The notes under the pieces were generated by a model. That model did no database searches. It was not told the DNA's origin and saw only the letters and a list, made by a program, of their open reading frames with translations. A stretch of DNA of 64,000 bases from Methanomassiliicoccales archaeon (GTDB taxonomy: Archaea; Thermoplasmatota; Thermoplasmata; Methanomassiliicoccales; UBA472): positions 46,483 to 110,482 of the forward strand of contig JAXGRO010000001.1 in NCBI GenBank assembly GCA_040765825.1. The letters run 5' to 3'. The translations under genes and the position numbers were made by a program. How positions within the stretch are numbered: the stretch's first letter is position 1; every line of letters begins with the position of its first letter. Shown piece by piece: positions 1-64,000 of the stretch.

Positions 1-582
1 GAAGAGCAGCCAGCCCCCGGTGGATATGGTGCTCCCCTGGAAGCCGGTCACCCCTATCACCCGGGTGGTCCCGGCGATGCCCACCGCGGTGAGCCCCTCC
101 AGCATGATCAGGGTGGCGACGGACGACCCCAGGAGCTCGACCACCCAATTATCGGAGCTGGTGTTGCGCAGGCGCCACATACGCAGGGACATGATCCCTA
201 CGGCAAAGAGCTGGGCACCCACCAGGACTATCCATTTCTTGCCCACGCCCCCGAAGCCCTCCACACTGACATCACCGGCCAGGAGCGCCACGGCGATCCC
301 CTCGGCCATCACCGTGGCCATGGCCAGATAGGTCATTGCGTTCATAATGCGCACGGCCATGGGCCTTTCCAGCCGGGGAAAGGCCAGCTTCAAGGCCCAG
401 GAGGCGGATATGAACAGGCCGAGCAGGATGAGCTGGATGGCCGCCAGTTCAAAGGTGGAGGCCTTGATCCCCCCAATGCCCTCCACGGTTGCCGAGCTGG
501 AGATGGAGAGGGCGAAGAAACCCTCGAAAATGATCAACCAGCCCAACAGCATCCCTATCAGGCTTCGGTCTGTGACCTTCAT
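1..582 (-). CDS. Polytopic membrane protein, C-terminus cut by window edge
   Basis: The minus-strand frame is open from ATG (582..580) to base 1, 194 codons: MKVTDRSLIGMLLGWLIIFEGFFALSISS...GIMSLRMWRL... It has hydrophobic helices and GC3-rich codons. It is absent from the ORF track only because it has no stop in the window. A TATA-like gactataaatc (rc of 618-628) lies upstream. Plus-strand ORFs 20..331 and 347..601 are Ser/Pro/Arg-rich shadows. Confidence 0.6.
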   Translation of the reverse strand, partial: MKVTDRSLIGMLLGWLIIFEGFFALSISSSATVEGIGGIKASTFELAAIQLILLGLFISASWALKLAFPRLERPMAVRIMNAMTYLAMATVMAEGIAVALLAGDVSVEGFGGVGKKWIVLVGAQLFAVGIMSLRMWRLRNTSSDNWVVELLGSSVATLIMLEGLTAVGIAGTTRVIGVTGFQGSTISTGGWLLF

Positions 583-658
583 CCGGACCCCCACTTTTTG
601 AAGATGACCGCCTTCATGATTTATAGTCATTCCGTCATGGAAACGTGAGTTGGCATGG

Positions 659-1447
659 TCAAGGGACCGCCCTCTCCTCTATAGAGGCCTCGCCGTCCCC
701 CGCCAAGGTACGCTGATAGAGGTCATTGACCATCTCCAATGCGGTCAGGCCCCTGGGGGTGAGGGAATAGTCGCCCCTCCCGCCGTTCTGGGCGATCATG
801 CCCGAACCGCTCAACCTTTGAAGGTGGAAGAGAAGGTTCCCCCCGCGCAGCCGGGTGAGCTCTGAGAGCTCGGAGAATGATCGCGCGGACCGGTTCAGCG
901 ATTTCATTATGGCCATGCGTTGAGGGTTCGACAGGGGGTCCAGGAGGTCCTTGACCACCCTCTCCTCCGGAAGGACGTCTATGTTCTCCCGGGCCTCCTC
1001 CCGGCTGCGGTACAGGTTCAGCTGCCGCATGAGCTCGGTCTGCTGTTTGAAGAGGGTGCCCACCTCCTCGAAGCACCCGTCGCAGCGACCGGGGACCGCC
1101 TTTGAGCGCAGGGTCTCGAGCTTGTCCGACTGCCTTTTCACATCCTCCTCGGAGATGCGGGGCCGGTCGAGCAGCGAGAGGTTCTCATCCAGCAGCTCCA
1201 TGAACCGCTGGCGGCATTCCGGGCGCATGTCGCATCGCTTGGCCATCCCCGCGTCCAGGCGGGTCTCCGCCTTCTGCCGGGCCTCGCCCCTCAGGAGCTC
1301 GAAGAACTGAAACCGGCCGAGCTGTTCGGCCTCGTATCCCTTGAGCATGGAGGTGATGGACTTCAGCTCGCAGCTGATCTCGTCCACCCTCTCCCGCAGA
1401 TGGCCCAGCTCCCTCTCCAAGGCATGCTTATCGCTCTTGTCAGGCAC
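659..1447 (-). CDS. ArsR-type winged-helix regulator with long N-terminal coiled-coil, Cys-containing sensor region
   Basis: 262 aa. The C-terminal PQRMAIMKSLNRSARSFSELSELTRLRGGNLLFHLQRLSGSGMI is a typical ArsR/SmtB wHTH. The N-terminal ~170 aa are heptad-like and carry the Cys pairs CDMRPEC and CDGC. The GTG start at 1447 lies ~23 nt downstream of gtaatata (rc of 1470-1477), a leaderless-type geometry. Confidence 0.7.
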   Translation of the reverse strand: MPDKSDKHALERELGHLRERVDEISCELKSITSMLKGYEAEQLGRFQFFELLRGEARQKAETRLDAGMAKRCDMRPECRQRFMELLDENLSLLDRPRISEEDVKRQSDKLETLRSKAVPGRCDGCFEEVGTLFKQQTELMRQLNLYRSREEARENIDVLPEERVVKDLLDPLSNPQRMAIMKSLNRSARSFSELSELTRLRGGNLLFHLQRLSGSGMIAQNGGRGDYSLTPRGLTALEMVNDLYQRTLAGDGEASIEERAVP

Positions 1448-1523
1448 GGGTATCGGAATGACCTATGGGTATATTACAATGCCCCTATATCAATATAAGA
1501 TTTCTCTGATAATAGTAAGGTTG

Positions 1524-1553
1524 AATAAAAAAAGGAATTGGGGGCGATGCCCC
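1524..1553 (-). terminator. Hairpin plus oligo-U terminator after corrinoid-protein gene
   Basis: Directly after the TAA stop (rc of 1555-1557) there is a hairpin GGGGC-AUC-GCCCC (rc of 1541-1553), followed by UUCCUUUUUUUAUU. Oligo-U tracts are the established archaeal termination signal. Confidence 0.5.
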
Positions 1554-1554
1554 T

Positions 1555-2190
1555 TTAGTGCTTCAGCAGGCCAGCGGCAACACGAACGGCCTCGTTCGCG
1601 TCGTAGCCCCAGCCGTCGGCACCGATGCTCTTGGCAAAGTCCTGAGAGGTAGCGCCGCCACCTATCATGGTCTTTATCTTGCCCTTCAGGCCGCCCTCGG
1701 CCAGCATCTTCTCGATCTCCTTCATGCCCGCCAGGGTGGGGGTCATCAGGGTGGAGGTCGCGATGATCTGGGCGCCCTCGGTCTTGGCCTTCTCCACGAT
1801 GTCCTTCAGGGGCACGTCGCGGCCCAGGTCGTACATGGTGTTGCCAGCGCCGGTCAGCAGGGCCTTGCAGATGTTCTTTCCGATGTCGTGAACGTCTCCC
1901 TCGACCACGCAGATGACGATCTTACCGGCAGCGTCAGCGGAAGCGGTGTCCAGCTTCGGCAGGGCCAGGTTCAATCCCTGGTACAGGGTCTGAGCGGACA
2001 GAAGAACCTGGGGCAGGAAGTACTCCTTCTTCTCGTACTTCTCACCAACGATCTCCATAGCCTTGCTCAATCCGTCGAAGATGATCTCACGGGCAGTGAC
2101 TCCGGCGTCCAGGAGCTTCTGGGTCTCTCCCTTGGCGTCCTTTATCCTTCCCTTAACAACGATCTCGATCAATGCGTCCATGTTTGCCAT
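1555..2190 (-). CDS. Methyltransferase-type corrinoid (B12-binding) protein, MtaC/MtbC/MttC family
   Basis: 211 aa from ATG 2190 (MANMDALIEIVVKG...). It has an N-terminal helical cap and a Rossmann-like B12 domain with the DxHxxG motif (EGDVHDIGKN) and MIGGGA. GGAGG (rc of 2200-2204) lies 9 nt upstream of the ATG. The 44-codon extension to 2322 in the ORF track runs through the AT-rich promoter and was trimmed. Confidence 0.9.
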   Translation of the reverse strand: MANMDALIEIVVKGRIKDAKGETQKLLDAGVTAREIIFDGLSKAMEIVGEKYEKKEYFLPQVLLSAQTLYQGLNLALPKLDTASADAAGKIVICVVEGDVHDIGKNICKALLTGAGNTMYDLGRDVPLKDIVEKAKTEGAQIIATSTLMTPTLAGMKEIEKMLAEGGLKGKIKTMIGGGATSQDFAKSIGADGWGYDANEAVRVAAGLLKH

Positions 2191-2251
2191 TTCTATTTTC
2201 CTCCAAAGAAGTTTTCTGCGTCCAAATTTCAATTTAAAGTAATAAACCCTT

Positions 2252-2304
2252 GGATGGATGGATGAGATATCCATGCCGTTTTTATTGGATGGATAATACA
2301 TCCA
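2252..2304. promoter_or_regulatory. GGAT-based repeats and two inverted repeats upstream of corrinoid-gene TATA
   Basis: (GGAT)3 lies at 2252-2263. The two inverted repeats are ATGGAT-gagat-ATCCAT (2258-2274) and TGGATG-gataata-CATCCA (2286-2304). All lie just distal to the TATA-like ctttaaat (rc of 2232-2239) that precedes the corrinoid gene. Confidence 0.4.
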
Positions 2305-2352
2305 TACAGCAATGCCATGCACTATCGTTAAGGCCGTTTAACCCTCAGATAA

Positions 2353-3441
2353 TCATCGAACGCGGCAGATAATATGACCGCAGGCCCTGCACCTTCCCTC
2401 GTTGGTTAGGTCCGTCACATCGGAATAGGAAGGGCAGAACTTGCTCAGACCCCTGCCCTCGTATACGATCCTCTCCGCCTCCTCCTTCGCCTCCCGGGTG
2501 ATCGCCACCGACCTGCATGAAGGGCAGACGGTCGTATGATCGTCGCCCACCATCCCGCTGACGTATACGAACTCGAGACCTCGCTCCATCGCCAATGACC
2601 TGGCCTCCCTCATGGCAAACAGGTCGGTGGGCTTCAGATGGGAAAGGCGATGGGCGGGCATGAACCTGTACAGGTGGACTGGGACCTGGGGCCCCAGGCC
2701 GGCCACCGCCCATGAGAAGAACCTGTCCAGCTCGTCCTTGGAATCGTTCAGCCCGGGGATGATAAGATAGGCCAGTTCCAGATGGTTCCCGTTCCTGTAG
2801 AGGTGCTCGCAGGTCCTGAGCACGGGGGCCAGCGAACCGCCGCAATGCCTGGAATAGAACGCCTCCGTGAAGCCCTTCACGTCCACCTTGAAGACGTCGA
2901 CCATCGACGCGAGCTCATGGAGCGGCCCAGGTTCTATGAAACCGTTGGTGTTCATCATGGTATAAAGGCCAGCATCCCTGGCCAAATGAGCTGTATCCAG
3001 CACGAACTCGCTCCAGACCACCGGCTCGTTGAAGGTGAACGCCATCCCCTGAGCGCCCTTCTCCAGGGCCAGACCGACCATGTCCTCAGGCGTCTCCTCC
3101 GGCACCTTCACCTCATCGAGGCCGGAACGGGCCACCGCGGCGTTCTGGCAGCAATCGCAGTCCAGGTTGCAGCCGAAGGTGCCCAGGGAGAGGAGCTTGG
3201 ACCCCGGACGGAAATGGTATATGGGCTTCTTCTCGATCTGGTCCACCATCCTGGCGCATACCCGCCCGTAGTTCAATGAGACCAGGGCGCCGTCGCGCAC
3301 CCCGCGGGCCCGGCACATGCCGTCCTTCCCTTCATCGATCAGGCACCGGTGCGGACAGAGCGCGCATTCCACCGGCGGTCCCCCTGGAACGCCCCACCTT
3401 GCCGGATGCAGCATACCAGATACCTTCCTAGTAATCGTCAT
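2353..3441 (-). CDS. Radical SAM enzyme, AmmeMemoRadiSam/PflA-activase-like (COG1180)
   Basis: 362 aa. It has the CX3CX2C cluster GCNLDCDCCQN and the N-terminal W..(x)..CALCPHRCLIDEGKDGMCRAR...IEKKPIYHF pattern typical of the AmmeMemoRadiSam radical SAM family. Extra C-terminal Cys pairs are present (CPSC, CRAC). The start may be the internal ATG at 3414 (MLHPARWG). Confidence 0.85.
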   Translation of the reverse strand: MTITRKVSGMLHPARWGVPGGPPVECALCPHRCLIDEGKDGMCRARGVRDGALVSLNYGRVCARMVDQIEKKPIYHFRPGSKLLSLGTFGCNLDCDCCQNAAVARSGLDEVKVPEETPEDMVGLALEKGAQGMAFTFNEPVVWSEFVLDTAHLARDAGLYTMMNTNGFIEPGPLHELASMVDVFKVDVKGFTEAFYSRHCGGSLAPVLRTCEHLYRNGNHLELAYLIIPGLNDSKDELDRFFSWAVAGLGPQVPVHLYRFMPAHRLSHLKPTDLFAMREARSLAMERGLEFVYVSGMVGDDHTTVCPSCRSVAITREAKEEAERIVYEGRGLSKFCPSYSDVTDLTNEGRCRACGHIICRVR

Positions 3442-3529
3442 CCTCGGACTGGGAAGCGCCGCACACTGGGCATTTGTCTTGGTTCTTCTTCAGAATACAT
3501 CCGCAGACAATGCACTCGACCAAATCCAC
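3428..3529 (-). CDS. Candidate zinc-ribbon micro-protein (31-33 aa)
   Basis: It is read from GTG 3529 (or TTG 3523) to TAG 3430..3428: (M)DLVECIVCGCILKKNQDKCPVCGASQSEDDDY. It has two CxxC knuckles, an acidic tail and GC3-rich codons. Its 3' end overlaps the radical-SAM ATG at 3441 by 14 nt. It is below the ORF-track size cut-off and the start codon is uncertain. Confidence 0.35.
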   Translation of the reverse strand: MDLVECIVCGCILKKNQDKCPVCGASQSEDDDY

Positions 3530-3604
3530 CCTCTTGGACCGGTAGGGGTTTGAAAAGCAATAATGTTTCGGTTCGAAGCCCGATGGGAGTTAGAAGTGAC
3601 CTGC

Positions 3605-4549
3605 TCAGCGGAAACCCCTGATAGTCTCCGAGAGGCCCTCCCCGATGCCGTATCTTGGTTGGAAACCAAGGTCACGCCGGACCTTCCCTATGTCCGCCAT
3701 GGAATGCTTGACGTCCCCCTTCCTGGCCTCCCTGTGCACCAGGTTCCCATCGGCCTCCCTGCCGAACTCCTTCAGCACCAGCAGCGCCAGCTCGTTGACC
3801 GAGACCCTCTGCTGCCTCCCTATGTTGTAGACCTCGCCGTGATGCGTCTCGTCCATGGCCGCCAGGATGTTGGCCTGTACCACGTCCTTGACGAATACGA
3901 AGTCCCGGGTCTGTTCCCCGTCGCCGTAGACGGTCAGGGGCCGGCCCTCCCTGGCCGCCTGGATGAAGCGGGGGATCACCGCCGCGTAATCGGAGGCAGG
4001 GTCCTGCCGGGGTCCGTAAATGTTGAAGTACCGCAGGCTGCAGGTGGGAAGCCCGTAGTTCAGCCAGAAGTTGCGGCAGTACATCTCCCCGGTCAGCTTG
4101 GTGACCGCATAGGGGGAGATGGGAGAGGGGACCTCGCCCTCGTTCTTCATCTCGGTGGTCGATTCCCCGTAGATCGCCGAGGAGGAGGCGAACACCACCT
4201 TGCGCACCTTGGCCTCCCGGGCTTCGGTGAGTATGCGCAGGGTGCCGCACACGTTCACCTGGTTGCTGGAGATGGGATCGTCCACGCTGCGCGGGACCGA
4301 GGCGATCGCCGCATGGTGGAACACGTAGTCCACTCCCTCCATGACCTCCCGGACCCGGTCGGCGTCCCTGATGCTGGCCACCACTAGCTCGGCCTTGATG
4401 CCCTTCAGGTTGTCCCTGCTGCCGGAGGAAAGGTCGTCCAGCACAAGGACCTCGTTCTCCGGGCCCAGGGCCTCGACGATGTGCGAACCTATGAAGCCGG
4501 CCCCTCCGGTCACCAGCACTCTCTTCCCCTTGATCGCCATCTCAGCCAT
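3605..4549 (-). CDS. NAD-dependent nucleotide-sugar epimerase/dehydratase (extended SDR, GalE/WbpP-like)
   Basis: 314 aa with VLVTGGAGFIGSH Rossmann motif, the catalytic YAVTK (YxxxK), and NIYGPRQ. Confidence 0.9.
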   Translation of the reverse strand: MAEMAIKGKRVLVTGGAGFIGSHIVEALGPENEVLVLDDLSSGSRDNLKGIKAELVVASIRDADRVREVMEGVDYVFHHAAIASVPRSVDDPISSNQVNVCGTLRILTEAREAKVRKVVFASSSAIYGESTTEMKNEGEVPSPISPYAVTKLTGEMYCRNFWLNYGLPTCSLRYFNIYGPRQDPASDYAAVIPRFIQAAREGRPLTVYGDGEQTRDFVFVKDVVQANILAAMDETHHGEVYNIGRQQRVSVNELALLVLKEFGREADGNLVHREARKGDVKHSMADIGKVRRDLGFQPRYGIGEGLSETIRGFR

Positions 4550-4576
4550 TAGGTCACCGAATCCCCTGTCTCGACT

Positions 4577-5308
4577 TCAAATTTGCCCACGTCTGCCCCG
4601 TAGTCCCGCCACCTTGCCCAGGGCCATGAGCCCGATGTCGCTGCACCCGTAGACCTCGGCCTGCCCCATCTCCACGTCCTTTAGGCCGGGGGACAGCGCT
4701 CCCTTCCCTTCTATGCTGGCGACGTCGTTCCCCGCGGCCAGCGGGCTGAACGCCGGGATCACCAGTATCCTTTCGTTTGGGTGATGAAGGAAGGCGGGCA
4801 TCTTGATGAACCCGCCGACGCCGTCGAACAGCCTTGCCGAGGGGTGCTCGTGCCCCTGCACCAGAGGGCGCCCGGAGCAGGGAATGTGGCCGTGGGAAAG
4901 GTGGAAGCCATCCACCTCCAGCTCGTCGACCAGGTCCACCCCTGCCCGGGAGGTGATATTTGCCAGATAGTTATCGTGGTTGCCTCTCACCACGGTCACC
5001 TCGGCGAAGGAGGACATGTGCTCCAGCATGCGCCTCACCTGGCTCCATTCCTGTTCCAGGTTGCGGGAGAACTCGTGCTTCATGTCCCCCAGCACCACGA
5101 CCCGCCGGGGATGGTGGGCCTCCGCGGCGGCGGTGAACCTACGCATCATCTCCGCGGCCTGGACCCGGGGGAGCTGCACGCCCTCCATCTCCAGGCTGGC
5201 CTCGATGCCCAGATGCAGGTCCCCCAGGACCATGGTCCCTGAGGCAAGGAGCAGGGCGCACCGATCGTTGGTGATGCGCAGCCCGGGAGCGATGTCCATG
5301 TGGCGCAT
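4577..5308 (-). CDS. Binuclear metallophosphoesterase, COG1407/MPE-type
   Basis: 243 aa with calcineurin-like motifs GDLHLG, VLGDMKHEF, RGNHD, HGH and GHEH. Confidence 0.8.
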   Translation of the reverse strand: MRHMDIAPGLRITNDRCALLLASGTMVLGDLHLGIEASLEMEGVQLPRVQAAEMMRRFTAAAEAHHPRRVVVLGDMKHEFSRNLEQEWSQVRRMLEHMSSFAEVTVVRGNHDNYLANITSRAGVDLVDELEVDGFHLSHGHIPCSGRPLVQGHEHPSARLFDGVGGFIKMPAFLHHPNERILVIPAFSPLAAGNDVASIEGKGALSPGLKDVEMGQAEVYGCSDIGLMALGKVAGLRGRRGQI

Positions 5309-5403
5309 ACGGACAGGAAGGGCGCAGGGTGGATATCAATCCCTTGCACACTTTCGCAGCTGGCAGCAAAAGGATATTATATCGATGCTCAGCTGAATGG
5401 ACC

Positions 5404-6168
5404 ATGATCAAGCGCACCTTCCTGCTTCTGCCGGGTATCGGCCAGGTCAAGGAGCGCAGACTATGGGAGTCGGGCGTTCTCTCCTGGGAGGAGTTCTCGG
5501 AGCGGAAGTGCCTGGAAGGCATCTCGGCCTGCCGGAAGCCCCTGCTGGACCGGGAGCTGGAACTGGTGCAGGATTCCTGGGAGAAGGGGAGGACGGAATA
5601 CTTCTCGCGCCTGCTGCCCAGCGGCCAGCACTGGCGGATGTACCGGCGGCTGAAGGAGGACGTCTGCTACCTTGATATCGAGACGGACGGGCTGGGGCCG
5701 GGCGCGGTGATAACCATGGTCTCCGTGCACCGCAACGGCGACACGGTCACCCTGACCAGGGGAATGGACCTCAACGCCGAGAGCCTGGGCTCCGCGCTCC
5801 GGGGAACAAAGATGCTGGTCACCTTCAACGGCAGCAGCTTCGACCTGCCCGTGATCGAGCGGGAGTTCCCCTTCACCGTTCCCCGGGTCCCGCACTACGA
5901 CCTCCGGCACGCCTGCCCGAAGGTGGGTCTGAGGGGCGGCCTGAAGCAGGTGGAGGTGCTCCTGGGGTACCGCCGCCCGCAGGAGGTGGAGTACGTCACC
6001 GGGGAGGAGGCGGTGTACCTTTGGCACCTCTGGCAGAAGAAGGGGAACGAGAACGCCCTGAAACTGCTGCGCCGCTACAACCAGGAGGACACCAGGAACC
6101 TGGAGCCGCTGGCGGAAGCGGTCTACGGACGCCTGGAGAAGGGGCTGCTCGAGAGGTGCGGTCAGTGA
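5404..6168 (+). CDS. RNase H-fold exonuclease-like protein (YprB/PF13482-like) with N-terminal HhH
   Basis: The start was trimmed to ATG 5404 (MIKRTFLLLPGIGQVKERRL). The TATA-like ggatattatatcg lies ~25 nt upstream. The Exo-I-like motif is CYLDIETDG, and NGSSFDLP and NQEDT follow. The stop overlaps the next gene (GTGA). Confidence 0.75.
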   Translation: MIKRTFLLLPGIGQVKERRLWESGVLSWEEFSERKCLEGISACRKPLLDRELELVQDSWEKGRTEYFSRLLPSGQHWRMYRRLKEDVCYLDIETDGLGPGAVITMVSVHRNGDTVTLTRGMDLNAESLGSALRGTKMLVTFNGSSFDLPVIEREFPFTVPRVPHYDLRHACPKVGLRGGLKQVEVLLGYRRPQEVEYVTGEEAVYLWHLWQKKGNENALKLLRRYNQEDTRNLEPLAEAVYGRLEKGLLERCGQ

Positions 6169-7709
6169 GCGGAAATCTGGAGGGGTTCCTGGAACGCGCC
6201 AGGTCATTGGCGGAGGTGGTCCGCTCCGCGGATTCGGTGGCGGTTGTCTCGCACATCGATGCGGACGGGATCACATCCGCGGCCATCGCGGTCCAAGCGC
6301 TCAAGCGCATGGGGATCCGCCACTCATTGCATTTCAAGAAGTCACTTGGGGAGGCGGAGGTCGACTCCATAGCGGACCTGGAGGAGGATCTGGTCTGGGT
6401 CTGTGACCTGGGCACCGCTTCCTTCGAACGTATGAACAGAAAGAGATGCGTGATCACAGACCATCATCAGTGCATTTCCAGTGGACAATCCCCTATGGAC
6501 CTTTACGTGTACCTTGACGGCATGCTGAACCCCGTTCTGTTCGGAATGAACGGATCTACATGCATAAGCGGGGCCGGTGCCACCTACTTCCTGGCCAGGG
6601 AGTTGGACCGCGCCAACAGGGACCTGGCATACTTGGCGATAGTCGGAGCGGTGGGCGACATGCAGGACCGCTCCGCCCACCGATTGGAGGGGGCATTGCA
6701 CGCCATGGTGCTGGAGGACGCCCGAGGGATGGTGGAGGTGGTCCCCAACGAACTTTCATTCTTCGGATGGGTGACCAGATCGGCCGCGGCCATGCTGGCC
6801 TTCTCCAATGAACTGAAGGACCTGGGATACCAGGATAGCGTCAAGGAGGTCTCCTCCCTGTTCTATGAGGCGGGCGTTTCGCTGAAGAGGTCCGGGGCTC
6901 CCCCAATGAAGGAGGGGAAGGGAGCTGTGTGGAGAAGTTGGTCCGAGCTCTCGCAGCCCGAAAGGAACATCATGAAGGTCACCCTGCGCATGCGCCTGGA
7001 GGAGCTGAAACTGGACTGCGAGGCCCTGGACCGGATGCTGGGCGAGGTGTATCTGTTCCCGGACCATCCTCCGGGGTCCCCCACCCGGGAAGCCAAGGAG
7101 TTCGCCACGCTGCTCAACGCCTCCGGTCGCTACATCCTCACACCGGATGGAAAGGGGGATGATGAGCGTGGGGACCTCATAGTGAACGTCTGCCTGAACC
7201 CCAAGGTGTACTCGGAATCGGCATTGCGGAACGTGGACAACCATAAGGTGCATATACGCGAGGGGGTGGAGAGCGTGGGCAGGGTGGATCAGATGTCCAA
7301 TATCCAGATCCTGAAGTCCAAGAACAACACCTATTCACTGAAGGTCAACGATACCATCCTCGGAATAATCGCCGGGATGGTCCTGGACCAGAAGCAGGAA
7401 AAGGGTGGCCTGGTGGTGGACTGCTGCAAGCCGATCGTGGCCTTCGCCGAGAGGCAAGGCTCAGCGGAGGCCGGCAAGGACCCCGAGGTCAAGGTCTCCA
7501 CCCGCATGAGAAGGGAGCTGACCAACAAAGGGATTAACCTGGGAAAGGCGGTCAGTGAGGCATCCTCGCAGGTGAAGGGAGGGGGAGGAGGTCACGACGT
7601 GGCCGCCGGCGCCAACATCCCGAAGAAGAAGATCAAGGCGTTCCTGGACGCGCTGGACCAGGAGATAGGCGCCCAGAAGGAGCGTTTCAGCTCATCAGGG
7701 CGACCATGA
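6165..7709 (+). CDS. RecJ-like DHH/DHHA1 phosphoesterase (archaeal RecJ/GAN family)
   Basis: It carries DHH motifs VVSHIDADGITSA, VCDLG and VITDHHQ, plus the DHHA1 motif GGGGHDVAAGA. I take GTG 6165 as the start, overlapping the upstream stop (GTG 6156 is an alternative). The track's N-terminal extension from 6021 overlaps the previous gene and was trimmed. Confidence 0.8.
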   Translation: MSGNLEGFLERARSLAEVVRSADSVAVVSHIDADGITSAAIAVQALKRMGIRHSLHFKKSLGEAEVDSIADLEEDLVWVCDLGTASFERMNRKRCVITDHHQCISSGQSPMDLYVYLDGMLNPVLFGMNGSTCISGAGATYFLARELDRANRDLAYLAIVGAVGDMQDRSAHRLEGALHAMVLEDARGMVEVVPNELSFFGWVTRSAAAMLAFSNELKDLGYQDSVKEVSSLFYEAGVSLKRSGAPPMKEGKGAVWRSWSELSQPERNIMKVTLRMRLEELKLDCEALDRMLGEVYLFPDHPPGSPTREAKEFATLLNASGRYILTPDGKGDDERGDLIVNVCLNPKVYSESALRNVDNHKVHIREGVESVGRVDQMSNIQILKSKNNTYSLKVNDTILGIIAGMVLDQKQEKGGLVVDCCKPIVAFAERQGSAEAGKDPEVKVSTRMRRELTNKGINLGKAVSEASSQVKGGGGGHDVAAGANIPKKKIKAFLDALDQEIGAQKERFSSSGRP

Positions 7710-8598
7710 TGGCCTTCTGCGCGTGCAGGCGGTTCTCCGCCTGGTCCAGGACCACGGAGCGCTCGCTGTCGATGACCTCGTCGGTGATCTCCATGCCCCG
7801 GTGGGCCGGCAGGCAGTGCATGACGATGGCCTTTGGATCGGCCACGGACATGAGGCGGGAATTCACCTGATAGGGCTTGAATATCTTCTCCCTGAGCTTC
7901 TGCTCCTCCTCCTGGCCCATGGACACCCATACGTCCGTGTATACCACGTTGGCGCCCCTGGCCGCCTCCATGGGGTCCTCCACCAGGGTCAGATGGCAGC
8001 CGTTGCGTCCGGCGATCTCCATGGCCTTCTCGATCACCCCTGGATCGGGCTCGTACCCCTTGGGGCAGCCGCAGGCCAGGTCCATGCCCACCATGGCGCA
8101 CCCCAGCATGAGGGAGTTGCAGACGTTGTTGCCATCGCCCACGTAGGCCATCTTGACGCCCTTGAGCCTCCCCAGGTGCTCCTTAACCGTAAGCAGGTCG
8201 GCCATGATCTGGCAGGGATGCTCGAAGTTGTCCAGGCCGTTGATCACCGGCACGGTGGCGTGCTTGGCCAGCTCCTTGACCATGGTGTGCTCGAAGGCCC
8301 GGTACATGATGCCGTCGACATAGCGGGAAAGCACCCGGGCGGTATCGGCCACGGTCTCCCCCCGGCCCATCTGCAGGTCCTTGGTGTTCAGGGTGACGGC
8401 GAATCCGCCCAGCTCGATCATCCCCACCTCGAAGGATACCCTGGTGCGGGTGGATGACTTCTCGAATATCATGGCCAGGACCTTTCCCTTGAGCGGATGG
8501 GCGTCCAGGTCACGCTTTTTCTTCATCTCCTCGGCATCTCCCAAAATGTCCAGTATGTCGTCCTGGACGTCCAGCATGGTAATGAGGTCCCTCTTCAT
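7687..8598 (-). CDS. argF: Ornithine carbamoyltransferase
   Basis: It has the STRTR, HPCQ, DVWVSMG and HCLPAHRG motifs. The start was trimmed to ATG 8598 (MKRDLITMLD), which matches the usual OTCase N-terminus. Confidence 0.95.
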   Translation of the reverse strand: MKRDLITMLDVQDDILDILGDAEEMKKKRDLDAHPLKGKVLAMIFEKSSTRTRVSFEVGMIELGGFAVTLNTKDLQMGRGETVADTARVLSRYVDGIMYRAFEHTMVKELAKHATVPVINGLDNFEHPCQIMADLLTVKEHLGRLKGVKMAYVGDGNNVCNSLMLGCAMVGMDLACGCPKGYEPDPGVIEKAMEIAGRNGCHLTLVEDPMEAARGANVVYTDVWVSMGQEEEQKLREKIFKPYQVNSRLMSVADPKAIVMHCLPAHRGMEITDEVIDSERSVVLDQAENRLHAQKAIMVALMS

Positions 8599-8753
8599 CC
8601 TTCGCACCGTTCTATCATTCACCAGGGCGATGATATTGCTATCGCCGGGGGTGTGTAGGATTCAACCCTCCGTAATAAATGAGATGACAGGGGTGCAACA
8701 AACCAGCGACTTTTTGTCCGTCGATGGTCGGAACGGGAGCGGAGACCCGATGG

Positions 8754-9554
8754 TCACGGAAGCAGATCGTAGCCGAACGGGATGAAGGAGAACAGGAAGA
8801 AGTTCAGCAGTCCGTGCATGAGGGCCACCAGCCCCAGGCTTCCGCTGCGCTCGTAAACGTAGGCCAGAACGAGGCCGACCCCGAACACGAACACCAGGTA
8901 GGGAAGGCTGCGATAACCCGAGTGCATGATCGAGAAGAGCAGGGCGGAGGTGAAAACGGCCGCGGCCCTTCCATAGGTGGGGGTGATGGCGCTCTGCAGC
9001 AGACCGCGGAACACCAGCTCCTCCCCGAAGCCCACGAAGGCCACCATGACCACCAGGAGCAGGGTAAGGTCCCTGGGGCCCAGATCGTGGACCAGGGCCT
9101 CATTCCCCAGCACGGCGAACTCCAGGTTGGCGCAGAGGTAGCCGAAGATTATGGCGAGCAGCAGGAACTCCCACCGCCAGGTGACCTTGTCCCTCAGCCC
9201 CCGGCCGTTCAGGAATCCCGCGAGGTTGCGCCAGTGCAGCCCGCCTGCATCGACCACCGTCTGACGCCAGACTATGTAACCGGCGATTATAATGGGCACG
9301 TAAACGAAGGGCATCCAGAGCAGGGTCTGGGTGAAGAACACCGGCATGCCCACGTTCAAAACCCTCAACAGGGATATCAGGGCGAAGGACTGGTAGAGCA
9401 GCATGCGCCTCTCCGCCCATACCGGTATGAGGATGCAGAGGAAGATGTTGAGGGCGTGCAGCCCCAATGCGCCCTCGGCGCTCCCGGAGAAGAAGAACGC
9501 CTCGGCTACGGTGATGACGAACACAGGTAGCAGCAGGGCGAGCTTATCCCGCAT
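8754..9554 (-). CDS. CPBP (CAAX/Abi) family intramembrane metalloprotease
   Basis: Polytopic protein with the signature motifs GFGEELVFRGLL, FSIMH and ALMHGLLNF. The ATG is at 9554. Confidence 0.85.
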   Translation of the reverse strand: MRDKLALLLPVFVITVAEAFFFSGSAEGALGLHALNIFLCILIPVWAERRMLLYQSFALISLLRVLNVGMPVFFTQTLLWMPFVYVPIIIAGYIVWRQTVVDAGGLHWRNLAGFLNGRGLRDKVTWRWEFLLLAIIFGYLCANLEFAVLGNEALVHDLGPRDLTLLLVVMVAFVGFGEELVFRGLLQSAITPTYGRAAAVFTSALLFSIMHSGYRSLPYLVFVFGVGLVLAYVYERSGSLGLVALMHGLLNFFLFSFIPFGYDLLP

Positions 9555-9649
9555 CAACTGGTGATTGATGGACCTTGATTATGAACTATTCCCCGGGAGG
9601 AGTTAAAAAAAATAAAAGAAAGGAGGATTGGTCAGCGGCAGGCACCGGT

Positions 9650-9718
9650 TCAGGCGCGCAGGAAGAAAATGTTCCCGTTGACTATTACGAAGTTAGGTTG
9701 ACCGTTATTCTTTTTCAT
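9650..9718 (-). CDS. Candidate 22-aa micro-ORF upstream of CPBP gene
   Basis: The peptide is MKKNNGQPNFVIVNGNIFFLRA with a TGA stop. GGTGA lies 6 nt upstream of the ATG, and a TATA-like gattatacc is further upstream. A U-rich tract (rc of 9604-9622) follows the stop. A competing SD-led tiny ORF exists on the plus strand, so this call is tentative. Confidence 0.3.
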   Translation of the reverse strand: MKKNNGQPNFVIVNGNIFFLRA

Positions 9719-9836
9719 CTCTTTTCACCCCTGCAATCTATTCATATCGGTATAATCGCATTTGAACGATGATTGAAATAATATTTAATCATTACCTTCG
9801 TACTAAAACGTTAAAAATACATTTTAGTGGTGTATA

Positions 9837-10409
9837 ATGACCGAGATCGGCGTTGAACAGATAAAGGTGCTGTCGGACCCCAACCGACTGGCCATCCTAT
9901 CCTTGCTAGCCATAAGAGAGATGACCACCACGGCCATTGCCGATATCCTGGGATTGAGCGTTCAGAACGCCCAGTACCATATCAAGAAGCTTCTGGAGGC
10001 CGAGCTCATCATCCCTACGAGGACGGAACTGGTGGGAAACCTGGTGGAGAAGTACTACCGCTCCGCATTCGAGCCGGGGATCATGGGGGACGCCGCCGGG
10101 GTCAGCTCAGTGGACATCTCCGAGAGGCTGAACATCGTGTTCGCGGCCCTGGGGGCCATCAAGGGCATCCTCAACCGCGGCATCCGCACCTTGGATGAGC
10201 GCAAGGATTACTTCATGAACGTGGCTGAACGGCCGAACTATCCCTTCGGGGCCAACTACGTCGTCCTGCCGGTGAGCGATTCCGCGGCCCAGGACGCGGA
10301 GAGGCTCATCACCGACCTCGACGACCGGCTGAAGGAGCTCTCCGACAAGCACCCCGAGGAGGGGAAGCCCAAGTTCGCCATACTCTACACGGTGTTCCCG
10401 TTCGAATGA
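9837..10409 (+). CDS. ArsR-like wHTH transcriptional regulator
   Basis: 190 aa. The N-terminal LSDPNRLAILSLLAIREMTTTAIADILGLSVQNAQYHIKKLLEAELI is an ArsR-type HTH. It is preceded by a 280-bp AT-rich spacer. Confidence 0.75.
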   Translation: MTEIGVEQIKVLSDPNRLAILSLLAIREMTTTAIADILGLSVQNAQYHIKKLLEAELIIPTRTELVGNLVEKYYRSAFEPGIMGDAAGVSSVDISERLNIVFAALGAIKGILNRGIRTLDERKDYFMNVAERPNYPFGANYVVLPVSDSAAQDAERLITDLDDRLKELSDKHPEEGKPKFAILYTVFPFE

Positions 10410-10456
10410 GAAGGCGAATGTTTAATAGGATGAAAGCGTTGACGAAATTCCATCAT

Positions 10457-10531
10457 GGCCGGGATGGGGTAGCCTGGTTATCCTTGGGGATTGTGGATCC
10501 CCGGACCCGCGTTCAAATCGCGGTCTCGGCC
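10457..10531 (+). tRNA. tRNA-His (anticodon GTG) with genome-encoded G-1
   Basis: The cloverleaf was read by eye. It has G-1 and the acceptor stem GCCGGGA/TCTCGGC. The D arm carries A14, G18G19 and A21. The anticodon stem is GGGGA/TCCCC with loop TTGTGGA, and the T arm is CCGCG-TTCAAAT-CGCGG. Discriminator C73 sits opposite G-1, the His identity element. No CCA is encoded. Confidence 0.9.
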
Positions 10532-11709
10532 CCTTCTTTTCCTATAACGATGTCGATGCCCCTCTCCAATATGGCCCTCTGTCTTTCCGATAGGGCCATT
10601 GGGTCCACCGTGACCAGCAGGATGGCCCCCTCCACCACGGCCATGTCCCGAAGCTGGCCCAGGAACTTCAGGACCCGGGTGATGTCGTTGTTGACCAGGA
10701 GGTATTCCAGGCCATCGATGGCAACCAGCGAGGGACCTTTCCTCAGGAACTCGGTGGTCATGTGCGTCAGCATCTGCAGGTTGCCGGGATGGACGTTGTT
10801 GGGGCCCGGCGTCTCCGCCAACCAGAGAAAGGGCGTCCTGGTGAGTTCGTAACGGGACCTCAGCTGGTCCGGGTGCGTCCGGCTTATGATCAGGGCGGGG
10901 AGCCCCTCTACCATGCGATTCAACAGGGCGTTGTACATGCCCTCCGGCCCCTTGGACTCGAAGAGATAGGAACGACCGGACTCCAGTTCAACCGAGGGGG
11001 CGGAATGGAGCGGGGCCTTCTCGCTGACCCTCGGAGGGACCAGCAGGTCGTAGCGCAGTATGCCGAAGGAGATGACCACCACCGAGACCAGCTCCCCCAG
11101 GCCGAACAGCCTGGGCATGTTCAGAACGGTGGCCGTGAGCACGATGAGGATGGCCATGTAGACCATGGGGAAGGCCAGGGAGAAGGTGAGCAGCAGGGCC
11201 TGCTTGGCGCCTCTCTGGTCCAGGCGGGGGAGCTTGCGCCGCAGGGATATGGTCATGAAGGTGGTGTATGCCATCATGCACAGGACCATGGCCGCATAGG
11301 GCCAGTTGGCCTCGGGTACCCAGCCGTGATCGTCCCTGCGCATCCCCCAGACGGTGAGCCCGGAAATGGCGGCGATGGTGGTGACCAGGATCCAGAAGGG
11401 GCGGCCGTTCAGCCATTTGAAGATCATACCGCTGTCATACGGCACCATGGCGGCCAGTCTATATCCCACACCCATCTCGATCACCAGCAGCAACACCAGC
11501 AACCGGAAGGTCCAGGCCGCGGCCGCCTCCCCGGTCAGGCTGTGCATGAGCATGTCAAGCAGGCTGCCGATGGCCACCAATATTGAGAACGCGAAGAAGA
11601 TGCGGTTCACCGAAGAGCCCGGGGCCCTGCTCAGCACAAAGGCTCCGAGAAGCAGCTCGGTCAGCGAGATGCCTATGAACAATGGTGTGTGGGGGCAGAG
11701 CTCTATCAT
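10513..11709 (-). CDS. Seven-TM membrane protein with C-terminal DUF835 domain
   Basis: The start was trimmed to ATG 11709 (MIELCPHTPLFIG) because the upstream part of the 509-aa ORF is antisense to rtcB. It has seven hydrophobic helices followed by a DUF835-like region (LIISRTHPDQLR...WLAE...DGLEYLLVNN...LLVTVDP). The last 19 nt overlap tRNA-His in antisense. Confidence 0.8.
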   Translation of the reverse strand: MIELCPHTPLFIGISLTELLLGAFVLSRAPGSSVNRIFFAFSILVAIGSLLDMLMHSLTGEAAAAWTFRLLVLLLVIEMGVGYRLAAMVPYDSGMIFKWLNGRPFWILVTTIAAISGLTVWGMRRDDHGWVPEANWPYAAMVLCMMAYTTFMTISLRRKLPRLDQRGAKQALLLTFSLAFPMVYMAILIVLTATVLNMPRLFGLGELVSVVVISFGILRYDLLVPPRVSEKAPLHSAPSVELESGRSYLFESKGPEGMYNALLNRMVEGLPALIISRTHPDQLRSRYELTRTPFLWLAETPGPNNVHPGNLQMLTHMTTEFLRKGPSLVAIDGLEYLLVNNDITRVLKFLGQLRDMAVVEGAILLVTVDPMALSERQRAILERGIDIVIGKEGAETAI

Positions 11710-11832
11710 TTCCGCCTCTGAAAGGATTCGCCCGCGATTATTTAATGGTGCTATATGCGGAAGGTGATGCGTGAGAACACGGTTTCCTATAAATGATGGA
11801 AGCTGCATGGGTTTTCCGCCGAGGATGAGGAA
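11710..11832. promoter_or_regulatory. Divergent promoter region (DUF835 gene / rtcB)
   Basis: For rtcB, ctataaat (11787-11794) lies 39 nt upstream of the ATG, with gaggatgagg as the SD. For the DUF835 gene, attaaataat (rc of 11737-11746) lies ~27 nt upstream of its ATG. Confidence 0.45.
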
Positions 11833-13287
11833 ATGAGCTGGAACGGACCCCTGGAAAAGGTCGATGACTATCGCTGGAAGATCCCCCGCACCTACAAGGA
11901 CTGCATGAACACCGACGCGATCGTCTTCGCCGACGAGAAGATGATCAGGACCATCACCTCCGACAACTCCCCGGAGCAGGCGGCCAACGTGGCCTGCCTT
12001 CCCGGGATTGTCGGGAACTCCATGGCCATGCCCGACATCCACTGGGGATACGGGTTCCCCATCGGCGGCGTGGCGGCCATGGACGCCGAGGAGGGGGTGA
12101 TATCACCAGGGGGCATCGGTTTCGACATAAACTGCGGGGTGAGGCTGATCTCCACCAACCTGAGGGAGTCGGACGTCGCCCCCAGGATAAAGGAGCTGAT
12201 CAACACCCTGTTCCAGAACGTGCCCGCTGGCGTGGGCTCCAAGGGCGTGGTGGACGTGGCCGCCAGCCAGATCGACCGCATCCTGGAGGAGGGTGCGGAG
12301 TGGGCGGTGGCCGAGGGTTTCGGCTGGGAGGAGGACCTGGACCGCACCGAGGAGAACGGGCGCCTGAAGATCGCCGACGCCTCCAAGGTCTCCGGGAAGG
12401 CCAAGCAGCGCGGGGTGCCCCAGGTCGGCTCCCTGGGCTCCGGGAACCACTTCCTGGAGGTGGACAGGGTGGAGAAGATATTCGACCCCCGGGCGGCCAA
12501 GGCCTTCGGGCTGGAGGAGGAGGGACAGATAACCGTCTCCATCCACTGCGGCTCCCGCGGCTGCGGGCACCAGATCGCCACCGACTACCTTCAGGTCATG
12601 GAGCGAGCGGTAAAGGGCAGCGGGCTGAAGCTGCCGGACCGCCAGCTGGCCTGCGCGCCGGTGAACTCCCGCGAGGGGCAGGATTACTATGCGGCCATGG
12701 CCTGCGGGGCCAACTACGCCTGGGCCAATCGGCAGATGATCATGCACTGGGTCAGGCAGTCCTTCGAGAAGGTGTTCTCCCGCAGCGCTGAGGACATGGA
12801 GATGGGCTTGGTGTACGACGTGGCGCACAACATCGCCAAGGTTGAGGAGCATCTGGTCGAGGGTGCGAGGCGCAAGGTGTACGTGCACCGCAAGGGGGCC
12901 ACCAGGGCCTTTCCGAGCGAGCATCCCGAGGTCCCGTCCATTTACCGCTCCGTGGGCCAGCCTGTGCTGATCCCCGGGGACATGGGCACCGGCTCGTATG
13001 TGCTGGTGGGGACCGAGCAGGCCATGAGGGAATCGTTCGGCTCCACCTGCCACGGGGCCGGCCGGGTAATGTCCAGGGAGGCGGCCATCCGTTCCTATTC
13101 CGTGAAGGCGATCACGCAGGAGATGGAGTCCAAGGGGATCTACCTCAAGGGGAGCACCCGGGACGGAATTCAGGAGGAGGCCCCGGGGGCCTACAAGGAC
13201 ATTGACGACGTGATCCGGGTGGTGGTCGGCGCCGGCCTGTCCAGGCCGGTGGCCAAGCTCACGCCCCTGGGAGTGATGAAGGGTTAA
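11833..13287 (+). CDS. rtcB: RNA-splicing ligase RtcB
   Basis: 484 aa with the RtcB hallmarks MPDIHWGYGFPIGG, GGIGFDINCGVR, GSGNHFLE and GDMGT. The length gives no sign of an intein. Confidence 0.95.
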   Translation: MSWNGPLEKVDDYRWKIPRTYKDCMNTDAIVFADEKMIRTITSDNSPEQAANVACLPGIVGNSMAMPDIHWGYGFPIGGVAAMDAEEGVISPGGIGFDINCGVRLISTNLRESDVAPRIKELINTLFQNVPAGVGSKGVVDVAASQIDRILEEGAEWAVAEGFGWEEDLDRTEENGRLKIADASKVSGKAKQRGVPQVGSLGSGNHFLEVDRVEKIFDPRAAKAFGLEEEGQITVSIHCGSRGCGHQIATDYLQVMERAVKGSGLKLPDRQLACAPVNSREGQDYYAAMACGANYAWANRQMIMHWVRQSFEKVFSRSAEDMEMGLVYDVAHNIAKVEEHLVEGARRKVYVHRKGATRAFPSEHPEVPSIYRSVGQPVLIPGDMGTGSYVLVGTEQAMRESFGSTCHGAGRVMSREAAIRSYSVKAITQEMESKGIYLKGSTRDGIQEEAPGAYKDIDDVIRVVVGAGLSRPVAKLTPLGVMKG

Positions 13288-14606
13288 AGGTCGGAGATGG
13301 TCCTGGCGGCCGCCCGGCCCACCCGCTCCACGTACCCCTGCGGGCAGGAGACCATCACCGCCCAGTCCTGGACCCCCCGGGACTGCAGCGCCTTGCTTAT
13401 GGGGCTGAGGCGGGTGAGAGGGCGCACCTTCCCCCCGTTGAGGATGGGGACCTCGGTCTTGCCCCGGCGGGCCTGGCCGGTGATGAGCTCGCGTGATGGA
13501 ACGTCCAGTATGACCTCGGATATGTCCACTGAGGCCCGGTCGGCGATCAGCTCCTCCACGGACTTGCGCTTCCTGTAGTCGGTGAGGCGGACCAGGCCGT
13601 CCACGTCCTCCTCGGTCAGGTCCGGGATGTACACGGAATGCGCCCTCTTGTACAGGTGGCGGTACTTGATCATGGTGGCCATCCGCTCCGGGCGTCCCCC
13701 TTGGGCCACCAGCCGTTCCATGAGCGAGGCGTCGTTCTCCGCCTGGATGCCCTCGACGATGGACTCGTCGGCCAGCTCCAGGGCCTTGCACAGCATCATC
13801 TCGGCGATGCGCACGGTCTTGTGGAAGTACACGGAGGTGTACATCAGGGCCCGGGCCACCATCAGCCCCTCGGCGGCCACCATGCCCCCCTTGCGCACCA
13901 CGATGTCCCCGTGATGCAGCGCGATGGTATGCACCAGCCGGTCGATGTCGATGGCCCCGTGGGCCACCCCGGTGTAGTGGGCGTCGCGAAGCAGGTAGTC
14001 CATCTGGTCGGCGTCCACCGGGCCGTGTATCATCTGGTTGAGGTGATCCCGGGAGTTGAAATGGGATTGCCCGCCGGCCTCGGTCACCAGCCGCTGCCCC
14101 CTCCGGGCCTTGTGCCCCGGGGAGACGATGATGTCGGAAACGTCCTCGGATGATATCCCGGCCCTGTCAAGGACCTCGCATATCGGCTCCAGTTCGGGCA
14201 TGTGGACCCTCTCGCCCTGGCGGTACACCGTCCTCTCCCCCCGCACCAGGGAGGCCCCCAGCTCCATGTGGTCCAGGGAGAAGCGGTTCTCCAGCACCTC
14301 CTCCAGGGTGTGCGAGAACGGTGTGTGGCCGACGTCGTGCAGCATGGCCGCGGCCAGGGCCTGATCGCGGTCCTCCTGGTCCAGGCCCAACGCCTGGCAC
14401 ATGAGGTCGGCCACATGATACGTGCCGAGCGAGTGTTCGAAGCGGGTATGGTTGGCCCCCGGGAAGACCAGATGGGCCAGGCCCAGTTGCTTTATCCCGT
14501 GCAGCCGCTGAAGCTCGGGGCGATGAAGAAGTTCCAGGAACACACCGCTGACCTTGACGCTGCCGTGCACGCTGTCGTGGATAATCTTGTGCTCTGGAAC
14601 GGACAT
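13284..14606 (-). CDS. HD-domain phosphohydrolase (COG1078, dGTPase/SAMHD1-like family)
   Basis: 440 aa with RFEHSLGT and MLHDVGHTPFSH. Its stop overlaps the rtcB stop within the palindromic TTAA. Confidence 0.85.
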   Translation of the reverse strand: MSVPEHKIIHDSVHGSVKVSGVFLELLHRPELQRLHGIKQLGLAHLVFPGANHTRFEHSLGTYHVADLMCQALGLDQEDRDQALAAAMLHDVGHTPFSHTLEEVLENRFSLDHMELGASLVRGERTVYRQGERVHMPELEPICEVLDRAGISSEDVSDIIVSPGHKARRGQRLVTEAGGQSHFNSRDHLNQMIHGPVDADQMDYLLRDAHYTGVAHGAIDIDRLVHTIALHHGDIVVRKGGMVAAEGLMVARALMYTSVYFHKTVRIAEMMLCKALELADESIVEGIQAENDASLMERLVAQGGRPERMATMIKYRHLYKRAHSVYIPDLTEEDVDGLVRLTDYRKRKSVEELIADRASVDISEVILDVPSRELITGQARRGKTEVPILNGGKVRPLTRLSPISKALQSRGVQDWAVMVSCPQGYVERVGRAAARTISDL

Positions 14607-14637
14607 GGGAGGGGTTTAGCCCGGCCTCACGGCCGGT

Positions 14638-15015
14638 TCACTGGTAGCCGCCCTTTATCTTCTTCCGGTCGATGCGGATTCCGTTGGGGGCCACGACGAT
14701 GAAGTTGTTCCCGATGGCCGCCACATCCCCGTTGGTGTCCCTGGCCACCGACTTCAGCTCGTTGGTGATGCGCTTCAGGGTGTTCGTGTCATTGGCGATG
14801 GGGGAATAATCGATCATCAGGATGTTGCCCTGATAGACCGGCTGGGTTATCGGGCCCACGTCCTCGTAGCGGTAGATCTCGGCCACCTTGATCCCTCCGG
14901 CGGAGATCGTGCTCTCGTCCTGGAAGTACAAGGCTCCGAGGTCGATGTACTGGTCGGTCTCCACGCTCTTGACTTCTTCCTTCGCCTTTCCCAGCGGCTT
15001 CTTCAGAATCGGCAT
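14638..15015 (-). CDS. sepF: Archaeal cell-division protein SepF (DUF552)
   Basis: 125 aa. The pattern IKVAEIYRYEDVGPITQPVYQGNILMIDYSPI...GDVAAIGNNFIVVAPNGIRI fits the SepF core. Confidence 0.8.
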   Translation of the reverse strand: MPILKKPLGKAKEEVKSVETDQYIDLGALYFQDESTISAGGIKVAEIYRYEDVGPITQPVYQGNILMIDYSPIANDTNTLKRITNELKSVARDTNGDVAAIGNNFIVVAPNGIRIDRKKIKGGYQ

Positions 15016-15089
15016 TGCATCCCTCGGTTGGCAGAGTTATGGCGTCTAATCAATATTAATCTATCTCACTTTGAGCACCCCAGAGTGCC

Positions 15090-15584
15090 TCACCTCTCGT
15101 CGAACTTCCATATCTTGTCGCCCACGAAGTGCAGGTTCTTGATGGCCTTACCGGGGGCCTTGGCGGCCATGACCTCCGCGGAGACCAGGGCCTTTCCGAC
15201 CGCCAGGGGGCGCTTGTGCGTGACGTCCCTGATCCACACCAGATCGCCCTCCCTGACCGCGGGGTCCACCTCCACTATCCCCGGGGCCATGACATCGGCC
15301 CCGTTGGTCACGTAGGGAACGGCCCCCATGTCCACGGTGACGTAGCGTTTGGAGGCCTTGCGCTTGAGCAGCCCGCGCACGGCCAGGAAGGGATGGCCTT
15401 CCACGATGATTCCCTCTATGACGTTATTCACGAACACCAGTTCGAAGTCCGGCCCCTCGGCGGTGTCCACGGTGTCCTTGGGGGTCAGGGGTTCGATCCC
15501 CAGCACCTCCACCATCGTCTCCGTGAGCGCCTTGAGCTCCTTCTCCCGCAGCCTCTTGCGCTTCCTGACCCTTATCTCGCTCAC
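15090..15584 (-). CDS. PUA-domain RNA-binding protein (COG2016, MCT-1/Tma20-like)
   Basis: The C-terminal PUA-like region is GADVMAPGIVEVDPAVREGDLVWIRD...PLAVGKAL. The track start (TTG 15632) gives an odd CCC-containing leader. I prefer GTG 15584 (VSEIRVRKRKRL), but the start remains uncertain. Confidence 0.7.
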   Translation of the reverse strand: MSEIRVRKRKRLREKELKALTETMVEVLGIEPLTPKDTVDTAEGPDFELVFVNNVIEGIIVEGHPFLAVRGLLKRKASKRYVTVDMGAVPYVTNGADVMAPGIVEVDPAVREGDLVWIRDVTHKRPLAVGKALVSAEVMAAKAPGKAIKNLHFVGDKIWKFDER

Positions 15585-15670
15585 GTCCTCGGTTATGCAA
15601 CAGCAAGCAATTATCTTTTTTGATGCCAGCAATTAGATAAATTCATAAGCCCGCAAATAAATTGGAGGAC

Positions 15671-16861
15671 ATGAAACTCCCCTTGGTGGCCACCCGTTTG
15701 ATCATCATCGCCTTCAAGCTGATGGTGGCGGCGATCGTCGTTCTGAGCATACTGCCGCTGCTTACCGGAGGCATTGGGCTGGACATGGACGATGGCAGCG
15801 AGGGTGGAATGACGCTCGACGGGAGCGTCATCCGCGTACAGATGCCGATAACCGTCCGCAATGATGGGACATTCGACATCAACGACCTTCAGGTGTCCTT
15901 CATATTCATGAACGAGGACGGGGACGTGCTGGCGGAGAGCGAGGGAGAGCAGATGGACATACCCGCCGGGCGGGAGACCGAGATCACCATAGGATTGGCC
16001 CTGGACCTTCTCGATCTGGAGAGGCAGGTCCGTTCCGACCTCATATTCAACGGCACGGAGATGATGTTCGATGCCACGATCTCCGCGAAGTACACCCTGG
16101 ACATGGTTCAGCTCAGCGTGGAGGTCGGAAGCGACATGGAATGGGGCCCCTTCGTGAGCGACCTGCAGGTGGAGGCCTGGAACGCCCAGGCCATGGAGGA
16201 GGGCGGCGAGCGGTACATGTACGTTCCGTACTCCTTCCAAGCCGATGATGTGCTGGCCGGGCTTGAAACGCTCACCATCACCGAGTACAGGGACGAGAGC
16301 GGATATTCCAGCAATATCACCCAATCCGTCCAACTGTCGCCGCAGGTCAACGAGATGGCCAAGATCCCCCTTTCGCAGGAGGCTTACAACCGTTACATCA
16401 ACGGGACCGCCAATGCCACCGTGCGCACCACCCTGTACGTCCTGGACTGCTCCACCTATGACCAGGAGGGCCTGGTCGCCGGAGGGGGCGGCGGTGGAGG
16501 CGGGGCGGACCCGGTCAGGGACCTGAATGTTCAGCTGTTCAACTCGTACCTGCAGGAGATGGGCGGTGAGTATTACGTGGTGATGCCGTACAGCTTCAAC
16601 ACCGATCCGGCCTATCAGGGCCAGGAGGCCCAGGTGCTCATCGAGTACTGGGACGAACATGGGTTCACAACCAACACCTGGCAGACGGTCAACCTGTGGG
16701 ATGGCAGCTGGTACGAACCCTGGCTGCCCCTATCCCAGGAGGCGTATGACCGGGTGCTCAACAACGATGAGCTGGTACACGTCCGGGTGACCGTGTATCA
16801 TCAATCGTGGAACACCTTCGTCGAGGAATCCTATCACGAGCCGTGGGGGGTGGGCCCATGA
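15671..16861 (+). CDS. Membrane-anchored extracytoplasmic protein with tandem 120-aa internal repeat, unknown function
   Basis: ATG 15671 is preceded by GGAGG, and an N-terminal TM anchor follows. PYSF (nt 16226 and 16586) and PLSQEAY (nt 16367 and 16727) both recur exactly 360 nt apart. The two repeats are joined by a Gly8 linker (16481-16504). Confidence 0.75.
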   Translation: MKLPLVATRLIIIAFKLMVAAIVVLSILPLLTGGIGLDMDDGSEGGMTLDGSVIRVQMPITVRNDGTFDINDLQVSFIFMNEDGDVLAESEGEQMDIPAGRETEITIGLALDLLDLERQVRSDLIFNGTEMMFDATISAKYTLDMVQLSVEVGSDMEWGPFVSDLQVEAWNAQAMEEGGERYMYVPYSFQADDVLAGLETLTITEYRDESGYSSNITQSVQLSPQVNEMAKIPLSQEAYNRYINGTANATVRTTLYVLDCSTYDQEGLVAGGGGGGGGADPVRDLNVQLFNSYLQEMGGEYYVVMPYSFNTDPAYQGQEAQVLIEYWDEHGFTTNTWQTVNLWDGSWYEPWLPLSQEAYDRVLNNDELVHVRVTVYHQSWNTFVEESYHEPWGVGP

Positions 16862-18018
16862 ACCTCGGGGAGTTCGACAGGAAGCACATCTCCCCGGTCA
16901 AGGGAGCTATCACCGCCGCGGTGCACGCCGTGGTGTACCTGGCGATACCGTACATGGTGCTGACGTTCGTCCTGATCATGCTCGCCGGCCGGGATGGTCC
17001 GGCCATCGTGGAGGACCTGCTGAGGGAGATGCAGGCCCTGGTGATCGTCTTCGGCATCCTGCTCGCCGTACTGGGGTTCTTCAAGGGAGCGTACCCCAGG
17101 GGAAGCTATTCGCGATTCACCTTCGCCATAACCGCGTCGGTGCTGGTCATCGTGTACGTCTTCTCCCTGCTGCTGAATGGCCGCACCGAGGAGGTCATCG
17201 CCAGGGAGGCCTTCGAGCTGGACCTGTACTCGATTTTCGCGCTCTACTTCTTCCCGGCCCTGCTGGCGGTGCTGATGCAGTTCGGCGAGTTCGTCGATCA
17301 CCGCCGTCCCTTCCTGGAGAAGGAGGGCAAGGTGCCGGCCATGGAGAGGGAGGACCCCGATGGCCATCGCTTCTACCATGACTTCCGGCCCAGGTACGGC
17401 TCCCTGTTCAACGGCTTGAAGCTGGCCAGGAGCACCCTGGTCGGTTTCGTGATCATTCCCCTGGTCATACTGATCCTTCTCCAGGCAGGGCTCTCATCCC
17501 TGAACGTGGAGGAGGTGGACTCCATGGTCTCCAACCTGGACGACATCAGCTCCTACATGGTCCTGCTCGGGGTCCCCATGTCCGCCCTGGCCTTCTTCAA
17601 GGGGTTCTACCCCAAGGGTTCCGTCTCCCGCTTCATCCCGGCCGTGGCCATGGTCCTCATCGCCCTGTACTGGATATGGCTGCTGGGCATGGGAGGGCAG
17701 TTCGTCTTCGATTCGATAGAGGAGATATCCATCGAGCTGGACTTCTCCGGCCTGCTCCTGCTGATAATGGCCGGAACGGCCATCTGGATAGTTTACTACG
17801 TCCTGGAGCTGCTGCTCTATCGCAGGGAATGGAGGGAGGCGGGCTTCCCCAAGGACCTGCGGTCCCAGGAGAGCCGCAGGGAACGGAAGCTCAGGAAGGC
17901 CGAGGCCGTACTGGCGGCCGAGAAGAAGCGGACGGAGGACGCACAGGACGCCGAGGAAGCTCCGGAGAACTCCAAGGAGGAGGCCGCCACCCCGGATCAG
18001 GAGAGCAGGGAGGCGTAG
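16858..18018 (+). CDS. Polytopic membrane protein with internal duplication and charged C-terminal tail, unknown function
   Basis: ATG 16858 overlaps the upstream stop (ATGA). LGFFKGAYPRGSYSRF and LAFFKGFYPKGSVSRF lie ~172 aa apart, each inside a multi-TM module. The tail is Lys/Glu/Arg-rich and the gene ends in TAG. Confidence 0.75.
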   Translation: MNLGEFDRKHISPVKGAITAAVHAVVYLAIPYMVLTFVLIMLAGRDGPAIVEDLLREMQALVIVFGILLAVLGFFKGAYPRGSYSRFTFAITASVLVIVYVFSLLLNGRTEEVIAREAFELDLYSIFALYFFPALLAVLMQFGEFVDHRRPFLEKEGKVPAMEREDPDGHRFYHDFRPRYGSLFNGLKLARSTLVGFVIIPLVILILLQAGLSSLNVEEVDSMVSNLDDISSYMVLLGVPMSALAFFKGFYPKGSVSRFIPAVAMVLIALYWIWLLGMGGQFVFDSIEEISIELDFSGLLLLIMAGTAIWIVYYVLELLLYRREWREAGFPKDLRSQESRRERKLRKAEAVLAAEKKRTEDAQDAEEAPENSKEEAATPDQESREA

Positions 18019-19232
18019 AAGTCCAATATCTGGGACATCACCGTGTCCGGGTGGTAGCGTTTCAGGACCTCCTCCCCGGCCATGACCGTCCTCTCCCGGA
18101 GGCCGGGATCGTCCATCAGAAGTTCGAGCTTCTTCGCCAGGTCGAAATGGTCCCCGTTGCGGAAGGGGATCCCGGCGGCGCCGAGTATGCTGGCCGATGA
18201 GCCGCTGTCCGAGACGACCATGGGCAGATGATAGGAGAGGGCCTCGAGTATGGTGCGCGGGAACGGTTCTGGCCAGAGGGCCGGATGGACGAAAATGTCG
18301 GCCATGCCGTAGTAGCGCCCGGTCTCCTCCTTCTCCATGAACCCGGTGAATATGACCCTCCCCTCCAGGCCCAGCTGGTCCACCAGCCTTTTCAGCTGGG
18401 GCTCGTAGTCGCCCTTGCCCACCAGATACAGGATGCTGCCATCATGCAGCTCGGCGAAGGCCTTTATTAGCACCTGCAGGCCCTTCTCCACCTCCAGCCT
18501 TCCCACGTAGAGGATGATCTTCTTGTGCTTTGAGTCCTCCGGCCTTTCCGCGACGGAGCTGAGGCCGGGATCGAACATGTTGGGGATCAACCGTATGCGC
18601 TGGGCTTGATATCCTGCGTCGAGATAGCACTGCCGGGTGGCCTCGGACAGGGCGATGTAACCATCGGCCTTCCGGGAGAGGCGGTGCAGCATCTCGAACT
18701 CCATCCAGTGTATGGGCATGAAGGCCCTCATCTTCAGGGGGCCGGGGCGGCGCAGGGAGCAGGAGAGGGTGTCCAGGGGGCCGCAGCCGGCGCATTCCCC
18801 CTCCACGTAGCGGCTGGGATTGGTGCATATGGGGGCCAGGTTGTTCAGGGTGGCGGTGACCTTCATCCCGTGCCTGCGGGCGTATCGCACCGCCGCGGGC
18901 AGCTGCTGAGTGTTGTAGACGTGGATGATGTCGCAATCCGGCCTTCGCTGTGATAGCTCCCTGAAGGCAAGGCGGTTCAGGCCCAGGAGGGTGCGGGAGG
19001 TGCGTAGGTAACGGGTCTCCCCCATCTCCCCCTTGCGCGCAGGCAGATGATCGCCATTGAAGGCCCAAACGTCCGTGGGCACCCCCCTGGCCCTCAGCCC
19101 CTCTACCAGCAGGCTGCAGCTGAAGGCGCAGCCTCCGGTGTAACGAGGAGGGAAATCCGGGGTGATGACCAGCACCTTGAACGGGGGGTGGTTGCCTTCC
19201 AGACGAACACCTTTCCAGGGGGTGATGTCCAT
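17997..19232 (-). CDS. Glycosyltransferase, GT4 (GT-B) family
   Basis: 411 aa. The C-terminal EPFPRTILEALSYHLPMVVSDSGS is the GT4 E-x7-E region. Its 3' end converges on and overlaps the previous gene by 22 nt. Confidence 0.85.
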   Translation of the reverse strand: MDITPWKGVRLEGNHPPFKVLVITPDFPPRYTGGCAFSCSLLVEGLRARGVPTDVWAFNGDHLPARKGEMGETRYLRTSRTLLGLNRLAFRELSQRRPDCDIIHVYNTQQLPAAVRYARRHGMKVTATLNNLAPICTNPSRYVEGECAGCGPLDTLSCSLRRPGPLKMRAFMPIHWMEFEMLHRLSRKADGYIALSEATRQCYLDAGYQAQRIRLIPNMFDPGLSSVAERPEDSKHKKIILYVGRLEVEKGLQVLIKAFAELHDGSILYLVGKGDYEPQLKRLVDQLGLEGRVIFTGFMEKEETGRYYGMADIFVHPALWPEPFPRTILEALSYHLPMVVSDSGSSASILGAAGIPFRNGDHFDLAKKLELLMDDPGLRERTVMAGEEVLKRYHPDTVMSQILDFYASLLS

Positions 19233-19267
19233 GCGATTAGGTAATTCTTTCCTCGGTCACTTCCGCG

Positions 19268-19293
19268 GCCCGCCTGGGCGGGCCTTATATAAT
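19268..19293 (+). promoter_or_regulatory. GC palindrome abutting TATA box of ugd
   Basis: GGCCCGCC-tg-GGCGGGCC (19268-19285) is immediately followed by ccttatataat (19283-19293). GAGGGAGGGG serves as the SD, and the ATG is at 19325. Confidence 0.35.
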
Positions 19294-19324
19294 CCGTCGC
19301 CGTTTTTGAGGGAGGGGCATTTCC

Positions 19325-20584
19325 ATGAGGGTTTCCATAATCGGTACGGGATACGTCGGGCTGGTCTCCGGGGTCTGCTTCGCGGAGCTGGGGCACCGGG
19401 TGGTGTGCGTGGACACCGTGAATGAGAAGGTGCAGGCCATCAACGCCGGCGAACCGCCGATATTCGAGGTGGGATTGGAGGAGATGCTGCGCCGGCACCT
19501 GTCCACAGGGGCCTTCAGGGCCACCACGGACTACCATGAGGTTCCATCCACGGACATCACCTTCCTCTGCGTGGGAACCCCCTCCAACTCGGACGGTTCG
19601 CTGGACCTCAGGTACCTGAGGATGGCCGCGGAGGGTCTGGGAAGGGCGCTGCGGGGGAAGGAGGGGAGGCATGTGGTGGTGGTCAAGAGCACGGTGCCCC
19701 CGAACACCACCCGTGACCTGGTCACCCCGCTGGTGCTGGGAGCCTCAGGCAGGAAGGCCGGGGAGATCGGCCTGGCCATGAACCCCGAGTTCCTGAAGGA
19801 GGGGGTGGCCGTGCAGGACTTCCTGCACCCGGACCGGGTGGTCATCGGGGCCTCCGACGACAGGACCTATCAGGACGTGGCCTCCCTCTACACCGGCGTG
19901 GACGCCCCGGTGCTGCGCACCGACGTCTCCACCGCGGAGATGATCAAGCTGGCCTCCAACGCCTTCCTGGCCGCCAGGATATCCCTGGTGAACGAGATGG
20001 GCAACCTGTGCAAGGCACTGGGCCTGGACTTCCGGGAGGTGGCCAGGGGCGTGGGCATGGACCCCAGGGTGGGCCCACTGTTCCTGAGGTCTGGATGCGG
20101 CTTCGGGGGCTCCTGCTTCCCCAAGGACGTCAAGTCCGTGAGGGCCCAGGCCCGCTCGCTGGGAGTCCCCACGGACATGCTGGACGCCACCCTGTCCGTG
20201 AACGAGAGGCAGCCCCGCCGCCTGGTGGAGCTGCTCGAGGGCAGGATGGAGGTGTACGGCCGCACCATCGCCGTCCTGGGGCTGGCTTTCAAGCCCGGCA
20301 CCGACGACATCCGGGAGGCCAGCTCCCTGACGGTGGTGGAGGATCTGCTACAGAAGGGGGCGATGGTGAGAGCCTACGACCCGCAGGCCATGCCCAACTT
20401 CCGGAAGGAGTTCCCCCAGCTGACCTACTGCCCCTCGGCCAGAGAATGCCTGGAGGGCGCGGACGCCGCCCTGATCGTCACCGAGTGGAAGGAGTTCGCC
20501 GACCCCGCGCTATACGGGAGCACGCTGGTGGTGGACGGAAGGGGCATAACAAAAACCAATAACTACGAAGGGATATGCTGGTAG
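19325..20584 (+). CDS. ugd: UDP-glucose/GDP-mannose 6-dehydrogenase family (UDP-glucose 6-dehydrogenase)
   Basis: It has IIGTGYVGLVSG Rossmann motif and the catalytic GGSCFPKDV. The stop is TAG, followed two codons later by TGA. Confidence 0.9.
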   Translation: MRVSIIGTGYVGLVSGVCFAELGHRVVCVDTVNEKVQAINAGEPPIFEVGLEEMLRRHLSTGAFRATTDYHEVPSTDITFLCVGTPSNSDGSLDLRYLRMAAEGLGRALRGKEGRHVVVVKSTVPPNTTRDLVTPLVLGASGRKAGEIGLAMNPEFLKEGVAVQDFLHPDRVVIGASDDRTYQDVASLYTGVDAPVLRTDVSTAEMIKLASNAFLAARISLVNEMGNLCKALGLDFREVARGVGMDPRVGPLFLRSGCGFGGSCFPKDVKSVRAQARSLGVPTDMLDATLSVNERQPRRLVELLEGRMEVYGRTIAVLGLAFKPGTDDIREASSLTVVEDLLQKGAMVRAYDPQAMPNFRKEFPQLTYCPSARECLEGADAALIVTEWKEFADPALYGSTLVVDGRGITKTNNYEGICW

Positions 20585-20586
20585 CC

Positions 20587-21456
20587 ATGAAGGCGGTCAT
20601 TCCTGCGGCGGGGTGGGGGGTGAGATTCCTCCCGCTCACCAAGGAGCAGCCCAAGGAGATGCTCCCGGTCATCGACAAGCCCGTCATCCAATATGTGGTG
20701 GAGGAGGCGGTGCGGGCAGGGATACAGGACATAATTATCATCACCGGTAGGCACAAGCGGACCATAGAGGACCACTTCGACCGGTCCTTCGAGCTGGAGA
20801 GCATACTGCGGAATGGCAACCGCAGGGACTACCTGGAGAGCATCCGCGGGCTCAACAACCTGGCCAATCTGCATTACATCCGGCAGAGGGAGCAGCGGGG
20901 GCTGGGGGACGCGGTGTACCACGCCAGGCACCATGTCGGTGACGAGCCGTTCGCGGTCATGCTTGGGGACACCATACACGTCTCCGAGGTGCCCGTGGTC
21001 AGGCAGCTCATGGACGTGCACGCCCGCACCGGGAGGTCGGTCATAGCCGCCGAGCGCGTCCCGGGGGAGAAGGTCAGGGACTACGGGGTCTTGGACGCGG
21101 TCAAGGTGTCCGACCGGCTGTACGAGATAAGGGACCTGGTGGAGAAGCCCCGGCCGGAGGAGGCCCCCTCGGACCTGTGCATCGCCGGAACCTACGTGCT
21201 GACCCCGGGCATCTTCGAGTGCCTGGAGAGGACCGAGCCCGGCTACAACGGCGAGGTGCAGCTCACCGACGCCCTGCGCCTGCTCCGGGAGAGGGAGGGC
21301 ATGATGGCCTGGGAGTTCTCCGGAAAGAGGTACGACATCGGGGACATCCCTGGCTGGCTGAACTCCCAGTTGGAACTGGCATTGCGGCACCCGGTCTACG
21401 GCCCGAAGCTGCGGGACCGGATTAGGGAGCTGAACGAGAGGGAGCACTTCCTCTGA
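20587..21456 (+). CDS. galU: UTP--glucose-1-phosphate uridylyltransferase
   Basis: MKAVIPAAGWGVRFLPLTKEQPKEMLPV is the canonical N-terminus. The start was trimmed to ATG 20587, 2 nt after the ugd stop. Confidence 0.9.
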   Translation: MKAVIPAAGWGVRFLPLTKEQPKEMLPVIDKPVIQYVVEEAVRAGIQDIIIITGRHKRTIEDHFDRSFELESILRNGNRRDYLESIRGLNNLANLHYIRQREQRGLGDAVYHARHHVGDEPFAVMLGDTIHVSEVPVVRQLMDVHARTGRSVIAAERVPGEKVRDYGVLDAVKVSDRLYEIRDLVEKPRPEEAPSDLCIAGTYVLTPGIFECLERTEPGYNGEVQLTDALRLLREREGMMAWEFSGKRYDIGDIPGWLNSQLELALRHPVYGPKLRDRIRELNEREHFL

Positions 21457-22283
21457 TCAGGCGGGGATGAGAAGCACCGGCCCGCTGGACCCCTTGACCA
21501 CCTCTTCGGAGGTCGATCCCAGGGTCGCCCCGCGCAGGTAGCTCTTGCCGGTGGTCCCCAGCATAATGAGGGTGGCCTCGGCCTCCCTGGCGGACTCCAG
21601 GATGTTGTAGGTGGAGGTTCCGAACCTCACGTAGGTATCCACCTGACAATCCCCTGTCTCCAGCTTGGAGCGGTGCTCCTCAAGCTTGCGGTTGACCTCC
21701 TGGAACCGGCGCTCGTCGGTGATGCTGTACCGTGAGGATTGCACACCACGTGCAGAAGCGTCACGCGTCTGGCCCCGGCGTCGATCAACTGCTGGACGTA
21801 GGGCATCATGTGCTTGGTGGCCTTCGAAAGGTCCAGGGTCACCAGCACGCTGTCCAGCAATCCGGGGGATTGCTCCACGAAGCCCACCGGGTCGCTGTCG
21901 GCCTCCATGGGGAACTTGTCCAGAAGCACCGGCAGCTTGGATCGCCGGATCACCGCCAGGGAGGTGCTGCCCACGAAGAACTCCCTGACCCTCCCCTTTC
22001 CGGAGGCGGCCATGGCGATCATGGTCGAGCCGTGGGCCTCCGCGGCCTTCAGGATGGCCGAGGCAGGGTCCTTGCGGACCTCGGTGACCACCCGGTGCTT
22101 CAGCCCTGATTCCCCAAGACGATCGTCGATGGCCTTGAGCAGCGGGTCCCTCTTGGAATGGTGCTCCAGGGCTGAGTAGAGGACCACCTCCCGGACGCCG
22201 TAGGAGGCCATGCGCGCGGCGGTGGTGGCCATCATCTGCGATTGCGGGGAAAGGTCCACGGGCACCAGCAGCTTCTCGAACAT
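21457..22283 (-). pseudogene. Tandem universal stress protein (2 x UspA domain) split by a frameshift
   Basis: Domain 1 and the start of domain 2 (MFEKLLVPVDLS...RVTLLHVV) are in the frame of ORF 21627..22469. The rest of domain 2 (YSITDERRFQEV...ATLIMLGTTGKSYLRGATLGSTSEEVVKGSSGPVLLIPA) is in ORF 21457..21744. The frames meet at gtggtgtgcaa (~21742-21746). Confidence 0.75.
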
Positions 22284-22413
22284 GTGAGCGTGCCTATAAC
22301 CCTGAGCGGGGGATATTATCCTTTTCCAGAAAAGCCCCGCCGTTCGCACTTTCGATGGATGGTCCGCAAGCTTGATGACCGGGTAACCGTTCATCGGTGG
22401 CTGTCGCCCTTCC

Positions 22414-23301
22414 ATGAGAACCGCCGCGCTGTCCGACCTGTCGCCCAAGACCGGGGCCCTGCTCACCACCCTGCTCTCCAGCCTGATGCTGGGGACCTCC
22501 TACGTGGCGGTCAAGATGCAGGTCGGCGGTGCCAACCCGTTCCTCCTGGGGGCGGCCATCATGGCCGTGGGCTCGGCCCTTCTGCTGGGATACCTGGTGT
22601 TCACCGGAGGCCTGGACCGGCGCATGCTCGGGCGCTGGGAGTTCTGGGCGGCCCCGCTGATCAACACCGGGGTGGTGGCCCCTTCCTACCTGGGCCTGAC
22701 CATGACCACCGCCTCCGCCGCCGGGCTCATAATCGGTACCAACGTGGTCTTCGTGGCCCTCTTCAGCAAGATACTGTTCAGGGAGAGCATGGGATGGCGC
22801 CGACTGCTGGGGATAGGGGTGGCATTGCTGGGACTGATCACCCTCACCACCCGCTGGGACCTGTCCGTGCTGCAGGGCTCCCAGCTAACCGGGAACCTGT
22901 TGGTGCTGCTCTCCTCGGCCTGCATAGGCGTCTCGGTGGTTACCTCGCGCATCGCCCTGCGCAGCATGTCCCCCGGGCAGTGGAGCCTGGGGCTGCACCT
23001 GTTCCTGCCGGCCACGCTCGTGGCCTTCTACTTCCTGATACCTCTGGAGGGGGGCTTCGGAACGGATGACCTGCCCGCGACCCTGTTCATCGGGGCGGTC
23101 TGCACCACCGTGCCCACGGTCCTCTGGACGTCCGCGCTGAAGCACATCAGCGTGGTCACCTCGGCCACCGTGCTCATGGTGGAATCGGCCTTCGCGGTGT
23201 TCCTGAGCTGGCTCCTGCTGGGGGAGGTCATGGACCTCTTCGTGATAGGCGGGGCGGTCATGATCTTCCTGGCCATATCGCTGCTGGCCAGGAACGATTG
23301 A
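22414..23301 (+). CDS. EamA/DMT-family transporter
   Basis: 295 aa with ten hydrophobic segments in two EamA-like halves. Confidence 0.85.
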   Translation: MRTAALSDLSPKTGALLTTLLSSLMLGTSYVAVKMQVGGANPFLLGAAIMAVGSALLLGYLVFTGGLDRRMLGRWEFWAAPLINTGVVAPSYLGLTMTTASAAGLIIGTNVVFVALFSKILFRESMGWRRLLGIGVALLGLITLTTRWDLSVLQGSQLTGNLLVLLSSACIGVSVVTSRIALRSMSPGQWSLGLHLFLPATLVAFYFLIPLEGGFGTDDLPATLFIGAVCTTVPTVLWTSALKHISVVTSATVLMVESAFAVFLSWLLLGEVMDLFVIGGAVMIFLAISLLARND

Positions 23302-23366
23302 TGGTGCATGGACTAACATAGAAGAAGTGTTTAAGGGGTTTGAGATCGGTCGGATGCAAGAAGCGC

Positions 23367-23429
23367 TCACTTCTTCTTCTTGTCATCCTTCTTCTTCTCA
23401 CCCTTAGCGCCGCACTTTCCGCAGGACAT
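23367..23429 (-). CDS. Candidate 20-aa Cys/Lys-rich micro-protein
   Basis: The peptide is MSCGKCGAKGEKKKDDKKKK with a TGA stop. A perfect GGAGGT (rc of 23435-23440) lies 5 nt upstream of the ATG. The TATA-like gattaatata (rc of 23479-23488) lies ~49 nt upstream. It sits in an AT-rich 400-bp spacer. Confidence 0.5.
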   Translation of the reverse strand: MSCGKCGAKGEKKKDDKKKK

Positions 23430-23708
23430 GTTCGACCTCCTATGGGGGCGACCCACGAGATAAGATTGGACCGCGACGTATATTAATCTAATCTTCCAAT
23501 CCGAATAAATGTTAAGAAAAGCATGAAAAAGTAACACGCATCGACTGGATTTGCTACGCCTCTGCGATTACCGCAGTTGATAAGGGATTCCCTGGATATC
23601 CCTGCAGATAAGTATGCTGGCTAGGTGTGATTATCAAAAATCAAAAGTGATTCTGAGGTCGCTCGGGTTATATACCCCGCTCTGCAGTTGTTGTCATAGG
23701 TGCGAAAC

Positions 23709-24065
23709 ATGCAGGTTCTGGAGACCTCAAGACTGTTGACCGAGGAATATTCGTCCAAGATACTGATGGCCACCATGGGCAGGGCCAAGAGCGCTTTCGA
23801 GCTAAGCGAGGCCTTGGGGATACCGATCGCCGCATGCTACCGCAAGATCAAGGTGCTGGAGGACGCGGGCTTCCTGCGCTGCAGCGAGAGGCGGCTTACG
23901 CAATCCGGGAAGCGCATGAGCATGTACAGGTCCAACGTGCGCAACGCCCACATAACCTTCGAGAGGAACCGCATCCGGGCCCACATCGAGATGGAGGACG
24001 GGAGCAGCACCGATGACAGCATGGACATAGATATCAGCATGACCTTCAGGGAGACCACCGCCTGA
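23709..24065 (+). CDS. Small wHTH (ArsR-like) regulator
   Basis: ATG 23709 lies ~33 nt downstream of ttatatac. The HTH is SAFELSEALGIPIAACYRKIKVLEDAGFL. It is a paralogue of the 57857..58330 product. A T8 run follows the stop. Confidence 0.7.
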   Translation: MQVLETSRLLTEEYSSKILMATMGRAKSAFELSEALGIPIAACYRKIKVLEDAGFLRCSERRLTQSGKRMSMYRSNVRNAHITFERNRIRAHIEMEDGSSTDDSMDIDISMTFRETTA

Positions 24066-24291
24066 GCGGCCTCCCTTCCCCCCTTTTTTTGATTCCTCAG
24101 AGGAATAGCAAATCCACCATTGGAATCGAACCACGCAATCAAATCGACAAAATCAGTAGTGACGGTGGCAAATTATAATTAATTCCGCCCTTCCTATGCG
24201 TTTTCCATAATCCTTATAACTTACATTACGGACATGGGACCGGCGAGAGGCCTAGTTCCGGCGGATGTCCGCCCACAGGAGGAAGCGGAGA

Positions 24292-26274
24292 ATGAGTGAC
24301 GGAAAGACCATCGAGAGCGTAATGGAAGAGGTTAGGCGGTTCCCGCCATCCAAGGAGTTCAGCGAGAAGGCGCACATCAAGAGCCTTGAGCAGTACAAGA
24401 AGATGTACAAGGAGTCAGTGGACGACCCGGAGAAGTTCTGGGGGAAGATGGCCACCGACGAGCTGCACTGGTTCGAGAGGTGGACCAACCTTCACAGCTG
24501 GGACAGGGAGAACGCCATCATAAAGTGGTTCGAGGGCGGCAAGCTTAACGTCTCCTACAACTGCCTGGACCGCCACCTGGAGAACGGGCGCAAGAACAAG
24601 GCGGCCATCATCTGGCAGGGTGAGAACGAGGATGATGTCCGGACTTTCACCTACCAGCAGCTGCACACCGAGGTCTGCCGTTTCGCCAACGTCCTCAAGT
24701 CCCACGGGGTGCAGAAGGGCGACCGGATATCCCTGTACCTGCCCATGATCCCCGAGCTGGCCATCGCCATGCTGGCCTGTACCAGGATCGGCGCCATTCA
24801 CAGCATCGTGTTCGGCGGCTTCAGCTCCGAGTCCCTGAAGGACCGCATCGCCGACTGCGGCTCGAAGATACTCATCACCGCCGATGGAAATCACCGCGGC
24901 AGCAAGTTCGTGCCGCTGAAGAGCAACGCGGACGTGGCCCTGGAGAAGGGGACTTCAATAGAGAAGGTCATCGTGGTCAAGCGCGCCGGGGCGGAATGCC
25001 CCATGGAGCCGGGCAGGGACATCTGGTGGCATGACGAGATGGCCAAGGCCGACCGCTCCTGCGAGCCGGTGTGGTGCGACGCCGAGGACCCCCTGTTCAT
25101 CCTCTACACCTCCGGCTCCACCGGGAAGCCGAAGGGCGTGGTGCACAGCACCGCCGGGTACCTGCTGGGGACCTGCATCACCTTCAAGAACATCTTCGAC
25201 TACCATGAGGATGACACCTACTGGTGCACCGCGGACATCGGCTGGATAACCGGCCACAGCTACATCGTCTACGGGCCGCTGTGCGCCGGCGCGACCACCC
25301 TCATGTTCGAGGGCATTCCCACCTACCCGCAGGTGGACCGCTTCTGGAACATCGTGGAGAAGTTCAAGGTGAACATCTTCTACACCGCCCCCACGGCCAT
25401 CCGCTCCCTGATGAGGGAGGGGGAGAAGTGGCCGCAGGGCCGCGACCTCTCGTCCCTGAGGGTGCTGGCCTCCGTGGGCGAGCCGATCAACCCCGAGGCC
25501 TGGATGTGGTACCACAAGTACGTGGGCAACGAGAAGTGCCCCATCATGGACACCTGGTGGCAGACCGAGACCGGCTCGATCCTGATCACCCCGCTGCCCG
25601 GGGCCATAACCACCAAGCCCGGTTCTGCGACGCTTCCGTTCTTCGGGGTATGCCCGGAGGTCGTCAAGGACGACGGGAGCAAGGCCGGGGTGAACGAGGG
25701 AGGATACCTTTGCATCACCAAGCCCTGGCCGTCCATAATGCGAACGGTCTGGGGGCAGCACGAGAGGTTCAAGGAGATCTACTGGGTCCGCTTCCCGGGA
25801 AAGTACTTCACCGGCGACTCGGCGCGCTGCGACGAGGAGGGCTACTACTGGATCATGGGTCGCGTGGACGACGTGATCAAGGTCTCCGGGCACCGCATAG
25901 GGGCCGCGGAGGTGGAGTCCGCTCTGGTCTCCCATCACAACGTGGCCGAGGCGGCGATCGTGCCCGTGCCGCACAGCATCAAGGGCGAGGCCATCTACGC
26001 CTTCGTGACCCTGAAGACCGGCATCGAGGAAACGGACCAGCTGCGCAAGGAGCTGGTGGCGCATGTGCGCCGGGAGGTCGGCCCCATCGCCACCCCCGAG
26101 GTCATCCAGTTCTGCCCGGGCATGCCCAAGACCCGCAGCGGCAAGATCATGCGGCGCATCCTGAGGAAGGTGGCCACGGGAACCGCGGAAGAGCTCGGGG
26201 ACACATCGACCCTGGCCGACCCCGGTATCCTGGACATCCTTATTCAGGGAAGCCGGGCGCTGCACAAGAAGTGA
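24292..26274 (+). CDS. acs: Acetyl-CoA synthetase (AMP-forming)
   Basis: It has the [19 protein letters not shown] and SGKIMRR motifs. The start was trimmed to ATG 24292, which is preceded by GGAGGAAGCGGAG. Confidence 0.95.
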
Positions 26275-26282
26275 AACCGCAA

Positions 26283-26320
26283 GGGCGGCCGCAAGGCCGT
26301 CCCTCCATCTTTCCTTTTTT
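26283..26320. terminator. Bidirectional hairpin plus T-run between convergent acs and flippase genes
   Basis: The hairpin is GGGCGGCC-GCAA-GGCCGTCC, an 8-bp stem with one G.U and a GNRA loop. It is followed by ctccatctttcctttttt. Confidence 0.5.
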
Positions 26321-26328
26321 CCGGAGCA

Positions 26329-27819
26329 TCACTTGCGGACCAGCTCGTCCCTGATGTAGATGGCCATCTTGCGCACGTTCAGCAGCTCCAGGAAGAAGTC
26401 CAGGTCCCTGCGGGTGAACTCCCTTATGGCCGCCAGCACCGCCAGGAAGGCGGCGAAGGACACCAGGCCGAACACTATCAGCGTGTAGAAGCGGTCGATG
26501 GTGATGAACATGTCCAGGACGTACATGGCCACCACGGACGCCCCGCCGGCCAGCAGCTGCAATGCCAGGCGCGGGTTGGTGCTGGTGCCGGTGAGCCGGT
26601 AGACCACGTAGCGGACGATGACCAGTCCCACGATGTTCCCGATGAGCAGGGCCATGGCGGCGCCCACGAAGGACAGTCCGAGGCCGAACTCGGGTATGAA
26701 GACCAGCATCAGCGAGATGTTCAGGAACACCGTGAAAACGGTGATGCGCGCGGATATGTCCGGGCGGCCCACGGCGATGATCTGCGAGCCGTGCACCGCG
26801 TTTATCATGGTCAGGAAGGTGGTGGCGGCCATGATGCTGATCGCCCTCCCGGAGTCCACGTACTTGGGGCCGAGCAGGACCTCGCAGACCTCGTAGGGGA
26901 ACATCATGATCAGGATGGTGATGGGCAGCCCTATCATGGCGATGTACCGCTCGGCCTGCTTGGACAGGGCCCGTATCTCCTCCATGTGCCCCTCCTTGTG
27001 CAATTTCGAGAAGGAGGGGAAGGTCAGCGTGGACACGGCCGTGCTGATGGTGGCGAACACCCCCAGGAACACCGCCGGGGCGGCGTAAAGGCTCACGTCG
27101 CTGGTGTTCCAGAAGGCGGTTATCAGTAGCTTGTCCGCGCTCCCGCTCACGGCGCTGACCACTGTGATCAGGATCAGCGGCAGGGCGAAGGTGTAGTAGG
27201 AGCGGAGGAGCGTGGGCCTCCTCCACCGGATGTTCTCCCGGGAGATGAGGTACGCGGCGGTGAGGACCACGGCCACCGCCCCGAAGATGTAGGTTATGGA
27301 CAGCTCCAGGACGCCCATGCGGTTCAGGGAGACGAAAATGATCAGGGGAACGCGCACGAAGGGGTCGATCAGGGTGACCAGCGGCATCTTGGCCATCTCC
27401 ATGCGGGCCTGGAAGGTGGTGGTCGCTATGCTCGACAGGTCATAGAGGACCTGATACAGCACGAACAGCAGGATGATGTCCGTGCTGGTGTCGGCCAGGG
27501 TGTTCCCGAGCACCGAGGTCCAGACGAACACGGAGGAGAGGGTGAGCACCACCATGAGGGCGGTCAGCACGATCTTGATGAAGGCGAACGTGCTGATGCA
27601 GTCATTGGGATCGCACCCCTCGGACATGCGTTTGACGTGCGCGCTGCTGAACCCCAGGTCGGACACGGCGTTGAAGGTGGCCACCAGGGCCATGGCCGCG
27701 GTGACCGTGCCATAAACATCGTTGTCCAGATACCTGGTGATGAAGTACAGCCCCACATAGGCCAGGGCCGCGGAGAGCATCCGCGAGAGGAACAGCAGGA
27801 ACGAGCGTCTTCCTAGCAC
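26329..27819 (-). CDS. Oligosaccharide/polysaccharide flippase (Wzx/MOP superfamily)
   Basis: 496 aa with ~14 TM segments and the typical MOP flippase architecture. The GTG start at 27819 lies ~30 nt downstream of gattaaatatcc. Confidence 0.8.
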   Translation of the reverse strand: MLGRRSFLLFLSRMLSAALAYVGLYFITRYLDNDVYGTVTAAMALVATFNAVSDLGFSSAHVKRMSEGCDPNDCISTFAFIKIVLTALMVVLTLSSVFVWTSVLGNTLADTSTDIILLFVLYQVLYDLSSIATTTFQARMEMAKMPLVTLIDPFVRVPLIIFVSLNRMGVLELSITYIFGAVAVVLTAAYLISRENIRWRRPTLLRSYYTFALPLILITVVSAVSGSADKLLITAFWNTSDVSLYAAPAVFLGVFATISTAVSTLTFPSFSKLHKEGHMEEIRALSKQAERYIAMIGLPITILIMMFPYEVCEVLLGPKYVDSGRAISIMAATTFLTMINAVHGSQIIAVGRPDISARITVFTVFLNISLMLVFIPEFGLGLSFVGAAMALLIGNIVGLVIVRYVVYRLTGTSTNPRLALQLLAGGASVVAMYVLDMFITIDRFYTLIVFGLVSFAAFLAVLAAIREFTRRDLDFFLELLNVRKMAIYIRDELVRK

Positions 27820-27868
27820 ATGATCGCCCGGACAGTTCCCCCAGGATATTTAATCCTGCGCCAGCTCC

Positions 27869-28966
27869 TCATTCCTCCTCCCACTTGGTGACCAGCACGG
27901 CGACTATGACGAAGACGACGGCGATCACCGCCACCACCGCCAGGTTCCAGTAGGCCCCGTCCAAATTGTCGTAGACCATGGCGTCCCTGAGCCCCTGGCT
28001 GACGTAGGTCAGCGGAAGCACCGAGGCCACCTGCTGCAGGTATGCGGGCATGGTCTCCAGCTGGAAGAACGTCCCGGACAGGAACATCATGGGGAAGGTG
28101 ATGGCGTTGGCAGCGGCGCTGGCGGTCTCCTCGTTCTTCACGAAGCGGGCGATGATCATCCCCAGGGCCGAGAACATGGCACTGGCGCTGACCACTATGA
28201 GCAGCGCAGCCGGGTTCAGCGTCATGTTCATGCCGAACACCAGCATGCCGAAGCCCATGACCACCGCCAGGGTGACCAGGGAGATGAACAGGAACCAGAG
28301 CATGCGGGCCAGCAGCCATTCGAAGGGGGTCATGGGGGTGGTGGCCAGCTTGCGGAATATGCCCGCGGCGCGGAAGCGGGATATGGTCCCCTGCATCCCG
28401 AACACGCAGGTGGTCATCACCGTCAGGCCGATGACCCCGGGCACGAAGAAGTCCAGGAAGGTGAAGCGCTTCTGCACTATGCTGCCCACGTCCATGACCA
28501 GGTACTCCCGGCCACCGGACATCCCCAGGTTGTAGTTGTTGACCACCGCGCTCACGATATTGCGCACGATGGAGGCCGAGGAGACCGTCTCATCCAGGCG
28601 CAGGTCCACGTGCGCGGTGGCCGTGCTGTTCGGAAGGAAGGCCTCCGAGAAGTTGGATGGTAGGACCATCACGAAGGCCAGGGAGTTGTCCTTTATGTGC
28701 TGTTCCAGGTCGGCCTGCGGGTCTATGAACCGTATCTCGATGGCCCCGGTGTCGTTAAGGGACTGCAGGAAGGCCTGCGCCCCCGGACCCCCGTCCAGGT
28801 CCTGCACGTTGAGGGTGACCGTCCCCGAGCCCATGTTGGAGAAGATGGCCCCGAACACCAGTATGAGGAACAGCGGGAAGGCCAGGGTCCAGAATATGTT
28901 GCTCTTGATGCGGAAGAAGGCCTTGGACTGGCCCTTGAGGTCCACAAGTATATGCCTGAGCTTCAT
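27869..28966 (-). CDS. ABC-2 type transporter permease
   Basis: 365 aa with an N-terminal TM, a large loop and a C-terminal six-TM ABC-2 domain. It overlaps the ATPase gene by 4 nt. Confidence 0.85.
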   Translation of the reverse strand: MKLRHILVDLKGQSKAFFRIKSNIFWTLAFPLFLILVFGAIFSNMGSGTVTLNVQDLDGGPGAQAFLQSLNDTGAIEIRFIDPQADLEQHIKDNSLAFVMVLPSNFSEAFLPNSTATAHVDLRLDETVSSASIVRNIVSAVVNNYNLGMSGGREYLVMDVGSIVQKRFTFLDFFVPGVIGLTVMTTCVFGMQGTISRFRAAGIFRKLATTPMTPFEWLLARMLWFLFISLVTLAVVMGFGMLVFGMNMTLNPAALLIVVSASAMFSALGMIIARFVKNEETASAAANAITFPMMFLSGTFFQLETMPAYLQQVASVLPLTYVSQGLRDAMVYDNLDGAYWNLAVVAVIAVVFVIVAVLVTKWEEE

Positions 28967-29883
28967 TGCCCCACCTCCGCCAGCTTCCGGCCGGTGAGCT
29001 TCAGGAACACATCCTCCAGGGTGCTGCCCTTGACCAGCAGCTCGTCGTAGGAGGCTTCGGGCGCCGTCAGCAGGTTGACCAGCTTGGCCAGGCTGCCCTT
29101 GTTATCCAGCCGGACCCACAGGTCGCCGTCCTTCACCTCGCCGTCCATTCCCGCGGCCAGGACCGCTGCGCGGGCGGCCTCGTTGGCCGCCTTCACCACG
29201 CAGGTGCTTCCGGAACCGTGGCGGTCGATTATCTCCCGGGGGGTGCCCATGGCTATGAAGACCCCGTCGTTCATGATGGCCACCCGGTCGGAGAGCACCT
29301 CGGCCTCCTCCATGTAGTGGGTGGTCAGGATGACCGTCTTGTTCTGGGACTTGAGCTTGCGGATGACCTCCCAGACCTCCCGGCGGGCCTTGGGGTCCAG
29401 GCCGGTGGTGGGCTCGTCCAGGAATATCAGCTCGGGGTCGTTGACCATGGATATGGCCACGCCCACCCTCTGCTTCAGCCCCCCGGACAGGTTCAAGAAC
29501 CAGGTGTCCCTCTTGTCCTGCAGCTGCACGGCCTCTATGAGCTCTTCTGCGCCCAGTCTCTTGTCGAAGAGCGCCCCGAAGTAGTCTATGTTCTCCTTAA
29601 CCGTCAGGTAGTCGAAGGCGTTGAAGGCCTGCGGAAGCACCCCGATGCGCTTGCGTATCTCCCGCTGGTGCTTGTCGATATCATGGCCGAGGATGCGCAC
29701 CTCCCCGGCGGTCTTGATCCTCAGGCACTCCATGATCTCCACCGAGGTGGTCTTGCCCGCGCCGTTCGGTCCCAGGATGGAATATACCTCCCCGGCCTTC
29801 ACATCCAGGTCGATCCCGTTAACCGCGCGGAGCTTGTCGTAGTCCTTGATCAGGCCACGGACCTCGATAACCGATTCTCCCAT
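28963..29883 (-). CDS. ABC transporter ATP-binding protein
   Basis: It has Walker A GPNGAGKTT, the signature LSGGLKQR and Walker B LIFLDEP. I prefer ATG 29883 because the first ATG (29913) directly abuts the TATA taatatataaat. Confidence 0.9.
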   Translation of the reverse strand: MGESVIEVRGLIKDYDKLRAVNGIDLDVKAGEVYSILGPNGAGKTTSVEIMECLRIKTAGEVRILGHDIDKHQREIRKRIGVLPQAFNAFDYLTVKENIDYFGALFDKRLGAEELIEAVQLQDKRDTWFLNLSGGLKQRVGVAISMVNDPELIFLDEPTTGLDPKARREVWEVIRKLKSQNKTVILTTHYMEEAEVLSDRVAIMNDGVFIAMGTPREIIDRHGSGSTCVVKAANEAARAAVLAAGMDGEVKDGDLWVRLDNKGSLAKLVNLLTAPEASYDELLVKGSTLEDVFLKLTGRKLAEVGQ

Positions 29884-29979
29884 GGTTTCCCCCGGAACGG
29901 GGAAGAATTCCATATTTATATATTAGTCGAGGGGAACGGGCGCAACCTGATATATCCGCCGAGGGCATTCCATACGCCC
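29884..29979. promoter_or_regulatory. Divergent promoter region (ABC exporter / ThiF-like gene)
   Basis: atttatatatta (29914-29925) lies 31 nt from the minus-strand ATG at 29883. gatatatcc (29949-29957) lies 23 nt upstream of the plus-strand ATG at 29980. Both geometries are leaderless-type. Confidence 0.5.
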
Positions 29980-30705
29980 ATGAGGGACCGCTATTCCCGT
30001 CAGCTTCCCATCCCGGATTTCGGAGAACAGGCCCAGAGGAAGCTGGGCGATACCTGCGTGGCCGTGGTGGGCATCGGGGGATTGGGTTCCCCGGTATGCC
30101 AGTACCTGGCGGCCGCCGGCGTCGGCAAGCTGCTGCTCATCGACGACCAGAAGGCGGAGCCCTCCAACCTGAACCGGCAGGTGCTCCATTTCGAGGAGGA
30201 CGCACTGCTACCCCGCTACAAGGTGGAGTCGGCGCGCATGAAGCTGAAGGAGATGAACTCGGAGATGGACATCGAGGCCCTGCCCATGAAGCTGGAGGAG
30301 GAGACCTCGTTCATCCTAAGGGAGGCGGACCTGGCCGTGGACTGCCTGGACAACCCCAAGGGACGCTACCTCCTGAACCGCATATGCCTGGAGAGGCGCA
30401 TCCCCCTGGTGCACGGGGCGGTGGAGGGCATGGAGGGGCACGTCCTCACCCTGCTGCCCGGGGGGCCGTGCCTGCGCTGCGCCTTCCCCGCGCTGGTGGC
30501 CAGGAAGGGGCCGGTACCGGTGCTGGGGGCGGCGGCCGGGGTGATCGGTTCGCTGCAGGCCCTGGAAGCCATAAAGCTCATCGCGGGCATCGGGGACCGG
30601 GTCCCGGGAAGGGGATTGTTCTTCGACATGCGCTCCGGCCAGCTGAACGAGGTTCTGTTCTCCCGCAACCCCTCGTGCCCGGACTGCGGCTCACTTGGCC
30701 CATAG
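29980..30705 (+). CDS. ThiF/MoeB/HesA-family E1-like adenylyltransferase
   Basis: 241 aa starting MRDRYSRQL, with GIGGLGS, NLNRQ, and the Zn-type pairs CLRC and CPDC. Only the last third of the 579-aa track ORF is real. The gene ends in TAG. Confidence 0.85.
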   Translation: MRDRYSRQLPIPDFGEQAQRKLGDTCVAVVGIGGLGSPVCQYLAAAGVGKLLLIDDQKAEPSNLNRQVLHFEEDALLPRYKVESARMKLKEMNSEMDIEALPMKLEEETSFILREADLAVDCLDNPKGRYLLNRICLERRIPLVHGAVEGMEGHVLTLLPGGPCLRCAFPALVARKGPVPVLGAAAGVIGSLQALEAIKLIAGIGDRVPGRGLFFDMRSGQLNEVLFSRNPSCPDCGSLGP

Positions 30706-32550
30706 GTCGATGGTCACCAGGTAGGTGTCCTCCACCAGCCTGGTCTCCACCTTCAGCCCGGTGCGGTAGAACAGGTCCAGCATGCGCATGTTCTCCGCCA
30801 GCAGCTCGGCGGTGAACGCCCTTATCTTCCGGTCCCTGGCTATGCCAATCATCATGTCCATGAGCAGGGTGCCTATGCGCCGGTTCTGCCACTGGTCGCT
30901 GACGGCGAACGATATCTCCGCGGTGTTCGACTCCTTGTCCAGGTCGTACATGGCGAAGGCCACCATGGACCACACCCCCTCCTCGTTGACGAAGCCGGCG
31001 ATGGTCATGCGCGTGTCATAGTCGATGTTCACGATGCGCTGCAGCTCGCGATGGGGCATGCTGCGCTTCAGCCCCATGAATCGGTTGTACACCGTGTCCC
31101 TGGAGAAGGAATAGAACATCTCCTTGAGCATCGGCTCGTCCGTGGGCTTGGCCGGCCGGAAGTACATCTCCGTGTCCGCCACCACCTTCACCACCTCGTA
31201 CTGCTCCGGATACACCCCCACGTACCCGGCCTCCATCTGGTCCTGGTAGACGTAGTGCAGCGACTTGGCGTGCATGAGCAGCTCGGCGCGGAAACGGGGA
31301 TGGGAGATGCCGATGAGCGCCAGGGCCCTCTCCATGATGCTCTTGCCCCGGAGATCGGCCACGCCATACTCGGTGACCACGAACTGCACGTCCCCCCGGG
31401 TGGTGGTGACCCCTCCCCCGGAGGTCAGGGTGGGCACGATGCGCGAGACGGTGTTGTGCTGCGCGGTGGAGGGCATGGCGATGATGGCCTTGCCCCCGGG
31501 GGAGCGGGCCGCCCCCCGCATGAAGTCCGCCTGCCCGCCGATGCCCGAATAGAAACGATGGCCGATCTGGTCCGTGCACACCTGGCCGGTGAGGTCCACC
31601 TCCAGGGCGGAGTTGATGGCGATCATGCGGTCGTTGCGGGAGATGTTGCACGGGTCGTTCGTGTAGGAGGAGGGGTACATCTCGAACATCTCGTTCCCGT
31701 CGATGAAGTCGTACAGCCTCCTGGTGCCCATGCAGAAGGAGGCCACTATCTTCCCCTCGTGGAAGCCCTTGCGGGCGCCGGTGATGACCCCCTTCTCCAC
31801 CAGGTCGATGATGCCGTCGGAGAACATCTCGGTGTGCACCCCCAGGTCCTTCTTGTCCTCCAGGAAGGCCAGTATGGCGTCGGGTATGCTGCCGTAGCCC
31901 ACCTGGATGGTGGCACCGTCCGGCACCAGGTCGGCCACGTTCTTGCCGATGCGCGGGGCCACCTTGCCGGAGTCGCCCTCCGCCACGTACTCCAGCAGGG
32001 GCTGGTCGTTCTCCACCAGGTGGTCGATCTCCCGGAGGTGCAGGCGGCTGTCCCCGCCCACCCGGGGCATGTTGGGGTTCACCTCGGCAATCACCACGTC
32101 GGCGTGCATGGCCGCGGCCATGGTGATGTCCACCGACACGCCCAGATTGCAGTATCCGTCCTGGTCCGGGGGGGCCACCTGGATCATGGCCACGTCCACC
32201 GGCTTCAGCCCGCTGGCGAACAGCCTCTCGATGTCGGAGAGGTTCACCGGGGTGTAGTCCGCCCTGCCCTCGTTCACCGCGGAGCGCACGTTGGGGCCGA
32301 TGAAGAAGGCGTTCAGGCGGAACTGGTCCCGGAATTGGTCGTCCGCGTAGAAGGTCAGCCCCAGCGACAGGGTCTGGATGACCTCGCTGTCGATCATGGC
32401 GTAGGACTTGGCGAGGAGCGCCTTGACCAACGATTGCGGCTCGCCGCAGGCCGTGCCCAGGAAGACCGACCTTCCCGGGCCGACCTTGAGCACCGCCTCC
32501 TCCGCGCTGAGCAGCTTCGAGCGGTACTCCTCCCCCCAATCCGTCGCCAT
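30691..32550 (-). CDS. Acetyl-CoA hydrolase/CoA-transferase family enzyme fused to C-terminal GNAT acetyltransferase domain
   Basis: The N-terminal ~430 aa match the 4-hydroxybutyrate/acetyl-CoA transferase family (GTACGEPQ, GIGGQADF). The C-terminal ~170 aa are GNAT-like (VSDQWQNRRIGTLLM). Confidence 0.85.
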   Translation of the reverse strand: MATDWGEEYRSKLLSAEEAVLKVGPGRSVFLGTACGEPQSLVKALLAKSYAMIDSEVIQTLSLGLTFYADDQFRDQFRLNAFFIGPNVRSAVNEGRADYTPVNLSDIERLFASGLKPVDVAMIQVAPPDQDGYCNLGVSVDITMAAAMHADVVIAEVNPNMPRVGGDSRLHLREIDHLVENDQPLLEYVAEGDSGKVAPRIGKNVADLVPDGATIQVGYGSIPDAILAFLEDKKDLGVHTEMFSDGIIDLVEKGVITGARKGFHEGKIVASFCMGTRRLYDFIDGNEMFEMYPSSYTNDPCNISRNDRMIAINSALEVDLTGQVCTDQIGHRFYSGIGGQADFMRGAARSPGGKAIIAMPSTAQHNTVSRIVPTLTSGGGVTTTRGDVQFVVTEYGVADLRGKSIMERALALIGISHPRFRAELLMHAKSLHYVYQDQMEAGYVGVYPEQYEVVKVVADTEMYFRPAKPTDEPMLKEMFYSFSRDTVYNRFMGLKRSMPHRELQRIVNIDYDTRMTIAGFVNEEGVWSMVAFAMYDLDKESNTAEISFAVSDQWQNRRIGTLLMDMMIGIARDRKIRAFTAELLAENMRMLDLFYRTGLKVETRLVEDTYLVTIDLWAK

Positions 32551-32636
32551 CGTTGGCGTATTAACAATGGCGCCATTAAAGGCTTCTGCGACGTTCGCGG
32601 GGTTCGACGCAAAATATCTTAGGGAGCGGTTCCATC

Positions 32637-32849
32637 ATGGGCGCGATGGCGTTCAGCATACTCCTGATACTGCTGTTCCTGCTGCTGGTGGGCATCGGGG
32701 CCCTGGTGCTCCTGCTGGTGGTGGGCAGTCTGATAATGTTCCTCCCGGCCACCCTGGTGGCCCTCATAGTGCTCCTGTTGACCGGCAGCTGGACCCTGGC
32801 CGGGCTGGCCTTCCTGATCGTGGCCGTGCTCATGGTCCTCTTCAAATGA
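32637..32849 (+). CDS. Small hydrophobic membrane protein (70 aa)
   Basis: It has two to three Leu/Val-rich helices and consistently GC3-rich codons. An AT-rich element lies upstream. There is no homology handle. Confidence 0.45.
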   Translation: MGAMAFSILLILLFLLLVGIGALVLLLVVGSLIMFLPATLVALIVLLLTGSWTLAGLAFLIVAVLMVLFK

Positions 32850-32897
32850 GGAAATCCTTATCTCCGTACTAGGGCATCTCGGTCAGGGTTTTCCACC

Positions 32898-33164
32898 ATG
32901 GAACTGAGCAGCGTGGACAAGAAGAGGGTCATCAGCAAGGACGGACGGGAACTGGGGATCTTGGCCGGAAGCACCATCGACACCTCCAAATGGACGGTGT
33001 TGAACATCATGGTCAACGTGCCCAAGGAGCCGGCCAAGGAGCTGGGGATCAAGAAGAAGCTCTTCAAGCCGGTCATCATCAATGTGTCTACCGACCTCAT
33101 CGCCGTTGTGGGCGATGTGATACAGCTTCGCCTGGACATGAAGGAGCTGGCCGAGAAGTTCTGA
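32898..33164 (+). CDS. PRC-barrel domain protein
   Basis: 88 aa. VISKDGRELGILAGSTIDTSKWTVLNIMV fits the PRC-barrel pattern. Confidence 0.75.
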   Translation: MELSSVDKKRVISKDGRELGILAGSTIDTSKWTVLNIMVNVPKEPAKELGIKKKLFKPVIINVSTDLIAVVGDVIQLRLDMKELAEKF

Positions 33165-33166
33165 GC

Positions 33167-33325
33167 TCAGTCCGCCCCCATGAAGCGCGGGCGCCCGCAC
33201 CTCCAGCATTTGGCCTCGCGGGAGATGTTCACCGCCCCGCACTCGCAGTTCCAGGTGCCCTTCATGTTGAAGGATTGGCACAGTGTGCATTTTCCCTTGG
33301 TGTCCTCGGGCTTCGCCTCGGCCAT
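33167..33325 (-). CDS. Zinc-finger micro-protein (52 aa), RanBP2/NZF-like C-terminal knuckles
   Basis: The sequence is MAEAKPEDTKGKCTLCQSFNMKGTWNCECGAVNISREAKCWRCGRPRFMGAD. It forms the tail of the spurious 218-aa ORF 33167..33823. The pattern is W-x-C-x-C-x3-N-x6-C-x2-C. It lies 50 nt downstream of cobO on the same strand. Confidence 0.55.
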   Translation of the reverse strand: MAEAKPEDTKGKCTLCQSFNMKGTWNCECGAVNISREAKCWRCGRPRFMGAD

Positions 33326-33375
33326 CGTTATTAATCTTGGACCGCAGGGTAGATAAGCGTATCGATTCGCCGTTC

Positions 33376-33900
33376 TCAACGGTCCACGCCCTGCCTGGAG
33401 AGCACTCCCCTCTGGTAGGGATGGCGCGCGCACCTCATCTCGGTGACGTAGTCGGCCAGTTCCAGGAGCTCGGGCTGGGCGTAGCGTCCGGTGAGCAGCA
33501 CCTCCACCCCCTGGGCGCGGGAGCGTACCGCCTCCGCCACCTCCCGAACGTCCAGAAGACCGAACTTGACGGCCACGCAGACCTCGTCCAGGACCACGAT
33601 GTCGTAGCCGCCGGAACGCATGGCCTCTGAGGCCGCCCTCAGCCCTTCGGCGGCACTGTCCCGGTCCAGCTGGGTTATCTCCTGGGAATAGACCAGGCAG
33701 TCGTGCCCCGCGGGCACGACCGTCAATCCGTCCAGCCGGAGGAAGTTCTCCCCGTAGGTCCCCCCGGTCTTCATGAACTGCACGATGATCGAGCGCAGCC
33801 CGTGCCCGGCGGCCCTGGCGCACAGGCCCAGGGCGGCGGTTGTCTTCCCCTTGCCGTCCCCGGTGTAGACGTGGACCAGGCCCAGGTCGGAGCTCATCAT
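33376..33900 (-). CDS. cobO: ATP:cob(I)yrinic acid a,c-diamide (corrinoid) adenosyltransferase, CobA/CobO/BtuR type
   Basis: It has the P-loop GDGKGKTTAALG, then DIVVLDE and HPYQRGV. The ATG overlaps the isf stop (ATGA). Confidence 0.9.
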   Translation of the reverse strand: MMSSDLGLVHVYTGDGKGKTTAALGLCARAAGHGLRSIIVQFMKTGGTYGENFLRLDGLTVVPAGHDCLVYSQEITQLDRDSAAEGLRAASEAMRSGGYDIVVLDEVCVAVKFGLLDVREVAEAVRSRAQGVEVLLTGRYAQPELLELADYVTEMRCARHPYQRGVLSRQGVDR

Positions 33901-34469
33901 ACCAGCTTCTTAAGCAGCCAGGCCATGTTCCGGCCCAGGGTCCGCATGGTCTGCAGCCCCTCCTCGTCGGAGGCGATGTCCCCCGGCTTCAGGGCGGTGG
34001 CCACGTTCCAGTAGCTGCTGCCCGGGACTATCATCTGGCTGATCAGGAATAGCTTGTTTATCTCATCGAAGGTGTCCAGGGCCCCTGCCCTGCGGTTCAC
34101 GGCCACGGCCGCGCCCACCTTGCGCCGGAACATGTCCCCGTTGGCCCTGCCCACGAAGAAGGCCCGGTCCACGAAGGCCTTGGTCTGCGCGGTCATGTTG
34201 CCGAAGTAGACCGGAGAACCGATGATGATCCCGTCGGCCTCCTTCATCAGCTGCACGTACTCGTTCAGGCGGTCGTCGGCCAGCACGCACCTCTCGTCCT
34301 TGTTGCGCCCGCAGCTGCCGCAGGCCCGGCAGGGCCTGAGGTCCTCCCGACAGATGTCGATCAGCTGGGTGTCGACCCCCTCCTTCCCGAGCTCGGCAAG
34401 CACGACCTCCAGGGCCTGGTGGGTGTTGCCATTGACCCTGGGGCTTCCGTTGAACGCCACGACCTTCAT
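33897..34469 (-). CDS. isf: Iron-sulfur flavoprotein / NADPH-dependent FMN reductase family (Isf-like)
   Basis: It starts at ATG 34469 (MKVVAFNGSPRVNGNT). The compact Cys motif CRACGSCGRNKDERC fits CX2CX2CX4-7C. GSPVYFG is the flavodoxin-like FMN site. Confidence 0.85.
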   Translation of the reverse strand: MKVVAFNGSPRVNGNTHQALEVVLAELGKEGVDTQLIDICREDLRPCRACGSCGRNKDERCVLADDRLNEYVQLMKEADGIIIGSPVYFGNMTAQTKAFVDRAFFVGRANGDMFRRKVGAAVAVNRRAGALDTFDEINKLFLISQMIVPGSSYWNVATALKPGDIASDEEGLQTMRTLGRNMAWLLKKLV

Positions 34470-34565
34470 GGTTATCGGCCACCGAATGCTGCGGCCGGTA
34501 TTATCGTTTTTCCTGGAAAGCGCCAATGTTAATCTATCATACCGTCGTTCCATGCGCGGTCGGGC

Positions 34566-35180
34566 ATGAGCGCGCTTCTTGAAGGACTGATAGCCGGCTT
34601 CGGAATAGCCATACCCCTGGGTGCGGTCTCCATCCTCATAGTGAGCATCGCCCTGGAGAGGGGCTTCGGCCTGGGCTTCGTGGCCGGGGTGGGCGCGGCC
34701 ACCGTGGACGCCCTGTGCGCCACCCTGGCCGTGTTCGCCGGCGCGGCGGTGGCCGCCCTGATCTCCCCCTACTCATTCTGGCTGCAGGTGGCCAGCGGAC
34801 TGGCCCTGGTGGTCATGGGCGCCTTCGGACTCCTGCATCTCAGGAAGGTCAGGATGGAAGATGGACCGCAGGAGGACGGCAAGGTGGAGGTGCTCAAGAT
34901 CTACACCAAATTGGTGCTGGTCACCCTGGTCAACCCCTTCACCGTGGCCTACTTCGCGGCGCTGATCATCGGCAAGGGGCCGACCTGGTCATTCACCACC
35001 GCCGACTGCCTGCTGTTCGTGGCCGGGGTGGCCATCGCCTCGGTCTCCTGGCAGGCCCTGCTGGCGGCCATCGGGGCCGTGGCCCGCTCCCGGCTGACAC
35101 CGCGTTTCATGGGCATCACCATCCTGGTGGGGAACGCCATAGTGGTGCTGCTGGGGCTGCAGATCCTGTTCACCCTGTGA
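34566..35180 (+). CDS. LysE/RhtB-family amino-acid exporter
   Basis: 204 aa with six TM segments and the LysE-type N-terminus GLIAGFGIAIPLG. Confidence 0.85.
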   Translation: MSALLEGLIAGFGIAIPLGAVSILIVSIALERGFGLGFVAGVGAATVDALCATLAVFAGAAVAALISPYSFWLQVASGLALVVMGAFGLLHLRKVRMEDGPQEDGKVEVLKIYTKLVLVTLVNPFTVAYFAALIIGKGPTWSFTTADCLLFVAGVAIASVSWQALLAAIGAVARSRLTPRFMGITILVGNAIVVLLGLQILFTL

Positions 35181-35269
35181 ACGGACGCCGTGCGCAACGG
35201 CCTACTTGTCTTGTGGTCCCCTGCCGCCGGCCTTATAAATTAGTTAGTGTATTATAAATAACAATAATG

Positions 35270-35295
35270 CTTTTATATGTTCATTATTGTGCACA
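35270..35295 (+). promoter_or_regulatory. trp operon promoter with palindrome TGTGCACA
   Basis: cttttatatg (35270-35279) lies 24 nt upstream of the trpE ATG at 35303, a leaderless geometry. The perfect 8-bp palindrome TGTGCACA (35288-35295) lies between the TATA and the start. Confidence 0.45.
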
Positions 35296-35302
35296 GTTCA
35301 TC

Positions 35303-36610
35303 ATGACAGAAGCACCGGACATCGTGTTCGAGGAGGTATCCCTGGGAATGGGGCCGGCGGAAGCCTATTCGCGCCTCAGGACCGCCCAGGGACCGTCCTT
35401 CCTGCTGGAGAGCGCGGAGGGCTGCTCCAGGACCGTGGCCTACTCGTTCCTGGGGGCCCTGCCAAGCCGCGTGCTATGCGGAACGGACCAGGGGCTTGCG
35501 GAGGTCCGGAAGGCAATGGAGGGGCGGCGTAGGGTCCGTTCGCCATTTCCGTTCATGGGCGGGCTGGTGGGCTACTTCTCCTATCACCTGGTGAACATGG
35601 TGGAGAAGGGGCTGGAGGTCCGGGACGGCGGCTTCCCAGCATACGAGCTGGGACTGTTCGACCGCGGCCTGGTCTTCGATCATTCCGCCTTCAAGGCCTA
35701 TCACTTCCACCCCCGGGGGGAGGAGGGCCTGCTCCATCTGCTGGAATCGGCAACGGAGAGGAGGCCCTTCCAGCTCGGGGAGATGGTGTCCATGACACCC
35801 CGTGACGAGTATAAGCAGGGGGTACAGCGGCTCAAGGACAGCATAACCGAGGGCGAGGCCTTCCAGGTGGTGCTCTCCGGCCACCGGGAGCACCGCTTCG
35901 AGGGGGACCCGTTCGATTTATACCTGCGCCTTCGGCAGGTCAACCCCTCCCCCTACATGTTCTTCCTGGACTTCGGGGAACGCAAGGTCCTGGGCTCCAG
36001 CCCGGAGACCCTGGTCACCGTGCGCGAAAGGGAGGCGGTCACCTATCCCATCGCCGGCACCTGCCCCCTGGGCGCAGGGCTGAGGGAGAGGAGGAGCAAC
36101 CGCAGCGCCATGCTCTCCGACCCCAAGGAGAGGGCCGAGCACGTCATGCTGGTGGACCTGGCCAGGAACGACCTGGGGAAGGTCTGCGAATTCGGCTCGG
36201 TGGAGGTGGCCGACCTAATGCGGGTGGAGGAGTACAGCCACGTGCAGCACATGGTATCCAGGGTGCGCGGGATCCTGCGCCAGGACACGGACGCCCTGGA
36301 CGCCCTGACCGCGGTGTTCCCGGCGGGCACGGTCAGCGGGGCGCCCAAGCATCGGGCCATGAGGCTCATCGAATCCCTGGAGGCCAGGGGGCGGGGGCCG
36401 TACGCCGGGGCGGTGGGATACATCTCCGACAGTGGCGACATGGACACCGCCATCACCATCCGCTCGGCCTTTGTCAACGGGGACCGCATATACCTGCAGG
36501 CAGGGGCTGGAATTGTGCTGGACTCCCGGCCGGAGAGGGAGTATCAGGAATGCCAGGGGAAGCTCGGGGCTCTGCACCGCTCCCTCCAGATCTGCGAGGG
36601 GGGAGCATGA
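35303..36610 (+). CDS. trpE: Anthranilate synthase component I
   Basis: FPAGTVSGAPKHRAM and GPYAGAVGY are present. The start was trimmed to ATG 35303. Confidence 0.92.
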   Translation: MTEAPDIVFEEVSLGMGPAEAYSRLRTAQGPSFLLESAEGCSRTVAYSFLGALPSRVLCGTDQGLAEVRKAMEGRRRVRSPFPFMGGLVGYFSYHLVNMVEKGLEVRDGGFPAYELGLFDRGLVFDHSAFKAYHFHPRGEEGLLHLLESATERRPFQLGEMVSMTPRDEYKQGVQRLKDSITEGEAFQVVLSGHREHRFEGDPFDLYLRLRQVNPSPYMFFLDFGERKVLGSSPETLVTVREREAVTYPIAGTCPLGAGLRERRSNRSAMLSDPKERAEHVMLVDLARNDLGKVCEFGSVEVADLMRVEEYSHVQHMVSRVRGILRQDTDALDALTAVFPAGTVSGAPKHRAMRLIESLEARGRGPYAGAVGYISDSGDMDTAITIRSAFVNGDRIYLQAGAGIVLDSRPEREYQECQGKLGALHRSLQICEGGA

Positions 36611-37200
36611 GGCCCAGGGTGCTGGTGGTAGACAACTACGATTCCTTCGTGTACAACCTGGCCCACTCCCTGGCCGCGGCTGGAGCCGAGCCGACGGTGG
36701 TGCGCAACGACCTCGTCGACCCTCGGATGGTCGAGGGGCGCTTCCAGGGGATGGTGATATCACCAGGCCCAGGCCATCCCTCCCGTTCTGGGGACTTCGG
36801 GGTCTGCATGGAGCTACTGAAGGGGATCTCGCCCCGGCTGCCCACCCTGGGGGTGTGCCTGGGGCATCAGGGCATCGCCTGCGCCTTCGGGGGCCGGGTG
36901 GACATAACCCCCTCGCCCATGCATGGCCGTTCCTCGCTGGTGGTCCATGACGGGCGCGGCGTGTTCCAGGGCCTGCCCTCCCCGCTGACCGCCGGAAGGT
37001 ATCATTCCCTTGCCGTGGTGGAGGACGGTCTCCCGGATTGCCTGGAGGTCACCGCGCGCAGCGAGGAGGGGGTGGTCATGGGCTTGCGGCACCGCCGCTT
37101 CCCCATCGAGGGGCTGCAGTTCCATCCCGAATCGGTGCTCACCGACCGGGGGGACGACCTCATCGCCAACTTCGTAAGATCCCTGGAGGCGGTGAAATGA
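36607..37200 (+). CDS. trpG: Anthranilate synthase component II (glutamine amidotransferase)
   Basis: LVVDNYDSFVYNL, the catalytic LGVCLGHQ and QFHPES are present. The ATG overlaps the trpE stop (ATGA). Confidence 0.92.
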   Translation: MRPRVLVVDNYDSFVYNLAHSLAAAGAEPTVVRNDLVDPRMVEGRFQGMVISPGPGHPSRSGDFGVCMELLKGISPRLPTLGVCLGHQGIACAFGGRVDITPSPMHGRSSLVVHDGRGVFQGLPSPLTAGRYHSLAVVEDGLPDCLEVTARSEEGVVMGLRHRRFPIEGLQFHPESVLTDRGDDLIANFVRSLEAVK

Positions 37201-38189
37201 GCAGCGCCGGAGAGATGCCCGCGCAGATGTTCGCCTCGCGCATACTGGAGGGCAGGATGTCAGACCAGGACATCGCCGATCGCCTGCGGGAGATGTCCTC
37301 GCAGGGCGATTCGCTGAAGGACCTCATGGGCATGGTCTCGGTGTTCTACGCGCAGAGCGTGCGCATCGCCACCCGCCATCCCATGGTCATGGACCTGTGC
37401 GGGACCGGGGGGGCACCGGTGAGGACCTTCAACATCAGCACCGTCAGCTCGTTCGTGGTCTCCGCGGCCGGGGTACCGGTGGCCAAGCATGGCAACCGTT
37501 CCTCCATCGGCAGATGCGGCAGCGCGGACATGCTGGAGTCGATCGGGGCGGACATCTCCCCGGGAGTGGAGGCCTGCCAGAGGATGCTGGACCGGTTCGG
37601 CTTCACCTTCCTGTTCGCTCCCGGCTTCCATCCCGCGATGCGCCGCGTGGCCAAGGCCAGACGGCTGGTGCCCCAGAGGACCCTCTTCAATGTCATGGGC
37701 CCGCTGATGAACCCCGTGCTGGGACCGCGAAGGCAGCTCATGGGAGTGAGCGACCCCTCCCTCCTGGATATCATCCCGCAGGCCCTCGAGCTCCTGGGGG
37801 TGGAGAGGGCCATGGTGATGCATGGGCTACCGGGCATGGACGAGGTGTCCCTGTGCGGACCGACCATGGTCTGCGAGCTCCGGAACGGGGAGGTGGAGAG
37901 GTACCAGCTGACCCCGGAGGAGCTGGGGTTCCGGACCTGCGCCCCCAGCGCGGTCGCGGAGATGGCCCCGCAGGCGGCCGGCCGCGCCTGCTGCGAGATA
38001 CTTCGGGGAAAGCGCGGCGAGCGCAGGGACGCGGTGCTGCTGAACTCCGCCTGCGCCCTGCTGATCGCCGGCAAGGTGCCCACCCTGGCCTCCGGGGTGT
38101 CCCTGGCCGAGATGACCGTCGACAGCGGAAGGGCCTTCAACAGGATGAGGGAGTTCATAGCGGCGAGCAGGGGGGAGGCCCCTTGCTGA
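37197..38189 (+). CDS. trpD: Anthranilate phosphoribosyltransferase
   Basis: CGTGGAPVRTFNISTVSSFVVSAAGVPVAKHGNRS is present. The ATG overlaps the trpG stop. Confidence 0.92.
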   Translation: MSSAGEMPAQMFASRILEGRMSDQDIADRLREMSSQGDSLKDLMGMVSVFYAQSVRIATRHPMVMDLCGTGGAPVRTFNISTVSSFVVSAAGVPVAKHGNRSSIGRCGSADMLESIGADISPGVEACQRMLDRFGFTFLFAPGFHPAMRRVAKARRLVPQRTLFNVMGPLMNPVLGPRRQLMGVSDPSLLDIIPQALELLGVERAMVMHGLPGMDEVSLCGPTMVCELRNGEVERYQLTPEELGFRTCAPSAVAEMAPQAAGRACCEILRGKRGERRDAVLLNSACALLIAGKVPTLASGVSLAEMTVDSGRAFNRMREFIAASRGEAPC

Positions 38190-38974
38190 GCGGGGTGGAG
38201 GACCGGCTGTCCCTGCTGGTTCGGAACGCCAGGGACCTGGTGGACTGCGGGTTCTACAGCACCCCGGATGCATCTGACGGGGGACCTGGTCCCCGGGTCT
38301 CGTTGGTCTCCGCCCTGCGCGCGAACGATAGCTTTCCAGTGGTGGCGGAGGTAAAGCTGGCCTCTCCCGTGGCCGGGAGGCTGGGAACGCATGTGGCCGA
38401 GGAGCTGATCGAGGACTACCGTTCCGGTGGTGCCGCAGGCCTCTCCGTGCTCACAGAGCCCCGATTCTTCCAGGGTTCGCTCCGTTACCTGAAGATGGCC
38501 TGCCGGACCGGGCTGCCGGCGATGATGAAGGACTTCGTGGTGGACCGTGAGCAGGTGATCTGCGCCGCCCGCGCGGGGGCCTCCGCCATACTGCTCATAC
38601 AAGGGGTGTTCGACTGGGACCTGGCCGAGGGACGTGACGCCCTGGTGGACGAGGCCCATCGTCTGGGTCTGGAGGTGGTGCTGGAGGCTTCCACGCTGGA
38701 GGAGCTCCAGGAGGCCCGCCGCTCCAGGGCGGATGTCCTGGCCTACAATCGCCGGGACCTGCGCACCTTCCGGCCCGGCCCGGACCTCCTCGCGGAAGCC
38801 CTGGGATCGGTCCGGGGAGACGAGCGGCCGACCCTGGTCATGAGCATGATGGGCTCTCTTGAGGACCTCCGCAGGGTCCGGGAGCTGGGGGGTTCCGGGG
38901 TGCTGATAGGCACGGCCCTGAGCTCCTCCCCCTGTCCGAGGGACAAGCTGATCTCCCTGAGGCTGGGCGCATGA
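38183..38974 (+). CDS. trpC: Indole-3-glycerol-phosphate synthase
   Basis: VVAEVKLASPVAG and the (beta/alpha)8 pattern are present. The TTG start at 38183 lies 5 nt after GGGGGAGG and overlaps the trpD stop. GTG 38195 is an alternative start. Confidence 0.85.
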   Translation: MLSGVEDRLSLLVRNARDLVDCGFYSTPDASDGGPGPRVSLVSALRANDSFPVVAEVKLASPVAGRLGTHVAEELIEDYRSGGAAGLSVLTEPRFFQGSLRYLKMACRTGLPAMMKDFVVDREQVICAARAGASAILLIQGVFDWDLAEGRDALVDEAHRLGLEVVLEASTLEELQEARRSRADVLAYNRRDLRTFRPGPDLLAEALGSVRGDERPTLVMSMMGSLEDLRRVRELGGSGVLIGTALSSSPCPRDKLISLRLGA

Positions 38975-39585
38975 CCCGGTTGAAGATATGCGGCCTGCGC
39001 GCCCTCCAGGACTTGGAGGCCTGCAGGGGGGCGGACTACCTGGGATTCGTGGTGCGGTCCGATTCGCCCCGCTGCCTTCCGCTGGAGAGGGCCGCGGAGC
39101 TGATGTCGGTGTGCGACGGGGTTCGGGTGGCGGTGACCACCGAGACCCGGGTGGAAGCACTTAGGTTGATCGTCAGGACCCTGGAACCGGACGTGATGCA
39201 GCTGCACTCGCCCCTCGATCCGGGCCTGCTGAAGGAGGTTTCGGATATGGGAGTGCCGGTCTGGGGGATGATGACGGTGCGTCCGGGGGTGCAGGTCGAG
39301 CCCTGCGCGGCGGAGCGCCTGGAAGCCATGGTGCTGGACAGCCCCGGGCCCCGGGCCGGAGGCAACGGCCGTGCCCACGATTGGAGCCTGAGCCGGAGGC
39401 TGCGGGAGGAGCTGGACCCTTTGCCGGTGGTGTTGGCCGGGGGAATAGGACCGCAGAACGCCCGGGAGGCCGTGGAGATTGTTTCGCCCTACGCCCTGGA
39501 CGTGTCCAGCGGGGTGGAGCGCGCCGGGGGCAAGGACCCCCTCATGGTGAGCGAGCTCATCAGAGCATTGAAAGGTGAGAATTGA
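38971..39585 (+). CDS. trpF: Phosphoribosylanthranilate isomerase
   Basis: It begins MTRLKICGL and has a PRAI-type barrel. It has an ATGA overlap with trpC. Confidence 0.88.
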
Positions 39586-40757
39586 TGGAAGCTAGGTTCG
39601 GAGAGTACGGCGGACAGTACGTGCCGGAGGTGCTGGTGCCCGCCCTGTTGGAGCTGGAGAGGGAATACCTGAGGGCCATGGAGGACCCGGCCTTCGTTCA
39701 GGAGCTGGAGATGTACAACCGCCATTACGGGGGGCGGGAGACGCCCCTGTACTTCGCCAGACGGCTCACCGAAAGGTGCGGGGGGGCCAGGATATACCTG
39801 AAGAGGGAGGATCTGTGCCATGGCGGAGCGCACAAGTTCAACAACGTGATGGGGCAGGCCCTGCTGGCCAAGCGCATGGGCAAGGGACGGCTGATCGCCG
39901 AGACCGGCGCGGGGCAGCATGGGACCGCGACGGCCATGGCCGCCGCGGTGCTGGGCCTGCGGGCGGAGATATACATGGGGGAGAAGGACGTGGCCAGGCA
40001 GCGTATGAACGTGTTCCGCATGAGGCTCATGGGCGCCCTGGTGCACGAGGTGCGCTCCGGTTCGAGGCTCCTCAAGGACGCGATCAACGAGGCGTTCCGC
40101 GACTGGGCGGAGAGCGTGGAGAGCACCTACTATCTCCTGGGCACGGCCGCGGGACCGCATCCCTATCCCAGCATGGTGCGCGACTTCCAGAGCGTGATCG
40201 GACGGGAGATACGCCGGCAGCTGCAGGAGGCCGAGGGCCGCCTCCCGGACCTGCTGGTGGCCTGCGTGGGCGGAGGGAGCAACGCCATCGGGACCTTTCA
40301 CCCCTTCATCCAGGACCACCGTGTCCGGCTGCTGGGGGCGGAGGCCGCCGGGGACGGGCTGGACACGGAACGCCATTCCGCCTCCCTGAGCCGCGGGGAG
40401 GTGGGGGTGCTGCAGGGCTGCAAGGCCTACCTGCTGCAGGACGAGCATGGCATGATCAGGGAGGCGCACAGCGTGGCCCCCGGCCTGGACTATCCGGGGG
40501 TTGGTCCCCAGCACTGCCTGCTGAAGGACCTGGAACGGGCCAGCTACGTGGGCGTGACCGACCGGGAGGCCCTGGAGGCCTTCGTGACCCTTTCCCGGGT
40601 CGAGGGCATAATTCCGGCCCTGGAGAGCGCCCACGCGGTGCACGCGGGAATGGCGGAGGCCGGGAGGATGGGCAGGGACGAGGTGGTGGTCATAACCATC
40701 TCCGGACGCGGGGACAAGGACCTGGAGACGGTGTTCAGCCTGGGGATGGTGGAATGA
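39585..40757 (+). CDS. trpB: Tryptophan synthase beta chain
   Basis: It has HGGAHKFNN (the PLP lysine) and [11 protein letters not shown] 39585 overlaps the trpF stop by 1 nt. Confidence 0.95.
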
Positions 40758-41557
40758 GCAGGATGAGAGAGGCGTTCGCAAAAGCAAGGGAGGAGGGGCG
40801 CACCGCCCTGGTCTGCTATCTGATGGCCGGGGTCCCCGATACGCAGCGTTTCGTGGATTTCGGAATGGCCTGCCTGGAGGGGGGAGCGGACGTGCTGGAG
40901 GTGGGCATACCCTTCTCCGACCCGGTGGCCGATGGCCCGGTGATACAGGACGCGGGGGTGAGGGCGATGGAGAACGGCGTCACCCCGATGCAGGTCCTGG
41001 AGATGGTCGGGGAACTGCGTCGGAGGACGGAGAGGCCGATCGTGCTCATGGGCTATTACAACCCCATATTCCGCAGGGGCGAGGAGCGCTTCGTGCGCGA
41101 GGCCCTGGAGGCCGGGGCGGACGGGCTCATCGTACCGGACCTTCCGCTGCACGAGAGCGGGGGATTGCGGGCCGTTTGCCAGGAGCAGGGAATGGACCTG
41201 GTGCAGCTGAGCACCCCGCTCACGCCGGTGGAAAGGCAGAGGGCGTTGATGGAGGCGACGTCCGGCTTCCTGTATCTGGTCACCAGGACCGGTGTGACCG
41301 GGGCCTCTGACGGCATCGGGGAGCAGCTGGGCAGGATGGTGCGCGAGGCCCGTTCCATCGATGCTGGTGTTCCGATCGCCGCGGGGTTCGGCATCTCCGG
41401 CCCGGAGCAGGTGAGGATGGCCCGGGCCGAGGGGGTGGACGGGGTGATCGTGGGCAGCGCCCTGGTGGCCATGACCCTGAACGGGAACGATCCCCGGGAC
41501 GTCATGGAGAAGGTCAAGGAACTGACCAGGGCCTGCCGGGGACCGCCCATGATGTGA
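40754..41557 (+). CDS. trpA: Tryptophan synthase alpha chain
   Basis: [17 protein letters not shown] is present. It has an ATGA overlap with trpB. Only the last 267 codons of track ORF 39776..41557 are real. Confidence 0.92.
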
Positions 41558-41627
41558 TCCCCTGCCCCCAAGGCCCCGGATGACCCTCGGCGAATGTATT
41601 AATCGGGATGATGGGCTTCCCTCCCTC

Positions 41628-42906
41628 ATGGGCCTGAAGGCCGCGGGCGGTGGGAGATCGAGGGACAAGTATCACCGGCATGCCCGGCTCCTGTGGAACC
41701 GCTGGACCGTGCTCGGCATTCTGGCCCTCACCTACTTCCTGGTGTACTTCCACCGGGTATCCCCGGCGGTCCTGGCCGAGGTGCTAAGGGGAGCCTTCGG
41801 CGTCGGGCTGGCCTCCATCGCCGTGCTCAGCTCGGCGTACTTCTACGCCTACACCGTGATGCAGCTTCCCTGCGGCATCTCACCGACCGCTGGGGCCCCG
41901 GCACGGTGTGCGTTCACCGCCCTCTCGGCCCTGGGGGCCTTCGTCACCGCCCTGGCCGCCAGCTTCGAGATGGTGGTCCTGGGCAGGGTCATGATCGGCC
42001 TGGGAGTGGCCATGGTCTACGTTCCCACGTTGAAGGTGCTCTCGGCCTGGTTCCGCAGGGACGAGTTCAGCTCCCTCACCGGGCTTCTGCTGACCGTGGG
42101 CAACATCGGGGGGCTGGCCGCGGCCGGCCCTCTGGCGGCCATGTCCGAGTACGCCGGCTGGCAGAGGGTGTTCCTCGCGCTCGGGGTGCTGACCACTGGT
42201 GCTCACCTGGCTGATGTGGCTTCTGGTGCGGGACCGCCCGGAGGAGGTGGGCCTGCCCAGGGTGAGCGACGAGGAGGAGGGGCAGAGGATGCCGGTGCTG
42301 GCCTCCCTGCGCCTGATCTTCGGCTCGGGCATGCGCTGGCCCTATGCCGCGATCTTCTTCTTCATGTACGGAAGCCTGATGGTGTACCAGGGCTTGCTGG
42401 GCGGACCGTTCTTCCGGGACGTGCTGGGCTGGGACAAGGCCGCCTACGGGTTCTCCCTGACCTTCGTGGGCGTGGGGATGATCGCCGGCTGCCCGGTGGC
42501 GGGTTTCATATCCGACCGGGTGCTGCGCTCCCGGCGCAGGGTCGTGGTCATCGGGACCGCGGCCTTCGCGGTCATGTGGGGGGCGATCTGGATGACCGCG
42601 GGCCAGGTGCACGACCAGTGGGCCTACGTCATCCTGCATTTCACCTTCGGCTTCTTCGCCGGCTGGTACGTCCCGATATACGGGCAGGTCAAGGATTCCT
42701 TTCCCAGGGCGATGTCCGGTACCGCATTGGCCGCTCTGAACGTGTTCCCCTTCGCCGGGGCCGCGGTGCTGCAGTTGGCAGCCGGCAACATGGCCGCGGA
42801 CGGCGCTCTGGCGGACTACCGGTCGGTCTGGGCGCTGATGACCGCCGGGATGGTCGCGGCCTTCGTCCTGGCCGCGCTGTCGCGGGAGGATGGTCCGGCG
42901 CGGTGA
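41628..42906 (+). pseudogene. MFS transporter disrupted by frameshift(s)
   Basis: The N-terminal half is in the frame of ORF 41580..42935 up to ...VFLALGVLTT. The C-terminal half (VLTWLMWLLVRDRPEEVGLP... to 42906) is in ORF 42199..42906. One extra g lies at ~42198. Motif A (GILTDRWGPGTV) is readable only in a third frame between ~41879 and ~41909. Confidence 0.75.
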
Positions 42907-42969
42907 TTTGTATGGCGACCGAAACCGTCGCCTGAAGGCGAGCAATCGTTCGGATAGTGAAAATAGTTG

Positions 42970-43758
42970 CTACTGGTCCTCGACGCTGGAGACGAGCAGG
43001 TGGAGCATGGAGTCGGCGTGCGCGCGGTCCGGTACCAGGGACACCTTGACCCCGTACTCCTCCAGGCGCTCCCTGGTCTCCCGGCCCATGGCCGCCACGG
43101 CGACCCCTTCCAGCAGCATGAGTGCGTTCTCCTTGCCATCCCGCTCCTCCAGCTGCACCAGGAAGGCCTGGGCGTGCGCGGGCGTGGGGAAGGCCAGAAC
43201 ATCTATGCCACCGTCCTCCAGACGGTCAAGCAGCTCCTCCATCTCCTCCCCCTCGTCCACCAGCAGGGCGTACACCGAGACCTGCTCCACCTTCCAGCCC
43301 GTCGATTGAAGGTCCTTCACCATCAGAGGGGAACCCTGGTCCGAGCGCAGGAGGGCCACGGTTCCCCGGCGGGGCAGGCGGTTGATATGGCCGACCAGGG
43401 AATCGGTGGTGGCCTCCGGGGCCACCGATGCCACCCTCAGTCCGTGGTGGGTGGCGGCGGCCGAGGTGCGCTCGCCGATGACCACCATCTCCGTCCGGGA
43501 GACGGACTCCTTAAGCCGGTCCAGCATCTTGCGGCCCCTGGCCATGTGCACCATGGACTCGATGACCGTGGGGCAGGTGACCACCAGGACCTCGAAGCGC
43601 CCGGCGAACAGGTCCACCAGGAACAGGGAGAAGTTGGCGTCGTCAATGGGCTGGGCCCTTAACGGCGAGACGCATATGAAATCGGCCAGCTGCCGGTACG
43701 GCCGGCAAAGAGGCACCCACCTCTCCGGGGGGCCTAGTATGGCCACGACCTTCCTCAT
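42970..43758 (-). CDS. Uroporphyrinogen-III synthase-like protein (second, divergent HemD/HEM4 paralogue)
   Basis: 262 aa with a two-lobe HEM4-like pattern (VVTCPTVIES..., VVIGERTSAAA, ALLRSDQGSPLM, VYALL, AFPTPAHAQAF, AAMGRETRERL). It ends in TAG. Confidence 0.7.
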   Translation of the reverse strand: MRKVVAILGPPERWVPLCRPYRQLADFICVSPLRAQPIDDANFSLFLVDLFAGRFEVLVVTCPTVIESMVHMARGRKMLDRLKESVSRTEMVVIGERTSAAATHHGLRVASVAPEATTDSLVGHINRLPRRGTVALLRSDQGSPLMVKDLQSTGWKVEQVSVYALLVDEGEEMEELLDRLEDGGIDVLAFPTPAHAQAFLVQLEERDGKENALMLLEGVAVAAMGRETRERLEEYGVKVSLVPDRAHADSMLHLLVSSVEDQ

Positions 43759-43781
43759 GTCCCCTCGAAGCGCGCCTATGG

Positions 43782-44537
43782 TTAATTACTTTGCCTGAGG
43801 TGGCCGTCCACCGCCCTCAGCAGGTCCGGGAAGGTGGCCCTCTCCGCGGTCACCTGGACCGACATCCCCAGGGAGAGCAGCGTGTCCCTGGTCGGAGGTC
43901 CGATGGCCGCGTTAATGGCCTCCCATCTGAAATCCGGGCCGAAGAGCTCCGCGGCCCTGGCCACCGTCAACCTCGCGGACAGCGATGAGGTGTGCAGTAT
44001 TGCGTCCACCTTCCCGGACCGCAGCGCCCGCAGCGCCCGGTCCAGGGAATCCCCGCGATCCTCCCTGAGGGAGTAAATGGGCACCTCAAGGAATTCCCGG
44101 AGGCCGAGCAATCCCCTGCCCAGGACGTCGTTGCCCTGGTCCGATCTGAACATGAGCACGCTTCCCTCACCCCGGGAGAGCAGGTCCAGCAGCCCCTCGG
44201 AGGTGTACTCTTCGGGCAGGGAGACCTTCTGGACACCGAGCCTCTTCAGGGCGTCGGCGGTGGGCGGACCGATGGCCACGAGCTCCGTGCCCTGGGGAAC
44301 ATCATCGATGAGGCCCGGGTCGGCCCGCGAAAGGGCCTTCACCGCGGTGACGCTGGCGAACACCAGGGACGTGAAATGGCCCTGCCGCACATCGTTCAGC
44401 AATGCAGTGAGACCCGGCGGTCCGAGGTACTCCACCTCCACCACCGAGGCGCAGATGGCCTGGTGACCGGACGCCTCGACCAGGCGGCGCGACTCCTCCC
44501 AGCGGTCCTGGGGCCGCAGTACCAGCAGGGTGCTCAT
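43782..44537 (-). CDS. hemD: Uroporphyrinogen-III synthase
   Basis: 251 aa with the HEM4 pattern (LVFASVTAVKAL, VAIGPPTADAL, LMFRSDQGNDVL, IYSL, ILHTSSLSARL, AAIGPPTRDTL). It has an ATGA overlap with cobA. Confidence 0.8.
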   Translation of the reverse strand: MSTLLVLRPQDRWEESRRLVEASGHQAICASVVEVEYLGPPGLTALLNDVRQGHFTSLVFASVTAVKALSRADPGLIDDVPQGTELVAIGPPTADALKRLGVQKVSLPEEYTSEGLLDLLSRGEGSVLMFRSDQGNDVLGRGLLGLREFLEVPIYSLREDRGDSLDRALRALRSGKVDAILHTSSLSARLTVARAAELFGPDFRWEAINAAIGPPTRDTLLSLGMSVQVTAERATFPDLLRAVDGHLRQSN

Positions 44538-45277
44538 CGCAGGTCACCCAGCAAGGAGGCCATCTCCACCACCCGACCCACCACGATGACCGACGGGGCG
44601 CGCATCCCCTGTTGCCGGCAGTCCTCGCCGGCCCGGGAGACCGTGGTGATCAGGGACCTCTGCGATGCGCTGGAACCGTCCTGGACCACCGCCACCGGGG
44701 AATCGGGGTCCAGCCCGCCCTCCATCAGCCGCCTCATGTTCCTGTCGATGTTGGACATGCCCATCATGATCACCAGTGTGCCCCCGCTGCGGGCCAGCGC
44801 CGCCCAGTCCAGCCATTCCCCCTCCTTGTGGTCGCCCTCGTGCCCGGTGATGATGGTGACGGACGAGGACAGGGTGCGGTGGGTAACCGGCACTCCGGCC
44901 AGGGCCGGCACGGCTATGCTGGCGCTGACCCCGGGCACCACATGCACCTCCACACCGTGACGGCGCAGGTGCTCGGCCTCCTCGCCCCCCCGGCCGAACA
45001 GGAAGGGGTCCCCGCCCTTCAGCCTGACCACCATGCTCCCCTGATGGGCCTTTTCCAGCAGGATGCGGTTGATCTCCTCCTGTTCGGCCTTGTGGCCTCC
45101 GCCCCTCTTCCCCACGTCGAGCATCTCAGCATCGGGCGGGGCCTCCCGCAGCACCTTCTCCCCCACCAGTGAATCGTGTACCACCACCTCCGCGCTGCGC
45201 AGCAGCTCCAGTCCGCGCACGGTCATCAGCCCGGGGTCGCCCGGACCCGCTCCCACCAGGTATACAACCCCGGCCAT
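44534..45277 (-). CDS. cobA: Uroporphyrinogen-III C-methyltransferase (SUMT)
   Basis: VYLVGAGPGDPGLMT, GGDPFLFGRGGEE and VPGVSA are present. The start was trimmed to ATG 45277, overlapping the hemC stop by 1 nt. Confidence 0.9.
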   Translation of the reverse strand: MAGVVYLVGAGPGDPGLMTVRGLELLRSAEVVVHDSLVGEKVLREAPPDAEMLDVGKRGGGHKAEQEEINRILLEKAHQGSMVVRLKGGDPFLFGRGGEEAEHLRRHGVEVHVVPGVSASIAVPALAGVPVTHRTLSSSVTIITGHEGDHKEGEWLDWAALARSGGTLVIMMGMSNIDRNMRRLMEGGLDPDSPVAVVQDGSSASQRSLITTVSRAGEDCRQQGMRAPSVIVVGRVVEMASLLGDLR

Positions 45278-46146
45278 CAGCTCCACCCCCATTGACGCCT
45301 CATATCCTCGGCCACCCTCAGCACATCCTGTGCCCCCTGCAATCTGGCCTCATACCGCTTGGCCCATGAACCGTCCGGAGAGAGCCAGAGGCAGTGCAGC
45401 ATGATCGCCTCGCCCTCAGGGGAGGCCCAGATGCCCAGGGGGACCTGGCAGCTGGCCCCCAGCTCCAGCATAATCCCCCTCTCCACATCCACGCATCTCC
45501 GCGTCGGCAGATGGTCCAGCCGGGCGATGGCCCCGGCGCGTTCATCGCCCTCGCGGCAGACTAGCGCTATGGCCCCCTGCCCCGCCGGAGGCACCCAGAC
45601 CCCGGGGTCCAGAGCATGTCGGGGCACGTTCTCCCCCAGCCTCTCCAGTCCGGCCTCCGCCAGCACTATGGCGTGGTAATCCCCCCTGCGCCAGCGGTTG
45701 AGGCGGGTGGTGATGTTCCCGCGCAGCTCGGCCACCTCCAGGTCCGGCCGGAGATGCTTCAATAGGGCTTTGCGGCGCACGCTGGAGGTACCCACCACCG
45801 CCCCTTGCGGCAATGCGGACAGATCGGACCTGGACACCAGCACGTCCGCGGAGGGACCCCGGGGAAGGACCGCTGCCAGCATGGTCCCGGGCGTGAGCGC
45901 GGAGGGCATGTCCTTCAGGGAGTTCACCGCCAGGTCGATCTCCCCGGAGAGCAGCCTCTGGTCCAGCTCCTTGGTGAAAACACCGTACCCGCCCATGGCC
46001 TCCAGGGGGGTGCAGCGGTCCCGGTCCCCGCAGGTGGTGATGACCTTGATCTCCGGGGACAGGCCCTCCGGAAGGCCCCCGAGGGCCTCCAGGGCCAGAT
46101 CGGCCTGGGCCATGGCCAGGCGGCTCCCCCTGGTTCCCAGGATCAA
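45277..46146 (-). CDS. hemC: Porphobilinogen deaminase (hydroxymethylbilane synthase)
   Basis: It is the tail of track ORF 45277..47037. The sequence runs (M)ILGTRGSRLAMAQ...GNITTRL...GQGAIAL...ELGASCQVPLG. The TTG start at 46146 overlaps the hemL stop (TTGA). Confidence 0.9.
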   Translation of the reverse strand: MILGTRGSRLAMAQADLALEALGGLPEGLSPEIKVITTCGDRDRCTPLEAMGGYGVFTKELDQRLLSGEIDLAVNSLKDMPSALTPGTMLAAVLPRGPSADVLVSRSDLSALPQGAVVGTSSVRRKALLKHLRPDLEVAELRGNITTRLNRWRRGDYHAIVLAEAGLERLGENVPRHALDPGVWVPPAGQGAIALVCREGDERAGAIARLDHLPTRRCVDVERGIMLELGASCQVPLGIWASPEGEAIMLHCLWLSPDGSWAKRYEARLQGAQDVLRVAEDMRRQWGWS

Positions 46147-47423
46147 GCCATCCCCTCCAGGGCCTCTGAGAACGCCTGCGCGAGCATGCCCATCTCCCGG
46201 TCCCCGTGGGCCAGCGAAAGGAAGCAGGTCTCGAATTGGGAGGGGGGCATGCTCACCCCCAGTTCCAGCATGCTCCGGTAGAAGGACATGTACCTGGACC
46301 GGTCGCATTCCAGGACCTCCCTGGCGTTGCTCAGCGGCCCCCTGCCGAAGAATACCTGGAACATGGACCCCTCGCCCTGCACCTGGGCCTCGATGCCCAG
46401 CCGGGTTATTCCCCTGGAAAGTCGGCCGCGAAGCCGTTCGCCCCGGAGGTTGAGGTCCTGCAGACCCTCCGATTCCAGCACCTCCAGGGTCGCCAGCCCC
46501 GCGCTCAGGCTCATGGGGTTGCCGCTGTACGTTCCAGCCTGGTACACCCTGCCCAGCGGGGAGATGAGGGACATCATCTCCCTGGAGCCGCCGAAGGCAC
46601 CCATGGGCATGCCCCCGCCCAGCACCTTGCCCAGCACGGTCAGGTCCGGGCGAACGCCATAGAGCTCCTGGGCCCCTCCCAGGGAGAGTCGGAATCCGGT
46701 GATGACCTCGTCGAATATGAGCAATGAACCGTGAGAATCGGCCAGGCGGCGCACCTCCGCGAGGTACCCGGGGGAGGGCGGGACGGGGCCCACGTTCCCC
46801 AGCATGGGCTCCAGTATGATCGCGGCCACCTGACCCTTGTTGGCCCTCAGCGCCCCCTCCATCTGATCCGGGTCGTTGTAATCGACCACCAGAGTATGGG
46901 CGGCCACCTCCTCCAGCACCCCCGCAGAATCCGGGGAGCCGTGGGTCAGCGCCCCTGAGCCGGAGCGCACCAGCACGGCGTCGTGCGCACCGTGGAAGCC
47001 GCCGTCCACCTTTATGACCTTCTTGCGGCCGGTGCACCCGCGGGCCAGGCGCAGCGCGTGCATGGTGGCCTCGGTGCCGCTGCTCACGAAGCGCATCATC
47101 TCCATGCTCGGGAGGTGACCACGGACCTTCTCGGCCAGCAACACCTCCTTCTCGTGCGGCGCACCGTACAATGTGCCCAGGGCGGCCTGCTCCCGAAGAA
47201 CGCTGACGATGGCCGGATGGGCATGTCCCAGCAACATCGGCCCGTAGCCCAGCACCAGGTCCACGTACTCCCGGCCGTCGACGTCGACCACCATGGCCCC
47301 CCGCCCCTGTTCGATGTACAGGGGGAAGGGCTTCACCGCGCGCACCGGGGAGGACACCCCGCCGGGCATGAGGTCGACCGCCCTTGAGTATAGCTTCCTT
47401 GAGCGTTCGGTCAGTTCACTCAC
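46143..47423 (-). CDS. hemL: Glutamate-1-semialdehyde 2,1-aminomutase
   Basis: It shows the class-III aminotransferase pattern PGGVSSPVRA, FDEVITGFR and the lysine region VLGKVLGGG. The start is GTG. Confidence 0.95.
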   Translation of the reverse strand: MSELTERSRKLYSRAVDLMPGGVSSPVRAVKPFPLYIEQGRGAMVVDVDGREYVDLVLGYGPMLLGHAHPAIVSVLREQAALGTLYGAPHEKEVLLAEKVRGHLPSMEMMRFVSSGTEATMHALRLARGCTGRKKVIKVDGGFHGAHDAVLVRSGSGALTHGSPDSAGVLEEVAAHTLVVDYNDPDQMEGALRANKGQVAAIILEPMLGNVGPVPPSPGYLAEVRRLADSHGSLLIFDEVITGFRLSLGGAQELYGVRPDLTVLGKVLGGGMPMGAFGGSREMMSLISPLGRVYQAGTYSGNPMSLSAGLATLEVLESEGLQDLNLRGERLRGRLSRGITRLGIEAQVQGEGSMFQVFFGRGPLSNAREVLECDRSRYMSFYRSMLELGVSMPPSQFETCFLSLAHGDREMGMLAQAFSEALEGMA

Positions 47424-48369
47424 CTCGGAGAACGTTGGCGATGTCGGCGGCGAAGTATGATATGATGAGGTCCGCCCCCGCCCTGCGTATGCATTGCAGC
47501 GATTCCATGATGCCCGCCTTGAGGTCCAGGGCCCCCTGCGCCGCGGCGCACATGATCATGGCGTACTCGCCGCTCACCTGATAGGCGCAGATGGGCAGGT
47601 CGAACTCCTGATGGGCCCGGAATATCACGTCCAGGTAGGGCAGGGCAGGCTTGACCATCAGGATGTCCGCCCCCTCCTGCGCATCCGCCCTAAGCTCCCG
47701 GACGGCCTGCCGGGCGTTGCCTGGGTCCATCTGGTGGGAGCGGCGGTCGCCATGCGATGGGCAGCTGCCAACCATGTCCCGGAAGGGACCGTAGAAGCAT
47801 GAGGCGAACTTGGCCGAATAGGCCATTATCCCCGTGTCGATGAACCCTTCGGCGTCCAGGGCCTTCCGTATGGCCGCCACCTGCCCGTCCATCATGCCCG
47901 AGGGGGCCACCATATCCGCCCCGGCCCGGGCATGGGAGACGGCTATCCTTCCATATAGCTCCAGGGTGGGGTCGTTGAGCACCATGCCGCCCTCCAGCAC
48001 CCCGCAGTGTCCGTGGTCGGTGTACTCGCAAAGGCACAGGTCGGTGATGACCGGAAGATCGCAAGCATCCTTGACCTTCCTGATCGCCCTCTGCACCGCC
48101 CCCGGGGGGTTCCATGCCTCCGAACCCGTGGGATCCTTGCTGCACGGCACTCCGAACAGCAGCACCGCGCCAAGTCCGAGATTGCCCAGGCGAACGCATT
48201 CCCCGGCCACCTCGTCCAGGGGCAGCGCGAACTGCCCGGGAAGGGTGGACACCTCCCTCCGTTCACTGATGTTCTCGTCCACGAACACCGGTTGGATCAG
48301 CTGTCCGGGCCGCAGGGAGGTCTCCTGGAGCATCCTGCGCAGTTGCGGCGTGGTCCTAAGCCTTCTCAT
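47416..48369 (-). CDS. hemB: Porphobilinogen synthase (ALA dehydratase)
   Basis: It begins MRRLRTTPQLRRMLQETSL and has MVKPALPYLD (the active-site Lys) and YQVSGEYAM. ATG 48369 follows AGGAAAGG and lies inside the hemA 3' end. Confidence 0.9.
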   Translation of the reverse strand: MRRLRTTPQLRRMLQETSLRPGQLIQPVFVDENISERREVSTLPGQFALPLDEVAGECVRLGNLGLGAVLLFGVPCSKDPTGSEAWNPPGAVQRAIRKVKDACDLPVITDLCLCEYTDHGHCGVLEGGMVLNDPTLELYGRIAVSHARAGADMVAPSGMMDGQVAAIRKALDAEGFIDTGIMAYSAKFASCFYGPFRDMVGSCPSHGDRRSHQMDPGNARQAVRELRADAQEGADILMVKPALPYLDVIFRAHQEFDLPICAYQVSGEYAMIMCAAAQGALDLKAGIMESLQCIRRAGADLIISYFAADIANVLRGE

Positions 48370-49626
48370 CCTTTCCTGCGGGTACGTCCTGCACCACCTC
48401 CAATGCGAATATCTCCTTGGTACTGCGCAGCAGTCCACCATCACCCTGCCTGCTGGCGATCTTGACCGCGGCTGTGGGATCGGCCAGGAAGCGGCTCATC
48501 AGGGATGAGGCCAGAGCCTCCAGCACCTCCTCGGCGGATTCCCCTGCCTTCAGCCGGTTCAGGGCCTTGCCCACCTCCCGGGCCTTCATGCCCTCGTACT
48601 TGATGTAGACCAGCCGGAGGATCTCCGCGGCCCTCATCTCGTCCAACCGGCGGGAGAGCAGGTCCAGCTCGTCCTTTACCACCCGTTCGGCGTTGAAGAC
48701 CTCCATCCTGCGCCTCTCCAGGTTCTCCCTGGCCACCTCGTTCAAGGCCGACAGGTCGCAGAGTTGCACTCCCGGTATGGAGCGCACGGCCTGGTCCACG
48801 TTGCGCGGGAAGGAGACGTCGATTATGAACATGCCCCGACCCGAACGTCGCTCCATGGCCGGGGATATCTCCTTGAGTCCCAGGATGTTGTGGGTGGCCG
48901 AGGTGGCGCAGAGAACCACGTCGGCCTTGACCAGATAGTCATGGAGATGCTCGAAGCGCACCGCCTTCCCGTCCAGCGACCAGGCCAGCTCCACCGCCCG
49001 TGCATAGGTGCGGTTGGAGACGAAGACCGCCTCCGGCCCCTTCCCGGCCAGATGCTTGGCGATCAGGGAGGCCATCTGTCCGGCCCCCACCACCAGGACG
49101 GTCTTGCCCTTCAGGTCCCCCATGCGGGATTCGGCCAGGTCCACCGCGGCCGAGCCGATCGATACATTGCCCTTGTTCACCCGGGTCTCGGTTCGCACCC
49201 TCTTTCCGGTGTTGAGGGCTTTGCGGAACACCTCGCCCATCAGCGGACCGCAGCACCCCTCGCGGCAGGAGAGCTCGAAGGCCTCCTTTACCTGGGACTG
49301 GATCTGGTCCTCACCCACGATCATGGATTCCAGCCCCGAGGCCACCCGCAGGAGATGATGCAGGGTCTCCTTTCCAGCCATGTACCGGACCAGACTGCCC
49401 TGGGCCTCGTAGGGGAGAAGCGATGCCACAAGGCCCTCCAGCCCCTCGCGTGCCGCCTCCCTTTCCCGGGACACCAGGTAGAACTCACCCGGTTGCAGGT
49501 CTTGAGCACCGCGCACTCGCCACCTGGGCGGTGCGCATCTCTGAAGAATGGCCGCGGCGTCCATCTGCCCCAGCTGCCCCAGGTCCTGGATACGGAGTCC
49601 TTGTGCTTGATGTGCGCGCTGAGCAA
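48356..49626 (-). pseudogene. hemA: Glutamyl-tRNA reductase with 5' region broken by three apparent 1-nt indels (or sequence errors)
   Basis: The body frame (48356..49564) carries GLESMIVGEDQIQSQV, the NADPH site VVGAGQMA and the dimerisation helix. The catalytic motif LKTCNRV is encoded only in the other frame (ORF 49321..49626, TTG start 7 nt after the sirC stop). EFYLV follows it in the body frame. Confidence 0.8.
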
Positions 49627-49633
49627 AAGAACG

Positions 49634-50218
49634 TCATTTGACCGCCTCCTTGGCGATCTCCCGTACCTCGTCTTGATCGCGGGCCAATGCCTCCCAGACG
49701 TGCCTGTTCTCCAGCATACGCCGGATACGCCCCTCCCTATCAGCTGGATCGGGGAATGTCTCCCTCAGCTCCTCCCTCAGCCTCTCGCTGAGGTCCACCA
49801 TGTCCTCGATGGAAGCGGACAGATCCCTCTCCAGCAGCAGACGGATGTACCTGGACATGCCAGGGCTACGACCCAGTGTGGACACTGCGATGGTGTAATT
49901 GCGTTTCTCCACCACCGAGGGAATGAGGAAATCACCTGGGCGGTCGGACCTGTTGCATGGCTTTCCCTGGACCCTTGCGCGTTCGAATATGACATCGTCG
50001 GTCGAGGTGTCTCCGGTGGCGGCCACCACGAGGTCCGTCCCGCCGATCAGGTGAAGGTTATCGAGGACCTCCCCTCTGATGAAGCGGATGCCTGCAGGGA
50101 CCTCGCACGGCTGCCGGTCCACGATAACGACATCGGCCTCCTTGAAGAGGTACAAGGCCTTGCGCATGCCCACTAGCCCGGCGCCGAAGACCACCGCCTT
50201 CCTCCCTCTGAGATCCAT
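49634..50218 (-). CDS. sirC: Precorrin-2 dehydrogenase / sirohydrochlorin-forming enzyme (SirC, CysG-N/Met8-like)
   Basis: 194 aa with the Rossmann motif KAVVFGAGLVGMRK, followed by the SirC-type C-terminal helical domain. Confidence 0.8.
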   Translation of the reverse strand: MDLRGRKAVVFGAGLVGMRKALYLFKEADVVIVDRQPCEVPAGIRFIRGEVLDNLHLIGGTDLVVAATGDTSTDDVIFERARVQGKPCNRSDRPGDFLIPSVVEKRNYTIAVSTLGRSPGMSRYIRLLLERDLSASIEDMVDLSERLREELRETFPDPADREGRIRRMLENRHVWEALARDQDEVREIAKEAVK

Positions 50219-50293
50219 GAACAGGGGTAACAGCTAGACCACTCGGACCCCCACATATCTTAGCGTAATAAAAATGCTTCTATTTTTAATATG

Positions 50294-50320
50294 AATAACA
50301 TTCATATAATTAATGTTATT
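50294..50320. promoter_or_regulatory. Perfect 9-bp inverted repeat centred in sirC/cfbA divergent control region
   Basis: The repeat is AATAACATT-catataatt-AATGTTATT. It lies between the TATA-like element for sirC (rc of ~50262-50275) and the one for cfbA (taatatttat, ~50336-50346). Confidence 0.45.
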
Positions 50321-50380
50321 TTTAGATTCAATAGTAATATTTATCAAGTCCTTGGAATATCGGCATGCAAGGTGGTTCTG

Positions 50381-50770
50381 ATGAAGAACGGAGTATTGGT
50401 AGTGGGACATGGAAGCAAGATGGAGCACAACATGGGACTGGTGGTCAGCATGGCCAAGAGACTTCAGGAGAAGGGCGAGTTCGGACCGGTGGAGGCCGCG
50501 TTCATGCAGCTGAACGATCCGGACATACCCACTGGGCTGGCCAACGTGGCCGCCAGGGGCGCGGACATTATCTACGTGGTGCCCTGCTTCCTGGCCACGG
50601 GCATACACACCACCGAGGACATCCCGGGCGTGTTGGGGTTCTCCAAGGGGCAGCGCTCCGGAAAGGTCAAGGCGGGAGGGCGCACCGTGGAGGTCCGCTA
50701 CTGCCAGCCAATGGGTGACGACGCCCGCCTGGCGGAGATACTGGCCGACCGGGTCAAGGCCGAGATGTGA
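50381..50770 (+). CDS. cfbA: Sirohydrochlorin nickelochelatase / small CbiX(S)-type chelatase
   Basis: 129 aa from ATG 50381 (AAGGTGG upstream). LVVGHGSK and PCFLATGIHTTEDIP are the class II chelatase His motifs. Confidence 0.85.
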   Translation: MKNGVLVVGHGSKMEHNMGLVVSMAKRLQEKGEFGPVEAAFMQLNDPDIPTGLANVAARGADIIYVVPCFLATGIHTTEDIPGVLGFSKGQRSGKVKAGGRTVEVRYCQPMGDDARLAEILADRVKAEM

Positions 50771-50772
50771 AC

Positions 50773-52056
50773 ATGAAGGTGCTCGTACTGGACCTCACCC
50801 ATGGTGGGGAGGTCCTGGCCCGGGAGTACCTGCGCCGCGGGAACCAAGTCACTGCGGTGGACATCTATCGAACTGCCGTGGAGACCGCACGATGCCTTTC
50901 CGCTGAGGGAGTGCGTATCCTTCCGGCGGCGCCGGACGAGCGGTTCGATCTTGCGGTGGCTCCCGTGCATTCACCGGACCGTTTCATCGGGAAGGCCTTG
51001 GCCGATCGAAAGCTCACCCATCATCAGGCCGTGGGTGAACTGGCCAGCTTCCCGTATCCGGTGGTGGAGGTCACCGGGGTCAGGGGTAAGACCGGCACCG
51101 TGCGCGTGCTCTCATTCCTGATGGCCTCGATGGGCAGGAGGGTGTTGTGCCTGAGCAGCTCGGGACTGAGCCGGTACGATGGTGAGGAGACGGTGCTGGA
51201 GGACAAGGTCAGCATTGCCCCTCCCACCTTGCTCAGGCTGTCCTCCTCGCCAACGGACGTGGACCTCGGCGTCTTCGAGGTCAGCCTGGGAGGCACCGGG
51301 ATCGGGAAGGTCTCGGTGATAACCGGCCTGCAGGAGAATTATCCCATCGCGGCCGGTACGCGCCGGGCCTTCGACGGAAAATCGCAGATGGCCGAATCGG
51401 CCCGGGATGTCCTGATCATCCCCAAGGGTGAGGAGGAGACCTGGAGGCCCCTGGCCCGGAGATGCCGGCGGATGGTGACCTTCGGCAAGGGCGGCGATGT
51501 GGAGGCGGAGGTGTCGAACGCGGCACTGGGCTCCCCTTCCCTGCTCACCGTGCGCACTGGGCGGGGAGAGAGGGAGGTCCCCCTGCAGCCGTCGTTCCTG
51601 CCTGATGCTTACACCCTGGCCTTCTCCTGCGCCCTGGCCGCGGCCGAGGGATTGGGCAGCGACCCGCTGGAAATTTGCCCGTCGTTGAGCGGCTTTCCGG
51701 GCGCCAGAGGAAGGGCCGAGGTCCTTGTGGACGAACGGGGGGAGATGGTCAGGGAACGCAACCCCGGGGTGTGCACCGCCTCCTTGGACTTCATCATTGA
51801 CCGCATGGTCCGAGAACACGGGTGCCGGGACATCGGACTGGTGCTCGATCCTGTGAACATGAAGGTGTGCGAGAAGCTGGACCTGGAACGGATGGCGGAG
51901 ATGTGCGAGCGGCATCCCCAGGTCACCGGGAGGTACATTCTTCCCAGTGGGATGCGGGAAGGCGGTTCACAGCTCTTCGAGCCCGTTGGTAACGTGGACG
52001 AGGTCCGGACGCGCCACCGCACCGTGCTGTGGGCCACCAAGGAGGGATACCTTTGA
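50773..52056 (+). CDS. cfbE: Coenzyme F430 synthetase (Mur-ligase-like)
   Basis: It begins MKVLVLDLTHGG and has the P-loop VTGVRGKTGT, with Mur-ligase-like central and C-terminal domains. GTG 50767, overlapping the cfbA stop, is an alternative start. Confidence 0.85.
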   Translation: MKVLVLDLTHGGEVLAREYLRRGNQVTAVDIYRTAVETARCLSAEGVRILPAAPDERFDLAVAPVHSPDRFIGKALADRKLTHHQAVGELASFPYPVVEVTGVRGKTGTVRVLSFLMASMGRRVLCLSSSGLSRYDGEETVLEDKVSIAPPTLLRLSSSPTDVDLGVFEVSLGGTGIGKVSVITGLQENYPIAAGTRRAFDGKSQMAESARDVLIIPKGEEETWRPLARRCRRMVTFGKGGDVEAEVSNAALGSPSLLTVRTGRGEREVPLQPSFLPDAYTLAFSCALAAAEGLGSDPLEICPSLSGFPGARGRAEVLVDERGEMVRERNPGVCTASLDFIIDRMVREHGCRDIGLVLDPVNMKVCEKLDLERMAEMCERHPQVTGRYILPSGMREGGSQLFEPVGNVDEVRTRHRTVLWATKEGYL

Positions 52057-53135
52057 GCGATGTGCTGCACCCCCGGCCGAACCCCATAGTTGCCGCCATG
52101 TACACCCTGCGGGACATGGACGCCGAGGTGATCGTGGTGCACGGTCCCGCCGGATGCGGATTCATGGTCTCCAGGCGATTGGAGGACGCCGGGGTCCGCG
52201 TTGTCACCACGGGCATGAAGGAGAACGATCTGATATTCGGGGCCGAGGAGAAGCTGGCGGAAACGCTTCGTCTGGTGCAGGACCGTTTCTCCCCGGGCCT
52301 GGTGGGGGTCGTGGGGACCTGCGCCAGCATGATAATCGGCGAGAACCTGGACCGGGCGGTGCAGAAGGCCGGGCTCAAGGCCAAGGTCATCCCGGTCGAC
52401 GTGCACGGCTGTTCGGGGGCCAACACCACCGGGGCCATAAGGGCCCTGGAGGTGGCCGCTGAGAGGGGGGTGATCCCGCAGGAGGAGATGTTCCGCCAGA
52501 GGGAGATGCTGACCCGGGCCACCCTGCTGGAGAGCAACCGGGGGCTGACCAGCAAGGAGCACCTGTCACCGAACTACGGGGTCACCAAGTACTCGGCCGC
52601 GAGACGCATCAGGGACGTCCTGGCCACAGGGGGACGGGTCCTGGTGGTTCTGAACGGCAAGAAGGAGCTGGCCTACGGGCATGCCGACGTGCTGCGGGGG
52701 GTGCAGGAGAGCGCGGACGCCCTGGGCGGAGAGGCCGTCTTCGTGGGCAACCTGGACCCGAACGTGGGATTGCCGCGCATCCGTCGTTACGCTCGGGAAA
52801 TACTGAGGGACCTGGAGTGCGCCGGGGTGTCCCTGGAACGTGACACCGGTGGGCTGGACGAGTACCCCGTGGCGGGGATCAGGGCCGCGGAGGCGGTAAG
52901 CGAGATCGACCACGATCTGCTGGTGGCCTGCGGCATTGTGCATGCCATACCGAACCTTGACCGCAGGGCGGTGCTGGTCTCCGACCAGCCGCGGGAGGTG
53001 GACAATTACCTTCGTGACGGTTATGCCATGGTGGTCTCCGAACCGGACATCCACCCCCGGGTCATGGGAGCCTCGGGGATCATCAGGATGGAGCTGGCGG
53101 ACACCCTGCGCGAGATGGCCGCGGAGGGGAAATGA
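52053..53135 (+). CDS. cfbD: Ni-sirohydrochlorin a,c-diamide reductive cyclase, NifD/BchN-like subunit (NflD)
   Basis: HGPAGCG and VGTCASMIIGENL are nitrogenase-component-1-like. The TTG start at 52053 follows AAGGAGGGA and overlaps the cfbE stop. Confidence 0.85.
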   Translation: MSDVLHPRPNPIVAAMYTLRDMDAEVIVVHGPAGCGFMVSRRLEDAGVRVVTTGMKENDLIFGAEEKLAETLRLVQDRFSPGLVGVVGTCASMIIGENLDRAVQKAGLKAKVIPVDVHGCSGANTTGAIRALEVAAERGVIPQEEMFRQREMLTRATLLESNRGLTSKEHLSPNYGVTKYSAARRIRDVLATGGRVLVVLNGKKELAYGHADVLRGVQESADALGGEAVFVGNLDPNVGLPRIRRYAREILRDLECAGVSLERDTGGLDEYPVAGIRAAEAVSEIDHDLLVACGIVHAIPNLDRRAVLVSDQPREVDNYLRDGYAMVVSEPDIHPRVMGASGIIRMELADTLREMAAEGK

Positions 53136-53923
53136 GGCAGATAGCAATCTACGGGAAGGGCGGCATCGGAAAATCCACGGTGGCCGCCAATGTGGTGGCC
53201 AGCATGGCCGAGTCCGGCCTTCGCGTATGGTACGTGGGCTGCGACCCCAAGGCCGACGGTTCCATGACCCTGCTGGGCGGAAGGAAGATGGAAACATTCC
53301 TGGACCGCATGAAGGATGGCGGGCCCGGGGAATACGAGGTGGGATTGGGCTTCCAAGGGGCCATGTGCATGGAGGTCGGAGGCCCTCTGGCGGGCGTGGG
53401 CTGCGCCGGCCGGGGGATTATTGTTGCACTGCAGGCCCTGAAGAGGGACCACTTCCGGGACCCTCCGGACGTGGTGCTCTACGACGTCCCAGGGGACGTG
53501 GTCTGCGGTGGCTTCGCCACCCCGGTGCGCCAGGGGTTCGCGGACGAGGTGTACGTGGTCACCTCCGGAGAGTACCTGTCCCTGTACGCCGCCAACAACA
53601 TATGCCGGGGGATGCGCAACCTGGGGGTGGGAGTGGGCGGCCTGATCTGCAACTCCAGGGAAGTGATGAACGAGAGGGAGGCTGTGGCCTCGGTGGCGGG
53701 AAGGCTGGGCACCAAGATGCTGGGATTCGTGCCCCGGCACCGTTCCGTGCGGGACTGCGAGAACGCCGGCCGAACGGTGGTCGAGGGGGCGCCCGATTCC
53801 GAGCAGGCCCGGGCCTACCGGGAGCTGGCGGCCGCCATGCTCTCCAATTCCAGCTTCGCCGTGCCCCAGCCAATCGACCCCGCGGAGCTGCGATCGATGC
53901 TTAAGGAGCTGACCGCGGAATGA
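53132..53923 (+). CDS. cfbC: Ni-sirohydrochlorin a,c-diamide reductive cyclase, NifH-like ATPase subunit (NflH)
   Basis: IYGKGGIGKSTV, GCDPKADG and the cluster Cys residues GVGCAGRG...CGGF are present. It has an ATGA overlap with cfbD. Confidence 0.9.
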   Translation: MRQIAIYGKGGIGKSTVAANVVASMAESGLRVWYVGCDPKADGSMTLLGGRKMETFLDRMKDGGPGEYEVGLGFQGAMCMEVGGPLAGVGCAGRGIIVALQALKRDHFRDPPDVVLYDVPGDVVCGGFATPVRQGFADEVYVVTSGEYLSLYAANNICRGMRNLGVGVGGLICNSREVMNEREAVASVAGRLGTKMLGFVPRHRSVRDCENAGRTVVEGAPDSEQARAYRELAAAMLSNSSFAVPQPIDPAELRSMLKELTAE

Positions 53924-55245
53924 GGAGGGTGGTACTGGCCGGCTCGGGCAGCGGGGTGGGGAAGACCAGCATCGCCGCCGGGCTCATGCTGCGCCTGGGT
54001 GACGGGGTCCAGCCCTTCAAGGTCGGGCCGGACTTCATCGACCCCATGTTCCATTCCCTGGCCACCGGGCGCCCCTCCAGGAACCTGGACACGTTCATGA
54101 TGGACCCTGAGGTGATGGTGGAGCACTTCCGCTGGGCCTGCCGGGACGCGGACATGGCCCTGGTGGAGGGAGTGCGGGGGCTGTATGACGGCCTCACCTC
54201 CACCGAGGACGTGGGGAGCACCGCGGAGATAGCCAAGCTGCTGGACGCGCCGGTGGTGCTGGTGATCAACGCCCGCAGCCTGGCCAAGAGCGCTGCGGCG
54301 GTCGCGCTCGGATTCAAGAATCTGGACCCCCGGGTGCGGGTGGCCGGGGTCATCCTGAACAACGTGAGCGGGGAACGGCATCGGCGCAAGGCCACGGAGG
54401 CCGTGGAGCAGCTGGCAAAGCTGCCGGTGCTGGGAGCGGTGGAGCGGGGAAGGTCCCTTCCGGAAAGGCATCTCGGACTGCTCACCGTGGAGGAGCACGG
54501 GGACCGGGAAAGGCTCAAGGACGAACTGCGGGGGATGGTTGAGGACATCGATCTGGAGATGCTGAGGGAGATCGCCGAGACCTCTGGACCGATGGAGCCG
54601 CGCCGGGAGCCGCTCTTCCCCCGCGGGGACTCCGGGGCCAAGGTGGCCGTGCCCATGGACCGCTCGTTCTGCTTTTACTACCGGGAGAACCTGGAGGCCC
54701 TGGAGATGGCCGGGGCCGAGCTGCGTTACTTCCGCCCTGAGGAGGGCCAGGGCCTTCCGGACGCGGACCTGTACTATCTGGGCGGGGGGTATCCGGAGGC
54801 ACATATGGAGGAGATATCGGCCAACAGGGACTTCCTGGAGGGGCTGGGGAACGCCGCTGACGACCGGGCCATCTACGCGGAGTGCGGGGGGCTCATGATC
54901 CTGTGCTCGGCCATAGAGGCCGGCGGACGGGCGGAGATGGCCGGGGTGTTCCCCTGCGAGGCGCATCTGACCCCCGAGCGCCAGGGGCTCTCGTACGTCC
55001 GGGCGGCGGGCACCGCGCACAACCCCTTCTTCCCCGGGATCGAGGTGAGGGGGCATGAGTTCCACTACTCCCGCCTGGTTCCCCTCCCAGCCGGCCCCTT
55101 CGGTTTCGATGTGAGCAGGGGCACGGGCATAGACGGCCGCCACGACGGCATGGTGCGGGGGAAGGTGCTGGGAAGCTACCTGCATATGCACGCCCTCTCC
55201 CGCCTGGACTGGGGGAAAAGGCTTCTGGATGCGGCCCTGAGCTGA
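53920..55245 (+). CDS. cfbB: Ni-sirohydrochlorin a,c-diamide synthase (CbiA/CobB family amidotransferase)
   Basis: It has GSGSGVGKTS and the PDFIDP region. The C-terminal GATase has the nucleophile ECGGLMIL. It has an ATGA overlap with cfbC. Confidence 0.9.
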   Translation: MRRVVLAGSGSGVGKTSIAAGLMLRLGDGVQPFKVGPDFIDPMFHSLATGRPSRNLDTFMMDPEVMVEHFRWACRDADMALVEGVRGLYDGLTSTEDVGSTAEIAKLLDAPVVLVINARSLAKSAAAVALGFKNLDPRVRVAGVILNNVSGERHRRKATEAVEQLAKLPVLGAVERGRSLPERHLGLLTVEEHGDRERLKDELRGMVEDIDLEMLREIAETSGPMEPRREPLFPRGDSGAKVAVPMDRSFCFYYRENLEALEMAGAELRYFRPEEGQGLPDADLYYLGGGYPEAHMEEISANRDFLEGLGNAADDRAIYAECGGLMILCSAIEAGGRAEMAGVFPCEAHLTPERQGLSYVRAAGTAHNPFFPGIEVRGHEFHYSRLVPLPAGPFGFDVSRGTGIDGRHDGMVRGKVLGSYLHMHALSRLDWGKRLLDAALS

Positions 55246-55281
55246 AGAAATGTTTTCTATGCGCAGGGCCATAGGCCGTTC

Positions 55282-55707
55282 ATGCCCATCGGAGACCCCA
55301 TGGGGGCGGAGGCCCCCCTGCAAGAGAAGGGAAGGCTCACCCGGGTTTGGATGGCCACGGTGCCGGTGAGGGACCTGAACGCGGCCCTGGAGTTCTACAC
55401 CGTGCGGCTCGGGCTGGAGGTCCGGAGGAGGGATGACCGCTGGGCGGACCTGGGGCCCTCGGAACCGATGGGGAAGGTCGCGCTGTACGTGCCGTTGGCC
55501 GATGAGCCCAGGCAGCCCGGGGGACCCACGGGAGTGGTGTTCTCCTGCGACAGCATGTACGATGTCCACCGGGTGCTGGTGGACGAGGGTGTGATCTTCA
55601 AGCTAAAGCCGGAGCGGCAGCCCTGGGGCGGCCTCCTGGCCATCTTCCTGGACCAGGACGGCAACGAGCTGATGGTCCTGGAACACCCTGAACGGTACAA
55701 ACGATGA
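55282..55707 (+). CDS. VOC (glyoxalase/bleomycin-resistance/dioxygenase) family protein
   Basis: 141 aa. VPVRDLNAALEFYTVRLGLEV ... PWGGLLAIFLDQDGNELMVLE is a typical single VOC module. It starts 36 nt after cfbB. Confidence 0.75.
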   Translation: MPIGDPMGAEAPLQEKGRLTRVWMATVPVRDLNAALEFYTVRLGLEVRRRDDRWADLGPSEPMGKVALYVPLADEPRQPGGPTGVVFSCDSMYDVHRVLVDEGVIFKLKPERQPWGGLLAIFLDQDGNELMVLEHPERYKR

Positions 55708-55757
55708 CTCGATATCATTATTAACGTCGGCTAACAATCGAGGGGGGAGAGGAGCCA

Positions 55758-56525
55758 ATGCTGGAGATCGAGAACCTTACCGTGGAGGTGGGCGGCCGGG
55801 AGATACTGCACGACCTGTCGCTCAACGTCATGACCGGATACACCACCGTGCTCTTCGGGCCCAACGGCTCGGGGAAGTCCACCCTGCTCATGACCATAAT
55901 GGGCTTTTCCGGGTACAAGGTGAAGAGCGGGAGGATCATCCTCAATGGGGAGGACATCACCCACCTGCCGGTGAACGAGAGGGCCAAGAGGGGCATCGGC
56001 ATGATGATGCAGAGGCCGCCGAACCTCACCGGGGTGCGGCTGAAGGACCTGGTGAGGGTCACCAGCAAGGGGAATGTGGACACTGAGAAGGTGGCCGAGG
56101 ATCTGGACATGACCCGCTTCCTGGAGAGGGATGTGAACGTGGGCTTCTCCGGCGGGGAGATCAAGCGCTCGGAGATACTGCAGCTGACGGCCCAGAACCC
56201 CTGCATGATCCTGCTGGACGAGCCGGAGAGCGGGGTGGACATGGTCTCCATCGAGAAGCTGGGCTCCAAGGTGCACGACCTGCTGCAGGGGCCCTCGCAC
56301 TGCGCCGGGTGGCGGGAGAAGAGCGGTAAGGCGGCCCTCATCATCACCCACACCGGGCAGATACTGGATTACGTGGAGGCCGATCGAGGCTACGTGATGT
56401 GCAACGGCACGGTGGCCTGCTCCGGGAACCCCCGCGAGCTGCTGCAGGAGATACGCAAGATGGGCTACAACGAGTGCATCCGCTGCAAGATCAACCGCGC
56501 GAACATCATCAAGGAGAACATCTGA
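55758..56525 (+). CDS. sufC: Fe-S cluster assembly ATPase SufC
   Basis: GPNGSGKSTL, FSGGEIKRSEILQL and ILLDEPESGVD are present. GGGGGGAGAGGAG serves as the SD. Confidence 0.9.
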   Translation: MLEIENLTVEVGGREILHDLSLNVMTGYTTVLFGPNGSGKSTLLMTIMGFSGYKVKSGRIILNGEDITHLPVNERAKRGIGMMMQRPPNLTGVRLKDLVRVTSKGNVDTEKVAEDLDMTRFLERDVNVGFSGGEIKRSEILQLTAQNPCMILLDEPESGVDMVSIEKLGSKVHDLLQGPSHCAGWREKSGKAALIITHTGQILDYVEADRGYVMCNGTVACSGNPRELLQEIRKMGYNECIRCKINRANIIKENI

Positions 56526-56534
56526 GGGTTTCCC

Positions 56535-57752
56535 ATGGTCAGCAACGATGAGAAGAGGGCCAAGGAAGCCCTGAAGAAGCAGGCCAAGTTCGGAGAGGAC
56601 ATCGACCTGGAGGAGTACGATGAGGGCAGCCGGGACCTCTCGGAGCTGGAGTCCCTGGAGGATCTGCCGGGCGAGACCAAGAGCACCATGCTGGATTCTG
56701 GCATTGTGCCATCAGAGAAGGGCAAGTCCGGCAACTTCCTGCTGATGGACAACACCGTGGTGCACTCCGCGGTCATGGGCAGCGGCGTCGAGGTGATGCC
56801 CCTCAGCCAGGCGCTGAAGGTGCACGACTGGCTCAAGAATTACATGTGGAAGGGCGTGCAGCCCGATTCCGACAAGTACACCGCGGAGACCTACCTGCAG
56901 AGGGCCGACGGGTACTTCATACGGGCGCTCCCTGGCGCCAAGGTCAGGATGCCGGTGCAGACCTGCCTCCTGCTCAAGAATCGCAACACCAAGCAGTACG
57001 TGCACAACGTGCTGATAGCCGAGGAGGGCTCGGAGTTCGAGGTGGTCACCGGCTGCGCCACCTCCAAGGGGGTGGAGAAGGGGCTGCACCTGGGGATATC
57101 GGAGTTCTTCCTGAAGAAGGACTCCAAGCTGACGTTCACCATGGTGCACAACTGGTCGGAGTTCGTTGGCGTCCGTCCACGCAGCAGCATCGTCATGGAG
57201 GAGGGGTCCACCTACATCAACAACTACGTGGCGCTCAAGCCGGTCAAGACCATCCAGACCTATCCCACGGCCTACCTGAACGGCCCGAACGCGGTCTGCC
57301 GCTTCAATTCCGTGGCCGTGGCCCACCCGGGAAGCATGATGGACATGGGCTCCCGAGCGGTGCTGAACGCCCCGGGATGCAAGGCCGAGCTGATCTCCCG
57401 CACCATCACCACCGGCGGAACGGTCATCGCCCGCGGTCAGCTGGTCGGGAACTCCCCGGGCATCAAGGCCCACCTGGAGTGCAAGGGGCTCATCCTCAGC
57501 GAGAAGGGGGTGCAGATAGCCATCCCCGAGCTGGAGGCGCGCATCCCGGACGTGGAGATGACCCACGAGGCCGCCGTGGGCAAGATCGCCCAGGACCAGG
57601 TGGAGTACCTGATGTCCCGCGGGCTCTCCGAGGACGAGGCCGTGGGCATGATCGTCCGCGGCTTCCTGGACGTGGGCATACGCGGCATACCGGACCATCT
57701 GAAGGCCGAGATAGACAAGATCCTGCAGGAGACCGACGTCCGCGGCTCCTGA
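56535..57752 (+). CDS. sufB: Fe-S cluster assembly scaffold SufB/SufD family
   Basis: 405 aa with SufBD beta-helix repeats and the C-terminal HEAAVGKI...YLMSRGL motif. Confidence 0.9.
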   Translation: MVSNDEKRAKEALKKQAKFGEDIDLEEYDEGSRDLSELESLEDLPGETKSTMLDSGIVPSEKGKSGNFLLMDNTVVHSAVMGSGVEVMPLSQALKVHDWLKNYMWKGVQPDSDKYTAETYLQRADGYFIRALPGAKVRMPVQTCLLLKNRNTKQYVHNVLIAEEGSEFEVVTGCATSKGVEKGLHLGISEFFLKKDSKLTFTMVHNWSEFVGVRPRSSIVMEEGSTYINNYVALKPVKTIQTYPTAYLNGPNAVCRFNSVAVAHPGSMMDMGSRAVLNAPGCKAELISRTITTGGTVIARGQLVGNSPGIKAHLECKGLILSEKGVQIAIPELEARIPDVEMTHEAAVGKIAQDQVEYLMSRGLSEDEAVGMIVRGFLDVGIRGIPDHLKAEIDKILQETDVRGS

Positions 57753-57810
57753 GGAGACCATTTCGGTTCCGATATTTCATCGATATTATCAGAACGGATA
57801 CTGTCTGGCA

Positions 57811-57837
57811 AAAGTATTAACATGGTCCATGGCCATG
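57811..57837 (+). promoter_or_regulatory. TATA-like element plus perfect 10-bp palindrome CATGGCCATG upstream of wHTH gene
   Basis: aaagtattaac lies at 57811-57821. CATGGCCATG (57828-57837) sits ~7 nt downstream of it, at the expected transcription start. This is the classical position for an archaeal repressor operator. Confidence 0.4.
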
Positions 57838-57856
57838 CGCACCGGGGGAAAAACTT

Positions 57857-58330
57857 TTGTCTGGACAGGACCTTCAGGTCGAGAGGGCGGTGCACGAGGC
57901 CCTGATGAAGATGAGGTCGCAGGACCGGTTAGACGTCGCCAGGTTCATGATAGATCCCGTGGTCCTCTACATACTGGCGGCCACGTCCCGGAGATGCCTG
58001 ACCGTATCCGAGATGTCGCCCATCGTGAACATGCCCCCGGCGACCTGCTACAAGATGATCTACCAGATGGAGAGGCTCGGCCTGGTGGCCTACTGCGGCC
58101 CGGGCCGGAACGGCGGCCGCGGCAAGGCCTCCACCTACACCTCGGTGCTCAGGGAGATGCGATTGGATGTGAGGGGCAACACCATACACCTCACCGTGGC
58201 CTGGAAGAACGGCACCTGCGACGAGTTCCACAGGGAGATGATGACCGTCGAGCCTGAGGGGGACGGTGCGGTGGGGACCGATGGCGTCCATGTCACCGTC
58301 GCACGGGACGGGGCCGCCTCCTCGGACTAG
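57857..58330 (+). CDS. wHTH (ArsR-like) regulator, paralogue of 23709..24065
   Basis: The HTH is LTVSEMSPIVNMPPATCYKMIYQMERLGLV, followed by a beta-rich C-terminal segment as in the paralogue. The start is TTG 57857 (ATG 57905 is an alternative). It ends TAG GAA GCT TGA. Confidence 0.65.
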   Translation: MSGQDLQVERAVHEALMKMRSQDRLDVARFMIDPVVLYILAATSRRCLTVSEMSPIVNMPPATCYKMIYQMERLGLVAYCGPGRNGGRGKASTYTSVLREMRLDVRGNTIHLTVAWKNGTCDEFHREMMTVEPEGDGAVGTDGVHVTVARDGAASSD

Positions 58331-58366
58331 GAAGCTTGATTAATCGCCACCCCGATGACCTGGACC

Positions 58367-59164
58367 ATGCGTGTGGTGAAGCGGTCCGGGGAGACCGAGG
58401 AGTTCGACCCCGCCAAGGCCATCAACGCCATCCTGCGTGCTGGGCTTTCCCAGGAGGACGCCGAGCGGCTGATGGATGAGGTGCGGCCCCGGCTCTATGA
58501 TGGAATGAGCACCGAGGAGCTGTACCGCATCATCAGGAGCAGGCTTCCCTCCTGCAACGCCAGCAGGTACTCCCTCAAGAAGGCCATACTGCTAATGGGC
58601 CCCGACGGCCATTCCTTCGAGACCCTGGTGGGCAGGGTGTTCCAGGAGCTGGGATACCATGTGGAGGTCCGACAGCTGCTCAAGGGACACTGCGTCACCC
58701 ACGAGGTGGACCTGGTCATCAGCAAGGGCGGTAGCAAGGGCATGGTGGAGTGCAAGTACCACAACGCACCGAACTACAAGAGCAGCATCCAGGAGGCCCT
58801 TTACACCTACAGCAGGTTCCTGGACCTCAAGGACTCCCATGGCTTCGACGCGCCCTGGCTGGTGACCAACACCAAGTTCTCCGGGGACGTGGTGCAGTAC
58901 GCCAGGTGCGTGGGCATGAGGACCGTATGCTGGAAGTGCACGGAGGAGAAGGGGCTGGAGAGGCTGGTGGAGAAGGCCAATGTGTACCCGGTGACCGTGC
59001 TGAGCCTGAGGAAGAACGAGTGGCGCACCCTGCTGGACCACGACCTGGTGCTCTGCCGGGACCTGATCGAGCGAAAGGAGGAGGTGCGCAGGCTGTTCCC
59101 CAGGGAGACCGCCGACCGCGTGATCGCAAAGGCCGCGGAGTTCCTCGAGTGTGTGAAGAGATGA
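58367..59164 (+). CDS. ATP-cone domain fused to PD-(D/E)xK (Mrr-cat-like) nuclease domain
   Basis: ATG 58367 lies ~22 nt downstream of ttgattaatcgc. The N-terminal MRVVKRSGETEEFDPAKAINAILRAG...EELYRIIRSRL is an ATP-cone. The central FETLVGRVFQELGY...HEVDLVISKGGSKGMVECKYH gives the D...E-x-K motif. The C-terminal ~90 aa contain CWKC. Confidence 0.75.
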   Translation: MRVVKRSGETEEFDPAKAINAILRAGLSQEDAERLMDEVRPRLYDGMSTEELYRIIRSRLPSCNASRYSLKKAILLMGPDGHSFETLVGRVFQELGYHVEVRQLLKGHCVTHEVDLVISKGGSKGMVECKYHNAPNYKSSIQEALYTYSRFLDLKDSHGFDAPWLVTNTKFSGDVVQYARCVGMRTVCWKCTEEKGLERLVEKANVYPVTVLSLRKNEWRTLLDHDLVLCRDLIERKEEVRRLFPRETADRVIAKAAEFLECVKR

Positions 59165-60249
59165 GGTTCAGCGTGGTACTGGGCACCCGGCCCGAGATAG
59201 TGAAGATGTCCCCGGTGGTGCGCGAGCTTCAGCGTACCCGCCATGACTTCGACCTGGTGCACACCGGGCAGCACTACTCCTTCGATATGGACAAGGTGTT
59301 CTTCCGGGACCTGGAGCTTCCGGAGCCTGCCGTCAACCTGGAGGTGGGATCGGGCACCCACGGGGCGCAGACCGGAAGGATGCTGGCCGGCCTGGAGGCC
59401 TTCTTCCAGAGCAGCCGCCCGGACATGGTCCTGGTGCAGGGGGACACCAACACGGTCCTGGCCGGGGCCCTGGCCGCGGTGAAGCTGGGGATCCCGGTGG
59501 GGCATGTGGAGGCCGGCCTGCGCTCCTTCGACCGCAGCATGCCGGAGGAGACCAACCGGGTGCTGGCGGACCACGCCTCGGACCTGCTGTTCGCCCCCAC
59601 GGAGACATCAGCGCGGAACCTGAGGGCCGAGGGGATACCGGAGGAGAGGATATTCGTAACCGGCAACACCATCGTGGACGCGGTGCGGGAGAACCTCCAG
59701 CTGGCCCGGGACAAAGGGGACGCTCTGGCAAAGCTGGGGGTGAGCAAGGGGAGGTACATCCTGGCCACCCTGCACCGGCAGGAGAACGTGGACTCCCGGG
59801 AGCGCATGAGAGGCATACTGGAGGGCCTGGGGAAGGTGTCCGGGGGCACGGGAATGCCGGTCATTTGGCCCGTGCATCCCCGCACCGGCAAGAACCTGGA
59901 GCGGTTCGGGCTCTCCGTTCCCGAGGGGGTGAGGACGGTGGCCCCCCTGGGCTTCCTGGAGTTCCTGCAGGCCGAGGGCAGCGCCGCCCTCGCCCTTACC
60001 GACTCGGGAGGGGTGCAGGAGGAGTGCTGCATCCTGGGCGTCCCCTGCGTGACGCTCCGGGACAACACCGAGCGCCCGGAGACGGTGGACGTGGGGGCCA
60101 ATGTGGTCGCCGGCACCTCCCCCTCCAGGGTGCTGGCCCTGGCCCTGGAGATGCTGGACCGCAAGGGTGGATGGGAATGCCCGCTGGGAGCCCCCGGCTC
60201 CGCGGAACGCATAGTCTCCATTTGCCTGAGGCGAAGCAAACAGGGGTAA
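59161..60249 (+). CDS. wecB: UDP-N-acetylglucosamine 2-epimerase (non-hydrolysing)
   Basis: LGTRPEIVKMSPV, HTGQHYS, VQGDTNT and HVEAGLRS are present. It has an ATGA overlap with the upstream gene. Confidence 0.9.
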   Translation: MRFSVVLGTRPEIVKMSPVVRELQRTRHDFDLVHTGQHYSFDMDKVFFRDLELPEPAVNLEVGSGTHGAQTGRMLAGLEAFFQSSRPDMVLVQGDTNTVLAGALAAVKLGIPVGHVEAGLRSFDRSMPEETNRVLADHASDLLFAPTETSARNLRAEGIPEERIFVTGNTIVDAVRENLQLARDKGDALAKLGVSKGRYILATLHRQENVDSRERMRGILEGLGKVSGGTGMPVIWPVHPRTGKNLERFGLSVPEGVRTVAPLGFLEFLQAEGSAALALTDSGGVQEECCILGVPCVTLRDNTERPETVDVGANVVAGTSPSRVLALALEMLDRKGGWECPLGAPGSAERIVSICLRRSKQG

Positions 60250-60289
60250 CCTTTTCTATACCCCCATAGATTGGCGGTGCGAGGCGAGC

Positions 60290-60925
60290 ATGATCGAGGC
60301 GGTGCTGGAGGTCAACATACCGGACGGGTGGGTGCATGACATCTCCTCCGACTTCGATGTTCCGGTACGCATCCTGGACTGCATACCGTTCGGGGACAAG
60401 GGCGCCCGGTCGTTCGTGGAGGTGGAGTGCGACGATCCGGAGATGCAGCAGATCGTCTCCCGGGCCATTGAGAAGCACCCCGACGTCTGCAAGTGGGAGC
60501 CGGCCATCACCGAGGACGGCCGCATGCGGGGCATCGCCCTGCTCACCAAGTGCCGGGCCTGCAAGGCCATCATGCGCTCGGACTGCTATCTGCGTTCCGC
60601 CAAGACCATGGGAGGAGGGCTGGTGGAATGGCAGATCATCGCCAGCAAGGAGAGTGCGCTCAGCGAGCTCATCCAGGAGCTCAAGGACAACGGCTGCACC
60701 ATAAAGCTGCTGTCCAAGAAGAAGCTGGACGACAGCAGCTTCGTCACCAGGCGCCAGGAGGCCGCGGTGCGCGCGGCCCTGGAGAAGGGATACTACGATT
60801 ATCCCCGGAGGACCAGCCTTCAGGAGATGGCCAGGAGCTTCGGGGTCACCGCATCCACCATGGGGGAGATCCTTCAGCGGGGGGAGCGCAACATCATCCG
60901 GGAGTACTTCCGGACCAAGATGTGA
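60290..60925 (+). CDS. HTH_10 (bacterio-opsin-activator-type HTH) DNA-binding protein
   Basis: The C-terminal [52 protein letters not shown] is the HTH_10 signature. The N-terminal region carries Cys residues ([12 protein letters not shown]). Confidence 0.75.
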
Positions 60926-60935
60926 GGAAGATAAA

Positions 60936-61775
60936 ATGGAAGATTCGGATAAGATCGAGGTCAAGACCATGGACGAGAAGGACTACCGTCTCAAGAAGTC
61001 CCTGGCTCGCATAAAGCACAAGATAGTGGTGATGTCCGGAAAGGGCGGCGTGGGCAAGAGCACGGTGACCGTGAACCTGGCCACCGCCCTGGCCATGAGG
61101 GGCTTCGAGGTCGGCATCCTGGACGCGGACATACATGGACCGAACATACCCAAGATGCTGAACATCGAGAGCGAGGCGGTCATGTCCGACGAGGACGGGC
61201 TCATGCCCGTGCTGGTCCCCCCGCACATGAAGGTCATGTCCATGGCCTTCCTGCTGCAGGACCCGGACACCCCGGTGGTCTGGCGAGGCCCGATCAAGAT
61301 GGGGGCGCTTCGCCAGTTCATCGCCGAGGTGAAGTGGGGAGACCTGGACTTCCTGGTGGTGGACCTGCCGCCGGGGACCGGTGACGAGCCGCTGACCATC
61401 GCCCAGCTGATCGAGGACGCCGACGGCGCGATCATCGTCACCACCCCGCAGGACGTGGCCCTGCTGGACTCCAGGAAGACCGTCACCTTCGCCCAGGCCC
61501 TGAAGATGCCCGTGCTGGGAGTGGTCGAGAACATGAGCGGGCTGATCTGCCCGCACTGCGGTAAGGTCATCGACCTGTTCAAGACCGGAGGCGGGGAGAG
61601 GGCCGCCGCGGAGATGGGCGTGCCCTTCCTGGGCCGCGTGCCCCTGGACCCCAATGTGGTGCTGGGCGGGGACGATGGAACGCCCATAGTGCTCAAGGAC
61701 AAGTCCAACCCCGCCTCACAGGCCTTCGACGATATGGTGGAGACGCTCCTGGCCAAGGTGAACGGGGGCAGGTGA
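60936..61775 (+). CDS. Mrp/NBP35/ApbC-family Fe-S cluster carrier ATPase
   Basis: It has the deviant Walker [11 protein letters not shown] and the CPHCG cluster-ligand motif. Confidence 0.9.
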
Positions 61776-62105
61776 ATGGTCCGCCTCCTGGTCACCGCGG
61801 AGGGTCCCGGACTGGACGACCTGGTCGAGGAGGACTTCGGCCACGCCCGCTACCTGCTCATCGTGGACCCCGAGACCTGGGAGGTGGAGGTGCACGACAA
61901 CCCCAAGAAGCACACGGACATGGGGCACGGCATCATGACCGCGGAGAACATCGCCAAGCTCAGGCCGGACGCGGTGCTCACGGGCTTCGCCGGGGAGCAC
62001 GGCCGACGCAAGATGGAGGACCTGGGCATCCGCATGATCATGGACGAGGAGGGCACCGTCCGCGATGCGGTGAACGGGTACATCCGCCGGCATATGAAGA
62101 AGTGA
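61776..62105 (+). CDS. NifB/NifX/NafY-family (dinitrogenase FeMo-cofactor-biosynthesis-like) small protein
   Basis: 109 aa. EEDFGHARYLLIVD...GHGIMTAENIAKLRPDAVLTGFAGEHGRRKMEDLGIRMI fits PF02579. The ATG directly follows the mrp stop (TGA ATG). Confidence 0.8.
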   Translation: MVRLLVTAEGPGLDDLVEEDFGHARYLLIVDPETWEVEVHDNPKKHTDMGHGIMTAENIAKLRPDAVLTGFAGEHGRRKMEDLGIRMIMDEEGTVRDAVNGYIRRHMKK

Positions 62106-62107
62106 AC

Positions 62108-62128
62108 GGGCGTCCAACGCCCCCTTTT
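62108..62128 (+). terminator. Hairpin plus short T-run after nifX-like gene
   Basis: GGGCG-tccaa-CGCCC is followed by CCTTTTCG, 3 nt after the stop. Confidence 0.4.
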
Positions 62129-62194
62129 CGTAACTTTTCTACGACTACCGCTGATACAGATGTCGGTCCTATGGTTACTCGTAGTCCGGGGCGC

Positions 62195-62446
62195 GCAATC
62201 ATTTTAAATGGCCACCATCATCTGCTTCCACATGCTGGAGGTCCGACAATGCCGCGAACGCGGGACCTCGGCCGTGAACGCAGGCCGGAGGAACCGCATC
62301 CTGAACAGACGCCCGACCGATGTTGAACGCCTGAACGGATCCGGTTTGCGTTCGCCCCCTGAGACCTGGAAAGGAACATCGGACCTGGGGGTAATACCCT
62401 GAACCACCGGATACTTCTGCCCACCAACGGGTCGCTCCCGGCCCTG
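62195..62446 (+). other. Candidate promoter plus structured GC-rich leader or small RNA
   Basis: TTTTAAAT (62202-62209) is preceded by a BRE-like gcgcaatc. The downstream ~200 nt are GC-rich and non-coding in all frames. A 14-bp helix pairs GAACGCAGGCCGGA (62276-62289) with TCCGGTTTGCGTTC (62340-62353). A 7-bp helix pairs GAGGTCC (62238-62244) with GGACCTC (62263-62269). TGAAC occurs five times. No RNA family was recognised. Confidence 0.3.
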
Positions 62447-63118
62447 GTGGCCACCCGGGAGGCGGTGCGCATCGCCCGGGACAAGGGGGCCGCCCTGGTC
62501 ATCCTAAACGTGGTCGAGCAGGACGTGAACACCTATGTCGAGCAGATAAGCGAGGACCTCGGACGCCGGGGCAGCGAGATCGACGGGGTCGCCTTCGCGC
62601 AGCAGCTGGCCAAGGAGGCGGGGCTCAGGACCGAGGTCCTGGTCAGGGAGGGGGCGGTGACCGGGGAGATCCTGAGGGCCGCCGATGAGTCCGGCATAAG
62701 CATGATCGTGATGGGAAGCTCCAACCCGCGCGGGCTGGCCGGCCTGTACCTGGGGAACGTGGCGGAGGCGGTGACCAAGAAGGCCAAGGTCTCCGTGTAC
62801 ATAGTGAAGCCGACCGAGGAGGAGATCGAGGCCGTGCTGGCCATGGCCAAGCCCAGGCCGGTCACCGTGGAGGAGCAGGCCCTGTCGGCCATAATCCATT
62901 CCCGCAAGTTCAGGGTCGGGCTGGCCCTGTTCTCCGTGTACGGTGTGCTCTACGTGATATTCACCGCCCTGGGCACCTACGGCCGGGACATAATGGCCAC
63001 CCGCCTGGGAGGTATGAACCTGGGACTGGTCCTGGGCATGACCGTCATATTGCTGGCCATCATCATGGCCCTGTCCTTCAACATGTACGCGGTGCGCCTG
63101 GAGAGGGAGGGTGAGTAG
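62447..63118 (+). CDS. Universal stress protein domain fused to DUF485 (YjcH-like) two-TM domain
   Basis: The USP core is ALVILNVVE...MIVMGSSNPRGLAGLYLGNVAEAVTKKAKVSVYIVKP. The C-terminal FRVGLALFSVYGVLYVIF...LVLGMTVILLAIIMALSFNMY is DUF485-like. The coordinates use the first canonical start (GTG 62447). The USP-like reading (HRILLPTNGSLPAL) continues upstream to 62363 without any ATG/GTG/TTG. The gene ends in TAG. Confidence 0.75.
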   Translation: MATREAVRIARDKGAALVILNVVEQDVNTYVEQISEDLGRRGSEIDGVAFAQQLAKEAGLRTEVLVREGAVTGEILRAADESGISMIVMGSSNPRGLAGLYLGNVAEAVTKKAKVSVYIVKPTEEEIEAVLAMAKPRPVTVEEQALSAIIHSRKFRVGLALFSVYGVLYVIFTALGTYGRDIMATRLGGMNLGLVLGMTVILLAIIMALSFNMYAVRLEREGE

Positions 63119-64000
63119 ATGGCGGACGTGCTGGACAACAGCTTCAAGCCATTGGCCTTCGCGCTCTTCCTGCTCATCACCATCGCCACCCTGGCCATAT
63201 CCGTCTACTTCTCCAGGAGGGTGCGCACCGCCGGCCACTACTACGTGGCCGGGGGCGGGGTGAAGTGGTTCGTCAACGGCATCGCCTTCGCCGGCGACTA
63301 CCTGAGCGCGGCCTCCTTCCTGGGGGTGGCGGGCATGATAGCCTTCAGCGGGTACGACGGATTCATGTACGGCATCGGGTTCCTGGCGGGGTGGATCGTG
63401 GCCCTCTTCCTTATAGCCGAGCCGCTGAGGGTCATGGGCAAGTACACCTTCGCGGACGCCCTGGTGCACAAGTTCAAGAGCAAGCGGGTGCGGCTGGCCG
63501 CGGCCATATCCACATTGGTGGTCAGCGTCTTCTACCTCATCCCGCAGATGGTGGGGGCGGGGACCATCGTGCAGCCCCTGATAGGGCTGCCCTACGCCTG
63601 GGGGGTGGTGATCGTGGGCGGGGTGGTCATCCTGATCACCGCCACCGCCGGAATGGTCTCCACCACCTGGGTGCAGTTCATAAAGGGAATGCTGCTGCTG
63701 GTGGCCGCCCTGGGACTGACCATCGCCGTGCTCATGCTCTCGGGCTTCGGCCCGGTGGAGTTCATCACCCACTTCCTGGAGAACGGGGCCTCGGACCCGA
63801 CCACGGGAGCCTTCCCGGCTTACTCCGGGGACGCCTTCCTCTCCCCCGGGCTGAAGTTCACCAACCCCCTGGACTACGCCTCGCTGGCTTTGGCGCTCAT
63901 CCTGGGAACGGCGGCATTGCCGCACATCCTGATCAGGTATTACACCGTTCCCAAGCCCTCCGACGCGCGCAAGTCCACGGTGGTGGCCATCGTGGCCATC
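63119..64000 (+). CDS. actP: Cation/acetate symporter ActP (SSS family), 3' end beyond window
   Basis: ATG 63119 lies directly after the upstream TAG. The sequence is MADVLDNSFKPLAFALFLLITIATLAISVYFSRRVRTAGHYYVAGGGV...AALPHILIRYYTVP, typical of ActP. It is missing from the ORF track because it has no stop in the window. Confidence 0.9.
   Translation, partial: MADVLDNSFKPLAFALFLLITIATLAISVYFSRRVRTAGHYYVAGGGVKWFVNGIAFAGDYLSAASFLGVAGMIAFSGYDGFMYGIGFLAGWIVALFLIAEPLRVMGKYTFADALVHKFKSKRVRLAAAISTLVVSVFYLIPQMVGAGTIVQPLIGLPYAWGVVIVGGVVILITATAGMVSTTWVQFIKGMLLLVAALGLTIAVLMLSGFGPVEFITHFLENGASDPTTGAFPAYSGDAFLSPGLKFTNPLDYASLALALILGTAALPHILIRYYTVPKPSDARKSTVVAIVAI

Follow-up and report, generated by a model that had tools for sequence, protein, structure and literature searches.

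What do two overlapping, internally duplicated genes contribute to the envelope of a Methanomassiliicoccales archaeon? The pair lies in a 64,000-nucleotide stretch of genomic DNA (GCA_040765825.1, contig JAXGRO010000001.1, positions 46,483 to 110,482), which we call the window. An earlier note had described the products as a dedicated two-component cell-surface module, possibly with pseudo-twofold symmetry in both partners and belonging to no recognisable family. We followed this up with profile searches, structure models and comparison of related genomes.

Organization of the locus

The reading frames and the ATGA overlap reported in the note are borne out by the sequence, with the start ATG of gene B at 16858 overlapping the stop TGA of gene A at 16859-16861.

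15671..16861, forward strand: gene A, 396 aa; acidic protein with a signal anchor and an ectodomain of beta-sandwiches.
16858..18018, forward strand: gene B, 386 aa; polytopic membrane protein with two tandem four-helix units and a cytoplasmic Lys/Glu/Arg-rich tail.
15633..15669, forward strand: upstream region of gene A, with AT-rich TATA-like stretches, including TTAGATAAAT at 15633-15642; read from sequence.
16845..16861, forward strand: coupling junction, with a G-rich Shine-Dalgarno-like run GGGGGGTGGG (16845-16854) in the last codons of A and the ATGA at 16858-16861.

A Shine-Dalgarno-like GGAGGA is read at 15664-15669, one base 5' of the gene A ATG, and the AT-rich stretches 5' of gene A are putative TATA-like promoter elements. 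Gene A and the PUA gene are divergent and have a short intergenic region in common. A sigma-70 and terminator scan was run on the locus and is uninformative for an archaeon. Pfam matches agree with the note that SepF, PUA and GT4 genes flank the pair; the distance upstream to sepF, which is on the opposite strand, is about 650 bp.

Domain structure of protein A

AlphaFold2 modelled A (pLDDT 76.8) as a membrane helix (aa 3-32) followed by three beta-sandwiches.

15677..15766, forward strand: N-terminal transmembrane helix, aa 3-32 (AlphaFold2 helix); the most conserved part of A.
15809..16144, forward strand: domain 1, aa 47-158, LEA_2/WHy-like beta-sandwich (Pfam LEA_2 match below cut-off), in which the N-G-T sequon at aa 127-129 is invariant.
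16154..16474, forward strand: domain 2, aa 162-268, first copy of a beta-sandwich repeat of about 120 aa (motif spacing, repeat alignment, AlphaFold2).
16481..16504, forward strand: Gly8 linker, aa 271-278, joining the repeats (sequence).
16514..16837, forward strand: domain 3, aa 282-389, second repeat copy (motif spacing, repeat alignment).

Mean column conservation is 0.80 in the helix and 0.70, 0.63 and 0.36 in the three successive ectodomains. Since cleaved signal peptides are not usually better conserved than the ectodomains behind them, the N-terminal helix of A is probably a retained anchor, although cleavage behind the helix might instead release A. The ectodomain is acidic (pI 4.05), residues F126, N127, G128 and T129 of domain 1 are invariant across homologues, and A is probably N-glycosylated outside the cell.

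The two-copy unit that the note had recognized from landmarks 360 nt apart, joined by a Gly8 linker, holds up in alignment. PYSF occurs at aa 186 and 306 and PLSQEAY at aa 233 and 353, each pair exactly 120 aa (360 nt) apart and written in different codons, and the two repeats align without gaps over 114 aa at 38% identity (E 1e-23), or with 99.8% probability (E 1.4e-28) when profile is compared with profile. Domain 2 contains, besides the first copy of both landmarks, an invariant lone cysteine, C260. Homologues with two repeats carry G5 to G9 at the linker position, and 272-aa orthologues have no domain 3. The A family comprises 44 homologue clusters, every named one of which is from Methanomassiliicoccales.

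The note had also remarked by eye on a LEA_2/WHy-like module in A. This likeness is a real but sub-threshold Pfam match: A in the window scores 21.1 bits (E 4.3e-4) against LEA_2 (PF03168), whose gathering score is 25.4, and 20 of 22 A-family relatives match at E<1 (best 1.6e-5). A precomputed PF03168 match exists for four orthologues (P0013, P0014, P0022 and P0025), and NCBI calls one orthologue "LEA type 2 family protein". By these profile matches domain 1 is probably a divergent LEA_2 domain, so that the absence of a recognisable family, which the note had claimed for both proteins, stands for B (no convincing library or PDB match) and probably falls for A. LEA_2/WHy proteins include the plant NDR1/HIN1-like and the prokaryotic LEA type 2 proteins, and NDR1/HIN1-type proteins have an N-terminal membrane anchor followed by a beta-sandwich, as A does. 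A differs from LEA_2 proteins in its one or two extra copies of a second beta-sandwich, which has no Pfam match, and we know of no LEA_2 protein with an obligate polytopic, B-like partner.

The LEA_2 fold calls for a beta-sandwich with one short helix; in the AlphaFold2 model, aa 47-158 are all-beta apart from a helix at aa 118-127. Foldseek matched the A model to 173 PDB chains at E <= 0.001, the best with probability 1.0 and E about 1e-7, but with TM-scores of only 0.17-0.32 and identities of 6-14%; none of the best 50 matches was identified as a solved LEA_2 structure. A PDB sequence-profile search with the A alignment gave nothing below E 0.1. As modelled, A has a tandem Ig/FnIII/macroglobulin (MG)-type beta-sandwich ectodomain, which is a generic fold class and not a family.

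The LEA_2 likeness raises the question of stress protection, in which A, like other LEA_2/WHy proteins, would help the cell to tolerate water or ionic stress from its place on the membrane surface, and B would be its membrane receptor. We give this only a slight chance. The match is weak, the function of LEA_2 is itself undefined, known LEA_2 proteins come without a B-like partner, and the conserved position of the pair across the sampled families speaks for a housekeeping function more than for a conditional one. What speaks for it is the breadth of LEA_2 matches across the family together with the link between bacterial WHy/LEA_2 proteins and stress tolerance (PMC5570939).

Protein B is built from a four-helix unit

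The AlphaFold2 model of B (pLDDT 84, pTM 0.77) has eight long helices in a 4+4 arrangement, and B obeys the positive-inside rule: its cytoplasmic loops have three K/R and no D/E, and its outer loops, of 4-20 residues, are D/E-rich. The unit has four helices and about 155 residues, with both the N and C ends cytoplasmic.

16867..17349, forward strand: unit 1, aa 4-164 (unit HMM match, model positions 2-163).
17077..17118, forward strand: unit 1 cytoplasmic loop between helices 2 and 3, FFKGAYPRGSYSRF; conservation 0.82, 3 K/R, 0 D/E.
17377..17853, forward strand: unit 2, aa 174-332 (unit HMM match, model positions 2-158).
17593..17634, forward strand: unit 2 cytoplasmic loop between helices 2 and 3, FFKGFYPKGSVSRF; conservation 0.93, the highest in B.
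17857..18015, forward strand: C-terminal tail, aa 334-386; charged, low-complexity, conservation 0.27, partly helical by prediction.

The motif FFKG[AF]YP[RK]GS.SRF occurs at aa 74 and 246, 172 aa apart, and the two halves align at 26% identity over 101 aa (E 3e-10), supporting the tandem duplication proposed earlier; the charged tail is likewise as described, with 12 K/R and 15 D/E in aa 334-386. The best-conserved segments of B are its cytoplasmic loops, and F246, K248, G249, F250, Y251, P252, G254, S255 and R258 of the unit 2 loop are invariant. That conservation in B is strongest on the cytoplasmic side counts against a pure surface-coat role.

In all, 302 units were recovered, in proteins with one unit (102), two units (78) or four units (11). 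Three-unit forms may be truncated four-unit genes; the three-unit P0113 starts where the second unit of P0111 starts. The best-conserved positions across the 302 units are P28, in helix 1, and G80, R84 and R147, which together with Y77 and E142 lie at the cytoplasmic interface. Of the acidic positions, E142, where helix 4 ends on the cytoplasmic side, persists, as does D120, whose conservation is moderate. The long B forms carry no informative fusion domain.

B in the window has no Pfam or PADLOC match and an NCBIfam match of only 16.7 bits, and its relatives gave only weak Pfam and NCBIfam matches, all under the curated cut-offs. PDB sequence-profile searches with the B and single-unit alignments returned nothing below E 0.1, and Foldseek searches with the B model reached at best E 0.5 (PDB) and 0.2 (BFVD), with TM-scores of 0.25 or less. 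All named relatives of the unit are from Methanomassiliicoccales, as they were in a third single-unit profile search, in which the word filter saturated. The four-helix unit is a previously undescribed family, "new" referring here to the family and the gene pair and not to demonstrated new biology.

Several candidate assignments for B were tried and rejected. The NCBIfam match is to TIGR03025, polyprenyl glycosylphosphotransferase (E 0.003, cut-off 295); it spans only model positions 14-119 of 445, in the N-terminal membrane region, leaving the C-terminal catalytic domain uncovered, and was rejected as a match of membrane-segment composition. An enzyme role, suggested by D147, H170 and D175, which do not vary among two-unit forms, was dropped, since no His position reaches 60% conservation over the 302 units. 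For MARVEL (PF01284), B in the window has no match and six of 27 relatives match below threshold (best 30.7 against 32.8 bits). The alignment is out of register: B residues ~58-160 (helices 2-4 of unit 1) fall on model positions 14-118, and B helix 2, which runs from outside to inside by the positive-inside rule, thereby falls on what we take to be the first helix of the MARVEL model, a helix that should run from inside to outside. A tetraspanin assignment fails on the short outer loops and the lack of any cysteine in B, there being neither a CCG motif nor a large cysteine-rich EC2 loop. Tetraspanin, MARVEL and CD20-type scaffolds with single-pass Ig partners resemble the pair in their four helices, cytoplasmic ends and beta-sandwich partner, a likeness we use as a working analogy only; no homology of B to any of them was found.

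The fused four-helix units might also form a pseudo-symmetric pore or carrier, with A as its extracellular binding or gating subunit. The parallel 4+4 duplication, the compact and confidently modelled bundle and the tight coupling to a single-pass partner would suit a channel or transporter, and identical units that are variably fused are common among small transporters. We nevertheless consider this unlikely, since the membrane core of the 302 units has almost no conserved polar or charged residues, since Pfam, NCBIfam, PDB sequence profiles and Foldseek gave no convincing transporter-family match, and since the subunits keep no fixed geometry, as the pairings of A and B described below make clear.

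A and B are inherited as a pair

The note had counted its reading as refuted should the two genes not be kept together in any related genome. They are kept together: in 31 of 33 species-level loci from species-representative genomes, the ORF immediately 5' of the B-family ORF belongs to the A family, and a genome scan with the B alignment, which relied on two strict motifs, found at least 34 loci, a lower bound. The 36 junctions all lie within the range from an overlap of 8 nt to a gap of 13 nt; 21 of them are overlaps of the NTGA type, preceded by a G-rich Shine-Dalgarno-like run, and three are TGATG overlaps. Second A-B pairs are found at a distance from SepF and PUA, where the surrounding genes (for a small HD protein, an SDR and an M3 peptidase) are unrelated, and two loci (L040 and L050) have tandem double pairs.

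Pairwise distances within A and within B correlate with r = 0.93. Two pairs in one genome are deeply diverged, at 27% identity for A and 34-37% for B, and each of these paralogous pairs shares 63-75% identity with its orthologous pair from a different genome. Since paralogous pairs have diverged together, A and B are, on these sequence comparisons, a cognate pair. It is very hard to credit that they are unrelated, merely syntenic neighbours with an incidental overlap. Compact archaeal genomes often have four-base overlaps, but the junction is conserved over 36 loci, the pair is kept in second copies elsewhere in the genome and the partners co-diverge, so that this explanation is already contradicted.

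The two-component module of the note is therefore retained as a dedicated, co-inherited membrane module, its cell-surface label fitting A only, as the outer loops of B have 20 residues at most. The matched pseudo-twofold symmetry is not retained: one-repeat A occurs with one-, two- and four-unit B, and the duplications in A and B were thus independent events.

Genomic neighbourhood and relation to cell division

The block HD-SepF-PUA / A-B is kept across families of Methanomassiliicoccales; one locus (L048) has the block without sepF and still has A-B. In several lineages glycan genes lie just downstream of the pair (GT4 or flippase, UDP-glucose dehydrogenase, nucleotidyltransferase), on the other strand or differing between lineages. 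This variability, with the unrelated genes around the second pairs, is an observation against a structural role. The neighbours of the second pairs (small HD protein, SnoaL, SDR, M3 peptidase) offer no functional lead.

The nearness of sepF raises the question of whether B is a membrane tether for SepF/FtsZ or another filament, as is CdpA (HVO_0739), the haloarchaeal midcell ring anchor, with A as an extracellular partner. We know of no reported beta-sandwich partner of CdpA. Its organism uses FtsZ and SepF, and compared by description only, its four-helix domain of about 130-150 residues with a disordered cytoplasmic region recalls B: the CdpA membrane domain (aa 17-149, four segments) is close in size to the B unit and is followed by a disordered cytoplasmic linker (PMC12126565). 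Proteins termed "CdpA-like", whose helix numbers differ, are present in a range of archaea and were defined by JackHMMER profile and BLASTP searches against HVO_0739 at E 1e-5 (PMC12126565). The kept block, the conserved cytoplasmic surfaces and the charged terminal tail of B also point this way. We nevertheless judge a division-ring or cytoskeleton anchor to be quite unlikely. Second A-B pairs lie far from sepF, A-B persists in the block that lacks it, and the adjacency may be plain order-level synteny. B also departs from the CdpA architecture of a four-helix domain, a linker and a small conserved C-terminal domain, having two units, an extracellular partner gene and, in place of the conserved domain, a poorly conserved tail. 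No archaeal division families were found in the Pfam and NCBIfam scans of B.

Proposed role

As a tentative reading, somewhat short of an even chance, we propose that A and B are two subunits of a structural, surface-organising membrane complex specific to Methanomassiliicoccales. B would be its integral-membrane platform of four-helix units, a fused pair in the window and one or four units in other lineages. A would be translated in step with B from one mRNA and held by its conserved N-terminal helix, which we infer docks on the B helix bundle; from there it would project an acidic, probably N-glycosylated stalk of the LEA_2-like domain followed by one or two beta-sandwiches of the second type. 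The pair would thus be a scaffolded surface glycoprotein that coats or organises a naked membrane, and the conserved cytoplasmic face of B would connect it to something intracellular. We take a structural role as most likely because cultured relatives lack an S-layer or wall; thin sections of a Methanomassiliicoccales isolate showed a thin membrane only, with no S-layer or cell wall (PMC5011839).

A more specific form of the structural reading, which we regard as doubtful, is that B units are the first of a new family of four-helix membrane scaffolds, assemble side by side in extended arrays and, with the A glycoproteins, make up a mechanical and surface layer that replaces the S-layer. Such arrays would explain why one, two or four units per chain all work. 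By analogy, the layer would be a convergent counterpart of tetraspanin/MARVEL webs with Ig partners, with the cytoplasmic face of B possibly tied to the division machinery.

Methanomassiliicoccales are methyl-reducing methanogens of human and animal guts, the rumen, wetlands and digesters. That at least some of them have neither cell wall nor S-layer raises the question of how cells of this kind keep their shape, what surface they show and how they divide. Each sampled lineage of the order with a detected B-family gene had the A-B pair, the two genes duplicate together, and no relatives were detected outside Methanomassiliicoccales in the searches made; the pair is therefore a candidate lineage-specific envelope component. 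The B unit offers a clean natural case of one membrane module occurring as monomer, fused dimer and fused tetramer. If exposed, the pair would be a possible surface marker, or a vaccine or inhibitor target for methane mitigation.

Gene pair structure and co-evolution

The ORF listing and translation place A at window 15671-16861 (396 aa) and B at 16858-18018 (386 aa), with the A stop and the B start joined in an ATGA overlap. What the earlier note had observed from the sequence, namely these coordinates, the overlap, the motifs, the duplications and the neighbours, is fully borne out. Among 36 A-B junctions, 21 have an NTGA overlap and 3 a TGATG overlap, and in the others the spacing varies between an 8-nt overlap and a 13-nt gap. 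The last codons of A usually contain a G-rich Shine-Dalgarno-like run, which may partly explain the conserved E-x-W-G tail of A.

Of 33 species-level loci having a B-family ORF, 31 have an A-family ORF immediately before it in the same orientation, and this order extends to distant members whose B carries a single four-helix unit (L010, L047, L048) and to four-unit members (L050, L051). Several genomes have two A-B pairs, some in tandem: L040:4000-8966 holds two adjacent pairs with the PUA gene between them, and L050:1594-8097 holds two adjacent pairs in which both B genes are four-unit (835 and 698 aa). Other second pairs sit in a different, uninformative neighbourhood. The two pairs of one genome are deeply diverged (27% identity for A, 34-37% for B), each sharing 63-75% identity with the orthologous pair of a second genome, and pairwise distances of A and B correlate (r = 0.93) with congruent clustering. 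This congruent divergence, together with the joint retention of pairs, indicates that A-B duplicates and evolves as a unit, which is the strongest evidence available here for A and B acting together. The co-duplication contradicts the view that A and B are incidental neighbours, which is extremely improbable.

Protein A

AlphaFold2 modelling of A (mean pLDDT 76.8, 22-sequence alignment) predicted the following parts:

aa 3-32, N-terminal helix
aa 47-158, beta-sandwich domain 1
aa 162-268, beta-sandwich domain 2
aa 282-389, beta-sandwich domain 3

PYSF is found at aa 186 and 306 and PLSQEAY at aa 233 and 353, in both cases with a spacing of exactly 120 residues and a different choice of codons. 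The two ~120-aa repeats, joined by a Gly8 linker (aa 271-278), give an ungapped alignment with 38% identity (E 1e-23; 99.8% probability by profile comparison), and the second is entirely missing from 272-aa A orthologues. Against the PDB, Foldseek matched the model only to generic tandem Ig/FnIII/macroglobulin-type chains (E ~1e-7, TM-scores 0.17-0.32).

Domain 1 of the window A scored 21.1 bits against Pfam LEA_2, under the 25.4 cut-off; LEA_2 matches were found in 20 of 22 A relatives, and several A orthologues carry a precomputed PF03168 match, one being named "LEA type 2 family protein". A had been thought to lack a known family; it is probably a divergent member of this one with an added repeat. 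A function as a LEA_2-type stress protector is very unlikely. Domains 2 and 3 gave no Pfam match, and similarity between domains 1 and 2 was not significant in the A-family alignment; one distant family member showed a weak cross-match between them.

The ectodomain is strongly acidic (pI 4.05; D/E 61 vs K/R 14), and F126-N127-G128-T129, invariant in the aligned relatives, is a conserved N-glycosylation sequon. C260 (window 16448-16450), the lone cysteine of A, does not vary among all 22 relatives in the alignment; it lies in a hairpin of domain 2, and the duplicated domain 3 has no counterpart of this unpaired, conserved extracellular cysteine. Conservation is highest in the N-terminal helix (0.80, vs 0.70, 0.63 and 0.36 for domains 1, 2 and 3), and because this is the best-conserved part of A we infer that it stays in place as an anchor and has a conserved partner, and is not a disposable signal peptide.

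Protein B and its four-helix unit

FFKG[AF]YP[RK]GS.SRF occurs twice in B (aa 74 and 246), and the halves are 26% identical over 101 residues (E 3e-10). The AlphaFold2 model (pLDDT 84, pTM 0.77; 27 sequences) contains eight long helices in a 4+4 arrangement, together with a short beta-hairpin (aa 281-295) and a helix at the C-terminus; the charged tail spans aa 334-386 (K/R 12, D/E 15). The helix 2-3 loops carry K/R 3 and D/E 0 and the outer loops are D/E-rich, a charge distribution that fits a predicted topology with both ends intracellular. Conservation is highest in the two cytoplasmic loops (0.82, 0.93) and lowest in the tail (0.27). The label "cell-surface" thus suits B poorly, as it adds little to the surface and its conserved side faces the cytoplasm.

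In the libraries searched, neither B nor the A-B arrangement matched a described family or system. For the window B, Pfam and PADLOC returned no match and NCBIfam a single one (16.7 bits, to the membrane region of one model); no match better than E 0.1 came from PDB sequence-profile searches, and Foldseek found nothing in PDB or BFVD. Six B relatives showed sub-threshold MARVEL matches (best 30.7 bits, cut-off 32.8) that aligned unit helices 2-4 to the model start; since register and orientation are wrong, we rejected this kinship as hydrophobic noise.

The B profile, run exhaustively with HMMER against 1.84 billion representative proteins, retrieved 200 clusters at E <= 0.001. All named matches are Methanomassiliicoccales, including Methanomethylophilaceae and Candidatus Methanoplasma, as are all 34 loci detected when one GTDB genome per species was scanned. 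When a local HMM built for the ~155-residue unit was used to split the retrieved B-family proteins, the counts were:

1 unit per protein, 102 proteins
2 units per protein, 78 proteins
3 units per protein, 10 proteins (possibly truncated four-unit genes)
4 units per protein, 11 proteins

The signature over 302 units comprises F3, G8, G13, P28, G64, F-x-x-G-x-Y-P-K-G-S-x-S-R at 72-84, G106, D120, E142 and R147, mostly at the cytoplasmic interface; across them, the membrane core lacks a conserved polar network. With conserved polar residues inside the membrane and a family match both lacking, A-B is unlikely to be a channel or transporter plus accessory subunit.

Two B relatives bear public names, "cell envelope integrity protein TolA" (P0129, NCBI) and "type VI secretion system component VasK" (P0282, JGI), that look like artefacts of low-complexity tails or membrane segments; a Pfam scan of P0129 gave no support for TolA. 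In L012 the B gene is two overlapping ORFs, 6001-6540 (179 aa) and 6494-7087 (197 aa), with the break precisely at the inter-unit linker, which reflects either an assembly frameshift or a true division into two single-unit genes.

Numbers of A repeats and B units found together.

A repeats 2, B units 2
A repeats 1, B units 2
A repeats 1, B units 1
A repeats 1, B units 4

Matched pseudo-twofold symmetry, which the earlier note had proposed for both partners, does not survive these unmatched numbers: it is a coincidence of the window's lineage, not a design feature.

Genomic neighbourhood

Upstream of A are SepF and a universal archaeal PUA protein, both on the minus strand, and beyond them an HD-domain protein and RtcB; downstream of B is a convergent GT4 glycosyltransferase, then a UDP-glucose dehydrogenase and a nucleotidyltransferase.

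10513-12042, minus, membrane protein with C-terminal DUF835 domain (E 3e-31)
11833-13287, RtcB (484 aa, no intein), identified by similarity to RtcB genes of related loci
15090-15632, minus, PUA protein
17997-19232, minus, GT4 glycosyltransferase

The 3' ends of B and the GT4 gene overlap by 22 nt (17997-18018), and this convergent arrangement recurs in L006-L009, L013, L014, L020 and L022. The order HTH regulator, DUF835, RtcB, HD, SepF, PUA is conserved in L003-L005. The true start of the DUF835 gene is probably further in, because the listed ORF overlaps the RtcB start by ~210 nt. In L010 the RtcB gene next to the conserved block (L010:1-2357 for RtcB) encodes 953 aa and contains an intein (Intein_splicing and LAGLIDADG matches).

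The PUA start is ambiguous: the longest ORF is 180 aa from TTG, but 164 aa is the length in several gene calls at identical or related loci, and with that shorter form the divergent intergenic region between the PUA gene and A would measure about 86 bp and not 38. Some lineages have a 78-89-aa protein between the PUA gene and A, a zinc-ribbon in the two scanned (L001 and L010); a PUA-A gap of only 38-86 bp leaves no space for it in the window.

L001:4389-4625, minus, 78-89-aa gene
L010:4824-5087, minus, 78-89-aa gene
L012:4685-4954, minus, 78-89-aa gene

In more distant lineages a third conserved gene, downstream of A-B, encodes a ~240-aa cytosolic, cysteine-rich protein with the motif C-x-K-C-x-x-S-W-D-x-G-R-G-C-I-G-x-F-G-P and no Pfam or NCBIfam match.

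L010:6563-7288, ~240-aa cysteine-rich gene
L048:5569-6291, ~240-aa cysteine-rich gene
L001:8554-9279, ~240-aa cysteine-rich gene
L029, L033, L035, L043-L046, L050, L051, further loci with this gene

It is followed by a PadR regulator in L010, L050 and L051, and tblastn found it absent from the 64-kb window.

The adjoining sepF, the cytoplasmic conserved face of B and the four-helix-plus-tail layout of CdpA (PMC12126565) would suit a CdpA-like anchor for a division ring or cytoskeletal filament; with second A-B pairs far from sepF and the B tail not conserved, such a role seems quite unlikely.

Proposed function

Our preferred though tentative reading is that A-B forms a structural complex at the membrane surface. 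In it, B would serve as the scaffold and may associate laterally, so that any number of fused units would be tolerated; A, acidic and probably glycosylated, would be its cognate surface protein. In a cultured member of the order, neither an S-layer nor a wall is seen, only a thin membrane (PMC5011839), and glycan-synthesis genes often adjoin A-B, a setting that fits such a complex. A-B is a well-supported cognate membrane pair, specific to the order and carrying a new modular unit, with a proposed role in an envelope about which little is known.

Follow-up and report, generated by a model that had tools for sequence, protein, structure and literature searches.

The stretch of DNA analysed here, a 64-kb window, carries what we regard, with a probability of about 0.85, as the standard tetrapyrrole supercluster of the Methanomassiliicoccaceae: a trunk operon and a divergent Ni-branch operon, with separate promoters, in which the trunk serves all branches. 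The trunk operon, sirC-hemA-hemB-hemL-hemC-cobA-hemD-hemD' (minus strand, from 50218 down to 42970), would lead from glutamyl-tRNA to sirohydrochlorin, and the Ni-branch operon, cfbA-cfbE-cfbD-cfbC-cfbB (plus strand, from 50381 to 55245), would carry sirohydrochlorin on to coenzyme F430 by the established route CfbA, CfbB, CfbCD, CfbE (pathway chemistry reviewed in PMC7242693, PMC13474568). The two units would start from separate promoters within a single AT-rich spacer, the Ni-branch operon perhaps running on into a glyoxalase-fold gene and sufCB, and the trunk would supply F430, cobamide and siroheme alike.

Gene assignments were based on NCBIfam profile scores (in bits) read against curated equivalog or exception cut-offs (Table 1). 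Open reading frames and family profiles gave the same gene content, order, strands and coordinates as the initial annotation, the continuity of hemA excepted, and with the starts chosen there the gene junctions were reproduced as +7, -14, -8, -4, -1, -4 and +23 nt along the minus-strand run and +2, -4, -4 and -4 nt along the plus-strand run. HemL, HemB, HemC, SUMT and the precorrin-2 dehydrogenase SirC all score above their curated cut-offs over near full-length profile alignments; taken together, profile matches, motifs and structural relatives uphold the enzymes predicted earlier. Downstream of cfbB, the order glyoxalase-sufC-sufB/D is kept in six other loci (L004, L006, L009, L010, L013, L014), and the first strong AT island follows only at 57759; these three genes are possibly the co-transcribed tail of the plus-strand unit.

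Table 1. Positions in the window, strands and profile support for the tetrapyrrole genes and their neighbours.
Feature	Position	Strand	Basis
hemD' (hemD2), last gene of the predicted trunk operon	42970-43758	-	HEM4/UROS family, E 1.3e-28, below equivalog cut-offs
hemD (hemD1), UROS	43782-44537	-	NF004587 E 7e-33, full length, below equivalog cut-offs
cobA/SUMT, uroporphyrinogen-III C-methyltransferase	44534-45292 (alternative start 45277)	-	TIGR01469 302.6 bits, cut-off 185
hemC, hydroxymethylbilane synthase	45277-46146	-	TIGR00212 288.6 bits, cut-off 164
hemL, glutamate-1-semialdehyde 2,1-aminomutase	46143-47423	-	TIGR00713 539 bits, cut-off 527
hemB, porphobilinogen synthase	47416-48369	-	NF006762 459.6 bits, cut-off 297
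hemA, glutamyl-tRNA reductase, frame-disrupted	48356-49637 (main ORF 48356-49564)	-	TIGR01035 322.9 bits
sirC, precorrin-2 dehydrogenase, first gene of the predicted trunk operon	49634-50218	-	TIGR01470 72.9 bits, cut-off 62.3
Divergent intergenic spacer	50219-50380	.	162 bp, 33% GC
cfbA, small CbiX-type sirohydrochlorin nickelochelatase	50381-50770	+	NF033198 130.6 bits, cut-off 120
cfbE, Mur-ligase-like coenzyme F430 synthetase	50767/50773-52056	+	NF033197 259.2 bits, cut-off 250
cfbD, methanogenesis marker 13, NifD/BchN-like catalytic subunit	52053-53135	+	TIGR03282 395.7 bits, cut-off 268.4
cfbC, NifH-like ATP-dependent reductase subunit	53132-53923	+	NF033200 333.5 bits, below cut-off 402
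cfbB, Ni-sirohydrochlorin a,c-diamide synthase	53920-55245	+	NF033195 479.7 bits, below cut-off 560
Glyoxalase-fold gene	55282-55707	+	Pfam match
sufC	55758-56525	+	Pfam match
sufB/D	56535-57752	+	Pfam match

The claim that every step from glutamyl-tRNA to F430 is encoded stands for the other genes but fails for the sequence as given, because hemA has no intact open reading frame, being disrupted in its first ~150 nt. The hemA interval 49626-48356 measures 1271 nt and cannot be divided into whole codons; LLSAHIKHK and ECAVLKTCNRV, the N-terminal motifs, are read in another frame than the main one of 402 codons, and the protein aligns to TIGR01035 only from profile position 85. Against relatives that are 96.6-98% identical at the DNA level, 8 nt are missing at six sites between 49485 and 49627 (gap positions 49485, 49517, 49522 (two), 49532, 49540, 49593 and 49627), and all eight gap positions of the 9.7-kb DNA alignment fall within this patch. 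The missing nucleotides move the catalytic TCNR motif into another frame, and, judged from its frames, hemA as given cannot encode an active glutamyl-tRNA reductase.

The lesion is probably a local consensus or assembly error, and otherwise a strain-specific pseudogene. We consider it rather unlikely that the strain has truly lost glutamyl-tRNA reductase, would need external 5-aminolevulinate or tetrapyrroles, and carries a cluster that is starting to decay. As a real lesion might have it, all six deletion events and a number of additional substitutions fall in the patch, and two more genes in the window are frame-split, an MFS gene (~42200) and a double-Usp gene (~21730). However, hemA reads intact over its other 1.1 kb, as does every other hem gene, and codon-position GC is normal in all of them; six independent indels in 150 nt with none in the other 9.5 kb aligned are unlike pseudogene decay. 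A 96%-identical HemA protein is encoded on 13 contigs, intact on every one (four of them compared with the window by DNA, at 96.6-98%), and coding indels number 0 in the 12.9 kb compared with a further relative, L004. The patch also coincides with a population recombination breakpoint, homology to L096 ending at 49518, which makes a mixed-strain consensus error plausible at this point.

The spacer, initially described as AT-rich and divergent, exceeds the rest of the window in AT content: GC falls to 0.12 in one of its 60-nt segments, the minimum for all 64 kb, and no second AT-rich island occurs between 42.5 and 55.6 kb. Two tightly packed gene runs and a single AT island would fit two divergent polycistronic units. 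Within the spacer, an 85-bp core (50264-50348) is 81-92% identical to five relatives, while third codon positions in the flanking genes reach only 39-69%; by this comparison the core is under purifying selection, and conservation so far above synonymous sites implies functional promoter or regulatory elements within it. Near the edges of the core lie the TATA-like sequences TTTTTATTA (minus strand, ~52 nt before the sirC ATG) and ATATTTATC (plus strand, ~40 nt before the cfbA ATG), with a Shine-Dalgarno-like AAGGTG at 50369-50374. Where the TATA elements and transcription starts lie is guessed from the sequence, and promoter and terminator scans, which use bacterial models, are uninformative for this spacer. 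Because only the half of the spacer nearest cfbA survives in a variant found in close relatives (L004), the hem and cfb promoters would seem to be separable.

This arrangement could also be taken for a single unit devoted to F430 and jointly regulated, with a common spacer element that couples precursor supply to Ni-tetrapyrrole finishing, as had been predicted. All pathway genes are adjacent and diverge from one spacer, the core is conserved well above neutral expectation, and ~50 bp of its interior is unexplained by two TATA boxes. In addition, a palindromic operator, TGGATG-N3-CATCCA, stands at the head of hem, cbi and cfb operons alike in sister lineages; coordination of tetrapyrrole gene control thus exists in the order. 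Yet this operator is absent from the spacer even when 3 mismatches are allowed, no conserved palindrome was identified in the 85-bp core, and the short palindromes that the spacer does contain are not conserved among the closest relatives. Sirohydrochlorin is, moreover, a branch point for cobamide and siroheme too (PMC13474568), both of which need the trunk product. In the L004/L096 variant, whose cfb region is ~96% identical, an 8.9-kb block of cobamide (cbi) and transporter genes lies between sirC and cfbA, which argues for a trunk shared by the branches; it is this same variant that keeps half the spacer. Neither the predicted co-regulation nor a supply line dedicated to F430 is borne out by these comparisons, and we hold such a unit to be improbable, preferring two divergent operons with their own promoters. 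In line with a shared trunk, genes for a corrinoid protein and for a corrinoid adenosyltransferase are also present in the window.

In the profile search for CfbA-E, CfbA, CfbD and CfbE passed their cut-offs, whereas CfbC and CfbB matched their own models best yet stayed below NCBI's curated 'exception' cut-offs, so these two are assigned by best model plus context. CfbA (129 aa) has the GHGS and GIHT histidines, and its closest solved proteins are the M. jannaschii CfbA structures 6m2a and 6m25. CfbE, which may start at ATG 50773 or GTG 50767, carries a GVRGKTG P-loop and aligns to NF033197 over profile positions 1-374 of 430; its matches in the PDB are faint ones only, to Mur-ligase and cyanophycin-synthetase. 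Cys35, Cys90 and Cys120 of CfbD are invariant across 15 homologues, and an identity as NifD/E or BchN/B was rejected, since NifE/D/K and BchB models give at most 51 bits against 395.7 on TIGR03282. CfbC, whose gene overlaps cfbD by 4 nt, shows a GKGGIGKS P-loop and Cys91/Cys125 in CAGRG and VCGGF contexts, and its score on BchL is 169.7 bits. CfbB reaches 457 and 440 bits on CobB models, and its cbi-linked paralogue in L004, 42% identical to it, scores best on CobB/CbiA models instead. That the cfbC-, cfbD-, cfbB- and cfbE-like genes serve another nitrogenase-like or corrin pathway and not F430 is very hard to credit: CfbC does score nearly as well on NifH (311.7 bits, 22 below the CfbC model) and CfbB on CobB (456.6 against 479.7 bits), both below curated cut-offs, but CfbD, CfbE and CfbA exceed curated equivalog cut-offs, the cfbA-E-D-C order agrees with the ANME-2a cluster (PMC12622379), a separate CbiA paralogue occupies the cbi context in a close relative, and no nifDK-like partner lies adjacent to the cfb genes.

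At the far end of the trunk, both HEM4-family genes are full length, yet below equivalog cut-offs. The HemD' protein shares 25% identity with HemD1; against the only HemD of M. luminyensis, HemD' reaches 30% and HemD1 35%. In a neighbour-joining tree hemD' forms its own clade, found only in the window's clade (L006, L010, L013, L014, L090). Judged by its place, hemD1 corresponds, as positional orthologue, to the gene that other genomes carry in single copy beside cobA.

The nearest CfbD and HemA homologues all belong to the Methanomassiliicoccales, an order of methanogens, in keeping with the methanogen-type host proposed initially; on these sequence relationships the host is a Methanomassiliicoccaceae archaeon. 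As no mcr gene was found in the 64-kb window, F430 use by the host rests on this taxonomy. Among 80 species-representative Methanomassiliicoccales loci, 24 place sirC on the strand opposite to cfbA and upstream of it, 18 of them with a spacer of 158-457 bp. The cultured type strain M. luminyensis B10 (GCA_000308215.1, CAJE01000012.1; locus L008) shows the same divergent arrangement, with gene content and order alike on each strand, although its proteins are only 46-62% identical to those of the window. It differs in having a single hemD instead of two, a spacer of ~1.2 kb instead of 162 bp, a TTGGATG-N3-CATCCAA palindrome ~65 nt upstream of sirC, and no glyoxalase-sufCB directly after cfbB. 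Much closer are the PtaB.Bin134 MAG contig MVPZ01000107.1 (L090) and run assemblies (L091-L095), which match window positions 42977-52681 at 96.6-98% nucleotide identity and share the identical spacer and both hemD copies. Unlike the window, they have an intact hemA (429 aa; L090-L094), and their left flank holds a Peripla_BP_2/FecCD/ABC transporter where the window has an MFS gene and a trp operon.

The consolidation of these genes, which had been called unusual, is so only in comparison with model methanogens, where the cfb genes form a separate five-gene cluster or are dispersed (PMC7242693, PMC13474568), as in M. jannaschii (PMC13474568). The Methanosarcina/ANME-2a cfb cluster (Zheng et al. 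2016; Moore et al. 2017; reviewed in PMC7242693, PMC13474568) encodes the same five enzymes as the window, and consecutive ANME-2a loci share its order cfbA-cfbE-cfbD-cfbC (PMC12622379), but the hem genes lie at other sites; Methanosarcina has two further clusters, one combining hemA/L/B/C and the precorrin-2 dehydrogenase gene, the other hemD and the SUMT gene (PMC3004389). Archaeal early-tetrapyrrole clusters that include SUMT and precorrin-2 dehydrogenase have been described (Storbeck et al. 2010, PMC3004389), from which the window cluster differs in its lack of ahb/nir-like haem genes, its second hemD paralogue and the cfb operon directly opposite. Within the lineage, by contrast, synteny comparison found the same gene order in dozens of independent genomes, a recurrence that places the layout far beyond chance. 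The arrangement is the family norm, ordinary for Methanomassiliicoccaceae, and its hem operon feeds the tetrapyrrole branches in common instead of supplying F430 alone.

Thirteen closely spaced genes occupy 42970-55245 of the window: a minus-strand trunk operon leading from glutamyl-tRNA to sirohydrochlorin (sirC-hemA-hemB-hemL-hemC-cobA-hemD-hemD′) and a plus-strand cfb operon leading from sirohydrochlorin to F430 (cfbA-cfbE-cfbD-cfbC-cfbB). Window GC is 61-68% and third-position GC bias is strong, so that true reading frames are readily told apart. Gene identities on both strands come from NCBIfam profile searches, in which CfbA, CfbE and CfbD passed the curated equivalog cut-offs; CfbC and CfbB matched the Cfb models best, yet scored under the strict ‘exception’ cut-offs. 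CfbC retains the P-loop GKGGIGKS and two cluster cysteines, CfbE a Mur-ligase-type P-loop, CfbA its catalytic histidines and CfbB the GATase cysteine; the solved structures closest to CfbA are those of M. jannaschii CfbA. Together, the best models, motifs and structural relatives bear out the enzyme assignments of the initial annotation, whose gene junctions and 162-bp spacer were reproduced in full; its host inference, a methanogen-type archaeon, is likewise correct, as the best CfbD and HemA homologues all belong to Methanomassiliicoccales. The second HEM4-family gene, hemD2, is a distinct long-branch paralogue restricted to the window's clade. A look-up of the exact SirC protein matched no record, and that of CfbC matched 2-3 kb contigs only. 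At gathering thresholds, Rfam gave no match anywhere in the window, and its one tRNA is a tRNA-His.

Coordinates of the hem-cfb genes, the neighbouring trp genes and the regulatory candidates (window positions unless a comparison locus, L, is named)
Feature	Position	Strand	Basis or remark
hemD′ (hemD2), HEM4/uroporphyrinogen-III-synthase family	42970-43758	-	NCBIfam
hemD (hemD1), HEM4/uroporphyrinogen-III-synthase family	43782-44537	-	NCBIfam
SUMT/cobA	44534-45292	-	NCBIfam
hemC	45277-46146	-	NCBIfam
hemL	46143-47423	-	NCBIfam
hemB	47416-48369	-	NCBIfam
hemA	48356-49564 + upstream fragments	-	NCBIfam
sirC/precorrin-2 dehydrogenase	49634-50218	-	NCBIfam
Conserved spacer core	50264-50348		85 bp
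cfbA	50381-50770	+	NCBIfam
cfbE	50767/50773-52056	+	NCBIfam
cfbD	52053-53135	+	NCBIfam
cfbC	53132-53923	+	NCBIfam
cfbB	53920-55245	+	NCBIfam
trpE	35267-36610
trpG, D, C, F	between trpE and trpB		inferred from coding-frame segmentation only
trpB	39582-40757
trpA	to 41557
17-bp palindrome, examples	L008:7222, L016:8178, L096:9322, L076:4, L079:1320		many other loci
Pre-cfbA hairpin	L008:8284-8346, L016, L017, L019-L023, L032, L034, L058		~60 nt before cfbA ATG

The route had been described as complete from glutamyl-tRNA onwards; in the sequence as given, an intact gene for its first committed enzyme is lacking, because hemA is frame-disrupted. The interval first assigned to the gene, 49626 to 48356, has a length not divisible by three. 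The HMM alignment of the 402-codon ORF that begins at 49564 starts only at profile position 85, and the peptides LLSAHIKHK and ECAVLKTCNRV, the latter with the catalytic cysteine, lie in another frame. A HemA search recovered a 96%-identical, 429-aa protein in ‘Methanomassiliicoccales archaeon PtaB.Bin134’ as well as on a dozen further contigs; in DNA these match the window at 96.6-98% identity across as much as 9.7 kb. The gap positions of that alignment, eight in total, fall without exception in the first ~150 nt of hemA (49485, 49517, two at 49522, 49532, 49540, 49593 and 49627). The hemA start region is likewise intact in five more distant relatives, and comparison with another relative over 12.9 kb yielded two indels only, both intergenic. 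The lesion patch is also the site of a population recombination breakpoint, at which homology to L096, a relative carrying cbi genes between sirC and cfbA, stops (49518); as far as this point the L096 hem genes show 91% identity, beyond which sirC diverges sharply. A chimera with an L096-type haplotype is ruled out, as the deviant bases do not match L096. We regard the lesion as probably a local consensus error, with a genuine pseudogene the less likely explanation.

Synteny was surveyed by tblastn across the best 80 species-representative loci, all from Methanomassiliicoccales, with other methanogen orders taken from the literature. The top species-representative genome has a CfbD 86% identical to that of the window, and the cultured type strain M. 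luminyensis B10 has the same divergent architecture. sirC lies upstream of cfbA on the opposite strand in 24 of these 80 loci, 18 with spacers of 158-457 bp and six with inserts of 1.4-6.3 kb; two of the 80 (L032, L034) have the hem operon co-directional and directly upstream of cfbA. Since M. luminyensis B10 and the 24 surveyed loci share it, the divergent hem-cfb layout is a family trait. Methanomethylophilaceae loci (L038-L089) have the order cfbC-cfbA-cfbA-cfbE-cfbD-cfbB, with cfbA in two tandem or fused copies (four in L075 and L078), and mostly lack hem genes within 10 kb, the four exceptions having them upstream (L062, L068) or downstream (L080, L081). According to reviews, the cfb genes form a cluster in Methanosarcina and are scattered in M. 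jannaschii, as in many other methanogens (PMC7242693, PMC13474568). The earlier statement that hem genes are usually dispersed in methanogens is thus only partly right, and the consolidation called unusual is so relative to model methanogens but not within its own lineage. Literature searches found no paper giving an explicit account of hem-cfb linkage, although it can be read directly from public genome annotations. Such genomes, that of the cultured type strain among them, already contain the pathway with all its enzymes and the gene arrangement; the cluster is a further instance of a known arrangement and matters little as a discovery. With 12-13 genes in 12.3 kb, it does offer a template, compact and complete, for producing F430 in a heterologous host or for annotating the pathway in Methanomassiliicoccales MAGs.

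Beyond the cluster, cfbB is followed by a glyoxalase-fold gene, sufC and sufB, and the next strong AT island appears only at 57759; because this gene order is kept in the closest clade, the plus-strand unit may reach as far as 57752. Some 5.7 kb past cfbB (60936-62105), a gene for an Mrp/NUBPL-type P-loop ATPase of the ParA family is immediately followed by one for a 109-aa Nitro_FeMo-Co protein (NifX/NifB-C-terminal family), a pair kept in the relatives L004 and L006. A NifX-family protein was speculated to act as an F430 shuttle in ANME-2a in a 2025 paper (PMC12622379). On the other side, a complete trp operon (35267-41557) starts from a strongly AT-rich predicted promoter island (35209-35323), and its end adjoins an MFS transporter gene (41580-42935) that itself abuts hemD′. 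The MFS gene is frameshift-split near 42196-42204, with Pfam MFS_1 positions 1-164 in one frame (41580 onward) and 164-345 in another (42199-42906). A minus-strand double-Usp protein (21457-22469) also appears frame-split, near 21730, its two Usp domains falling in overlapping ORFs, 21627-22469 for one and 21457-22293 for the other.

Methyl-reducing methanogens of this kind require corrinoid proteins as well, and genes for a corrinoid protein of the methyltransferase type (1555-2190) and for an adenosyltransferase of the CobA/CobO type (33376-33900) are both present in the window. In L004/L096, a relative from two JGI samples, the cfb-to-downstream region is ~96% identical to the window, and sirC and cfbA are separated by 8.9 kb made up of cbi genes and an ABC transporter of the corrinoid type, with the hem operon divergent from the cbi+cfb run. 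Homology to the window restarts mid-spacer at 50279, the cfbA-proximal half being kept and the sirC-proximal half replaced. The comparison indicates that the spacer comprises two separable, predicted promoter modules and that the trunk operon would serve more than F430. The proposal of a dedicated, co-regulated F430 unit is unsupported as it was put, given the cbi block, the separable spacer halves and the corrinoid genes in the window. The same locus supports the CfbB assignment, since its cbi-linked amidase scores best on CobB/CbiA and the cfb-linked one, as in the window, on CfbB; these two amidases share 42% identity. Between genomes with 96-98% DNA identity, synteny breaks precisely at the borders of the hem and cfb operons (42970-42977 and 50258-50279): the left flank holds the MFS gene and trp operon in the window and a Peripla_BP_2/FecCD/ABC transporter in L090 (PtaB.Bin134) and L006, and the contig of locus L009 stops within the spacer.

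The spacer is the sole AT-rich island in 42.5-55.6 kb and holds the lowest-GC 60-nt stretch of the window. We compared it with five relatives whose CfbD is 79-87% identical. The 85-bp core is 81-92% identical to the window in these relatives (all-pairs mean 88%); in the same comparison, identity is 39-69% at third codon positions of sirC, cfbA, cfbD, cfbC and hemB, and 46-81% at the spacer edges. Core conservation resembles that of protein-coding first and second codon positions, in a clade that is close to saturated at synonymous sites. TATA-like elements near both spacer edges, plausibly spaced from the start codons on either side, could serve as promoters, and AAGGTG upstream of cfbA is a likely Shine-Dalgarno sequence; these assigned elements do not account for the ~50 bp inside the core. 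The spacer palindromes TATGAAT-AAC-ATTCATA and AATAACATT/AATGTTATT were rejected as operators, being not conserved in the closer relatives L006, L010 and L012-L014, and a 5-bp hairpin overlapping the cfbA Shine-Dalgarno of the window is not conserved in L010. A scan for sigma-70 promoters and intrinsic terminators gave nothing usable, its model being bacterial.

In relatives, a 17-bp palindrome, TGGAT[AG]-N3-[CT]ATCCA, occurs in 64 copies versus 7.3 expected from block shuffles of 1.49 Mb of Methanomassiliicoccales loci. In many Methanomassiliicoccaceae, M. luminyensis included, sirC is preceded by it at ~55-80 nt; in Methanomethylophilaceae it stands ~55 nt ahead of cfbC, and further copies lie upstream of cbiT, cbiM, cbiL, cbiD and corrinoid-type ABC transporter genes, the distance to the first gene of these operons being ~55-80 nt overall. 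We view it as a candidate for the operator of a tetrapyrrole/corrinoid regulon. The motif is missing both from the hem/cfb spacer of the window and from the clade closest to it; two weaker copies (ATGGAT-N5-ATCCAT) occur in the window at 2258-2274 and 2289-2305, upstream of the corrinoid-protein gene (ATG at 2190). A ‘CBL-box’ serving a hypothetical B12 regulator of archaea was reportedly predicted by Rodionov et al. in 2003; literature searches on the operator sequence and on ‘CBL-box’ found nothing relevant. Separately, the M. luminyensis-like clade carries a short GC-rich hairpin (e.g. GACCGC-N4-GCGGTC) followed, immediately ahead of cfbA, by the conserved motif GTGACAAAGGGGATTTCGAA. Its stem shows some compensatory changes (GACCGG/CCGGTC, AACCGC/GCGGTT, CATGCC/GGCATG), with modest RNAalifold support (6 pairs, 2 with double changes), and the window's clade has no conserved counterpart.

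Little is known of cfb regulation in archaea, according to a 2026 review (PMC13474568). On this question the conserved spacer core and the operator of the relatives offer modest leads, with the 85-bp core and TTGGATGTATCATCCAA as DNA targets. We tentatively envision the spacer as a true regulatory node, at a probability of roughly 0.3, in which the core would bind a putative regulator, specific to the lineage, that divides flux between trunk and nickel branch; the core would then have taken the place of the 17-bp palindromic operator of sister lineages. The natural variants of the locus (the divergent, the co-directional and the cbi-interrupted form) represent shuffling of trunk and branch operons at a promoter-sized breakpoint, and the regulatory-node reading, if true, would define an archaeal tetrapyrrole regulon.

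Follow-up and report, generated by a model that had tools for sequence, protein, structure and literature searches.

A 179-nt patch that breaks hemA in a Methanomassiliicoccales metagenome-assembled genome is best read as a local sequence error

Methyl-reducing methanogens require F430 and corrinoids, and hemA, the gene for glutamyl-tRNA reductase, supplies the synthesis of both. In the stretch of Methanomassiliicoccales archaeon DNA that we analysed (64,000 nt, here called the window; GC content 63.7%), the beginning of hemA is distributed over several reading frames, which raises the question of whether this organism has lost its glutamyl-tRNA reductase or whether the deposited sequence is wrong at this one place. 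The proteins encoded in the window are 97–100% identical to those of the metagenome-assembled genome PtaB.Bin134 (GCA_002067045.1) and likewise to those of contigs from several ENA and Logan samples. Among the matches listed in a GTDB scan UBA472 is the closest, with 83% amino acid identity.

Pfam matches and gene tables place hemA in a tetrapyrrole cluster on the minus strand that comprises two hemD-like genes, cobA, hemC, hemL (46143-47423), hemB (47416-48444), hemA and sirC. The last of these (49634..50218, minus strand) would encode a sirC-like precorrin-2 dehydrogenase of 194 aa with Pfam NAD_binding_7 and CysG_dimeriser domains, and an exact look-up of this product as it stands in the window found no other record. 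Diverging from sirC-hemA on the plus strand is an F430 gene set (50291-55245) that looks complete. It begins with CbiX/cfbA (50291-50770; Pfam and gene tables) and cfbE (50767-52056; gene tables), which is Mur-ligase-like, 429 aa long and without a Pfam match, and continues with Oxidored_nitro/cfbD, NifH-like cfbC and CbiA-GATase_3/cfbB; the cfb names are putative assignments from family content only. Apart from hemA, the genes hemL, hemB, hemC, cobA and hemD and the adjoining cfb genes are intact in the window. Two genes with HEM4 (uroporphyrinogen-III synthase) domains adjoin each other in the cluster (42970-43758 and 43782-44537, minus strand), and a side-by-side HEM4 gene pair is also found in PtaB.Bin134.

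As written, the longest hemA reading frame (48356..49564, minus strand) has 402 aa, starts MDAAAILQRCAPPRWRVRGAQDLQPGEFYLV and lacks the TCNR motif, just as the original prediction had described it. An overlapping ORF in another frame (49321..49626, minus strand) is likewise as described; it reads ...RPGGECAVLKTCNRV and contains GGECAVLKTCNRV. The ORF list and a three-frame layout bear out the claim that the TCNR motif and the gene body are joined in no single frame, with the catalytic Cys codon TGC (49497-49495) sharing its frame with neither the start codon nor the body. The body runs from EFYLVSRE... to the stop (48356..49486, minus strand, frame f1) and carries the rest of GlutR_N together with the NADPH-binding and dimerisation domains. 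Within the 402-aa ORF only profile positions 49-151 of the 151 of Pfam GlutR_N are matched, the NADPH-binding domain is complete (Shikimate_DH, PF01488, 1-138 of 138, E 9e-37) and so is the dimerisation domain (GlutR_dimer, PF00745, 2-99 of 99, E 4e-14).

The active-site Cys of glutamyl-tRNA reductase forms the thioester intermediate of the enzyme (PMC7242693). When the glutamyl-tRNA reductase in 1GPJ is compared with the intact allele P0121, residues 5-394 align (E 4e-76), and the TCNRVE motif falls opposite TSNRVE in the crystallised protein, where Ser replaces the active-site Cys. With the motif off-frame and GlutR_N incomplete, no frame as written would be expected to encode an active glutamyl-tRNA reductase, and in this the earlier reading is upheld. 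A single uninterrupted HemA ORF of ∼420–440 aa is not found; the coding sequence occupies three frames, and the proteins of relatives have 427–429 aa. Translation from the native start yields a 50-aa nonsense ORF (49485..49637, minus strand) that reads MTFFCSARTSS...PATG and then stops. The 101-aa ORF with a TTG start (49321..49626, minus strand) has no Pfam match, and we reject it as a gene in favor of a frameshift by-product.

We aligned the window to intact alleles from 13 contigs (alignments A1 and A2 and pairwise maps). A protein search with the rebuilt N-terminus retrieved P0001, a 429-aa protein of PtaB.Bin134 with 97% identity, together with 427–429-aa relatives that all start M(T/S)xPLLSAHITHK...VLKTCNRVEFY. 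The alignments to intact alleles delimit an anomalous patch of 179 nt (49487..49665) in which the window has six deletions, five of 1 nt and one of 3 nt, and 10 substitutions of its own. The 1-nt deletions fall after window positions 49631, 49594, 49542, 49533 and 49487, and the 3-nt deletion is located at ∼49525-49520. The substitutions private to the window are at 49665, 49663, 49632, 49630, 49628, 49607, 49606, 49592 and ∼49519, plus a tenth that is ambiguous with the 3-nt gap. The length of hemA, 1282 nt compared with 1290 nt in the intact alleles, agrees with eight missing bases. It had been proposed that three 1-nt indels account for the damage; the frame breaks are there, but their number, sign and position differ from what was proposed, as the alignment finds six indel events. 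The accompanying remark that two or three of the indels sit in short homopolymers is true of only 2–3 of the six deletions, which lie in GG or GGGG runs.

Followed along the native gene, the coding frame passes from f0 (MT) to f2 (LLSAHIKHKDS), f1 (IQDLGQLGQMDAAAILQ), f0 (EMR), f2 once more (RPGGECAVLKTCNRV) and finally f1, the EFYLV... body. According to the gene tables the native start is an ATG (49635..49637, minus strand) that overlaps the sirC stop TGA in the form ATGA. In all relatives hemA starts 4 nt before the end of sirC (for example in L001, with sirC at 2464-3048 and hemA at 3045-4334), and ATGAC is conserved in alignment A1. Translation of the true gene thus starts at this ATG (49637), whose overlap with the end of sirC recurs in every relative, and not at the TTG at 49626 that had been taken for the start. 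At the upstream edge of the patch, two private non-synonymous substitutions (49665 and 49663) change the last codons of sirC from ...DEAWEIAK to ...DEVREIAK.

Codons 4-15 (LLLSAHIKHKDS; 49594..49629, minus strand, f2) were placed by the three-frame layout, the N-termini of P0001 and P0121 and tblastn, and are flanked by deletion 1 in codon 3 (TGC > T-T) and deletion 2 in codon 16 (TGC > -GT). Codons 17-33 (49541..49591, minus strand, f1) include the ATG at which the 402-aa ORF begins (49564); a G>A change giving R>Q within this segment is common to L100, L101 and L102 and is therefore a real polymorphism. Codons 34-36 (EMR; 49533..49541, minus strand) lie in f0 between deletions 3 and 4, as seen from f0 ...SSEMRT... 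set against ...LQEMRDRPG... of P0001 and from alignment A2. The next segment, codons ∼38-54 (RPG-GECAVLKTCNRV; 49486..49530, minus strand, f2), holds the 3-nt deletion and the Cys codon. It is ended by deletion 5 (GTGGAG > GTGAG), which makes the TGA that stops the frame opened from the native ATG. What had been read as a single +1 shift at ∼49526 is really two -1 deletions with the EMR codons in the third frame. The codon-3 deletion and the EMR segment had both been overlooked, and the peptide rebuilt as '...AILQRCAPPGGECAV' was wrong; the intact alleles read '...AILQEMRDRPGVEECAV'.

Pieces of a peptide in alternating frames are what would be seen if the protein were restored at five sites by programmed recoding, either frameshifting of the ribosome or slippage during transcription. 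Nothing further points to such a mechanism, and much speaks against it: in strains of 99.8% identity the same peptide is read from a single uninterrupted frame, the five shift sites contain no slippery heptamers (X XXY YYZ), junction residues are missing or altered, and a 3-nt deletion is present as well. Moreover, we know of no precedent for five programmed shifts within 150 nt. We consider recoding vanishingly improbable.

The lesions are confined to one record. Of the 11 proteins in the 90%-identity cluster of P0001, seven, P0001 included, have 429 aa and a normal N-terminus (P0001, P0121, P0125, P0126, P0128, P0129 and P0130). These intact proteins are encoded on ∼20 contigs from NCBI, ENA, JGI and Logan. 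Three shorter members on ∼1-kb contigs look like fragments, and P0123 is the only truncated 402-aa form; its sequence is that of the window ORF, and it is known from a single NCBI contig. None of the 13 aligned contigs shares any of the hemA deletions with the window. A 42-mer and a 45-mer from the patch had no exact match in JGI metagenome contigs, a collection that does hold hemA of the same species (P0125 and P0128). At the level of sequence, these comparisons show that the lesions are private to one assembly and that independent assemblies are intact, as would be expected of an error patch.

The damage is also sharply bounded. Our closest comparator, L100 (Logan SRR12746492), covers window positions 48218-54637, and over the 6428 nt compared 17 of the 29 differing columns and all eight gap columns lie inside the 179-nt patch. 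Outside the patch we counted 12 differing sites in 6.25 kb, corresponding to 99.8% identity, and zero indels. The patch is ∼9–10% divergent between flanks that are 99.8–100% identical. Clustering of 17 out of 29 columns in 179 of 6428 nt has a binomial P of ∼1e-19, and the six indel events observed in the patch compare with 0.007 expected (P ∼1e-16). One patch substitution is synonymous and nine are non-synonymous, and among the residues replaced are the T in HITHK and a sirC W, both invariant in relatives. The background was taken from L103 (20.9 kb, 99.67% identity), against which the window shows 54 synonymous, 9 non-synonymous and 3 intergenic differences (Fisher P = 4e-6 for patch versus background classes) and a single private indel in the 20.9 kb. 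These distributions show changes that are sharply localised and unfiltered by selection, both being features expected of an error patch.

The same numbers bear on the possibility that hemA is an old pseudogene under neutral decay. Several frame disruptions and non-synonymous changes at the 5′ end would fit such a history, but the 1131-nt body is fully open and identical to functional alleles. Changes distributed along the gene are not seen, as all of them fall in the first ∼150 nt of hemA and at the end of sirC, and under uniform decay the placement of 16 out of 16 changes in 179 of ∼1310 nt has a P of ∼1e-14. Neutral decay is for practical purposes excluded because ∼9% divergence in 179 nt is set against zero changes in the next 1.1 kb, and we regard it as extremely unlikely. 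It had been argued from the window alone that old decay is hard to reconcile with the open 1.1 kb, and the 0 nucleotide differences of the body from L001 or L100 strengthen that argument.

A codon-usage frame map flagged two further same-strand frame switches in the window. The first is in a tandem Usp gene (21457-22499, minus strand), which is frameshifted by a 2-nt insertion of CA at 21742-21743 (GTGGTG[TG]CAAT on the coding strand). This insertion is private to the window: seven loci of 99.5–99.8% identity, distributed over six contigs of other samples, do not have it. There the gene is called intact, and five of these six contigs list it as a 274-aa protein. The second is in an MFS_1 transporter gene (41580-42906, plus strand), which is split in two frames near 42197, with Pfam positions 1-164 in one and 161-345 in the other. 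Compared with its closest relatives it has lesions of -1, -1, -2 and -2 within 35 nt (41878-41912), a +1 at 42197 and a -3 at 42335, and the deletion cluster destroys the conserved LTDRWGPRR (G-x-L-T-D-R-W-G-P-R-R) motif. These relatives are only 81% identical in amino acids and 93% in nucleotides, a distance at which the comparison does not establish that the MFS lesions are private. Besides these loci, the trp operon (35.3-41.5 kb) and all other checked genes are intact. A codon-score scan for hidden compensated frameshifts was too noisy to be of use, ranking the known MFS patch 7th. Three candidates for compensated changes, at 46448 in hemL and, from pairwise alignment, as paired indels at 46410/46415 (hemL) and 51129/51131 (cfbE), turned out to be multi-base substitutions and were rejected.

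The window differs from related genomes in other respects as well. In PtaB.Bin134-type genomes ∼5–6 kb of extra genes lie between the MFS gene and hemD, namely a cupin, two small ORFs, a methyltransferase and ABC/FecCD/periplasmic-binding transporter genes. In the window MFS and hemD are only 64 nt apart (42906-42970, compared with L106 6645-11339 and L001 9900-10334), a difference that represents a strain-level insertion or deletion. Two ENA contigs of 66–67 kb are 99.6–99.7% identical to the window over 12.4–33.3 kb and end inside the trp operon, at ∼38390 and ∼40340 by coordinate extrapolation, where the contig of the window continues. The exact protein encoded at 38971-39585 has no other record. 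The contig ends and the unrecorded protein suggest a trp stretch that is strain-variable or hard to assemble. From 42977 to 52681 the identity of the window to other strains is mosaic: kilobase-scale blocks have zero differences (for example 48400-49480), and there are SNP-dense blocks such as 48000-48400, which has 22 differences from L001 and 1 from L100. Such a pattern would fit recombination between strains that occur together, or a consensus built from more than one strain.

Given such a mosaic, and with other assemblies breaking nearby, the contig might have been threaded through another, decayed piece of the sirC-hemA junction carried by the same genome or by a co-occurring strain. The sharp edges of the patch and its read-like length of ∼180 nt would suit this kind of mis-assembly. 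Against it, neither the window nor any of the contigs retrieved contains such a fragment, and the flanks of the fragment would need to be identical to the true locus. We consider mis-assembly of this kind a very unlikely source of the patch.

A further alternative takes the sequence to be correct. A single local catastrophe at the sirC-hemA junction (a tract of error-prone repair, for instance, or gene conversion over a short stretch with a diverged donor) would then have knocked out hemA very recently, leaving a cell dependent on its neighbours for 5-aminolevulinate or later tetrapyrrole precursors. The lesions do stand in the deposited sequence and are recorded as the 402-aa P0123, errors are not general, given the accuracy of the contig elsewhere, and the Usp and MFS genes are disrupted too. 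This account requires that 179 nt took up 16 changes and the adjoining 1.1 kb took up none, and that a lethal or strongly deleterious variant dominated the assembled population. No known relative shows an intermediate state, and the other genes of the pathway are all intact. We also found no second hemA, repeat or donor copy of the patch within the window. A recent knockout by such an event is, in our estimate, improbable, and a correct sequence that records the loss of glutamyl-tRNA reductase by a single clustered mutational event in an auxotrophic methanogen is a shade less probable still.

A comparable private patch is present in another assembly of the same species. L102 (ERZ3460579 NODE_16272) is a SPAdes contig of 3.5x coverage in which five private 1-nt indel columns crowd together in 46 nt of cobA (window 44991-45036) and hemB has a 2-nt indel at ∼47810 in window coordinates. 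Both genes are split in the L102 gene calls, and the window and L001 agree with each other at these sites.

Taken together, the data point to a local sequence error in one deposited assembly as the origin of the hemA damage, and we give this technical explanation a probability of roughly 85%. Error is favored because the lesions are unique to one contig, deletion-biased and unselected, because an essential gene is disabled while its pathway neighbours are all intact, because L102 has a similar private patch, and because a second multi-deletion cluster is found in the MFS gene of the window. Since the contig is otherwise clean, the error would have to be local. Error or a very recent event had been named as the only choices; that framing holds, and the comparisons shift the choice strongly to error. 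The organism's own hemA would then be an ordinary functional gene for a 429-aa glutamyl-tRNA reductase, with its start translationally coupled to sirC through ATGA, and 49487-49665 would be a local low-quality consensus patch of the deposited contig. The loss of 8 bases, in 6 events, and the 10 further miscalls may go back to a coverage gap or strain bubble that was spanned by as little as one noisy read or a few, or to a region left unpolished.

Some observations weigh against an error. The contig is not generally indel-ridden, and a special local cause must be assumed; homopolymers account for only 2–3 of the 6 deletions and some substitutions are odd (CAT>TAC and CC>AG); and the two further frameshifted genes could also be read as a strain that is truly accumulating pseudogenes. 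No intrinsic cause of a local failure was found in the DNA of the intact patch, which has a fold z of -0.47 and ordinary GC. Motif-specific miscalling was considered, as three of the deletions lie in GGAG, and was rejected on account of unaffected GGAG sites adjoining the patch.

The feature is real as a feature of the sequence, and it is best explained not by biology but by a local patch of errors in a metagenome-assembled genome. Annotation pipelines call a 402-aa HemA without the catalytic cysteine here, and P0123 is recorded in exactly that form. A metabolic reconstruction could wrongly infer from it that tetrapyrrole, F430 or cobamide synthesis has no start. The corrected gene model has 429 aa and begins with the ATG at 49637, and the Usp and MFS genes are two more loci in this contig to be flagged as suspect. 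If the sequence were true, it would represent a rare precursor auxotrophy in a methanogen, with cross-feeding for F430 and corrinoids.

Compared with HemA/GtrR of Methanopyrus kandleri (1GPJ), the window keeps the NADPH-binding and dimerisation domains whole. It differs in that its first 55 codons are spread over three frames and in that the catalytic Cys and the body share no single ORF. Genes that do depend on frameshifting, such as prfB, dnaX and the IS3 transposases, shift frame just once, at a slippery site, and this shift is conserved among their orthologues. Window hemA resembles them in that a functional peptide is spread over more than one frame, but it would need five shifts, none of them conserved, and its orthologues are in frame. 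Indel errors that fragment genes are a known problem, and there are tools that detect and correct them by comparison with homologues (PMC12007338, PMC8011154). Unlike the indel errors of draft, low-coverage or long-read assemblies, those of the window lie in one or two short patches and are not scattered over homopolymers along the contig; like them, the frameshifts of the window are private, deletion-biased and unselected, and they break an essential gene.
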